Assembly (NCBI GenBank): GCA_965234725.1
Contig: CBDDUX010000108.1
Location: 1 to 31,295 of the forward strand
Reading direction: 5' to 3'
Origin: Thermoplasmatota archaeon
GTDB lineage: Archaea > Thermoplasmatota > Penumbrarchaeia > Penumbrarchaeales > Penumbrarchaeaceae
Length of the DNA stretch: 31,295 bases
The number at the start of each line of letters is the position of its first letter. Position 1 is the stretch's first letter. The translations under genes were made by a program, and so were the position numbers. This document shows, one piece after another, positions 1 to 31,295 of the stretch. The notes under the pieces are model-generated. The model saw only the letters and a program-made list of their open reading frames with translations. It ran no database searches and was not told where the DNA came from.

Positions 1-1
1 T

Positions 2-133
2 TTAAAACTTGCTCTCTTAACCCTTTCAATCTTCCTAAAGGGGTACAAAAAAAATATTGAAAATGGAGATAAGAAACATGTGCACCGCGATGAAAAACAG
101 GAAAAGCTCAATTCCATCGAGGCCCAAGAATAA
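2..133 (+). CDS. Possible 3' end of a gene entering from the left (hydrophobic stretch followed by charged tail)
   Basis: Frame 2 is open from the window edge to TAA at 131-133: LKLALLTLSIFLKGYKKNIENGDKKHVHRDEKQEKLNSIEAQE*. No family recognised. Confidence 0.3.
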   Translation, partial: LKLALLTLSIFLKGYKKNIENGDKKHVHRDEKQEKLNSIEAQE

Positions 134-314
134 GATCTCCTGATGAGCCAGAGATATTTTCCCGTTATTATCCATAGAGCAAATTCAACTGCTTATTCCA
201 ATTCCATATCCAAGGCATTGTCAGGAAAGGGCATCAAAACGTAATATCAGTCATGCTCAAACAGACCATGAAAACATATAATTCGTTCTATTCATTCATA
301 GATAAATATTGAAA

Positions 315-336
315 GTTCAAAATCGGTCTGGCCCAC
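315..336 (+). repeat. tRNA 3'-end-like fragment, copy 1 (putative att scar)
   Basis: GTTCAAAATCGGTCTGGCCCAC resembles a T-loop (GTTCAAATC) plus the 3' acceptor strand. It shares the core TCGGYCTGGCCCA with 2157-2173 and 3569-3582. Confidence 0.6.
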
Positions 337-500
337 TTTTGCTTTTTTTTCAGGCCATTCTGTGGAAACGTCCAGATATACATCTACCTGAAACTCCTTA
401 GACATTCAATTACGCATCAATCTTCTACTGGTCCCCATATTCCCATAAGGACGTAAGAAATCATTGATCATAGTCTCCCTCAAAATTAAATAATTGAATA

Positions 501-2108
501 TTGTTGAGACGGATGATGGACATTTCCAATGCCCTGACCAATCCGATACTGACTTTTAGCATTATTCTCATAATTTCCCTAATAATCCCGGAATTTCTGA
601 AAAAATACAAGATAACATCCGTTCCATTCTTCATCATAGCCGGAATCCTTCTCGGTCCTTTCGGTATTGGGCTGCACCTCGGAGAAGGTCTGATCTTCCT
701 AGGAGAGGTAGGGCTTCTCTTTCTCATATTCATTGCGGGAATGGAGATCTACGAGATGGGGGACCTCCACATCGGAAAGATCGTTCTATTCACTATTATC
801 TCGGCGGTCATCTGTTTTTTCGGGGGATTCCTTCTCGGACTTGGAATGGGCTACTCTATTCTCACTGCCCTTCTGATTGGTACAGTGCTGATCTCATCAT
901 CAATAGGCGAGATCATCCCCATGGTCAATTCAACTCCTTCTGTGAAAAGAAGGCTTTCGCATATCATATTCCCGAGTATAGTCATTCTGGATGCTGCAAG
1001 CCTTATTCTCCTCGGAGTTATCCTTAAAACAGAACAACCGATGATCCAGGTGGTCCTCTTCATTGTTGAATTGTCACTACTGGTCATAATCTCGTTCACT
1101 TTTCTTCCCCGACTGCTGAAATTCTTCTTCAACAGAACCTCGAGAAAACCTAATGAGGGCGATCTAAAATTCATAATAACCATTCTCATGTTTGTAGTGG
1201 CGGCAGGTTATGCCATAGGTGTACACGGAATAGTCACGGCTTTCATAGCGGGTGTAATAGTGGGCAGGCATTTACCCAACCAGACAGTTATTGACAAGGT
1301 CCATGCCATGGGATACGGAATGTTGATACCTGTATTCTTCATCGTACTCGGAATGGAACTGGAGATAGGTGTTCTGTTCGAAGGAACGAGCAACCTGATC
1401 TTTCCTGTTTTCCTCATATTGACACTTATCATGACCAAGATTATCGGAGGCTTGATTTTTGCTATTATAAAGAGAATGCCTCTCAGGGACGGCTTCATTT
1501 TAGGTATGGTCTTGTGGCCTCAGCTTTCCGCTACCATAGCTGCGACCGCTGTGGGGTATGAAACCGGAATCATCAAACAGGAAGTAATGGTGGCAGTTGT
1601 GATAATGGCTTTGTTTTCAGCTCTCGGAACACCGTTCATTTTAAGAAGGTTCGTCAGAAAGGATATTGAAAGATTACTGGTTAGAAATCATATCATTATC
1701 TGCGGTCTTGGTCGAACCACATCCAAATTAGCTTATATTATGGAGGGTATGAATTTTCCACTTGTTATTATTGATAAGAACCATGGAAGATTGAAAGAGA
1801 TCGAAGAAAGGGGTGTTCCGACAATTTTCGGGAATGCCGCCTCCAGATCGGTCTTAAAGGATGCGGGGATCTCAAAGGCCAGAATGGCGATACTCTCGAT
1901 AGCGGATGAACACGACCTGTTTGTAACTGCAAGGAATATTCGCAAACTCAATCCTATATGTCATATAATCGCAAAGGTGCATACTGAAAGATCGTATGAT
2001 ATCCTGAGCAGACAGAAACTTATCGATGATTACGTATGGCCGGAAAAACGATCCGCATCCGAAATTTCCAAGAAAGTTATAAGTCTGATATCAAAAGAAC
2101 CTCTATAA
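501..2108 (+). CDS. Kef-type cation:proton antiporter (CPA2) with C-terminal RCK/TrkA-N domain
   Basis: Many hydrophobic segments with CPA motifs (IAGILLGPFG, GLLFLIFIAGME, AFIAG, IPVFFIVLG) and C-terminal IIICGLGR...IFGNAA...DAGISKA. The true start may be ATG 512 or 515. Confidence 0.9.
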   Translation: MLRRMMDISNALTNPILTFSIILIISLIIPEFLKKYKITSVPFFIIAGILLGPFGIGLHLGEGLIFLGEVGLLFLIFIAGMEIYEMGDLHIGKIVLFTIISAVICFFGGFLLGLGMGYSILTALLIGTVLISSSIGEIIPMVNSTPSVKRRLSHIIFPSIVILDAASLILLGVILKTEQPMIQVVLFIVELSLLVIISFTFLPRLLKFFFNRTSRKPNEGDLKFIITILMFVVAAGYAIGVHGIVTAFIAGVIVGRHLPNQTVIDKVHAMGYGMLIPVFFIVLGMELEIGVLFEGTSNLIFPVFLILTLIMTKIIGGLIFAIIKRMPLRDGFILGMVLWPQLSATIAATAVGYETGIIKQEVMVAVVIMALFSALGTPFILRRFVRKDIERLLVRNHIIICGLGRTTSKLAYIMEGMNFPLVIIDKNHGRLKEIEERGVPTIFGNAASRSVLKDAGISKARMAILSIADEHDLFVTARNIRKLNPICHIIAKVHTERSYDILSRQKLIDDYVWPEKRSASEISKKVISLISKEPL

Positions 2109-2127
2109 AATGATCATATGATCAGTT
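2108..2127. promoter_or_regulatory. Inverted-repeat motif AAATGATC-N4-GATCAGTT, copy A
   Basis: Contains the perfect palindrome TGATCATATGATCA (2111-2124). The same motif recurs at 3539-3558. Confidence 0.45.
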
Positions 2128-2156
2128 TCGATGAATGTTGGATCTATCAGTCAGGA

Positions 2157-2173
2157 TTCGGCCTGGCCCACCA
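2157..2173 (+). repeat. tRNA 3'-end-like fragment, copy 2 (putative att scar)
   Basis: TTCGGCCTGGCCCACCA ends in discriminator A plus CCA. 14 bp are identical to 3569-3582. Confidence 0.65.
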
Positions 2174-2198
2174 ACTATTCTTGACGAGTCCTATTTTC

Positions 2199-3494
2199 TC
2201 AGTTTAGCAACCATTTCCAGAGAGATACTATCTCGATCCCTTCTTCGGTTTTGGATCCTTCCCTGGAGAGTATCATTTTCTTGGCCTTTCCCAGTTCTTT
2301 CTCGGCTTCGAACAATGCTTTGATCTCTCTCTTCCTCGTTTTCGGATCTTCCATATCCCAACAAACCTGGATCAACTGTTTCTCATCGCCTCTTACAATA
2401 ACAAAATCTACTTCCCCCTTCCCCTTCCAGTAGAATATCTCATCTTTAGAAAATCTTCTAAAAAGCTCCATTGCTACGATATTCTCGGCGAGACTTCCAA
2501 GATCCATTCTCTTCGGACTCTTCACCGATCGAACCATACCCGTATCAATGCAGTACAACTTTTTTGGATACTGCTCTATATCCTTCGCCTTGTATGAGAT
2601 GATCGGTATGAAAGTGAATATCAATGATTCAGAAAGGTAGGAGAAATATTCATTGACCGTAGCAGATGAGATCTTGAACCCGACAGAGTTCATGGAATTC
2701 TTCATCTTCGTTACACTTGTCAGGTTGGAAATATTGTTAAGGAGCAGTGTAACCAGTGATTTCAATTTGTGGACCTCTCTGACCCCGAACCTGTTTACTA
2801 TATCTCGATTGATTATTGAATGAAATAGTTCCTTGAGAAACTCCCCTTTAAGACCTTGATCCTCGATAGATTGTACCTGTGGATAACCTCCACCCTCCAT
2901 ATATTCAAGAAGTCTGCCCTGCATTTCCTTTTCATTCCAGACCTTATTCAGTTGACCTCTAAAACCCAGGAACTCCTGAAAACCAAAAGGCTGGATCCTT
3001 AGTTCCATGAACCTTCCTGTAAGAAGTGATGACAATTCCTGAGACAATATTTCTGATGAAGAACCTGTAACGATCATCTTAATTTCAGGATACTTCTCTA
3101 TCATTGATCTGACCCATCTCTCCCATCCATTGATGGTTTGAGCTTCATCAATGAAGAAATAAATAGGCCCCTCTTGCTTCAGATAATGCAGATAGGTTTC
3201 ATGGATATCCATGAGTAATTGTGTCCCTAAATAGGGTTCCAAAGCAGGATCTTCGAGATTGATGAAGATCGTTGATCGAGGATCCGTTCCCTTTTCCATC
3301 AGTCTCTGGATCATCTGCCTGCAGAGGTATGTCTTTCCACTCCTTCTTACACCGGTCACAGCAACAATGGTCGAAGGGACCTTCAGATAGTCCTCGAAAC
3401 GATCCAGATACTCATTTCTGACGTATCCTGTTCCAAGCTCTTTATCCCAGAAGTTGAAAGGAGATATTACTTCCATCAATTCTGACCGTATCAT
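2199..3494 (-). CDS. AAA_14 / DUF4143 family ATPase with C-terminal PD-(D/E)xK-like domain
   Basis: Walker A GVRRSGKT, Walker B FFIDEAQ, VTGSSS, LTGR, GGYP, PKKLYCIDTG, EVDFVI...LIQVC. Confidence 0.92.
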   Translation of the reverse strand: MIRSELMEVISPFNFWDKELGTGYVRNEYLDRFEDYLKVPSTIVAVTGVRRSGKTYLCRQMIQRLMEKGTDPRSTIFINLEDPALEPYLGTQLLMDIHETYLHYLKQEGPIYFFIDEAQTINGWERWVRSMIEKYPEIKMIVTGSSSEILSQELSSLLTGRFMELRIQPFGFQEFLGFRGQLNKVWNEKEMQGRLLEYMEGGGYPQVQSIEDQGLKGEFLKELFHSIINRDIVNRFGVREVHKLKSLVTLLLNNISNLTSVTKMKNSMNSVGFKISSATVNEYFSYLSESLIFTFIPIISYKAKDIEQYPKKLYCIDTGMVRSVKSPKRMDLGSLAENIVAMELFRRFSKDEIFYWKGKGEVDFVIVRGDEKQLIQVCWDMEDPKTRKREIKALFEAEKELGKAKKMILSREGSKTEEGIEIVSLWKWLLN

Positions 3495-3499
3495 TCGTC

Positions 3500-3545
3500 A
3501 TACTAAATGATATGGACATATTTATAGTTTAGTATACTAAATGAT
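3500..3545 (-). promoter_or_regulatory. Promoter/operator of the AAA ATPase: TATA box plus palindrome plus direct repeat
   Basis: Minus-strand CTATAAATAT (3518-3527) about 25 nt before the ATG; perfect palindrome TTTAGTATACTAAA 3528-3541; ATACTAAATGAT at 3500-3511 and 3534-3545. Confidence 0.6.
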
Positions 3546-3558
3546 CTCACGATCATTT
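3539..3558. promoter_or_regulatory. Inverted-repeat motif AAATGATC-N4-GATCATTT, copy B
   Basis: Perfect 8-bp arms with a 4-nt spacer; matches 2108-2127. Confidence 0.45.
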
Positions 3559-3568
3559 TCTGAACAAT

Positions 3569-3582
3569 TTCGGCCTGGCCCA
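3569..3582 (+). repeat. tRNA 3'-end-like fragment, copy 3 (putative outermost att scar)
   Basis: TTCGGCCTGGCCCA, identical to 2157-2170. Confidence 0.65.
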
Positions 3583-3724
3583 TACCTTTTCTTCACCAGT
3601 GATGGTCACAACCTCACTTTCACGAACATTTTCATAAGCCAGGTATCTATGTGTGATCCATAATGCCGAATGATCTTCTATAGTTACATTTCCATGCCAT
3701 TAGCGAGTTACATGACCGGTCATG

Positions 3725-6097
3725 CTAATTCAGAATGGTTACCGTACCCTTTGTACCATTTACCACCACGTTGTTTGCATCCTTGAGGATCTCCGTTGCA
3801 TTCTTCAATCCCGCAACAGTTGGAATATTGGATTCCCTGGCAAGAATGGCTCCATGGGACAACATCCCCCCCACTTCGAGAATGAGTGCCCCGGCCAAGA
3901 GAAAAAGATGTGTCTGTCCCGGATCGATATACCTGGTGACCAGAATATCTCCTTTGTTGATCTTCACATTTCTGTCCAGAACCTTCACGACCAGGACCCT
4001 GCCAGTATGTATTCCGGAAGAAACAGGCTGTCCGATTATTTTCTGCCCACCATACTGTTCATTCTCCTCATGTTTTTCAGGGACGGAATCGAAATCCACT
4101 CCATTCCTGAGATATCTTCCGGGCGGTCCGGTTTCGTTCTCGAAGGAAGCTCTGTTGAACCAAGCTTCTTCTTTGAAACCCTTGCTGTGAGTTCCCGGGA
4201 GCTTTCCAAAAACCGATCGAACATCCAGAAAGAAAATATCATCCACTCTGTTGAGGATCCCTTCATCGACCATTTTTTTAGCAATCACTATAAAAAGTTC
4301 TCTCATTTTAGCCAGGATCATATCGAGATAGAACCTCTGTAACTCACGGAATTCGATATAGCGCACCAGATATCGAGAAATAATGCGGAAGGCCGTCTTA
4401 TCTCTGAAGGGGAGTGATCCCATTATTTTCCGGTTAGCCTGGTTTCTTTTCTCCAGAACCGAGTCCCTTCTTGATCTTTCATCGTTGGGGCCCTCTGATA
4501 GGGTAAGCTGTCTCATCATCGAGAATGGTATCATCGGGTCATCTTTCCATGATGGTTGATGGATATCCCTGCTGATCCTTCGATGACCGTATATCTCCAG
4601 TGTATTCTCGAAATATTCAATGAACAGCTCACCACCTGTAATTTCCATGATCTTCTCCTTATAGGATATGTACTCACTGAAGTCCCCTGTCAGGACATTC
4701 AGTATCTGTTTTTCTGACCGGGCCATATCTGCAAGATAACGGATCTCATCGGATGCGTCCATGGTCCTGTTGTTCCTGAAACCGGACATGAGGTCTGGTA
4801 GGTATTCCACAAGGTCGTTCTTATGAAGCAGATTTGTTGCCGCTCCCATGAGTGGTATTGAGTAAAGAATCATACCCCATTTCGATGAACTGACATGGAC
4901 CTTCACGATCTCCATGAGATGAGAATAGTGCTCCCATAGATGTGCATCATCCAAGCTTTCAGGATCATCCAGCTCATGTAGTTTGGAAAGAATATCAGGA
5001 ACTACTACGGTCCTGAAGTTCTCATCAAGTCTTGATATCCAGCAATCTCGATGGCCCAGGATGAAAGATAGCACCTTCATCATGATCGGGATGGGGGATC
5101 TTTTATTCCCCTCTCTCAATTCCTTTCTGATGTCGGGAGGAACGGTCTCCCATATCTGGTCCATGCCATCCTTTAAAGGCATGGCACCCAGCGCATATTC
5201 CATTATGTTGGTGTCGGCGTAGAGAAAATTTTTGTGTCTTATGAGAAAGTCTTCACCCACATTTACACCAAGCCCCAGATCCTTCATGGTCTCTGCAAGG
5301 TAGTATTCTGTGTAAATGGTCCTGAAGATAGAGAAAAACAGGGGAGTTACGGGTCCCGAGTAGAATTGCTCTGCCTGGACTCGGCTAAATGTTCGAAAAC
5401 CAATCCTTTCAGGAGGAGGCAGGTTCGTGATCGGTCTTACCTGGAGGATGGACAATTCTTCTTCAGAGTAGGCCCATTCGATATCCAGGGGATAGCCGAA
5501 TTTCTTCTCCAGATACCTCGAGGTTTCTATCAATTTTCCGAGGTCGATCCCCGTCTCCGGGTAATTGATATGCTCTATTGATAAATCCAGATCATTTGGA
5601 ACCTTGATCCTCTTCGGGTCCGACCTTCCGGAGACCAGGGAGTCGCACAACCCCTCAATATATTCGATTATCGTTTCATTACTCCCGTCGAGAGGGTTTC
5701 TGGTGAAAAGGACCCCGGCGACATTTGGATCAAGCTGCTTCTGAATTATTACGGCCATATCCTCTTCTCCGGCTGAGGACCAGACCTCATTGACGGCTTT
5801 GATCAGATCCTGATGGGAAACCACGTTAAGGATCGTTCTGAATAAACCTGCATTCGATCGATCCGATAGGTCTTCCCCCACTGATGAGGACCTTACCACA
5901 ACCTTCCCACCCAGCATTTCCAGTATTTCACTCAGTTTTTTTAAAAGATCATCATCCATATCGCTGTGGGCGAACTTTCTGTAACATTCGGTTGTCAGGA
6001 TCCAAAATTCCGGTACGTGCAACCCAAGAAGATGGCATCTGTACAATTCGAACCCCTTCGATCCAATATGGTCCCTGTTCCCCTCCCTTACGATCAT
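3725..6097 (-). CDS. PEP-utilising/dikinase-type phosphotransferase (rifampin phosphotransferase / PigC architecture)
   Basis: N-terminal ATP-grasp (GSKG, VVVRSS..GED...S.AG.F, DIEWA, LQVRPIT), helical central domain, C-terminal swivelling phospho-His domain (GGMLSHGAILARE). No PEP-binding TIM barrel. Confidence 0.88.
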   Translation of the reverse strand: MIVREGNRDHIGSKGFELYRCHLLGLHVPEFWILTTECYRKFAHSDMDDDLLKKLSEILEMLGGKVVVRSSSVGEDLSDRSNAGLFRTILNVVSHQDLIKAVNEVWSSAGEEDMAVIIQKQLDPNVAGVLFTRNPLDGSNETIIEYIEGLCDSLVSGRSDPKRIKVPNDLDLSIEHINYPETGIDLGKLIETSRYLEKKFGYPLDIEWAYSEEELSILQVRPITNLPPPERIGFRTFSRVQAEQFYSGPVTPLFFSIFRTIYTEYYLAETMKDLGLGVNVGEDFLIRHKNFLYADTNIMEYALGAMPLKDGMDQIWETVPPDIRKELREGNKRSPIPIMMKVLSFILGHRDCWISRLDENFRTVVVPDILSKLHELDDPESLDDAHLWEHYSHLMEIVKVHVSSSKWGMILYSIPLMGAATNLLHKNDLVEYLPDLMSGFRNNRTMDASDEIRYLADMARSEKQILNVLTGDFSEYISYKEKIMEITGGELFIEYFENTLEIYGHRRISRDIHQPSWKDDPMIPFSMMRQLTLSEGPNDERSRRDSVLEKRNQANRKIMGSLPFRDKTAFRIISRYLVRYIEFRELQRFYLDMILAKMRELFIVIAKKMVDEGILNRVDDIFFLDVRSVFGKLPGTHSKGFKEEAWFNRASFENETGPPGRYLRNGVDFDSVPEKHEENEQYGGQKIIGQPVSSGIHTGRVLVVKVLDRNVKINKGDILVTRYIDPGQTHLFLLAGALILEVGGMLSHGAILARESNIPTVAGLKNATEILKDANNVVVNGTKGTVTILN

Positions 6098-7059
6098 TAA
6101 AATCCTCTTCCAATTTTAAGAAGCTTGAGTAAGAAGGGGAGCTTTTTCAGTTTGTTAGGATAGTGCCAGAGGTATTCTTGAAGTCCGAACCCTACACTGT
6201 TGTTGATCGTCATTTTGCCTATGCCCTCGTAAACAAGGCTTCCGGATGGAGGGAACGGGATCGAAATGGTAGATTCGCAATTGACCTCGAATCTCCGGTT
6301 CTTCGAGTCTCTGAATACTATATGGGATCCTTTCGGTTCTCTTCCATCGGTTTGATACTCGACCATGATCTTTTGGTCGATCACATCTACGTTCTCCTCA
6401 CCGTCGAATACAAAACCCTTGAAAAATGGTTTTCCACTGATCGATCCATCCCATATATTGAATGCCAGATCTTTCGAGAACGCACAACAGTGAAGACTGT
6501 ATCTGTCTATCGAAGCCCAATCCCTGATACCCCAGGAATGGTCTCTGTGTCCCAAACATGGACCAATTCTCATCTCCTTTCCATTCAGGACCAAGGACCC
6601 ACTATACATTCCGAACTGTTCATAGTGCTGGGTGCCTATCCTTTCGAAGATCCATTCTTCTTCGTCATCTTTTCTGTAAGGATAGATACGGTTGACAGGT
6701 GAGAACTTGAGATCCATTCCTATCTTCTTGTCATTGAATTTCAATCTCCAATCCGTGCCTTCGACAGAATATCCCATATCACCGATCCTGAATTCATAGC
6801 CGGAAAACAATGGTTTCTTCAAAGATATCAGTGGTTTGAGAACTATCGGCCTGTCATCTTTAATTATTAAAATAAATCCAACCGACCTTTTTTTATTTGG
6901 CAGTTGACCTATGGTCGTGATGATACTGATCCTTTTTTTCGGGTCTGTCATATTGAAATAGTAACTTTCTCTCCAATTTCTATCCTCATGGATCCCTCCT
7001 CCCCTAGATTGAGAGATCAAATGATTGATATTGTCCATGTCAAGATATTTGCCCTTCAT
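6097..7059 (-). CDS. Uncharacterised protein, AttH/CrtC/tocopherol-cyclase-like beta-barrel family (inferred)
   Basis: Motifs WRESYYF, HYEQFG, GHRDHSWGIRDW. 1-bp TAATG overlap with the downstream phosphotransferase. Confidence 0.65.
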   Translation of the reverse strand: MKGKYLDMDNINHLISQSRGGGIHEDRNWRESYYFNMTDPKKRISIITTIGQLPNKKRSVGFILIIKDDRPIVLKPLISLKKPLFSGYEFRIGDMGYSVEGTDWRLKFNDKKIGMDLKFSPVNRIYPYRKDDEEEWIFERIGTQHYEQFGMYSGSLVLNGKEMRIGPCLGHRDHSWGIRDWASIDRYSLHCCAFSKDLAFNIWDGSISGKPFFKGFVFDGEENVDVIDQKIMVEYQTDGREPKGSHIVFRDSKNRRFEVNCESTISIPFPPSGSLVYEGIGKMTINNSVGFGLQEYLWHYPNKLKKLPFLLKLLKIGRGF

Positions 7060-7111
7060 GGGATTGATTCATTTGGAGATGCATTAAATATTGTGACTTC
7101 CATGGAAGCCT

Positions 7112-7789
7112 ATGTTTGGATTGAAGAGATTCACTCTCAGGACGAGATATCACTCCACCCTGATACCATATCTCGATAGAATGTTCGTTTATGTTAATTC
7201 ATTGACAGTTCAGGAACAGTTCATGATCTCCTCAAGAGAATTTCTTGTTCTGTGTAATATTCAATGGAAAAAGGTCCCGGCTAATGTCGAATTGCTGCTT
7301 GAACTACTGGTTGATGAGATAGAATGGTATGAAGAGATTATACACATAGATACCCAGAAAAGAAGGACACTATGTTTTATCAAAGGTCATCATGATCCGG
7401 GGTATACGGATCTCTTCCATTTCATAATGAAGGAATACCTCTGCTTCCTGGAGTTCCCCATCCATGCGACAGAGGAATATGGCACTTTCAACATGGTTGG
7501 ACCTCCTGAAGAGATAACCAGATTGTTGGATTATATGAAAGATTGGGGATCAAGTATGGAGATCATCGGGATCAGGGCATACAATCCCAAGGACAGGGGG
7601 ATCCTTTCAATATTGACAGAGAAGCAGCTTTCTGTATTGAAGCAAGCTCATTTTAGAGGTTTCTTTGATACTCCAAGAAAAAGAGATTCCCGTAAGATAT
7701 CTGAAGAGATCGGTATAAGACATACAACTTTCCTGACACACCTCAGAAAGGGGCAGAAAAGGATCTTTTCCTATTTATTCCAGGAATGA
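7112..7789 (+). CDS. Transcriptional regulator with C-terminal HTH_10 (bacterio-opsin activator-type) domain
   Basis: LTEKQLSVLKQAHFRGFFDTPRK...ISEEIGIRHTTFLTHLRKGQKRI fits the HTH_10 pattern. Start more likely ATG 7181 or 7223. Confidence 0.85.
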   Translation: MFGLKRFTLRTRYHSTLIPYLDRMFVYVNSLTVQEQFMISSREFLVLCNIQWKKVPANVELLLELLVDEIEWYEEIIHIDTQKRRTLCFIKGHHDPGYTDLFHFIMKEYLCFLEFPIHATEEYGTFNMVGPPEEITRLLDYMKDWGSSMEIIGIRAYNPKDRGILSILTEKQLSVLKQAHFRGFFDTPRKRDSRKISEEIGIRHTTFLTHLRKGQKRIFSYLFQE

Positions 7790-7805
7790 TGATATTCGGA
7801 GTCTT

Positions 7806-8447
7806 TCATTTCTTATTAAAGGAGCCAATGAAGAAGGGGTAGCCAAGAACAGGTCCTCCTTTGAAGCTCTCGATCTCGATAAGGTCCTTCATAGATCGGA
7901 TTATCTGCTCCGTGTTCCTGTTCAGATTGCAGCCGGAAGGGGCATGCCAGATGGGTGATATCTTGTCGAAGATGAAAGCCTGGGGCCCGGCTTTCGGAAG
8001 CTGATGTTCAATGAAAACAAATCGTCCCCCTTTCTTCAGAACACGAACACCTTCCTCGATCACGGATAGGGGGTCTTCTACTGTGCAAAGTATAAGGGTT
8101 GAAACAACCGAGTCGAACTTCTCATCCTCGAAAGGTAGCTTTTCCCCGTATCCTACCGTTGTCCTCAGACATCTTCCATTATCACCGTATCCCCACCCTT
8201 CAGCTTTTCTTTTCAGATAAGTGATATTCTCATGGTTGGGATCAAGGACCGTGACACAGTTGACACTTTCCGGATAATATTTGAGGTTCGTTCCGGTGCC
8301 AGAACCGATGTCCAGGACCTCTCCCGTAAGAGGAGAAAGCATTTCCCTTCTCCATTTTGCGAACCATGCAAGCTCCATGGGAGCCAGGAAGAGATCGTAA
8401 CTCTTTGGTCCTGCATTCTTGGACCGCTTTTCAATACCGTCGGACAT
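7806..8447 (-). CDS. Class I SAM-dependent methyltransferase (METTL7-like)
   Basis: VLDIGSGTGTN, GEKLPFEDEKFDSVVSTLILCTV, RVLKKGGRFVFIEH, GCNLNR. Confidence 0.88.
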   Translation of the reverse strand: MSDGIEKRSKNAGPKSYDLFLAPMELAWFAKWRREMLSPLTGEVLDIGSGTGTNLKYYPESVNCVTVLDPNHENITYLKRKAEGWGYGDNGRCLRTTVGYGEKLPFEDEKFDSVVSTLILCTVEDPLSVIEEGVRVLKKGGRFVFIEHQLPKAGPQAFIFDKISPIWHAPSGCNLNRNTEQIIRSMKDLIEIESFKGGPVLGYPFFIGSFNKK

Positions 8448-8522
8448 AATAGGACTTAGAATGGTCCTGATGGTTAATAATATGACACCTGACAGGAGAG
8501 GTCCTTACAGGATAGACAGATA

Positions 8523-9098
8523 TCATTCAGAGAATTTGGCCCCGCATCCGGGACAGTACTTGAATGTCTTCTCGGAAGGTGTTTTGCAGATCGGACAGAA
8601 GGACTTTACTGATTTCTTTTCCTCCGCTTCCAGCTTCTTTTTCACCCTGGAGGCAAGCATGCTGTCCTCGACGGTTCCCGGGAACTTGAAGATGAGAAGT
8701 CCCATGATCGAAAGGAAATAGAAGACCATTCCCACGGATATGATGACCCATCTGATCCCCGGGTCGGTGAGCTCATCTGTAAGGATGTCCATGAGATATG
8801 TATAAAGCGTGATGATCGCCATGTTCAGCCACAGGAATATTAAAAGGATCGTTACAGCGGGCCCGGTCTTCCTGGCCTTGGAGAAAAGGGAACCAAGCGT
8901 AACGACGAACCCGAAGGCGATGGCAGCACCGACCATCCCGAATATCCACATCTTGAGAGCATTGCTATAGTCCGCTGTCTCTGTAATGTCCTCAAGGTTC
9001 ATGTTCTTGAGTGTTAGGAACAGCGTTCCGAATAGAATGAACAGTGCAGCGTGATACATCAATACCCCAGGTTTGTTCAACAAGGCCATGTGACCCAC
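8523..9098 (-). CDS. Membrane protein (about 4 TM) with C-terminal zinc ribbon
   Basis: Four hydrophobic segments; CPICK...CPGCG at the C-terminus. Start GTG 9098 or ATG 9089. Confidence 0.75.
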   Translation of the reverse strand: MGHMALLNKPGVLMYHAALFILFGTLFLTLKNMNLEDITETADYSNALKMWIFGMVGAAIAFGFVVTLGSLFSKARKTGPAVTILLIFLWLNMAIITLYTYLMDILTDELTDPGIRWVIISVGMVFYFLSIMGLLIFKFPGTVEDSMLASRVKKKLEAEEKKSVKSFCPICKTPSEKTFKYCPGCGAKFSE

Positions 9099-9160
9099 CC
9101 TTGTCTTGGATAAGACTCTTCTTTTTAAACCTTATTGGCAATTGGTCTAATTGAACACTC

Positions 9161-9763
9161 TCATTTTTCATTTTCCAGTTCTAGAATGGCCGAGACCAGG
9201 GTAGGGATCCTTCCCTTGATCCTTACAATGAGCTCATTTCCATGCTCCACAAGAGGTGGTATGATGAAAGGTAGACTCTCCCTGTTGAAGATATGGAGGG
9301 GGACCTCGATCCTCTCAGTTCCCAGGAACTCAACGACCACCCCCCAATCAGGGATCCTGCCCGAAGGATCCGTTCTAACCGATCTGATCGTGGAGAATTT
9401 CAGACCGTTTCCGTTGGCAAGGTTCCTCAATTCCGAAGCCGTGACGATATCCATGCACCGTATATGAAGGAGGAGAGGCTGAACAAGAAGATGAACCTGT
9501 CCGGACCCATCCCATTTTCCAAGGGCATCCAGGACCTCTTGGGATGAGACCGTCCGATGCCATTTTCCAAGGACCGTGGAACCCAATTTATCTCCTGGTT
9601 CCGGAACCGATATTACCATTATCCTGCCGGAACATGAAGAGGTCGTCACCGCACATGGGAGCTTGTTTATCGCCTCCAGCAACGGGACGACCTCCGGATC
9701 GACGAGTCCCTTCATTAAGGCATCATCGAGTTTCCTTAGCGTATCTTGCTTCAGATCATCCAA
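9161..9763 (-). CDS. taw3: tRNA(Phe) wyosine-derivative N4-methyltransferase Taw3/TYW3
   Basis: Signature VD...PLL..IN...TTSSCSGRI, KWH, PLLLHI; length typical of archaeal Taw3. Confidence 0.9.
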   Translation of the reverse strand: MDDLKQDTLRKLDDALMKGLVDPEVVPLLEAINKLPCAVTTSSCSGRIMVISVPEPGDKLGSTVLGKWHRTVSSQEVLDALGKWDGSGQVHLLVQPLLLHIRCMDIVTASELRNLANGNGLKFSTIRSVRTDPSGRIPDWGVVVEFLGTERIEVPLHIFNRESLPFIIPPLVEHGNELIVRIKGRIPTLVSAILELENEK

Positions 9764-9768
9764 CTGAA

Positions 9769-12747
9769 TTACTCCTTTGGCAGGTCCTCTGGGATCTGTT
9801 CCTCCTCTTTTTTATATGCCATCATGAAATAGGCAATGAGGACCACCGCGATGATCAGGATGACAACCACCACCAGGATGATCAACCATCCGGCACCTAC
9901 GTCGTCCTCACTGTCATCTTTCCCACTTTCCACCTCAAGTGTAAGCGAGTAGGTTTCCATGGTATTCCCTGCGAGGTCCTTCAATCCACCGATCGAGATG
10001 ACAGCTGTTCCGGTATTCATCTCCTCATTCAGAGTGATGATGACCTTGGTCCCGTCCTCTGAAAGGGAGAAGGAAACGTTCTGTGTTTCGTCACCAACCG
10101 TCAGCTTGACATCACCTGCTGTCACCGCAGTATCAAAGGAGGCCTGGGAAACAGCTTCTGACAGACCTATCTCGATGGTATCATTGTAGAGGACCTTGGA
10201 CCCTTCGCTAAGTGCGCTTCCACCAGTTGATGCTCCGGTGCCCGAAGGTGCAGAAGTGTCCGGTGTGATGGTGATTGAAATAGTCTTTGTCACCGTTCCA
10301 CCAATATGGTGCAATGTCACAGTGATATCTCCAGTGATCTCGGTATTGGTATCTTCTGCCATCACACCAAGCTTTACATCGCCCTTGATGAAGACGGTCT
10401 GGGGATAGACCGATACCTGTGCACCATCAAGAGTTGATACTTCAAGGGACATGTATGAATCCCCATCGACCTTGAGGTTGACGGTTCCGGAACCACCGGA
10501 TGCTACAGAAACGGATCCATCTCCGGTCAGTGTCGGGACAACAGGTTCTCCTTCCTCTCTGAGGTGGACGACCGTTAGATTTCCCGAATATCCCACGATC
10601 CCGATCTCGTTCCCTTCTTTATCGGGGATCAGGTCTCCGACCCTTATCTCATGGCCCCTTGCGGTGTCCAGGAAAAGTTCCTTTTCAGCTTTTCCGGTTC
10701 CGAAGGGATCGGAAATCTGCATCAGTCTTCTTGAATATCCGAAGGTATAGAGTTCCTGTCCAGGTATATCCGGATCGACATCTCCGGTCCAGACACCCCT
10801 GTTCTTGTCGGTGTCCTGGAAGATGACGGTATGGATCCAGCTGGAACCGTCCCATTTGAGACCGATGACGTCTCCGGTAGGAACATCACAGCCAAGGTAT
10901 ATTTCCAGGCCCGGATCGGGATCGACATTGCCAACCGCAACCCTTGCCAGAGGCAATCCGCTGAAAATTGTCTCGGCTGTCCAATCACCGATTGTCCCGT
11001 AGACGAGGGTCGCATTCCCTGACTTTGAAACACAGACCACTTCGTTTCCGGGATGGGTCGGTAGAAGATCGGCTATGACCGCTTTCCTGACATTGTGGGA
11101 ATCCTTGAACAGGAGCTCACTCTGATATCCTGTCCCGTTCCACCAGCCGATAACAGAGGTATAATTGAAGGTCGTGTATATTATCTCCACTCCAGGTCTT
11201 GTCGGGTCGAGATCCCCCACATCACATCCATGTATCAGCTTTTCGTCCGTATAGGCCCTCTCCGATTTCCAGGTTGAACCGTCCCTGTAAAGGACAGTTG
11301 CGGTTCCTGCTCCAGGATTCAGATCCTCTGTGCCTGAAGAAAGTCCTACAACAAGTATCTCATTTCCGGTTTTATCCGGTCGAATGTCACCTATGGCCGG
11401 TGTCAGCTGCTGACCAGGTGACTGCCAGACCTTTTCATTTTTCCATTGGCCGTTTTCGAGGTAGTTTAAGTAAACGCCTCCATCCCTGGAAGTTATAACG
11501 GTCTCAAAACCAGCTTTATCAGAATATACCTCTCCGATAGCCATACCATCGATCGCATCGGTTCCGATGAACGGATGGTCGTATACCCATTCTGAAGGGT
11601 ATACCATTGTCATATTGTTAGAATATCCGACGATCGCGATCTCGTTTCCTGGAATATCGGACCTCAGGTCCCCTATCCTAATCTCATGACCCCTTGCGGT
11701 GTCGAGGAAGAGGTCCTTGTAGTTCCATCCGCCTGCGAAACTTCCGGTTATCTGAACAAGTCTTCTTGAGTATCCGAATGAGTAGAGCTCGTTTCCGGGA
11801 ATGTTCGGGTCGACATCTCCGGTCCAGACTCCTCTATTCTTATCAATATCTGTAAAAACGGCCCTCTCGACCCATTGTGATCCATCCCATTTTATTCCGA
11901 TCACGTCACCGGTCGGGACATCACAGCCGAGATATATCTCCAGGCCCGGGTCGGGGTCCACATTGCCCACTGCAACCCTTGCGAGTGGTAGATCGCTGTA
12001 GATGGTCTCTACTGTCCAATTGCCTGCGGTTCCCCATGCAAGGGTGGCCTTTCCTGATTTGGATACGCATACGACCTCATTGCCTTCATGAACATCCGTA
12101 AGGTCCGCAATGATAGCTTTCCTAACATTGTGTGAATCCTGATAGATCAATGAATTGTTCCAATGGTCCGTGTCCCACCAGACCATCAAAGCAGTATAGT
12201 TAAAGGTGGTCACAACAGCTTCCAGGCCAGGAAGGTTGGGGTCCAGATCTCCTATGGCGCATCCGTGAATAAGTTTATTATCTGTGTATGCCCGATCCGC
12301 TGTCCATGAGGATCCCTCTCTGTAGATCACTGTGGCAGTGCCGTCACCTGGATTATTCTCCTCATCCCCGGAGGATAGACCTACAACAAGGACCTCGTTT
12401 CCGGTTTTATCAGGTCTAAGGTCCCCTATGGCCGGGGTCAATTGCTGACCGGGAGACTGCCAGATCTTCTCCTTGATCCACTGGTCGTTTTCATAATAAA
12501 CAAGGTATACTCCACCATCCCGGGATGTGATAACGGACTCACTTCCGGGTTTATCCGTATAAACATCCCCCACGGCTATACCATCAAGGGCTTTGGTCCC
12601 CAAGAATGCGTAATCATGTTCCCATATGGTTTGATCTGAGGTCGATCCGGTTGTCGCACCCTGCACCTCATCTTCGGTCTGGATGAGGGTCCATATGGTC
12701 AAGGTCATGGCGAACGCTAATAGAATTGCCCCTCCTTTTCGATACAT
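9769..12747 (-). CDS. Membrane-anchored surface protein with two tandem FG-GAP-like 7-blade beta-propellers and an Ig-like stalk
   Basis: Signal peptide; 14 GD(L/V)xxxxxGxE-type repeats in two 345-aa units; GLKDLAGN Ig-like motif; C-terminal TM helix plus KKEEE tail; SD GGAGGT upstream. Confidence 0.85.
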   Translation of the reverse strand: MYRKGGAILLAFAMTLTIWTLIQTEDEVQGATTGSTSDQTIWEHDYAFLGTKALDGIAVGDVYTDKPGSESVITSRDGGVYLVYYENDQWIKEKIWQSPGQQLTPAIGDLRPDKTGNEVLVVGLSSGDEENNPGDGTATVIYREGSSWTADRAYTDNKLIHGCAIGDLDPNLPGLEAVVTTFNYTALMVWWDTDHWNNSLIYQDSHNVRKAIIADLTDVHEGNEVVCVSKSGKATLAWGTAGNWTVETIYSDLPLARVAVGNVDPDPGLEIYLGCDVPTGDVIGIKWDGSQWVERAVFTDIDKNRGVWTGDVDPNIPGNELYSFGYSRRLVQITGSFAGGWNYKDLFLDTARGHEIRIGDLRSDIPGNEIAIVGYSNNMTMVYPSEWVYDHPFIGTDAIDGMAIGEVYSDKAGFETVITSRDGGVYLNYLENGQWKNEKVWQSPGQQLTPAIGDIRPDKTGNEILVVGLSSGTEDLNPGAGTATVLYRDGSTWKSERAYTDEKLIHGCDVGDLDPTRPGVEIIYTTFNYTSVIGWWNGTGYQSELLFKDSHNVRKAVIADLLPTHPGNEVVCVSKSGNATLVYGTIGDWTAETIFSGLPLARVAVGNVDPDPGLEIYLGCDVPTGDVIGLKWDGSSWIHTVIFQDTDKNRGVWTGDVDPDIPGQELYTFGYSRRLMQISDPFGTGKAEKELFLDTARGHEIRVGDLIPDKEGNEIGIVGYSGNLTVVHLREEGEPVVPTLTGDGSVSVASGGSGTVNLKVDGDSYMSLEVSTLDGAQVSVYPQTVFIKGDVKLGVMAEDTNTEITGDITVTLHHIGGTVTKTISITITPDTSAPSGTGASTGGSALSEGSKVLYNDTIEIGLSEAVSQASFDTAVTAGDVKLTVGDETQNVSFSLSEDGTKVIITLNEEMNTGTAVISIGGLKDLAGNTMETYSLTLEVESGKDDSEDDVGAGWLIILVVVVILIIAVVLIAYFMMAYKKEEEQIPEDLPKE
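10555..12624 (-). repeat. Intragenic tandem duplication, period 1035 bp (345 aa)
   Basis: Units start at W codons 12624 and 11589. Example match: ACATCACAGCC at 11918 and 10883 (offset 1035). Confidence 0.9.
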
Positions 12748-12796
12748 ACAATACCTCCATTGGTAGTTATTCGATATCCACTATTTTTTAATTACA

Positions 12797-12916
12797 GAGC
12801 CTGTCCGAGAAATGACTTTCATTCACACGGAGGGGTAACTATTCCTTGAAAAACGGGGAGTTTGAAGGTTGAATATACCCTCCGATGAGATTGTTTATTA
12901 TTTCTCGGACACACTC
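12797..12916. mobile_element. 120-bp MITE with 17-bp terminal inverted repeats and 4-bp TACA target-site duplication
   Basis: Left TIR GAGCCTGTCCGAGAAAT (12797-12813); right TIR reverse complement GAGTGTGTCCGAGAAAT (12900-12916), 15/17 match; TACA at 12793-12796 and 12917-12920; no transposase. Confidence 0.75.
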
Positions 12917-12976
12917 TACAGTTAATTTAATACCGGTTCATTTTGAAATCGAATTCTTGAAATACCCTAACATGTT

Positions 12977-13013
12977 AAAATAAAATAAAAAAAAGGGGGT
13001 GTTTAGCACCCCC
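12977..13013 (-). terminator. Hairpin plus U-tract terminator of the 1020-aa surface protein gene
   Basis: GGGGGTG-5nt-CACCCCC (12995-13013) followed on the minus strand by TTTTTTTTATTTTATTTT, 15 nt after the stop codon. Confidence 0.8.
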
Positions 13014-13028
13014 GGATCGGTTATTGTA

Positions 13029-16000
13029 TCACTCTTCGAATCCGCCGTCATCTCCCTTCTTCCTGATAAGCAGGAACAGGATGATGAGGATCACGAGTAC
13101 GACCACCGCTATTATAATGAAGAGGAGCAAGTTGCTATCGTTTGTTTCCTTGTCCTTTTTCTCCTTCATAGCAGGTACAGTATCTCCTTCCCATTCCAGG
13201 GACTCATAGCCGGTCTTCTCGGCCTTGAACTTCGCCCCTGCGGGGAAGGTGGTTCCTTCCAGTTCAGTGAAGGTTGCCTTTCCATCAGCGTCGGTTGTAG
13301 CGGTGTATATATTCTCACCAACGGTCACAGTTACGAAGACACCGGGGATCGGGTTTCCATCCTTGTCATTGATGATCAATGAGGGATGTTCCACTACCGG
13401 GGCAGTATACTCGTAGTAGACAAGCTCGTAATCCTTGTTGACACCTGATGCGGAGTTCAGTGTGAATGCGTCGAACTCCTCAGCCAGGTAACCGCTCTTC
13501 TCATTCAACACGGCTTCGTCAGCCGCTGGTGGGTATACCGTGATGGTGTATGGGCCGAATGGCATGCCCAATACTTTGTAATATCCGGTTGAATTGGTTG
13601 TGCGGTTGGTATATCCTTCCGTTGCATTCACGATGGAAACTGTGGCCCCTATCATCGGCTGTCCGTCCTTGGCACCGTCCTTGTAGGTGATCATACCGGT
13701 TATTGGTCCGGTGGTAGGAGCGGGAGGGGTATATTCGTAATATTCCAATTCGAAGTCCATTTCAAGCATGCCCGTATGATTGAAAAGGTCCGATAGATAT
13801 GCGATATATCCGGAAACCTCCCCACCATCGATGACAGCATCCTGTGGGGTTATCCTGAAGGAGTAGTTAACACCGAATTCAACATCCTCGAAGAAATACA
13901 TCCCGGTCTCGTTGGTAGTGAATTCTGCGATCACGACCATCGATCCGTTGAGAAGGTGAACGGTCGCGTTGGTGGCGTTCATGCCGTCCATGGGTCCTCC
14001 ATTGTAGGTGACCATTCCATGGATGTCGTCTGAGATGTAGATGTATTCATAGTACTGGAGCACCACATCATTTTCGGTAACACCGTTATGGTCGAAGGTT
14101 AAGGACTTTTCCAGGTAACCGGAAACGGTTCCCATGTCAACTAAGACATTGTCAGGTGTGATCTTCAGAGTGTAGCCGTTCGCGAATGGAACATCCTCGA
14201 AAAGATACATTCCGTCGGTTCCGATATAGACCTGATCGATCTGGACCATTGACTGGTTGTACAAGGTGACCATGGCATCTGTTGAGTTCATACCGTCCAT
14301 GGGCCCTCCCTCGTAGGTGATCATGCCCGAGATATCATCACTGTCATAGCTGTAATAGTTCAAGGAAACGTTCATCATCATATCCATGTAGTGATCGAAG
14401 GGCCCTGTCCAGACCAGGTATCCTGAAACCTTCCCCCCATCCTGGACATAGCCGAAGGGATATACTGTCATGATGTAATTATCGCCGAAGGGGACCTCCT
14501 GGAAGTCATACATCCCGCTGACGCCCGTTGTCATATTGGCCAGCTCTGCTCCGGTGGAGTTATTCACAACGACCATGGCGGCTTCCGCTGCCATTCCGTC
14601 CATGGGTCCTCCCATGTATTCGATCATTCCCTCGATCGTTCCGTTCACTGGTGGATTTGTTGTATTTGCCACAACAACACCATCGGACATGAGCCCGTCA
14701 TCGTCCACGGAGATCACCTGGAAGCTGTATGTAGTATCCGGGATAAGGGCCATGTAAGGGAATATTCCGGGAATTGTGGTGTTGAAATCCCACATCATTC
14801 CGGATCCCGAGTTGACCCATACCTCATAGTGATCGATATCCAAAGCAGGTGAGGCCTCGAATGACAGGTCTATCTGCTCATGAGAGATCGTAACCGCTTC
14901 TACATTGACTGCCTCTTCAGGTATGTCGAAATCGGACAGCACTACATCCAGATCATCGGAGTTATTGGCATCAATCATGATGTTCAAACCCACCGGAATG
15001 TCGCCATCTGCATAGAAGAGGGTGAGGTAGTTGTTACCCCACTGAGGTGTGTTCGAACCATCATAGTACTTCTGCAGGCATGAAATGGAATCCACCATGC
15101 CATCGGAATCAGAGGTGAAGTCATCACCGCCGAAGAACGGAGTGGAATAGACCACACCTTCCATCTGGTCCTCCAGTTTTACTTCGACGTTTTCTACACC
15201 ATTTCCTTCCTCGTCATAAACAGTGAGGAACCTGTCATAGAATACTCCGAGCACGGCATTCGCTCCAACGTTGACATCGGTATCCGGAACATCCGTATCG
15301 AATGTCATGAACCTTCCGTCGCTTATATCTATGAAATCATCACCGTGCATCTCCATGAAGCCAGAGGCCATCATGAGGAGTTCTCCCTGACAATGGAATG
15401 TATCGGAATTAGCCCCCGTTGCCATGATAGATGAATAGATAACAAGTACCCTTGTATTTTCAGTGTAGGTTGCCACTCCATGGGCAGAATCTCCCTGGGA
15501 GGATATGTCCAATAATAACAGGTAGATATCTGTAGCCGAGTACAACTTGATGGCATTGTTGCCGTCACCTTCCGCATGTACGATAAAAGGTGCGGAGGTG
15601 AACCAATCTAGGTCCGCTGTCACATTCTCCGAGCTATCTATGTAAAAACAACCATCTGTTCCTCCCTCTGACCACAGTGTCAGGCCCTCGAGGGTGATGT
15701 TGTCAGAATCGTAGATCCTCATCGCCTGGGAATTTGTGCTGCTGATGTTCATGTTGGTTATTGTAACATTTGTGACACTTCCCAGATAGAAGGTCATCAC
15801 TCCTGAACCGGTGACATTGACCCCTTTGGTCGAGTTTCCCATTATCGTTAGGTTGCTGGTGGTTATCTGGACATTTTCTGAATAGGTCCCATTGGCAACT
15901 ATGATCATATCTCCATCATTTGCGTCATCCACAGCATCCTGAATTGAAGAATAGGTGGATCCTGAGGGTGAAACGTATCTCGTGGTGGGAGCTATTGGAG

Positions 16001-16091
16001 CATCCGCACCGGTGTCTTCTGCGACCAGTAGAACGGCTCCCATCATTGATGCCAGGAGCAGTAATACGACCGCTAATGTTCTGTATCTCAT
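13029..16091 (-). CDS. Large acidic cell-surface protein: beta-helix, FN3-like domain, 4 beta-sandwich repeats, TM anchor
   Basis: Signal peptide; YSSIQDAVDDANDGDMIIVANGTYSENV (pectin-lyase-like beta-helix start); LIPDTTYSFQVISVD (FN3); four I.GM(I/V).Y.GG..DG repeats; TM helix plus RKKGDDGGFEE. Confidence 0.85.
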   Translation of the reverse strand: MRYRTLAVVLLLLASMMGAVLLVAEDTGADAPIAPTTRYVSPSGSTYSSIQDAVDDANDGDMIIVANGTYSENVQITTSNLTIMGNSTKGVNVTGSGVMTFYLGSVTNVTITNMNISSTNSQAMRIYDSDNITLEGLTLWSEGGTDGCFYIDSSENVTADLDWFTSAPFIVHAEGDGNNAIKLYSATDIYLLLLDISSQGDSAHGVATYTENTRVLVIYSSIMATGANSDTFHCQGELLMMASGFMEMHGDDFIDISDGRFMTFDTDVPDTDVNVGANAVLGVFYDRFLTVYDEEGNGVENVEVKLEDQMEGVVYSTPFFGGDDFTSDSDGMVDSISCLQKYYDGSNTPQWGNNYLTLFYADGDIPVGLNIMIDANNSDDLDVVLSDFDIPEEAVNVEAVTISHEQIDLSFEASPALDIDHYEVWVNSGSGMMWDFNTTIPGIFPYMALIPDTTYSFQVISVDDDGLMSDGVVVANTTNPPVNGTIEGMIEYMGGPMDGMAAEAAMVVVNNSTGAELANMTTGVSGMYDFQEVPFGDNYIMTVYPFGYVQDGGKVSGYLVWTGPFDHYMDMMMNVSLNYYSYDSDDISGMITYEGGPMDGMNSTDAMVTLYNQSMVQIDQVYIGTDGMYLFEDVPFANGYTLKITPDNVLVDMGTVSGYLEKSLTFDHNGVTENDVVLQYYEYIYISDDIHGMVTYNGGPMDGMNATNATVHLLNGSMVVIAEFTTNETGMYFFEDVEFGVNYSFRITPQDAVIDGGEVSGYIAYLSDLFNHTGMLEMDFELEYYEYTPPAPTTGPITGMITYKDGAKDGQPMIGATVSIVNATEGYTNRTTNSTGYYKVLGMPFGPYTITVYPPAADEAVLNEKSGYLAEEFDAFTLNSASGVNKDYELVYYEYTAPVVEHPSLIINDKDGNPIPGVFVTVTVGENIYTATTDADGKATFTELEGTTFPAGAKFKAEKTGYESLEWEGDTVPAMKEKKDKETNDSNLLLFIIIAVVVLVILIILFLLIRKKGDDGGFEE

Positions 16092-16097
16092 CTTTTT

Positions 16098-16219
16098 CTA
16101 CCTCCTTCCTAGTGTTATTGGAATCTCGGGTAAATTTGGTCCTATCGGTGATCCCATCCCTTTTCAGGCCGACATTCTGTCCTACCCGTTGTCATTCAAA
16201 ATTTTGGCAGTATATAAAA
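16098..16219 (-). promoter_or_regulatory. TATA box and Shine-Dalgarno of the 1020-aa gene
   Basis: Minus-strand TTTTATATA at 16211-16219; AAGGAGGTAG at 16098-16107, 6 nt before the ATG. Confidence 0.6.
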
Positions 16220-16270
16220 CTATCCCATGTAATCCTCATTGATCAAGTGAAATCCAGGCGTATTTTTCCT

Positions 16271-18517
16271 TTATTCCTCTTCAATCGGTGGTTTTTTTCT
16301 TCCTATTATGAGGATCGTTCCGAATACAAGTATGATTACGATCATGCCGATCAGGATCCAGATCAGGAGCATGTCGTCGGATCTCCCCTTCTCCTCTCCC
16401 ATCTTGGGAATTCCTTCACCTTGGTCCCATTCGATCGTATCGTAACCCTCAAGCTCTGCTTTGAATGAGGCTGTTGCCGGGAAGATCGTACCATTGAAAT
16501 CGGTGAATTCAGCGATGCCGTTCTCATTCGTATATGCAATGAACGTATCACTTCCGATCTTGACCGTTACCTTCACATCCAAGATCGGATCGTTATCCTT
16601 GTCAATGATCGCAACCTTCGGGTGTTTTTCAATGGGTGAAATGTATTCGTAGTACTTCAGTGAAATATTGTAGATAGTGTCTGTTGTATGATTGAAAGAG
16701 GAACCATCCCAGAGGAGGTATCCGGTCCTTTCATTGTTGATACCAAGAATATCATCCGAGGGGGTCGCCTTGAGCTCGTATCCCTCTCCGAAACTGATGT
16801 TCTCAAATGTGAAGTTACCTTCATCATCGGAGAGGACCACCCTAAAGAGAGCTCCTGTCAGATTATATAGTTTCACAGTTACATTGGAAGCCCCTCCTCC
16901 ATCATGGGGCCCTCCACTGTATCTGACGGTTCCTGAAATGGAACCATCGACAGGAGGGATGTGGTAATAATAGGGAACTGAAACATCTATCTCCGTATCC
17001 GGATACGATTGACCATATCCTGTTGGAGGATGAGCAAACATCTGTGTCCAGATGATGTATCCGCTCTCACTTCCATCGATCATAGCCCAATCTTTTGGAA
17101 TGATCAAGAGTGTATAGTTATCATAAAATGGTATATTTGGAATATGGAATGTACCATTTTCATCCGTTGTTATGTTCCAGACGATTAGGTCCTCTGAAGG
17201 TACCTCGGAGATCGAGCTGATCACCTGCAGGCCGGTCAGGTCAATATCCCGCCCCAACCCTATAACAGCTTTCGATACGTTCGATCCGTTCAAAGGTCCC
17301 ACCCCATAGGTGACCTTACCGAATACAGTCCCGTCAGTGTACCAGAGGTCCCTGAATTCCAATACGATGGGGTACTTGTTTGAGAGATCGATATCATTCA
17401 CTACGATAGTTCCGTTCATATCCGCATCGGGATAAAAAGCTTCCAGAGAAGCCGTTCCCGAGGTATACGGGAATCCGCCTCCGGTCTGATTGAAGAACAT
17501 CAGCTCCATCGGTGCGATGAAGCGCCCACCGCTGGAGGAGACATCGTCCGATCCTCCGTAGTATGGGGTCCTGTATTCGGCACCAAGTTCTGATGTTATG
17601 TTGATCTCAACCCCCTCTGTAGGGGTCATCGATCCATTCCTTTCCTCCTTCAGGAACGTCAATTCCTTCCTGACATAGGCCTTTACCGTGTCGTTAACCG
17701 AACCAGAGGTGATGTTGACATCCTCCGGATCGAAAAATGTGTCGTAGGTTACTACACTACCTCTCTCCATATGGAGGAATTCATACTGGTAGGTGGCGGA
17801 CACGTTATCGATGACAAGGTCCAGATCATCCTCTGCCCTGAATGGAACAGAAAACTCATGGTCCATTCCTATGGTCCCGTTCTTGATCGTAATGTCACCG
17901 CATCCCCCATCAAAGCTGAAACAGTCCCTGACATCATCCGCCTCTATCTCAAATCCATCGATGGTAAGTCTATCGACATCACTTATCTCGATCGGATCCC
18001 TCTCGGATTGCGTGATTTTCATTCCTTCGATCATTATATCGAAACAGTCTCTGATATAGATCCCGTCACCTGAATCCATGGACAACTCCAGGTCCTTGAA
18101 CGTAACATTGCTGGCATGACTGCACATAAGCAAGTAGATATGACCTCCCTGGCCAACGATGTTTATTCCGGTGATATTGATCCATTTGCCGGATATCCCG
18201 ACCACGGCCTCATTCCCAGGGAACAATATGTTCACTTCACCCTGAGATGAATTCCCCACGATGTCAATTGAATCACCTATCAGAAGAAGCCCGTCAGTGT
18301 AGTTCCCGGGACCAACGAATATGGTATCTCCCGCTGAGGCGTTGTCCACTGCCTCCTGAATGGAGGACCATGTTGATCCCGTTTCAGAAACATAGAGGAT
18401 GTTCCCCTCTGCTCTTGAGGCCCCTTCTGCAATATTTTCTTCGTTGATATCGAGATAAATTATCGTGATCAACATGAAAGCACAAAGACTGGCAAGGACC
18501 GATCTCAATATATGCAC
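16271..18517 (-). CDS. Cell-surface protein, paralogue of 13029-16091 (beta-helix, 2 repeats, TM anchor)
   Basis: WSSIQEAVDNASAGDTIFVGPGNY; TPYYGGSD vs TPFFGGDD; shared HP....DKD..PI..V.VTV membrane-proximal domain; TM helix plus RKKPPIEEE. Start may be TTG 18508, which follows GGGGTG. Confidence 0.85.
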   Translation of the reverse strand: MHILRSVLASLCAFMLITIIYLDINEENIAEGASRAEGNILYVSETGSTWSSIQEAVDNASAGDTIFVGPGNYTDGLLLIGDSIDIVGNSSQGEVNILFPGNEAVVGISGKWINITGINIVGQGGHIYLLMCSHASNVTFKDLELSMDSGDGIYIRDCFDIMIEGMKITQSERDPIEISDVDRLTIDGFEIEADDVRDCFSFDGGCGDITIKNGTIGMDHEFSVPFRAEDDLDLVIDNVSATYQYEFLHMERGSVVTYDTFFDPEDVNITSGSVNDTVKAYVRKELTFLKEERNGSMTPTEGVEINITSELGAEYRTPYYGGSDDVSSSGGRFIAPMELMFFNQTGGGFPYTSGTASLEAFYPDADMNGTIVVNDIDLSNKYPIVLEFRDLWYTDGTVFGKVTYGVGPLNGSNVSKAVIGLGRDIDLTGLQVISSISEVPSEDLIVWNITTDENGTFHIPNIPFYDNYTLLIIPKDWAMIDGSESGYIIWTQMFAHPPTGYGQSYPDTEIDVSVPYYYHIPPVDGSISGTVRYSGGPHDGGGASNVTVKLYNLTGALFRVVLSDDEGNFTFENISFGEGYELKATPSDDILGINNERTGYLLWDGSSFNHTTDTIYNISLKYYEYISPIEKHPKVAIIDKDNDPILDVKVTVKIGSDTFIAYTNENGIAEFTDFNGTIFPATASFKAELEGYDTIEWDQGEGIPKMGEEKGRSDDMLLIWILIGMIVIILVFGTILIIGRKKPPIEEE

Positions 18518-18585
18518 CCCTGATACGGCCGGTCAAGTGGGTCGGACCGTATTTACCGTTTTCCGTCTTAAGTGAGGAGTGAACA

Positions 18586-20067
18586 TCAATGCTGATGTTC
18601 ATGGCCGTTTCCATGGTTGTGATCATGATGGCCGAATTGATCCTCCTGTCCCTTTCCAGGCCTGAGATTACCAAAGGCCCTGACCATTATCTCCTCCATA
18701 GCAGGATGAATTGTCTGTGCTCTCACAAGAGGCATATAGGTCCCTTTTCCTGAGTTCATAAGGTATACGAGAGGCTGGACCATTGCAGTGGCATGGGGGC
18801 CCACGGCATGCGCTCCCAGGATCTTTCGGGTCTTTGCTTCCAGTATGACCTTCACAAAACTGTTGCCCTCGTCACCCATTGCATATCCCTTGATGGCATC
18901 GTTGTAAGAGGCCTGTCCAACGAGAACGAGAATCTTACTATCTATTGCATCCTGTTCCCTTATACCAACACTGGCCACTTCAGGCCATGTGAAGACTGCA
19001 TGGGGGACCGCATGTTCATCCCGTACCTGCATCTCCTCCTCCGTTTGGGCAACCATATTGTTCCATGCAACTTCAGATTCATAATTGGCAGTGTGCCTGA
19101 ACATATTCCTGCCAATAGCATCACCGATCGCATAGATACCTTCCACATTGGTTCTCAGGAATTCGTCAACTATTACGAAACCCTTGTTATCTACCTTCAC
19201 GCCGGTCTTTTCTGGATGGAAGAGATCTGCATTCGATATCCTACCTGCCGCAACCATGATCTCCTCTGCCCTGAACCTGAATCTTTTTTCAGTTCTCCTA
19301 TCCCTTGCCACCACATATTTCTGTCCGTTCTCTATCCCCGCCTTTTCAACTTCGAAATCGGTATGGACCTTCATCCTCTCCGAGAGTCTCCGTTTTACCT
19401 CCGTTGATATCTCCGGTTCCTCCTGAGGGAGAAGAACCTTGTTCCTTCCCAGTATGATCACCTTCACACCGATGGAATCAAAGAAATGTGCGAATTCGGT
19501 TGCGATGTAACCTCCACCGATGATGATCAGACTGGCTGGAGGTTTTTTCAGTTCCAGCGCCTTGGTCGAATCTATGTATCCGGTCTCTTTCAGACCTTTG
19601 ATCTTCGGAACCGCTTCTCTTGTCCCTGCTGCGATCAGGATCAAAGGAGCTTTCATCTTCTTTCCGTCCACCTCCAGGACCTTTTTATCGACAAAGCTTG
19701 CTGTTCCATGGTAGAAGTCAAGTCCTTTCCCCCAACCCGCTTTTACCCCTCTGGTCATCTGGGCAACATCAGAATCCACAAGTTCGTGCATCCTCTTCAT
19801 TACCAGATCGAAGTCAACCTTCACTCCTTTTGCTGAAACACCTACCCTTTTGGCATCCCTCAACATCTGGACAACATCGGCTGGATATAGAATTATCTTG
19901 GTAGGGATACAGCCCCTGTTCAGACAAGTTCCGCCTATGGGTCCGTTGTCGATGACCGCAACCTTCATTCCCCTGGAATAAGCCTCGGAAGCTGCGTTCA
20001 TACCGGCTCCCGAACCCAATACAATGAGATCATAATCTTTCATATCAATACCATATGCAACTACCAT
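18586..20067 (-). CDS. Class I pyridine nucleotide-disulfide oxidoreductase (dihydrolipoamide dehydrogenase family, mycothione-reductase-like)
   Basis: GSGAG, GGTCLNRGCIPTK, GGGYIATE, IYAIGD, HTANYE, VPHAVFTWPEVASVG, IHPAMEE; His-rich tail. Start likely ATG 20043 (MKDYDL). Confidence 0.9.
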   Translation of the reverse strand: MVVAYGIDMKDYDLIVLGSGAGMNAASEAYSRGMKVAVIDNGPIGGTCLNRGCIPTKIILYPADVVQMLRDAKRVGVSAKGVKVDFDLVMKRMHELVDSDVAQMTRGVKAGWGKGLDFYHGTASFVDKKVLEVDGKKMKAPLILIAAGTREAVPKIKGLKETGYIDSTKALELKKPPASLIIIGGGYIATEFAHFFDSIGVKVIILGRNKVLLPQEEPEISTEVKRRLSERMKVHTDFEVEKAGIENGQKYVVARDRRTEKRFRFRAEEIMVAAGRISNADLFHPEKTGVKVDNKGFVIVDEFLRTNVEGIYAIGDAIGRNMFRHTANYESEVAWNNMVAQTEEEMQVRDEHAVPHAVFTWPEVASVGIREQDAIDSKILVLVGQASYNDAIKGYAMGDEGNSFVKVILEAKTRKILGAHAVGPHATAMVQPLVYLMNSGKGTYMPLVRAQTIHPAMEEIMVRAFGNLRPGKGQEDQFGHHDHNHGNGHEHQH

Positions 20068-20106
20068 AGAGGGTTATTTAGATATAATCCATGAAAAAGA
20101 GTAAAT

Positions 20107-20316
20107 TCATCGTATCAGTCTTTTGATGATGCCTATCATAATGCCCCTCCCTCCGGGTGATAGATCATGGAAAAGAAGGGCGGAAGGTATGCCGAAGGCC
20201 ATTCCTGCTACTAACAGGTCCCATCTCCCCATCCAAACGGAAATGACCACACCTGCCAGATGGGCCAGTAGCACGAATATCTCCTGGTAAGAGAGGAACC
20301 TCTTCAGATCCGTCAT
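20107..20316 (-). CDS. Small membrane protein (2 TM)
   Basis: 69 aa, two hydrophobic segments, ATGA overlap with the upstream CruF-like gene. Confidence 0.55.
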   Translation of the reverse strand: MTDLKRFLSYQEIFVLLAHLAGVVISVWMGRWDLLVAGMAFGIPSALLFHDLSPGGRGIMIGIIKRLIR

Positions 20317-21119
20317 CCGAAGACCACCACCTGGAAGAAATAAGTAATGTAAACAAACAGGAGCAGAAGGCCATATGAAATGACCACACCTGCAGCCATT
20401 GATATCTCCTTGAACAGGGTTGGTACTCTGATCTCATGAATATCCGTCCAAATGATCGTGAAACCGCCCACGGCCATGAACCAGGCAGTATAATTGGCAA
20501 GGGGAACACCAAGCCACTGCCATTCCTCCCAGTGCCAGAATCCATAGTTGGCAAATACCGCATCTATACCAACGTCTATCGAAACCGCCAGAACTCCAGC
20601 TAACAGTCCTTTCTCGATCTTTGCAAGGCGCTTGAGCTCATCTCTTCCTTCTATGGTCCTTATACAGGCATAGATCACAGCGGTCCAGCAGAAAGGAACT
20701 GCCATCTGAGTAGAATCAGCCATTATCCAGGAGTTTGGATTGTACTGGTAATAACCGGATTGGGTGACAGTGATCTCCTCAAGAATGAAACCGTAAACCA
20801 GGGCGAATATGAAGAAGAAAGTGGCTTTCTTCCTTCCCCAATTCTTCCATGCATGGAAATAGGAACCTGCCATGAGGAGAAGGCAGCCTATTTCGAAGAT
20901 ATGGAGAATGACAAGACCGTCCCCATGTCCATTCCATCCCGTTGGAGGGTCTCTGGTCTCGATGACCTTGGCAAGGATGAACATGAAGATGACAAGAGCC
21001 AGTACGATCAGGATCAGTTTCGGGGTCCTTTTCCTGTCCACCCAGGGCGTCTCCGGTACTGTCTCCTCGATATCCATCTTCCCCGTAATGGGCAAGGTGA
21101 TATTTGATTGGGAGGTCAA
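20313..21119 (-). CDS. CruF-like membrane protein (carotenoid biosynthesis / isopentenyl hydratase family)
   Basis: EE..V..GYY.Y, VPFCW, ID...D, FWHW...LGVPLANYTAWF. Start probably ATG 21077. Confidence 0.75.
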   Translation of the reverse strand: MTSQSNITLPITGKMDIEETVPETPWVDRKRTPKLILIVLALVIFMFILAKVIETRDPPTGWNGHGDGLVILHIFEIGCLLLMAGSYFHAWKNWGRKKATFFFIFALVYGFILEEITVTQSGYYQYNPNSWIMADSTQMAVPFCWTAVIYACIRTIEGRDELKRLAKIEKGLLAGVLAVSIDVGIDAVFANYGFWHWEEWQWLGVPLANYTAWFMAVGGFTIIWTDIHEIRVPTLFKEISMAAGVVISYGLLLLFVYITYFFQVVVFG

Positions 21120-21141
21120 GTTTTCTATAATGGCTTAGCAT

Positions 21142-21564
21142 TTGGCACGACGAGGAGTCAGAATGGGAACGGATCAGGTGGAACGGGAATTCACTGTAAT
21201 GACCTACGAGGTGGATTTCGCAGGGATAATGTCCAATCAGGTGTACCAGAGATGGCTGGAGGACCTGAGGATGGAACTTCTCTCAAAATATGTTGATATC
21301 AGGGACCTCTTTTCAGGTGGTTCCGTTCCGGTCCTTGCAAGGACCGAGATAGATTTCAAGCTTCCAGCAAGGTTGATGGACAAAGTCAAAGGTAGGATAT
21401 GGGTCGAGGAATTGATGGGGCCCAGATGGGCCCTTCGGTCGGAATTCACCATTGACGACAGGGTCTGTGCGAAAGCTTACCAGTATGGGGTGTTCGTTGA
21501 TACTGCCACATTCAGACCAATGAACAAGCCCGATGTCCTGCCGGATATTCCCCGTCAGGGGTGA
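21142..21564 (+). CDS. Acyl-CoA thioesterase, YbgC/4HBT hotdog family
   Basis: YEVDFAGIMSNQVYQRWLEDLR, EIDFKLPARLMD. Start likely ATG 21163, after GAGGAG. Confidence 0.85.
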   Translation: MARRGVRMGTDQVEREFTVMTYEVDFAGIMSNQVYQRWLEDLRMELLSKYVDIRDLFSGGSVPVLARTEIDFKLPARLMDKVKGRIWVEELMGPRWALRSEFTIDDRVCAKAYQYGVFVDTATFRPMNKPDVLPDIPRQG

Positions 21565-22163
21565 CGAAAAAGCGCTCTGATCCTATGTCGTTCCATTGAT
21601 GAATGGGACCAGGACTCTGTCTGGAGCTCGATGATCTCCAATCCTTTGAAAAGTTTCTTCAACTCATCAGGACGGAAGAAGTGCTGAATGATGCCGTTTC
21701 CTTTCCTAAACGTCCTCTCCTCCACCATGGTCCCATTTCCCTCTCTGACATCGCCGGTAGATAGGTCCTCGAAAGAAAGGAGTCCGGATGGTTTCATCAG
21801 GTCCATCAGGTTTTCGGAAGCGGTTTTTCTCCCTTCATTTTCCAGAGCACCGATAACATAGTGGGCGCATATGAGATCGAACTTACCAAGGTCCGTTATC
21901 TGTCCGGTCAGATCCATTATATGGAGTTCAGCCTGCAATCCCCTTGACTCGAGCCTCTCTCGCGTTTTCTCAATGGCGGAAGAGGATATGTCCACCCCCA
22001 CAACAGAATAACCGGTTTCAGCCGCTTTGATAAGGGTGGAACCGGTCCCGCAACCCACATCCAGGACCCTTGAGCCCGATGGGAGCTTGGGTAGTGTGTA
22101 TGGGGACCCTCTCCATTGAGCAGCTCCGGTCTTGTAATGAAGTTCCCAAGGGTCTTCGATCAT
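21555..22163 (-). CDS. Class I SAM-dependent methyltransferase
   Basis: RVLDVGCGTG, VVGVDISSSAI, KFDLI, LMKPSG. Confidence 0.85.
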   Translation of the reverse strand: MIEDPWELHYKTGAAQWRGSPYTLPKLPSGSRVLDVGCGTGSTLIKAAETGYSVVGVDISSSAIEKTRERLESRGLQAELHIMDLTGQITDLGKFDLICAHYVIGALENEGRKTASENLMDLMKPSGLLSFEDLSTGDVREGNGTMVEERTFRKGNGIIQHFFRPDELKKLFKGLEIIELQTESWSHSSMERHRIRALFRHP

Positions 22164-22177
22164 CCCATCTTCCCCCC

Positions 22178-22813
22178 TCAGGCAAGAACAGTGAACAGTC
22201 CTTTTAAGCCATCGGCAATGAACTGAACCGCTATTGCACCTAGAAGAAGCCCCATGATCCTTGAGAAGATCTTTGTGCCGGTCCTTCCAAGCCTCTTGAA
22301 GATCAGATCCGAATTCCTAAGAACCAGGTAGGCGAACAGCAGGACGAAGGAGACACAGGCCACGACCACAAGGATGCTTACCAGTTGATTATGTGTACCA
22401 TCGCTGACAGCGATCATCACTGTTGTAATGGATCCCGGTCCGGCAAGCAATGGTACTCCAAGTGGTACCACGCCGACCTGGTCTTTGTCCAGGTTCTCTT
22501 CCTTCTCCTTCGGGTTCAACTTCGCCTCCGGTGTATTTCCACGGACCATGTCCATAGCTATCAGGAAGAGAACTGCGCCCCCGGCTATCCTGAAAGCAGG
22601 AACAGTGATATTTAGAAAATCAAATATTAATTGCCCCAGCAAGGTGAAGATTATCAAGACTCCCAAGGCGACCATCACTGCTTTTTTGATGACCAGCCTC
22701 TTCTCCTTGAGCGTATACCCGGAGGTGAGGACGACATAGTTAGGGACCGCTCCCATCGGATTGATGATGGCAAAGAGGGATAGGAGGGTTGCGATCACGA
22801 ATTCCAGCACCAC
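22178..22813 (-). CDS. MarC family integral membrane protein
   Basis: LFAIINPMG, AFRIAGG, VVPLGVPLLAGPGSIT, SRIMGLLLGAIAVQFI. Confidence 0.93.
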   Translation of the reverse strand: MVLEFVIATLLSLFAIINPMGAVPNYVVLTSGYTLKEKRLVIKKAVMVALGVLIIFTLLGQLIFDFLNITVPAFRIAGGAVLFLIAMDMVRGNTPEAKLNPKEKEENLDKDQVGVVPLGVPLLAGPGSITTVMIAVSDGTHNQLVSILVVVACVSFVLLFAYLVLRNSDLIFKRLGRTGTKIFSRIMGLLLGAIAVQFIADGLKGLFTVLA

Positions 22814-22915
22814 GAATTCCCCGATGGAACCTTGACCCTTATTTAATACTATCTTGATAACTGTCTTTTATAGAGAAAAAACATTGACCATCAGAGGAAA
22901 GAGAGTTGTGGGTCC

Positions 22916-24082
22916 ATGAAGGATGATCTTCGCCGTGGGATCAAAGGCCAGCTCGTAGGTCTCAATTTATGGGTCGTTTGTGTATTCCTGGGTTTCCTTC
23001 TTTATGTGGCCCTACTCTCATCCTTCTTCGGTTTCGTCCTGGTGGTCCTTATACTTTTATTGTTCCTGATCGGAACATTTCGGGTCCTCAGGGGCCTCTT
23101 CCTTATCATCAGGGGTTCAACTAACAGGAGCGGCAGGATACTTGCCACCCTCTCGGTAATGATGCTTCTCACAAGTCCGTTCATGATCGGACTTTCATTC
23201 ATTTCACCAGCACCGATCAATTACATCATTCTCCAGGTAGGTCTCTGGAGTTTTCTTGCATCGATCATACTCCCCTATCTGAAAGGCAGAGGTCTTCTCA
23301 CCGGTATTCCCGCAATTCTTTCATCGACTGTTTTTTCCATCGTCATCCTTGGTTTCATTCTCTTTGGACGGGTAACCCTTCCATGGACACTTCCCTTTGG
23401 TCTGGCCATGACATATTTCATTTTTCTGGAGATCACTCTGTTCCTCAGTTATTTGAGGGCATTGAAATTGGAGGAACTTGACCCATCATCCGGAACGGGG
23501 GTATCGATCACTCCTGTAGTGGGTTCCCCGACCCTTTACCCTCGTGCTCAGAGCCTGGGTGATCTAAAGGCCGATATGGAACCCCATTCACGAAAAGAAA
23601 CGTTGGAAATGGATCCTTCGGAGATACTGAGGCCATCCGAGAAATCGATCGAAGAGCCCAAGGTGAAGTCGTTCGAGGATTTCGTGAATGAAATGGGCGT
23701 ACCTTCTCCGAGGACTCCCCCTAGCGGAACAAGGTCCACTTCCGGCACAACTTCTCAAATGAAGTTCAAGTCGACATCACAACAGGGAAAAAGGATCGAA
23801 GCCGAGGTGGAAGAAGAGAGATATCTCGACATGGAGGATATCCTGATGGATGGTGAGGACCTGTATTCCATTCTCAAGGTTCCTCGATCAGCCACACTCC
23901 TGGAAATGAGGAAAGCATACAGGAAACGGGCGCTATTGTATCATCCTGACCTCAATAGAGGTGTGGGAGAACTGTATCGGGAAACGATCAATGAAGAAAT
24001 GAGGAAATTGAACAAGGCAAAGGAGGTCCTATTCGATCCTTTGAAGCGATCCGAATACGACAGGAGATTGAAGCTCATTTAG
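22916..24082 (+). CDS. Polytopic membrane protein with C-terminal DnaJ (J) domain
   Basis: About 6 N-terminal TM segments, an S/T/P/E-rich linker, DLYSILKV...EMRKAYRKRALLYHPD...LNKAKEVLFDPLKRSEYD. Confidence 0.85.
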   Translation: MKDDLRRGIKGQLVGLNLWVVCVFLGFLLYVALLSSFFGFVLVVLILLLFLIGTFRVLRGLFLIIRGSTNRSGRILATLSVMMLLTSPFMIGLSFISPAPINYIILQVGLWSFLASIILPYLKGRGLLTGIPAILSSTVFSIVILGFILFGRVTLPWTLPFGLAMTYFIFLEITLFLSYLRALKLEELDPSSGTGVSITPVVGSPTLYPRAQSLGDLKADMEPHSRKETLEMDPSEILRPSEKSIEEPKVKSFEDFVNEMGVPSPRTPPSGTRSTSGTTSQMKFKSTSQQGKRIEAEVEEERYLDMEDILMDGEDLYSILKVPRSATLLEMRKAYRKRALLYHPDLNRGVGELYRETINEEMRKLNKAKEVLFDPLKRSEYDRRLKLI

Positions 24083-24089
24083 GAATGGG

Positions 24090-25049
24090 TCAAAATCTTT
24101 CACCAGTCAACCTCTGGAACATCTCCTTGTAAAGATCTGCGATCTTGGTGATCTCGTTTTCAGGTAAGGAGGGTATGGGTGGTTCTCTATCCTTTGGAAT
24201 GCCCTTCTCCCTGGCCTCCATTAGGCTCTCGTGGTATCCGGAGGACCTGTAGAACTGCCTTACAACTTCCTTGGATAGCTCCACCTTCTTCCCCTTCTTG
24301 TATTCCTCGATATCCCAGAAGCGGTCCTCATCCGCGGTTCCGAAGGTATCTATGAGCATGATGTTGCGGTCCTCATCGAATCCGAACTCCTTCTTCCCAT
24401 CGACATGGATCAGGCCCCTGGACCCGGACTCCTTCTCGATCACCTCGTCGATCTTGAGCACGGAATCCCAGATAGATTCCCATTCCCTTCTATCGATCTT
24501 CGCCAGGGCCATGGCTTCTTTGTTGGAAAGCGGCCTGTCCACTTCCTCAAGCTTGGTTGTTGCCTCCAGGAGTGGCTGTGGCAGGGGTTCACCGTAAATC
24601 GGTACATGGTTCTCAGGGAACCCCACATCCCCATTGCTTACTTTTCCCTTTTTCATCCTGTCAAGGAGGGACCCTGCAACATAATATCTGGCTATGAACT
24701 CGAGGGGGATCAGGATCGATGTGGACTCGGGAGTGATCCTTTTCATGTCCCTTTCGATCCTCACCTTCTTTACCCTCATCGAGGATGGTCCTGTCAATTT
24801 TATAAAATGGGACCCTATTCCAAGCTCCTTCCCTTTACCGAACCAGAAGGCAGAGGTCCTGCACAGGCTCTCCCCTTTCCTGGGGATCATGGAAGGGATC
24901 ACCTTGTCGAAGACCGATATCTTGTCAGTGAACTTGAATTCCAGCTCATCGGTTCCCTTTACGGAATAGACCTCTTTCACTTTACCGATCTGTATCAGCT
25001 CAAGTTCTTCACCCATAGAAATGCCTCCTTCATCGATCGATTTTAACAT
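24090..25049 (-). CDS. purC: Phosphoribosylaminoimidazole-succinocarboxamide (SAICAR) synthase
   Basis: GKVKEVY, FTDKISVFD, IPLEFIARYYVAGS, HVDGKKEFG, DTFGTADEDRFW, LSKEVVRQ. Start likely ATG 25016, after GGAGG. Confidence 0.95.
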   Translation of the reverse strand: MLKSIDEGGISMGEELELIQIGKVKEVYSVKGTDELEFKFTDKISVFDKVIPSMIPRKGESLCRTSAFWFGKGKELGIGSHFIKLTGPSSMRVKKVRIERDMKRITPESTSILIPLEFIARYYVAGSLLDRMKKGKVSNGDVGFPENHVPIYGEPLPQPLLEATTKLEEVDRPLSNKEAMALAKIDRREWESIWDSVLKIDEVIEKESGSRGLIHVDGKKEFGFDEDRNIMLIDTFGTADEDRFWDIEEYKKGKKVELSKEVVRQFYRSSGYHESLMEAREKGIPKDREPPIPSLPENEITKIADLYKEMFQRLTGERF

Positions 25050-25886
25050 TTATTTGCGACGCTTCCGGTCATTTTTCTTTTTTCCCCTAACATGGTCCTT
25101 ATGCTCTTCCTTCCTGGATGCCTGATCTTTTTTCCGGTTCGAGATGGATTCCTTCTTATCGGATCTTACCTCCTTTCTCGTTTCAGTCACATCCTTTACA
25201 GGTTGGACCCCGAAAATGTCCTCTCCCTTTTCCTTGAGCTTCCTTTGGAACTCATAGAACTTCAGACCTCTCATCAACGCCTGGCCTATGGGGATCGTGA
25301 TTACCATATAGAGCAGGATCCAGTATGGGAATCCCTTTCCTCCGAAACATATCGTACCGCAGACCTGTTCGAAAGCCGAGCCTGTCAGGGTCCATGAGGG
25401 ATCCCAGGGCGTGGTTGCCGTGGGCTGGGGTACCGTGGAGATGAAGGTGTACATCCACCTGAATATCAATATCGCGATGACCATGGAGAAGATGGAGGCC
25501 TTCATCTGGGTCATCATGGTCTGAGACTGCATTGACATGATGTCGGCGTTCTGCTCCTGAAGCTTCTCTACTTTGGACTTATTATTGTCCTTCTGGGCCT
25601 GCCTCAGCTCCTTATTATAGGCGTTCATTATCCTCTGCTTCCTTGCCAGGTCCATCCAGTCCATTGTAAAATGTCTGATCGTGGTTGAGATCGTGATCGT
25701 GAGAAGACCCGCACCCACCATTGTCAGTAATGGCCATTTGGAGGAAAAACCGATAATTGGCATCAGAACAAGGCCCACATATCCTGAGATAGAGTCTCCA
25801 AGGTCCCTATTGATCATTATCATCATCAGGAACATGAAGGCCAGGGCGTACAGGAAGCCTGTTGGCCCTTGACACATCTCCGCCAT
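25050..25886 (-). CDS. DUF106 / EMC3-TMCO1 (Oxa1 superfamily) membrane protein
   Basis: TM helix, DW..., coiled coil (KQRIMNAYNKELRQAQK), M/Q-rich segment, TM helix, WILLY, basic tail. Possible CTG start at 25925. Confidence 0.8.
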   Translation of the reverse strand: MAEMCQGPTGFLYALAFMFLMMIMINRDLGDSISGYVGLVLMPIIGFSSKWPLLTMVGAGLLTITISTTIRHFTMDWMDLARKQRIMNAYNKELRQAQKDNNKSKVEKLQEQNADIMSMQSQTMMTQMKASIFSMVIAILIFRWMYTFISTVPQPTATTPWDPSWTLTGSAFEQVCGTICFGGKGFPYWILLYMVITIPIGQALMRGLKFYEFQRKLKEKGEDIFGVQPVKDVTETRKEVRSDKKESISNRKKDQASRKEEHKDHVRGKKKNDRKRRK

Positions 25887-25954
25887 GGGATTTTGAACCG
25901 GAGCCTGTTTTTCAGCTTCTGCCAGAATGACACCTCATTATTATTTGGAGGGAG

Positions 25955-26028
25955 GGCCGGGACCGAGATTTGAACTCGGGCGAGGGGATCCACAGTCCCC
26001 GATGCTACCAGGCTACACCATCCCGGCC
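25955..26028 (-). tRNA. trnH: tRNA-His (GTG) with encoded G-1 and no encoded CCA
   Basis: Minus strand: G-GCCGGGA...GGGGA-CTGTGGA-TCCCC...CCGAG-TTCAAAT-CTCGG-TCCCGGC-C. Cloverleaf with G-1:C73. Confidence 0.97.
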
Positions 26029-26057
26029 ATAGGGTTGGATTCTACCCCATACGATCC

Positions 26058-26170
26058 TTATATTAATTTATTTTTAGGATCGGCTCATTGAGTGTTTTAA
26101 ATACAGCAGGGGATTGTTTAAATATTTTCAACTCCAATTTGAATTATATATTAGAATTTGCAGGAGGTGA
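26058..26170. promoter_or_regulatory. Divergent promoter region (tRNA-His leftward, putative lipid operon rightward)
   Basis: Minus-strand TTAATATAAG about 30 nt upstream of the tRNA; plus-strand TTTAAATA (26117-26124) and TTATATAT (26144-26151); SD AGGAGGTGA 26162-26170 before TTG 26177. Confidence 0.6.
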
Positions 26171-26176
26171 GGGAAT

Positions 26177-27346
26177 TTGAATTTCAAGGACTATTTCCAC
26201 GTCAACAAGTCCATCGCGATCGAATGTGGTTTCAGTCCCTATTATCTTGAGATTCAATCATGCATTGGAAAGAGGATGCAGATCCAAGGTAAGGATGTTA
26301 TATCACTTGGATCGAACGACTATCTGGGCCTTTCAAATGATCCGAGATTAAAAAAAGCTGCAAAGGAGGCTATTGACAAGTTCGGTATCAGTCTGTGCGG
26401 GACACCGGTGGTCATCGGATATACCTCATTGAACAGGGAGCTCGAGATGGCCCTTTCAGATCTTCTCAAAACAGAGGAGACCCTTGTCTACCCTTCTGGA
26501 TATCAGGCAAATATTGGCGTATTCAAACTCCTTTCCACTCTTGTGGATGTGATACTGATCGATGAGTATGCCCATTCATGTCTTTACGAAGGGACAAAGC
26601 TCTCAAAGACAGAGGTGAAGAAGTTCAGACACAATGATACAGAAGAGCTCGAATCACTTCTCAGAGAGAACAAAAACAGAAGGATGAGGTTTATTGTGGT
26701 AGATGGCCTCTATTCAACGGAAGGATCCGTGGCAAGGCTCGATAGAATGGTGGAGCTTGCTGAGGAATATGATGCATTTCTTATTGTTGATGATGCACAT
26801 GGTCTCGGAACCATCGGAGAGGAAGGCAGGGGAAGCTGTGAGGTGAGATCGGTACTCTCAAAGGTCGATATGGTGACCGGTTCCTTAGGCAAAACGCTGG
26901 CCTGCACTGGAGGATTCATATCTGCGAACCATGAGATTGCAGACTATTTCAGATACTACTCCTCTCAATTCGTATACTCCACATCCCTCCCTCCAGCAAT
27001 GACCGCTGCATGTATCAAATCCATAGAGATCGTGAAAGGAGCATCTGACCGAAGGAGGAAACTTGTTCGGAACAAAGATAGGTTAATATCCGCCGTTAGA
27101 GACCTGGGATTCAACACCACTTCCTCCGAGACACCATTATTCTCCATTATATCCCGGGATGCATGTGATACGATCAGACTTGCAAGGGACCTCTTCGAGC
27201 GGGGGGTTTATGCGATACCCTTCATTCCTCCAAGCGTTCCCATAGGACGGTCTTGCCTCAGATTCATACCCAGCGCAGAGTTGGATATTGAGGATATTGA
27301 CCAGGTCATAGAGGTTTTCAAGGACCTTGGGGGAAATTACAATTGA
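26177..27346 (+). CDS. PLP-dependent alpha-oxoamine synthase (BioF/KBL/serine palmitoyltransferase family)
   Basis: LGSNDYLGL, SGYQAN, AHSCL, FRHND, VDGLYSTEG, VDDAHGLG, GSLGKT...GG (PLP Lys), YSTSLPP, PPSVP...CLRF. Confidence 0.92.
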   Translation: MNFKDYFHVNKSIAIECGFSPYYLEIQSCIGKRMQIQGKDVISLGSNDYLGLSNDPRLKKAAKEAIDKFGISLCGTPVVIGYTSLNRELEMALSDLLKTEETLVYPSGYQANIGVFKLLSTLVDVILIDEYAHSCLYEGTKLSKTEVKKFRHNDTEELESLLRENKNRRMRFIVVDGLYSTEGSVARLDRMVELAEEYDAFLIVDDAHGLGTIGEEGRGSCEVRSVLSKVDMVTGSLGKTLACTGGFISANHEIADYFRYYSSQFVYSTSLPPAMTAACIKSIEIVKGASDRRRKLVRNKDRLISAVRDLGFNTTSSETPLFSIISRDACDTIRLARDLFERGVYAIPFIPPSVPIGRSCLRFIPSAELDIEDIDQVIEVFKDLGGNYN

Positions 27347-28272
27347 GTTATCTTATCATTCATAATCCAACAGCCAGGAGTGGAAGGTCGATACGGATCA
27401 AGGATCACATTGTAAGCGAGATGAGGAAGAGAGGAATGGATCACGACATCGTTCAAACATCCAGAAAGGATGAAGCGGTCGATCTGTCCCGTATGGGTTG
27501 TCTGAAAGATGAACATGATGTGATAGTCGCGATGGGAGGTGACGGTACTATATGTGAGGTTATTACTGGGATGATGAGGGCAGGCTCAGGTAAGATGCCC
27601 CGCCCCTGTCTTGGGGTCATTCATATCGGAACCAGCCCGGATTTCAACCGATACCATTCGATCCCGTTTTCTCCCCTATCCCAACTTGACGTGATCGAGA
27701 GGGGCAGGTCGAGAAAGATTGATATCGGCAGGGTCGAACTGAAGGGTTTTTCGGGGACAATGGAAAAGTGGTATTTCGGTAGTTCGGTGAACCTGGGCCT
27801 GGGCCCCTCCATCGCTTCCAGGTCCAACGGCAGGTACAGGAGATTCCTGGGAGACATGTTAGGAACCCTTCTTTCCACCCTTGTATCCCTGGCTGGCTAT
27901 GATCCCTCAGACATCGAAGCAAGGATTGACGGAAAGGGGGTCACCTACAAGGACCTGATCAATCTAACAGTAGGAAAGGACCCACATTTAGCATCCGGTA
28001 TGAGGGTCCCGATCGCAATGCCTGATGACAATGGGCGGATGTACTGTCTTTCCATTGAGACCGCCTCCAAGTTCGCGCTTCTACCTCAAATAAAAAAGAT
28101 GTATGCTGGTAATATCCTGGACTACAGAGGAGCCCGATTGATATATTGCTCTAAATTCGAGGTACAGAATAGTACCAATCGGAAGGTCGAATTCGACGGC
28201 GATCACAGGGGTTTCCTGCCCGTTAAAGTTGATCTGGTGGAGAAGGGATTGGAGGTGATAATGGATGTCTGA
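27343..28272 (+). CDS. Diacylglycerol/sphingosine kinase (DAGK_cat, YegS-like) family protein
   Basis: IHNPTARSG, AMGGDGTICEV, GTSPDF, KIDIGRV, FDGD; TTGA overlap with the upstream gene. Confidence 0.88.
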   Translation: MSYLIIHNPTARSGRSIRIKDHIVSEMRKRGMDHDIVQTSRKDEAVDLSRMGCLKDEHDVIVAMGGDGTICEVITGMMRAGSGKMPRPCLGVIHIGTSPDFNRYHSIPFSPLSQLDVIERGRSRKIDIGRVELKGFSGTMEKWYFGSSVNLGLGPSIASRSNGRYRRFLGDMLGTLLSTLVSLAGYDPSDIEARIDGKGVTYKDLINLTVGKDPHLASGMRVPIAMPDDNGRMYCLSIETASKFALLPQIKKMYAGNILDYRGARLIYCSKFEVQNSTNRKVEFDGDHRGFLPVKVDLVEKGLEVIMDV

Positions 28273-29311
28273 AAGGGTCTTTGTGACCGGAGGAACCGGT
28301 TTCATTGGCAGTCATATCGTTGATGCCCTCGTTGAGGGTGGACGAGATGTTACGGTCCTTGCAAGGAAAAGCAGTAGCAGGGCAAATCTTACAATGGCAT
28401 TGGAATCGGGGAGGGTCCGTCTCATTCAGGGAGATATTACCGACCCGGGAAGCCTCAGAGGATCCATGGAGGACATGGAGGTTCTCATCCACGGAGCAGC
28501 CCTATCCCGAGACTGGGGGGATCGTGCAGATTTCCGATCGATCAACATATCAGGTACCATCAATGTTTTGGAGGAAGCTATCCGGTCCGGGGTCGGGCAT
28601 ATCATCCACATCAGCACTTGCGGTGTGATCGGAGAGGAAGACTGCATAGATCCCAAATCCGAGGAGAGCCCGATCAGACCTCATTTACCATATCTGTTCC
28701 ATAGGGTATTTCCCTCTGCTATGAACTATTACAGAGAGACCAAGGGAGAGGGGGAGGCGAAGGCAATTGAAATATGCAAAGGGAACGTGGTTGGTCTTAC
28801 AGTTATCAGACCTGTTTGGGTATTCGGGGAAAGGGAACTTCATTCGGGACCATACATTACAGCAAGGGCAGGGCTTAAAGGACCTGCTTTGATACCGGGA
28901 AGGGGTAGTACTCTCTTCCATATGGTCTATGTCAGAGACCTGGCAAAGATGATAACTAAGCTATCTGAATGGAAGGGAAATGGGATCAGGACCTTTATGG
29001 CAGGTCCAGAAAGGCCCGTTCCTCTTGAGGAATACCATGGGGATCTTTTTAAGATCATAGGATCAAGGGACCCTGTATATCTTCCGAAGATCCTTACATA
29101 TCCAGTAGGACTGATCATGGAGTTTTTATCTGCAATTCTTAGGTCGGATTCCCCCCCACTCCTGACAAGGGCAAGGGTCTCAATGGGATTCAATAATAAC
29201 ATATATGATACCTCGAAATTGAGGTCGGAACTTGGAACGCTCCCCTGCACGAGTTTGAAAACCGGGTTGAACAGATCTGTAAGGTGGTGGAGGGAAAATG
29301 GCTACCTCTGA
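28265..29311 (+). CDS. Extended SDR (NAD-dependent epimerase / 3-beta-HSD-like)
   Basis: VTGGTGFIGSH, GDITD, HIST, YRETK (YxxxK), IRPVWVFG, VYVRDLA, PPLLTR; 8-bp overlap. Confidence 0.9.
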   Translation: MSERVFVTGGTGFIGSHIVDALVEGGRDVTVLARKSSSRANLTMALESGRVRLIQGDITDPGSLRGSMEDMEVLIHGAALSRDWGDRADFRSINISGTINVLEEAIRSGVGHIIHISTCGVIGEEDCIDPKSEESPIRPHLPYLFHRVFPSAMNYYRETKGEGEAKAIEICKGNVVGLTVIRPVWVFGERELHSGPYITARAGLKGPALIPGRGSTLFHMVYVRDLAKMITKLSEWKGNGIRTFMAGPERPVPLEEYHGDLFKIIGSRDPVYLPKILTYPVGLIMEFLSAILRSDSPPLLTRARVSMGFNNNIYDTSKLRSELGTLPCTSLKTGLNRSVRWWRENGYL

Positions 29312-30608
29312 TGTCCGTTATCTCACAGGCCTGAAGAAGGCCATTTTTCTACAGAGGTTGAAGATGGGAGTGGCCTTGCATTTCATCAGTGAGATGCTGA
29401 AAGGGAGGATGGGTATTGGAAAGATGATCCGGACCCTTAGGAACGTTCTGATCTTCTACAACAAGGTCAAGACGAATAAAGTGGTCAAGGTAAGAAGTTC
29501 TTACAAATTTCATATTTATTTTCCAGCATATCCAACCCCTGCCTTCTGGAAGGGAATGGAGAAGTTCATTCCCAAGGGTCTGAAACCGGAAAGGATAGCC
29601 AGTACATCCGTCCTTATTTCCATGACCAAGAGCTGCCCTTACGACTGTGAGCATTGCTATCAGAAAGTGGACCGGCTTGATGACATGCCAGTTGAGAAGA
29701 TGAAGGAGGTCACCAGACGTATCCGCGACCTAGGGACCTCATATTTCAACATCGAGGGAGGAGAGCCCCTTGTCAGATTCGACCGGTTAATTCAGATCCT
29801 TTCAGTTCTTGGGCCTTCTGAAGAGGTATGGGTAAATACAACCGGATTCTCAATTGATAGGAAGAAGGCAGACCTGATGAGGGAAGCTGGTGTATTTGGA
29901 GTCATGGTGAGCATACACCATCCGGATGCCTCCGTTCACGACAGATTCGTAGGGCATGATGGGGCCTTCGACATTGCGGTAAAGGCCCTTGGGACCTTCA
30001 GGGAGGCTGGTCTCGCAACAATGATCAATTGTACAGGGACGCAGGACCTCGTTTCAGGAGATGGATTCGATAGGATAATGGAGATAGCGAAGAAGGAAAG
30101 ATGCGCCATGGTCCAGCTCATTCATGAGAAACCGGCAGGGGCATGGATGGGTAAGGATGACGTGATGAAAGGTCCCTATGTCAGGAGACTTCAGGACATT
30201 CACCGGATATACAATTCGAGTGGTGAAAAGGCAAAGTATCCGCCGGTCTCATCTCAGGCGTTCGAGTCCAGAATTGATGAGTACGGATGTACCGCAGGGG
30301 GAATCGACAGGTTCTACGTAAATGCGAATGGTGATGTCCAACCCTGCGAATTCGTTAACGTGAGTGTGGGAAATGTTTTAGAGGAGGATTTCGAAGAGAT
30401 CTATATCAGGATGAGGAGGCGTTTCATTTATCCCCGGGTGAATTGGATCTGTTGCACCGAACATGAAAGGGTGAGGGAAGCATTCAGAAGGTCTGGTCAA
30501 ACCAATACACCTCTATCTCCTGAGAGGTCAGCCCCCCTCATGAATAAATTCGATAGGGGAATAAAGACGCCGATCTACTGTGAAATGGGGATCTATGATG
30601 AGGGTTAA
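29298..30608 (+). CDS. Radical SAM protein with SPASM/twitch-like C-terminal domain
   Basis: CPYDCEHC (CxxxCxxC), EGGEP, CTAGG..RFYVNANGDVQPCEF, GNV, WICC; 14-bp overlap. Confidence 0.92.
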   Translation: MATSDVRYLTGLKKAIFLQRLKMGVALHFISEMLKGRMGIGKMIRTLRNVLIFYNKVKTNKVVKVRSSYKFHIYFPAYPTPAFWKGMEKFIPKGLKPERIASTSVLISMTKSCPYDCEHCYQKVDRLDDMPVEKMKEVTRRIRDLGTSYFNIEGGEPLVRFDRLIQILSVLGPSEEVWVNTTGFSIDRKKADLMREAGVFGVMVSIHHPDASVHDRFVGHDGAFDIAVKALGTFREAGLATMINCTGTQDLVSGDGFDRIMEIAKKERCAMVQLIHEKPAGAWMGKDDVMKGPYVRRLQDIHRIYNSSGEKAKYPPVSSQAFESRIDEYGCTAGGIDRFYVNANGDVQPCEFVNVSVGNVLEEDFEEIYIRMRRRFIYPRVNWICCTEHERVREAFRRSGQTNTPLSPERSAPLMNKFDRGIKTPIYCEMGIYDEG

Positions 30609-31295
30609 GAGATCCCTTTCGAAATTCCCACTTGCGTACCTAAGGTCAATGAGGCCCTACACTTTCTTTGTGACCGGAACTGCGGGACTCGCAGGAATTA
30701 TGGCAGTTAGGGGATGGACGGATCCAGCGAGATGCGCTGTATCACTAATCCTCCTTTTCTCCGCTTACGGGACAAATCAGGTTGTAAACGATCTTCTGGG
30801 ATTGAAAGAGGATTCCTACAATAAGGTCAGGAGACCCCTGGTGACAGGAGAACTAGGATCACGGGCGGCGTGGACGGTGACAGGTATCATATTCATCGCT
30901 GGTGGTATCATTTCCTTCTTCCTCAATCCGGAGTCACTGATCATATACGTTGCAGGATATGGTTTCAATGTGATCTATGAGCAAATGAAGGGCATTCCTT
31001 TTGCTGGAAATCTCTGGTTCGGAGCGATGATCGCGCTAGCACCATTTTTCGGTGCTGTAACCACAAGCGGTCTATCTCTTGAGGCAGCCCTGAAGGATAA
31101 GGAGATCCTCATGATCATGCTGCTTGTAATGCTTATCCAGTCATCTCTTTGCAGATTGACCTATTTTAAGGATGAAGGGGGAGATAGGAAAGCTGGAAAG
31201 ATGACCTATGTGGTCGTTATGGGTTATAGAAGGGCAAGATATCTCAGCTTCCTTATACTCCCAATTCCTCATATCACATTATTGATCCTAATTTT
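30595..31295 (+). CDS. UbiA-family prenyltransferase (3' truncated by window end; absent from the ORF track)
   Basis: Manual translation, open to the window end: MMRVKRS...SMRPYT...NQVVNDLLGLKEDSYNKVRRPLVTGEL...IYEQMKGIPFAGNL...TYFKDEGGDRKAGKMT; 14-bp overlap with the radical SAM gene. Confidence 0.88.
   Translation, partial: MMRVKRSLSKFPLAYLRSMRPYTFFVTGTAGLAGIMAVRGWTDPARCAVSLILLFSAYGTNQVVNDLLGLKEDSYNKVRRPLVTGELGSRAAWTVTGIIFIAGGIISFFLNPESLIIYVAGYGFNVIYEQMKGIPFAGNLWFGAMIALAPFFGAVTTSGLSLEAALKDKEILMIMLLVMLIQSSLCRLTYFKDEGGDRKAGKMTYVVVMGYRRARYLSFLILPIPHITLLILI

Follow-up and report, generated by a model that had tools for sequence, protein, structure and literature searches.

Repeats matching the 3' end of a tRNA delimit a short stack of exchangeable accessory genes at an orphan site in a Thermoplasmatota archaeon

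The window analyzed here is a stretch of 31,295 nucleotides from a Thermoplasmatota archaeon (family Penumbrarchaeaceae) located on contig C108 of the genome under study (G000; its relatives are labeled G001 and so on). At its left end, an antiporter gene and an ATPase gene are set between three short repeats, with the remnant of a Fic/DOC gene on one side and a PPDK/PEP-utilizer-like gene on the other (Table 1). The original prediction described these repeats as tRNA 3'-end remnants that divide the region into single-gene islets. Indeed, we recovered three exact matches to the motif on the same strand (323-335, 2158-2170, and 3570-3582), all of them intergenic, and each interval between copies contains one long ORF. 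A T-loop-like 8-mer ahead of copy 1 and the continuation of copy 2 into a CCA end were confirmed as well. A second-order Markov model predicts 0.002 exact motifs for the window and 0.14 for the whole genome, whereas 3 and 5 were observed, respectively. The region had also looked AT-richer by eye, and its GC content is modestly shifted (41.4% for positions 1-3582 vs 48.4% from 7790 to the end and 45.4% for the genome). The shift is likewise modest for the two cargo genes, which fall at the 16th and 11th GC percentiles among 1263 long ORFs. An Rfam search of positions 1-8000 returned no match, and the three junctions, folded as DNA, did not reveal a common stable hairpin.

Table 1. Features at the left end of the window
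Feature	Position	Strand	Remarks
IS91-family element end, multi-copy	1..46		~46 bp common to 15 contig ends
Fic/DOC gene 3' remnant, decayed	about 125..312	+	Stop codon 310-312; 11 bp before copy 1
Copy 1	315..335	+	T-loop-like 8-mer 315-322, then tRNA positions 62-73 at 324-335
CPA2-family cation/proton antiporter with C-terminal TrkA_N, about 531 aa	513..2108	+	PF00999, PF02254; unit 1 cargo
Copy 2 and recurrent downstream arm	2157..2188	+	tRNA positions 60-73 at 2157-2170; arm 2171-2188
AAA_14 + DUF4143 ATPase, 431 aa	2199..3494	-	Unit 2 cargo; direction opposite to repeats
Two short palindromes upstream of ATPase	3528..3558		
Copy 3	3569..3582	+	Outermost site; resident chromosome follows
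PPDK/PEP-utilizer-like gene	3725..6097	-	Right flank, outside array

With regard to the cargo, the antiporter scored below the cut-off of TIGR00932, and the ATPase is a candidate defense gene as judged by its match to the PADLOC model PDC-S01 (E 3e-117). The palindromes probably represent the ATPase's own promoter/operator region, and a similar palindrome lies ahead of copies in G003, G004, G007, and G009. The Fic remnant has internal stops and aligns, at 78% nucleotide identity, with the 3' end of a Fic gene from G002 that encodes 317 aa. The 5' part of this gene was looked for in G000 and not found, and the remnant is probably what is left of a fourth unit, cut by the IS.

A genomic tRNA with the 3' end of the motif does exist, as anticipated, although it is not the predicted tRNA-Val: both Val tRNAs reported by ARAGORN differ from the motif at 3 of 12 core bases. 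The source is a CAT-anticodon tRNA on contig C58, whose body resembles that of tRNA-Ile(GAT) and which we infer to be Ile2. The window repeats share 12-14 bases of its tail. Over tRNA positions 60-73, copies 2 and 3, which are identical to each other, match this tRNA at 13/14 bases and copy 1, with one base different, at 11/14; at position 61, all three have T and the tRNA has C. In addition, positions 54-59 of copy 1 match tRNA-Ile(GAT) at 6/6 bases.

The intact tRNA was expected to lie to the left of the window, but the cognate gene sits mid-contig on C58 and is absent from every IS-ended contig end. The contig breaks at the left edge because of the multi-copy IS91-family end there, which has an 81% match over 53 bp in G007 at a locus encoding a Zn_Tnp_IS91 and Y2_Tnp transposase. 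A second IS end type, found at 12-13 contig ends, is its partner, and one A flank and one B flank lie 13 bp apart in G004. The syntenic left neighbor, contig C47 (joined to C108 by synteny and IS end types, not by reads), ends in the kbl gene without a tRNA, and the array is therefore an orphan. The original prediction had counted genome-wide scatter of the motif against itself. The motif does occur at several further non-tRNA sites, but it is clustered rather than randomly scattered, since it is always intergenic and mostly co-oriented.

Homology breaks at the repeats among relatives had also been foreseen, and at this locus the cargo has changed with a break exactly at a repeat. More specifically, G004, the closest relative, shares both outer flanks with G000 and has a different cargo, namely another ATPase (441 aa) and a 130-bp gene-less unit. 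Homology between the two genomes to the left of the array stops at the first base of a copy, the left boundary site of G000 is degenerate, and the outermost copy in G004 shares 7 of the 9 bases following copy 3. No copy is present at the locus in G001, G002, G003, or G012 (kbl against a methyltransferase gene), nor in G014, a member of another genus in which the PPDK-like gene lies directly beside kbl. The orphan site is a clean natural test, with fixed flanks, cargo that differs in two genomes, and five others without a copy.

Both cargo genes were found in other genomes. At an unrelated site in G011 (another genus), two co-oriented copies enclose a single gene, an ATPase ortholog with 80% identity; the identity to the window unit is lost 25 bp before copy 3 is reached and ~120 bp before copy 2, and the two units have different arms. 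A 72% ortholog in G006 has no copies. Antiporter orthologs (85-89%) reside inside the island behind tRNA-Ile(CAT) in G003 and G004, without a copy on their 3' side, and in G001, G007, and G022 no copy lies within 1.5 kb of the antiporter gene. Hence, the window's own units look worn rather than like intact copies of a fixed unit. Part of the ATPase is also found in G003, where it precedes the antiporter, so that the order is the reverse of that in the window. As for copy 2, a 33-bp stretch matches tRNA-Ile array junctions of G001, G004, G009, and G012 at 93-94% and also occurs, flanked by unrelated sequence, in short contigs of run X2.

An AbiE unit is 96.6% identical over 1995 bp between G004 and G007 (two genera) next to a hydrogenase gene with 73.7% identity. 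The alignment begins inside one copy and ends at the next, with 4/16 mismatches in the first bases of the left site; a repeat-bounded unit has thus been transferred recently across genera. A PIN unit is shared by an orphan site of G000 and a tRNA array of G009 (83% over 651 bp).

Such arrays are family-wide. Copies of a tRNA's own tail lie behind 17 of 44 tRNAs in G000 and behind 24 of 32 in a relative, and none were found upstream. For the 107 copies located no more than 1.2 kb from their tRNA, the match is 93-100% at positions 60-73, at most 50% at positions 58-59, and 72, 68, and 51% at positions 74-76, beyond the block. The linkage of core variants to the upstream and downstream arms gave 14 and 21 informative pairs from 97 sites, with many chance matches and no clear pattern. 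Our literature search, which covered few subscription journals, found no report of such arrays in Thermoplasmata.

The sharp 14-bp block has the length of casposase target-site duplications (PMC6977970), and the repeats might be such duplications made by a casposase (Cas1-solo) with the T-loop as leader, so that the arrays would be CRISPR-like insertion records. Reports on casposons at tRNA 3' ends (PMC5137440, PMC4779613, PMC6977970) describe 14-15 bp direct repeats, tandem insertion, and T-loop recognition, much as here. G000 encodes an intact 407-aa Cas1-solo (C59) 1.1 kb behind tRNA-Leu(CAG), a Cas1-solo fragment adjoins a tRNA-Ala-end cluster, and the same upstream arm precedes the tails of several tRNA types. 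However, known casposase duplications share no more than the final 4-5 bp with the tRNA and depend on terminal inverted repeats, according to these reports, whereas the block duplicated here lies wholly inside the tRNA and the window units lack such repeats (1-7/20 terminal matches in both units). Neither polB nor a casposase was found inside the units, whose cargo is the antiporter and the ATPase, and just 3 of 41 genomes have near-full-length close homologs of Cas1-solo. The copies on either side of one unit are often non-identical, no unit is >79% identical across tRNA types, and the sequence of the left arms is adapted to the cognate tRNA. Of 96 short units, 29 contain a 7-of-8 antisense match to their own tRNA tail, compared with 21/2095 for other tails. 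We rejected the casposase on geometry and regard it as very improbable.

Some units recur as near-identical tandem copies (4 × 143 bp behind tRNA-Arg), and no recombinase family was present in all genomes with arrays. Both observations would fit an origin without a dedicated recombinase, in which replication slippage, or template switching driven by hairpins, generates the tail-plus-hairpin repeats and genes are exchanged by recombination at short repeats. There is a precedent in the E. coli tRNA-linked repeats (TLRs), whose ends repeat 18-19 bp of the tRNA before them and for which no mechanism is known (PMC8144298). Such an origin is hard to reconcile with the passage between genera of a 2-kb unit whose ends lie at repeats, with orphan sites without a tRNA, or with a T-loop mimic common to unrelated units, and we deem it improbable. 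Moreover, 14 bp is short for homologous recombination.

The units of the window are integrase-less, as proposed, given that none of the 7 PF00589, 2 PF00239, and 1 PF07508 matches in the genome is on C108. A short serine recombinase (281 aa, C62) was considered as the required enzyme and rejected because it was not found in G007, G010, G012, and G024, which have copies; PF07508 is present in 16 of 41 genomes, and the gene lies in a syntenic truD-tRNA-Cys-abrB-recombinase context in family members. A family of small tyrosine recombinases (230-285 aa, alignment A1) is a weak lead: it occurs in 7 of 24 family genomes, two of which (G008 and G012) have it next to a tRNA array, and an array accompanies it at 0 of 13 metagenome loci, several of which are phage-like. 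Xer/IntI-like proteins of 270 aa are encoded in several relatives in varying contexts, beside an array only in G009, and the one that was scanned fell below the TIGR02249 cut-off. Circle, joint, or skipped forms were not detected in the contigs of run X1, a possible source, or in those of run X2, which contains only small parts. Mobilization in trans, another element of the original prediction, remains a suggestion.

The arrays could also be worn remains of integrase-carrying tRNA islands, of the type called CIMEs (cis-mobilizable elements), in which case the repeats would be old attR sites, the units would have shrunk by deletion and would move only with a neighbor, and the window stack would have been displaced from a tRNA-Ile island by IS activity. 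Decay of this type is a known process (PMC5704250; tycheposon preprint 10.1101/2020.12.28.424599), and CIMEs likewise show serial co-oriented copies of the target 3' end between integrase-less units (PMC5704250). In the window, att-like ends are kept and integrase and transfer genes are absent, the arms differ from those of relatives, and the decayed Fic gene together with the IS91 end at the left edge points the same way. So do the tRNA-Ile array of G000, which is short and broken up by IS1-like ORFs, and ordinary integrase islands at tRNA-Thr in G000 and tRNA-Met in G009.

Nevertheless, G004 has a long tRNA-Ile island as well as an orphan site with its own cargo. The gene-less units have a narrow size range, conserved hairpins, and near-identical recurrence (96.6% twice in G004), and the ends of the one integrase island compared, that at tRNA-Met of G009, match no unit. 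No integrase-bearing parent was found among 11 tRNA-Ile array loci, and 0 of 4 tyrosine-recombinase matches of G004 are near its 33 listed tRNAs. Unlike CIMEs, the units here measure 0.1-3 kb, many are gene-less, they lie behind most tRNA types in one genome and also stack at non-tRNA sites, and we found no parent element with matching ends. We consider this explanation rather unlikely.

We favor, with a probability of roughly 60%, integrase-less cassettes served by a trans-supplied recombinase that crosses over at the T-stem/acceptor junction. The repeats would be recombination junctions modeled on the 3' end of tRNA-Ile(CAT), and the units, which lack a recombinase gene, would be either gene-less hairpin units of 90-290 bp or carriers of one or two genes. 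Each unit would carry a tRNA tail (about positions 60/62-73), then an arm that in many cases pairs with this tail, and a partial T-loop mimic at its end. The site-specific recombinase, most likely of the tyrosine type, would act in trans; units would presumably be excised as circles and would be inserted serially at the cognate tRNA and at secondary sites that resemble it. In this reading, the window would hold a secondary stack between kbl and the PPDK-like gene, founded before the G000/G004 split and filled with different cargo since then. Islander places a crossover subsite (J) at the T/acceptor junction (PMC4383910), which fits the 60-73 block, and the integrase of phage mv4 tolerates any sequence in the overlap as long as attP and attB agree (10.1101/2023.11.06.565760).

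Displaced 3' tRNA fragments are also characteristic of Islander tDNA islands and Prochlorococcus tycheposons (PMC4383910; 10.1101/2020.12.28.424599). In these cases, each island encodes an integrase and starts at an intact tRNA, and tycheposon attachment sites are about 40 nt long with 7 tRNAs used. The window copies match a same-genome tRNA by its 3' fragment, with neither an intact cognate tRNA upstream nor an integrase gene in each unit. Island finders would miss such units because an integrase, an intact tRNA, and a length of at least 2 kb are all required by Islander; if the units are cassettes that one enzyme moves by a tRNA-tail address, a route of accessory and defense gene flow would escape these tools.

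Integrons and CALINs, including archaeal ones, resemble the arrays in that one-gene units are arranged away from the enzyme and toxin-antitoxin, defense, and acetyltransferase genes serve as cargo (10.1101/2022.02.06.479319). In contrast to them, no attC core pair is found here (0/6 junction-strand scans matched an attC core-pair consensus), no intI lies at the array, the sites are tRNA tails, and genes face either way, with the ATPase seeming to bring its own promoter region. The window repeats delimit a few stacked accessory genes that can be exchanged, within a lineage-wide gene-swapping arrangement. More tentatively, and with considerable doubt, this arrangement could be an integron-like Thermoplasmata system in which one trans recombinase recognizes any tRNA gene by its universal T-loop and CCA-side features and the acceptor-side bases act as a cassette-borne address. 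Gene-less hairpin units would then be minimal cassettes, and secondary stacks would spread the platform beyond tRNA genes, trading defense and toxin-antitoxin genes between genera. If one enzyme moves the units as cassettes by tRNA-tail address, the arrays would be an archaeal counterpart of integrons with a different chemistry, and a recombinase serving many tRNA genes via a short exchangeable overlap would offer a re-addressable integration tool.

The E. coli TLRs are also non-coding units that end in the 3' end of the upstream tRNA, with 1-5 per locus, and gene cargo, orphan stacks, and transfer are not described in the passages considered (PMC8144298). TLRs lie directly behind a tRNA and end in 18-19 of its 3' bases, compared with the 12-14 bases and missing upstream tRNA of the window copies; the short units at real tRNAs are more TLR-like.

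The predicted arrangement of three repeats in the same orientation, with a single gene between successive copies, is present in the window, and the repeats are a real feature; the interpretation first placed on them was partly right. The 13-base motif occurs there exactly three times, all on the same strand, against an expectation of 0.002; genome-wide, five exact matches were found against an expected 0.14 (genome G000, 3.54 Mb in 114 contigs, of which the window is the entire contig C108). A marine sediment metagenome may be the origin of G000, as one such sequencing run contains nearly all of its sequence words. The first gene encodes a CPA2 antiporter with TrkA_N on the + strand, and the second an AAA_14+DUF4143 ATPase on the - strand that matches PADLOC PDC-S01 at E 3e-117. 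The AT-richness proposed for this zone was also borne out, with a GC content of 41.4% over 1-3582, compared with 48.4% where the contig is conserved.

Positions of the features discussed (window unless a G000 contig is named)
Feature	Position	Remark
IS91-family element end, multi-copy	1-46 (also L248)	common to 15 G000 contig ends
Decayed Fic gene end	125-312	left of copy 1
Copies 1, 2, 3	323-335, 2158-2170, 3570-3582	
Related short palindromes	2111-2124; 3539-3558	35-47 bp before copy 2; 12-31 bp before copy 3
36-bp stretch	3682-3716	just right of copy 3; 94% match to start of a G003 contig (L034 19-54)
PPDK-like (PPDK_N + PEP-utiliser), DUF7064/7065, HTH_10 genes	3725-7789	patchy block
TYW3 and two neighbours	7806-9763	conserved across family
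120-bp stretch	12796-12917	~72% match to several other G000 places (C22, C64, C109)
Orphan stack	C102 1914-4724	mixes tails of Ile and Pro type; arms similar
Small integrase islands, paralogous	C102 6775-8345; C44 19666-21807	behind tRNA-Thr(CGT) and tRNA-Thr(GGT); also in G005, G015
Serine recombinase, 281 aa	C62 27164-28422 (L126; also L118-L131)	single-copy; catalytic + recombinase domains only
Small tyrosine recombinase	C64 5114-5824; L159, L162 (alignment A1)	230-285 aa; catalytic domain alone
Cas1-solo (casposase-like), intact, 407 aa	C59 6-1226 (L053)	1.1 kb behind tRNA-Leu(CAG)
Cas1-solo C-terminal fragment	C38 76686-77012	
Intron-bearing tRNA-Met tail (mis-called Ser by ARAGORN)	C53, C72, C75, C85, C90, C92, C106	>10 copies; two on contig bearing a Cas4-Cas1 CRISPR-Cas locus

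A tRNA with a matching 3' end does exist in the genome, although it is not the Val tRNA of the original guess, since three bases of the core are different in the Val tRNAs. The 3' end of a CAT-anticodon tRNA found by ARAGORN on contig C58 agrees with copy 1 at 11 of 14 bases (tRNA positions 60-73) and with copies 2 and 3 at 13 each, position 61 being T in all three copies and C in the tRNA. We infer that this tRNA is Ile2, since its body is similar to that of tRNA-Ile(GAT) and two further tRNAs look like the initiator Met and the intron-bearing elongator Met. The intact tRNA expected left of the window did not materialize: contig C47, which would join C108 there by synteny only, has no tRNA at its kbl-side end. 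C47 carries the G000 kbl gene and continues for 1.5 kb to its right, where the contig terminates in the partner IS end type; at another site, the two end types flank one insertion. The IS91-family element, whose body seems to be unassembled in G000, accounts for about 28 contig ends. In G001, G002, G003, and G012, kbl directly adjoins the methyltransferase gene, and in G014 an HTH/DUF7064-5/PPDK block lies between the two; none of these five genomes has a copy at the kbl junction. The window's PPDK-like block is at the same position in G014 and absent here from four same-genus genomes.

Relatives were predicted to break at the repeats, and G004 (87% nucleotide identity) does so. Its alignment with C47 runs 962 bp beyond kbl and breaks off exactly where a copy begins; G000 has only a degenerate site at this point. 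The G004 stack then opens with an ATPase of 441 aa unlike that of the window, followed by a worn copy and a gene-less unit of 130 bp. A last copy closes the stack, and 7 of the 9 bases after it match those following window copy 3. The two genomes thus have both stack ends, and no cargo, in common. In G011, from another genus, an orthologue of the window ATPase (80% identical) occupies an unrelated site that has no tRNA, where it is the sole gene enclosed by two co-oriented copies; DNA identity does not reach the repeats, ending 25 bp before one and about 120 bp before the other, and the two units have different arms. The G006 orthologue (72%) is without copies. The antiporter occurs in 14 of 41 genomes (E<=1e-60). 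It sits in an island behind tRNA-Ile(CAT) in G003 and G004, lacking a copy on its 3' side, and no copy lies within 1.5 kb of it in G001, G007, or G022. In G003, a 128-bp ATPase piece is upstream of the antiporter, the reverse of the window order.

In addition, all 25 genomes searched contain the 12-base motif form (1-11 per genome, tRNA genes included; reversed control, 0-6). Relatives carry arrays behind tRNA-Ile, in which gene-less units of 130-230 bp are interspersed with units encoding AbiE, MNT-HepT, PIN (assigned from sequence, with no Pfam match), GNAT, HTH_10, and ATPases. An AbiE unit is 96.6% identical between G004 and G007 over 1995 bp, the neighbouring hydrogenase gene 73.7%; the alignment begins within one copy, at its fifth base, and on the right-hand side alignment stops at the next copy. 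A PIN unit is found both at an orphan site (tail copies without a tRNA) in G000 and in a tRNA array in G009 (83%). The mixed orphan stack on C102 suggests a single specificity group for the tails of Ile, Pro, and Val tRNAs. We found no paper on such arrays in searches of the open literature; this locus contributes the tRNA-free stack with a matched breakpoint, the gene cargo it has in common with tRNA arrays, and the cross-genus transfer of a repeat-bounded unit.

Further copies were found: 55 exact intergenic pyrimidine-flanked tail copies genome-wide vs 0 for reversed cores. Counting tRNA calls that are followed within 3 kb by a copy of their own tail (<=1 mismatch) gives 17 of 44 for G000, 24 of 32 for G004, and 6 of 15 for G008; upstream there were none in these three genomes. 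Two spurious G000 calls and one unparsed call were dropped, the Phe case in G000 looks like chance, and G008 is represented by 13 regions of 43 matches, one selected for its array. In a set of 107 copies <=1.2 kb from their tRNA, which includes 11 loci picked for arrays or recombinases, positions 60-73 are 93-100% identical (60-61 being outside the search pattern); identity is 37-64% for 56-59, about 20% for 50-55, and 72, 68, and 51% for 74-76. Unit right ends recur from one tRNA type to another, with up to 90% identity over 30 bp, and left arms are adapted to the tRNA of their own locus (7-of-8 antisense match to its tail in 29/96 vs 21/2095 for other tails); no unit is >79% identical between tRNA types.

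If the repeats were casposase duplications, the 14-bp block would have the right length but the wrong position, and the terminal repeats are absent from the window units (PMC5137440, PMC4779613, and PMC6977970). Cas1-solo is near full length in only 3 of 41 genomes, and no polB lies on the assembled contig side beside the intact G000 gene. C-terminal fragments occur in G000 and several relatives, one adjoining a tRNA-Ala tail-copy cluster.

We tentatively consider a lineage-wide, integron-like system of tRNA-tail cassettes served by one trans-acting recombinase (probability about 0.3). More likely than not, integrase-less cassettes are moved in trans by conservative site-specific recombination at the T/acceptor junction; the short block begins at the T-stem, the unit side bears a partial T-loop mimic, and the unit-borne tail has a hairpin, all of which would fit. 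This junction is a subsite named for tyrosine integrases in PMC4383910, and the mv4 integrase, per the mv4 preprint, accepts any overlap provided both partners agree; one overlap-tolerant enzyme could serve many tRNAs. The main rival is that the arrays are decayed ordinary islands, such as the cis-mobilizable elements (CIMEs) of PMC5704250 or tycheposons. Units in the window do have a worn appearance, and the window stack works like CIME or tycheposon accretion; its layout is that of an integron or CALIN. By membership tests, the stack falls outside Islander-type islands, integrons, and casposons.

As for the recombinase of the proposed cassette system, no enzyme family tracks the arrays among the genomes compared, and no recombination joint was seen in two sequencing runs (contigs only). 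Tyrosine recombinases occur in 22 of 25 genomes but are of several unrelated kinds; the small tyrosine family is in 7 of 24, beside arrays in only 2; and the resident short serine recombinase is in 16 of 41, not being found in four genomes with copies. This serine recombinase (281 aa), accompanied by an AbrB-like gene, looks domesticated; in several genomes of the family it is syntenic, following truD and a second tRNA-Cys. The small tyrosine recombinases are 46-66% identical between genera and have relatives on phage-like contigs; 6 of 7 genomic copies are near a contig end and two beside tRNA arrays. The tRNA-Thr islands, directly behind their tRNA, contain an RHH-like gene, the integrase, and a conserved ORF.

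Within the window, the palindromes preceding copies 2 and 3 are possibly operator or accessory-factor sites, and the 120-bp stretch is probably an IS-derived miniature repeat.

What the first reader, a model, noticed from the sequence alone, without database searches (positions are those of the whole stretch)
26177..31295. Candidate archaeal sphingoid-like / amino-lipid operon: SPT-like synthase, lipid kinase, SDR, radical SAM, UbiA
Seen: five same-strand genes, each overlapping the next (4, 8, 14, 14 bp), behind a perfect SD; the operon continues past the window. Established: alpha-oxoamine synthases condense an amino acid with an acyl-thioester to give a keto-amine (SPT makes 3-ketosphinganine); SDRs reduce such ketones; DAGK_cat includes sphingosine kinases; UbiA enzymes such as DGGGP synthase build archaeal ether lipids on phosphorylated acceptors. 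Inference: the gene set reads as condensation, keto-reduction, phosphorylation, prenylation and radical tailoring, giving a hybrid amino-alcohol/isoprenoid lipid. Sphingolipid synthesis is known from eukaryotes and some bacteria; I know of no characterised archaeal pathway. No bioA/B/D or threonine dehydrogenase gene is in the window to explain the synthase.
Basis: partly seen in the sequence, partly recalled or inferred. Interest (0 to 1): 0.92.

Follow-up and report, generated by a model that had tools for sequence, protein, structure and literature searches.

The report
Uncharacterised amino-lipid prenylation cassette in an archaeon
Five tightly packed genes in an uncultured marine-sediment archaeon form a mobile, widely shared cassette that probably builds an unknown lipid from an amino acid, an acyl chain, a phosphate and an isoprenoid chain, but its first enzyme is not a true sphingolipid synthase.

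Summary
Five overlapping same-strand genes follow a strong Shine-Dalgarno site: alpha-oxoamine synthase (AOS), DAGK-type kinase, extended SDR, radical SAM (rSAM) and UbiA prenyltransferase. The contig ends inside the UbiA gene.

The contig is archaeal (Thermoplasmatota). The cassette is rare there: 5 of 401 genomes sampled. In this genome it is a roughly 6 kb insertion next to tRNA-His that three congeners lack at that site.

The same gene set recurs on many metagenome contigs, some of which carry bacterial marker genes, in two main gene orders. Fusions (ACP-AOS, AOS-SDR, SDR-rSAM, UbiA-rSAM) tie four of the five enzymes into one pathway. A beta-ketoacyl synthase and an ACP accompany the AOS in relatives, which points to a long acyl chain.

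The "SPT-like" label fails. The AOS misses every curated cut-off and falls outside the SPT clade, whereas another AOS in the same genome groups with SPTs.

In relatives the operon ends with UbiA plus a small 4-TM protein. The product and the rSAM reaction remain unknown.

Six literature searches found no description. Earlier notes of this scan describe the same cassette in bacterial genomes.

Verdict: a real, conserved, undescribed pathway. The "archaeal sphingolipid" reading is only partly supported.

The parts
25954..26027 (-). tRNA-His(GTG). It marks the left boundary of the inserted cassette.
   Evidence: ARAGORN. Synteny with three congeners runs up to about 26075-26099 and stops there.
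26162..26170 (+). Shine-Dalgarno sequence AGGAGGTGA, 6 nt before the TTG start.
   Evidence: Sequence read.
26177..27346 (+). Alpha-oxoamine synthase (PLP-dependent, 389 aa) of a cassette-specific clade. It is not an SPT, BioF, KBL or ALAS by curated cut-offs.
   Evidence: Pfam and NCBIfam. H133, D205, H208, K239 and R362 are invariant against E. coli BioF and Kbl and two SPTs. Tree.
27343..28272 (+). DAGK_cat/YegS_C-type lipid kinase (309 aa) with a GGDG motif at residue 65.
28265..29311 (+). Extended short-chain dehydrogenase/reductase (348 aa). It carries GGTGFIG at residue 9 and YRETK at residue 156. The nearest curated families are HpnA and OleD, both far below cut-off.
   Evidence: It is fused to the AOS or to the rSAM in relatives.
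29298..30608 (+). Radical SAM enzyme (436 aa) with a conserved N-terminal domain of about 100 aa. It has CPYDCEHC at residue 113 and a half SPASM (twitch-like) motif, CX13GX4C at 331-350, plus CC at 385.
30595..31295 (+). UbiA-family prenyltransferase of the DGGGPS/ChlG branch, cut by the contig end after about 233 residues. It may instead start at GTG 30580.

Best explanation
The five genes, together with a small 4-TM protein gene that lies just beyond the contig end, form one horizontally mobile biosynthetic cassette for an undescribed amphiphilic, most likely membrane-bound, product. The proposed route has five steps, and their order is not established. (1) The PLP-dependent AOS condenses an amino acid with an acyl thioester to give an alpha-amino ketone. 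The donor would be acyl-CoA here and acyl-ACP in relatives whose AOS carries a fused ACP. (2) The extended SDR reduces the ketone to a vicinal amino alcohol. (3) The twitch-type radical SAM enzyme modifies this intermediate or the final lipid by an unknown radical reaction. (4) The DAGK-type kinase phosphorylates a hydroxyl group. (5) The DGGGPS-like UbiA enzyme attaches a polyprenyl chain from a polyprenyl diphosphate to an O (or N) atom of the phosphorylated intermediate. What is shown: the family memberships, the intact catalytic motifs, the conserved co-occurrence and the fusions. What is inferred: the substrates, the order of steps, the rSAM chemistry and the nature of the product.
For: Families and motifs are documented. 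Conservation within Thermoplasmatota: AOS orthologues at 49-72% identity occur in 4 of 40 relatives, each with the same neighbours. rSAM orthologues at 53% identity or more occur in 5 of 401 genomes, counting this one. Conservation in metagenomes, among 80 contigs found with the rSAM profile: 61 carry UbiA, 59 the kinase, 41 the AOS and 39 the SDR, and 24 carry all five. Of the 15 contigs with at least 6 kb on both sides, 13 carry the AOS plus at least three other cassette genes. The genes occur in different orders: AOS-KIN-SDR-rSAM-UbiA in one arrangement and UbiA-rSAM-KIN-ThiL-like-OYE-AOS-SDR in another. Shuffled order with retained content argues for functional linkage. Fusions: ACP-AOS is Pfam-checked in 2 loci and found in 9 loci by local search. 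AOS-SDR occurs in 1 locus and SDR-rSAM in 2 loci. All 10 of 10 longer database homologues are SDR-rSAM fusions, and 2 proteins are UbiA-rSAM fusions. A FabF-like beta-ketoacyl synthase lies by the AOS in 13 loci, Pfam-checked in 2. UbiA's best solved relative is M. jannaschii DGGGP synthase, by sequence (52 bits) and by fold (E 4.5e-9). The genome holds five other UbiA genes, one of them a better DGGGPS candidate.
Against: No product has been observed. The Thermoplasmatota copies have no ACP or KAS, so the acyl donor is unknown. The only PP-binding domains found in the genome sit in one giant PfaA-like ORF. The AOSs of the two arrangements are separate clades, so their substrates may differ. 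The UbiA first motif is ND..G..ED rather than the usual ND..D...D, as I recall it, so its chemistry may differ. In the bacterial arrangement a ThiL-like kinase sits beside the lipid kinase. That hints at a diphosphate, which would make the amino-alcohol lipid a donor rather than an acceptor. The rSAM fold search gave only generic twitch/SPASM relatives with TM about 0.5. The copy in congener G004 has interrupted rSAM and UbiA frames.
Confidence: 0.55

Rival explanations
1. A classical sphingolipid pathway. The AOS is a serine palmitoyltransferase that makes 3-ketosphinganine, which is then reduced and phosphorylated to a sphinganine-1-phosphate-type lipid.
For: The top solved hits are bacterial SPTs, but only narrowly: 231 bits against 223 for KBL. 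The AOS, extended SDR and DAGK-type kinase mirror the bacterial ceramide and ceramide-phosphate gene set (recalled, not tested here). KAS and ACP accompany the AOS in relatives.
Against: All three curated SPT models are missed by a wide margin. The AOS clade (SH-aLRT 100) lies apart from two cut-off-validated SPTs, while another paralogue of the same genome groups with them (SH-aLRT 98). None of the five cassette genes has an acyltransferase or other ceramide-synthase-like Pfam domain.
Confidence: 0.12
2. The product is a diffusible small molecule rather than a membrane lipid. Examples would be a signal or secondary metabolite such as a prenylated amino-ketone or amino-alcohol, comparable to the CqsA/LqsA-type autoinducers.
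For: AOS enzymes also start autoinducer and alkaloid pathways (the CqsA model scores 238 bits). The cassette is accessory, patchy and mobile, as secondary-metabolite clusters often are.
Against: A lipid-type kinase, an integral-membrane DGGGPS-like prenyltransferase, a 4-TM partner protein, and KAS/ACP supply of the acyl chain all point to a membrane-anchored amphiphile.
Confidence: 0.2
3. A tetrapyrrole or quinone cofactor pathway, with an ALAS-like AOS, an AhbD/NirJ-like rSAM and a chlorophyll- or haem O-synthase-like UbiA.
For: The rSAM scores 91 bits on the AhbD model and UbiA scores 52 bits on ChlG.
Against: ALAS is among the weakest AOS matches (233 bits against a cut-off of 339). All of these scores are far below their cut-offs. 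No tetrapyrrole or quinone gene recurs in the 80 loci. The KAS, ACP and lipid kinase do not fit this reading.
Confidence: 0.04
4. Housekeeping BioF or KBL that happens to sit beside unrelated genes.
For: The highest NCBIfam scores are bioF (333 bits) and KBL (322 bits).
Against: Both are below their cut-offs of 426 and 460. The genome has two other AOS genes, one of them KBL/BioF-like. The neighbours are conserved and fused across phyla. Three congeners lack the cassette at the syntenic site.
Confidence: 0.02

Closest known systems
Bacterial ceramide and ceramide-phosphate synthesis (Spt, CerR-type reductase, bCerS, ceramide kinase). The pathway and protein names are recalled, and are also named in earlier scan notes.
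   Same: It starts with an alpha-oxoamine synthase, uses an Epimerase-family (extended SDR) keto-reductase and a DAGK_cat-type lipid kinase, and can draw its acyl chain from an ACP.
   Different: The AOS here is outside the SPT clade and below all SPT cut-offs. There is no N-acyltransferase. A DGGGPS-like UbiA prenyltransferase, a radical SAM enzyme and a 4-TM protein are present instead.
Archaeal digeranylgeranylglyceryl phosphate synthase (M. jannaschii DGGGPS, PDB 6M31/7BPU).
   Same: It is the best solved relative of the cassette UbiA by sequence and by fold. They share the ...N.P.RP... and KD..GD motifs. DGGGPS prenylates a hydroxyl of a phosphorylated lipid acceptor (established knowledge).
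   Different: The scores are 63-92 bits against cut-offs of 296-353. The first Asp-rich motif reads ND..G..ED. The genome has a separate, better DGGGPS candidate. Here the enzyme is coupled or fused to an rSAM.
Twitch/SPASM radical SAM enzymes (SkfB, SuiB, anSME, BlsE, MoaA, BtrN).
   Same: They share the CX3CX2C cluster, the partial TIM barrel and one auxiliary-cluster motif, and they are the best fold matches.
   Different: Identity is 15-18% and TM about 0.5. The cassette rSAM has its own conserved N-terminal domain of about 100 aa. No peptide substrate gene is present. It is not related at E<=0.001 to the tetraether synthase GDGT-MAS.
OleD and HpnA lipid-associated extended SDRs.
   Same: They are the nearest curated families of the SDR, at 128 and 97 bits. 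OleD reduces a 3-oxo lipid intermediate.
   Different: The scores are far below the cut-offs of 368 and 580. Here the SDR is coupled to an AOS and an rSAM.

Membership tests
Serine palmitoyltransferase (SPT) | Score at or above the curated NCBIfam equivalog cut-offs (NF047600, NF047599, NF047603). | tested here: not met
   311, 296 and 243 bits against cut-offs of 640, 500 and 670. Control SPTs from P. distasonis (684) and Sphingomonas (833) pass.
Serine palmitoyltransferase (SPT) | Placement inside the SPT clade in an AOS tree. | tested here: not met
   In the tree (53 rows, 'quick' IQ-TREE search, SH-aLRT support only), the window AOS lies in a 15-row cassette clade (100), apart from the SPT references. 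The SPT references group with a different paralogue of this genome (98).
Serine palmitoyltransferase (SPT) | Uses L-serine and a long-chain acyl thioester. | not testable with these tools
   This needs an enzyme assay. The context in relatives (fused ACP, KAS) favours a long chain.
Alpha-oxoamine synthase subfamily of fold-type I PLP enzymes | The PLP-binding lysine and the His/Asp/His/Arg catalytic set. | tested here: met
   H133, D205, H208, K239 and R362 are invariant in an alignment with E. coli BioF and Kbl and two SPTs. Pfam Aminotran_1_2 matches at 7e-51.
BioF, KBL, ALAS and CqsA | Curated equivalog cut-offs. | tested here: not met
   333 against 426, 322 against 460, 233 against 339, and 238 against 428.
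YegS/BmrU/DgkB-type lipid kinases (DAGK_cat) | The DAGK_cat and YegS_C domains and the GGDG motif. | tested here: met
   Pfam gives 75.5 and 40.9 bits, both above cut-off. GGDG is at residue 65. The TIGR00147 subfamily model is not reached (96 against 119).
Extended SDR (Epimerase / 3beta-HSD) | The TGxxGxxG cofactor motif and the YxxxK catalytic pair. | tested here: met
   GGTGFIG at residue 9 and YRETK at residue 156. Pfam Epimerase scores 105 bits. The HpnA and OleD equivalogs are not reached.
Radical SAM, SPASM/twitch subclass | The CX3CX2C cluster motif, and the full seven-cysteine SPASM motif. | tested here: inconclusive
   CX3CX2C is present and invariant. Only the first SPASM half (CX13GX4C) and a CC pair are conserved, so one auxiliary cluster (twitch-like) is the likelier reading. 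Pfam SPASM scores 27 bits.
DGGGP synthase | Curated equivalog cut-offs (PRK12882, PRK12883). | tested here: not met
   The truncated window protein scores 66 and 63 bits. The full-length orthologue of G028 scores 90 and 92 bits. The cut-offs are 296 and 353. Even so, DGGGPS is the nearest solved fold.
Tetraether synthase Tes / GDGT-MAS | Sequence similarity to the solved enzyme (PDB 7TOL). | tested here: not met
   7TOL is not among the 6 PDB matches at E<=0.001 and is not in the listed fold matches.
Bacterial ceramide pathway | A ceramide synthase (N-acyltransferase) in the gene set. | tested here: not met
   None of the five cassette genes has an acyltransferase domain. The rest of the genome was not searched for one.

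The most novel reading that the evidence does not exclude
The cassette makes a new class of hybrid membrane lipid. In it, an acyl-derived amino-alcohol phosphate takes the place of glycerol phosphate and is alkylated with an isoprenoid chain by a DGGGPS-like enzyme, with a radical SAM step on the chain or backbone. Such a 'prenyl-sphingoid' lipid would combine bacterial-type and archaeal-type building blocks and would be exchanged between the two domains as a 6 kb module.
Probability: 0.3. Interest if true: 0.9.

Novelty: new variant of a known kind. Interest (0 to 1): 0.68.

Why it matters
If the prediction holds, uncultured anaerobes of both domains share a self-contained module for a lipid that joins an acyl-derived amino-alcohol backbone to an isoprenoid chain. 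That chemistry cuts across the archaeal/bacterial "lipid divide". It would add an unassigned biomarker class to sediment lipidomes. It would also give a radical SAM enzyme and a UbiA enzyme new reactions. The work here corrects one tempting shortcut: the gene that looks like an archaeal SPT in this genome lies elsewhere, on contig C1, not in this operon.

Tried and rejected
- **Literature.** Six full-text searches found no paper describing an AOS/kinase/SDR/rSAM/UbiA cassette. The library lacks most subscription journals, and no supplements were read.
- **rSAM function.**
  - The PDB sequence search, the Foldseek search of a pLDDT 91 model and the ESM Atlas gave only generic radical SAM/SPASM relatives.
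  - The 28-30% identical rSAMs of other Thermoplasmatota are not Tes-like either (28-30 bits to 7TOL).
- **4-TM protein (P130).**
  - It has no Pfam or NCBIfam family.
  - No longer fused form was found.
  - Complex prediction of rSAM with P130 gave no verdict.
- **Expression.** No RNA holder was listed for the operon.
- **Read laying.** One DNA run (possibly the source sample) holds the whole stretch on a 6843-nt contig that runs 598 nt beyond the window. A 20-nt probe taken from a low-depth divergent contig end matched none of the 144 fetched loci.
- **Plasmid collection.** There was no rSAM match at 1e-30.
- **Promoter and terminator scan.** It uses bacterial consensus sequences, and the counts were no higher than in the shuffled controls.
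- **Readings considered and dropped.**
  - KBL plus SDR-type threonine dehydrogenase. The SDR's listed best matches were lipid- and sugar-type SDRs, and the neighbours are conserved.
  - Housekeeping DGGGPS. Another paralogue fits that role better.
  - The upstream carotenoid, thioesterase and methyltransferase genes as part of the pathway. They are conserved in congeners that lack the operon at this site.


Full report
**Observation**

The window is a whole 31,295-bp contig (G000:C108). One search lists five + strand ORFs:

| ORF | Length | Start codon |
|---|---|---|
| 26177-27346 | 389 aa | TTG |
| 27343-28272 | 309 aa | TTG |
| 28265-29311 | 348 aa | ATG |
| 29298-30608 | 436 aa | ATG |
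| 30580-31293 | open at the contig end | GTG |

- The overlaps are 4, 8 and 14 bp.
- AGGAGGTGA lies at 26162-26170, 6 nt before the TTG start.
- A tRNA-His gene (25954-26027, minus strand) lies directly upstream.
- Pfam confirms the five domain assignments above their gathering scores.

**Origin of the contig**

- The rest of the contig carries typically archaeal families: HTH_10, TYW3 and an EMC3/TMCO1-like insertase.
- A genome of the same genus (G004) holds the orthologous operon on a 163,422-bp contig. A public record of that length, found with the rSAM protein, is titled "uncultured Thermoplasmatales archaeon". Two further hits are titled Thermoplasmatota.
- GC content of the operon (0.44-0.50) is within the contig's range.

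**The five proteins**

- **AOS.** The window's AOS has H133, D205, H208, K239 and R362 invariant in an alignment with E. coli BioF and Kbl and two SPTs. It reaches no curated NCBIfam cut-off:

| Model | Score (bits) | Cut-off (bits) |
|---|---|---|
| bioF | 333 | 426 |
| KBL | 322 | 460 |
| SPT, CFB type | 311 | 640 |
| SPT, beta type | 296 | 500 |
| SPT, alpha type | 243 | 670 |
| CqsA | 238 | 428 |
| ALAS | 233 | 339 |

  Solved SPTs lead KBLs only narrowly, 231 against 223 bits.
- **Kinase.** It has DAGK_cat plus YegS_C and a GGDG motif. Its best solved relative is S. aureus DgkB.
- **SDR.** It is an extended SDR with GGTGFIG and YRETK. The nearest curated families are the lipid-associated HpnA and OleD, both far below cut-off.
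- **rSAM.** It has CX3CX2C, a conserved N-terminal domain of about 100 aa, and only the first half of a SPASM motif plus a CC pair. That suggests one auxiliary cluster.
- **UbiA.** Its nearest solved relative is M. jannaschii DGGGP synthase, by sequence (52 bits) and by fold (pLDDT 91 model, E 4.5e-9).
  - Across 55 cassette UbiAs the first motif reads ND..G..ED..NAP.RP and the second reads KD..GD.
  - The genome has five other UbiA genes. One, of 280 aa on contig C1, scores 167-171 bits on the DGGGPS-type models, against 66-80 bits for the window protein.
  - The window protein is therefore an extra paralogue and not the housekeeping enzyme.

**Conservation**

Within Thermoplasmatota:
- Among 40 relatives, AOS orthologues (49-72% identity) occur in four (G004, G018, G022, G028). 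All other matches are 36% identity or lower.
- In 401 Thermoplasmatota genomes, rSAM orthologues (53% identity or more) occur in five, counting this one. Ten further genomes have only matches at 28-30% identity.
- G028, which belongs to a different family, has all five genes in the same order plus a convergent 132-aa gene.
- In four Thermoplasmatota loci UbiA (316-325 aa) is the last gene on its strand.

In metagenomes, a scan with an rSAM alignment found 243 relatives, of which the best 80 were kept. Among these 80 contigs:

| Gene | Contigs carrying it (of 80) |
|---|---|
| UbiA | 61 |
| Kinase | 59 |
| AOS | 41 |
| SDR | 39 |
| ThiL-like PurM-family protein | 34 |
| Old-yellow-enzyme reductase | 25 |
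| All five core genes | 24 |

- Most contigs are short. Of the 15 with at least 6 kb on both sides, 13 carry the AOS plus at least three other cassette genes. The other two carry only the rSAM and the small membrane protein.
- Only one contig, 2.4 kb long, shows the rSAM alone.
- Two main gene orders exist. Type A is AOS-KIN-SDR-rSAM-UbiA, as in the window. Type B is UbiA-rSAM-KIN-ThiL-like-OYE-AOS-SDR, as in a Lentisphaerae MAG.

**Fusions and extra genes**

- Pfam shows ACP-AOS (L045, L043), AOS-SDR (L067) and SDR-rSAM (L055, L069) fusions.
- All 10 of 10 longer database homologues of the rSAM carry Epimerase-family plus Radical_SAM domains.
- Two 50%-cluster representatives are UbiA-rSAM fusions and one is an SDR-rSAM fusion.
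- An ACP is fused to the AOS in 9 loci and free-standing just upstream in 2 more. None is present in the Thermoplasmatota loci.
- A FabF-like beta-ketoacyl synthase lies near the AOS in 13 loci, Pfam-checked in 2.
- A 4-TM protein of about 130 aa with no family assignment accompanies the cassette in 21 loci.
- These links join AOS, SDR, rSAM and UbiA into one pathway. In relatives they indicate an acyl chain built on a carrier protein.

**The synthase is not an SPT**

I validated reference sequences against curated cut-offs: P. distasonis SPT (684 against 640), Sphingomonas SPT (833 against 670), and E. coli BioF and Kbl. I then built a 53-row tree using a 'quick' IQ-TREE search with SH-aLRT support only.
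- The window AOS falls in a 15-row type-A clade (support 100).
- Type-B AOSs form a separate clade (100), placed nearer Kbl with only weak support (SH-aLRT 80).
- The two SPT references group (98) with a different AOS of this genome (contig C1) and its counterparts in relatives.
- That C1 paralogue scores 489 bits on the CFB-type SPT model.
- Deeper branches are weakly supported, so relations between the clades are open.

**Mobility**

- Three congeners (G002, G003, G004) are syntenic with window positions 19,000-26,099, through tRNA-His. Beyond that point they continue directly into the homologue of the end of G000 contig C66.
- That same contig end carries the first ~35 codons of the 4-TM gene.
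- The operon plus the small gene is therefore an insertion of about 6 kb in this genome. G004 carries its copy in another place, with interrupted rSAM and UbiA frames.
- In an rSAM tree the Thermoplasmatota sequences form a clade (99). This clade sits inside a 15-row clade (100) that also holds Nanoarchaeota- and Pacearchaeota-labelled sequences.
- That clade is nested among type-A sequences from contigs carrying bacterial marker genes: methionyl-tRNA formyltransferase, a porin, and bacterial-type GAPDH. The root is not established.

**Mechanism**

Shown: the family memberships, intact motifs, co-occurrence and fusions.

Inferred:
- The AOS forms an amino ketone from an amino acid and an acyl thioester.
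- The SDR reduces it.
- The kinase phosphorylates a hydroxyl group.
- The DGGGPS-like UbiA adds a polyprenyl chain to the phosphorylated intermediate.
- The rSAM, physically tied to both the SDR and UbiA, performs an unknown radical step at the membrane.

Open points:
- The acyl donor in the archaeon is unknown. The genome encodes a 3741-aa PfaA-like ORF with a KS and six ACP domains, but it is a family-wide trait and not specific to the operon.
- The ThiL-like kinase of type B hints at a diphosphate intermediate.
- The amino-acid substrate is unknown.

**Novelty**

- Six searches found no description of this cassette.
- I read passages of PMC11334938. That paper reports that no archaeal MAG in the Black Sea encoded an Spt-like protein.
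- I read the outline and passages of a 2026 review of lipid-modifying radical SAM enzymes, PMC13459092. It lists Tes, Mss, Gms, GrsA/B, Gmm, Cds, HpnH/J/P/R, Jaw5 and the ladderane enzymes. The term UbiA has no occurrence in it, and the sphingolipid passages shown were only general background.
- Earlier notes of this scan describe the same cassette in bacterial genomes, including the SDR-rSAM fusion and the 4-TM protein. I confirmed those features independently, but not their claims about cultured carriers or species counts.
- What this report adds is the archaeal copy, its insertion site, the extended chain of fusions, and the finding that the cassette AOS is not the SPT-like paralogue of this genome.

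Noticed in passing
G000 contig C1:44149-45273 (locus L121:1441-2646): A second AOS of the same genome, 33% identical to the window's. It scores 489 bits on the curated CFB-type SPT model (cut-off 640). It groups with two validated SPTs at SH-aLRT 98. AOS matches of similar identity (31-36%), which include counterparts of this paralogue, occur in most relatives of the family. It stands alone next to a DNA ligase gene. It is a better candidate for an archaeal SPT-like enzyme than the operon's AOS.
   Followed up: partly
G000 contig C54:16348-23211 (loci L129-L134): One 3741-aa ORF with a ketosynthase domain and six tandem phosphopantetheine-binding domains, an architecture I recall as PfaA-like (PUFA-synthase-type). 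Homologues occur in 27 of 41 genomes searched, including 21 of 23 of the same family. It therefore looks like a lineage trait of these Thermoplasmatota, not contamination.
   Followed up: partly
window 25954-26099 and G000 contig C66:36063-36372: The operon sits at a synteny break directly beside tRNA-His. Three congeners pass from tRNA-His straight into the gene that lies at the end of contig C66. That contig end also holds the first ~35 codons of the 4-TM gene, followed by a stop close to the contig end.
   Followed up: yes
window 26000-31295: In the one run that holds the whole stretch, a 6843-nt contig covers about 25051-31295 and runs 598 nt beyond the window end. A separate 548-nt low-depth contig matches 26004-26037 and then diverges. 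This may be a relative without the insertion, but its end matched no fetched locus.
   Followed up: partly
L014 (G004:C14) 9643-11910: In the same-genus copy of the cassette the rSAM reads as two pieces with an in-frame TAG, and UbiA reads as two ORFs. This is either gene decay or indel errors in that assembly.
   Followed up: no
window 20313-22163: Genes for a carotenoid-synthesis-family protein (PF04240), a 4HBT_2 thioesterase and a CMAS-like methyltransferase lie about 4 to 6 kb upstream. They are conserved in congeners that lack the operon at this site, so they do not belong to it.
   Followed up: partly
L063:9971-11729 and L064: In two contigs, one of which (L063) carries bacterial housekeeping genes (SecDF, Mfd, SurA, PdxA, KsgA), the rSAM and the 4-TM protein occur as a pair without the other cassette genes within about 10 kb. 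In L063 a PIG-L deacetylase and a GNAT follow.
   Followed up: partly
P0145 (1467 aa): A representative protein with the cassette-type rSAM domain at residues 19-425, followed by about 1000 residues that match none of the cassette proteins.
   Followed up: no
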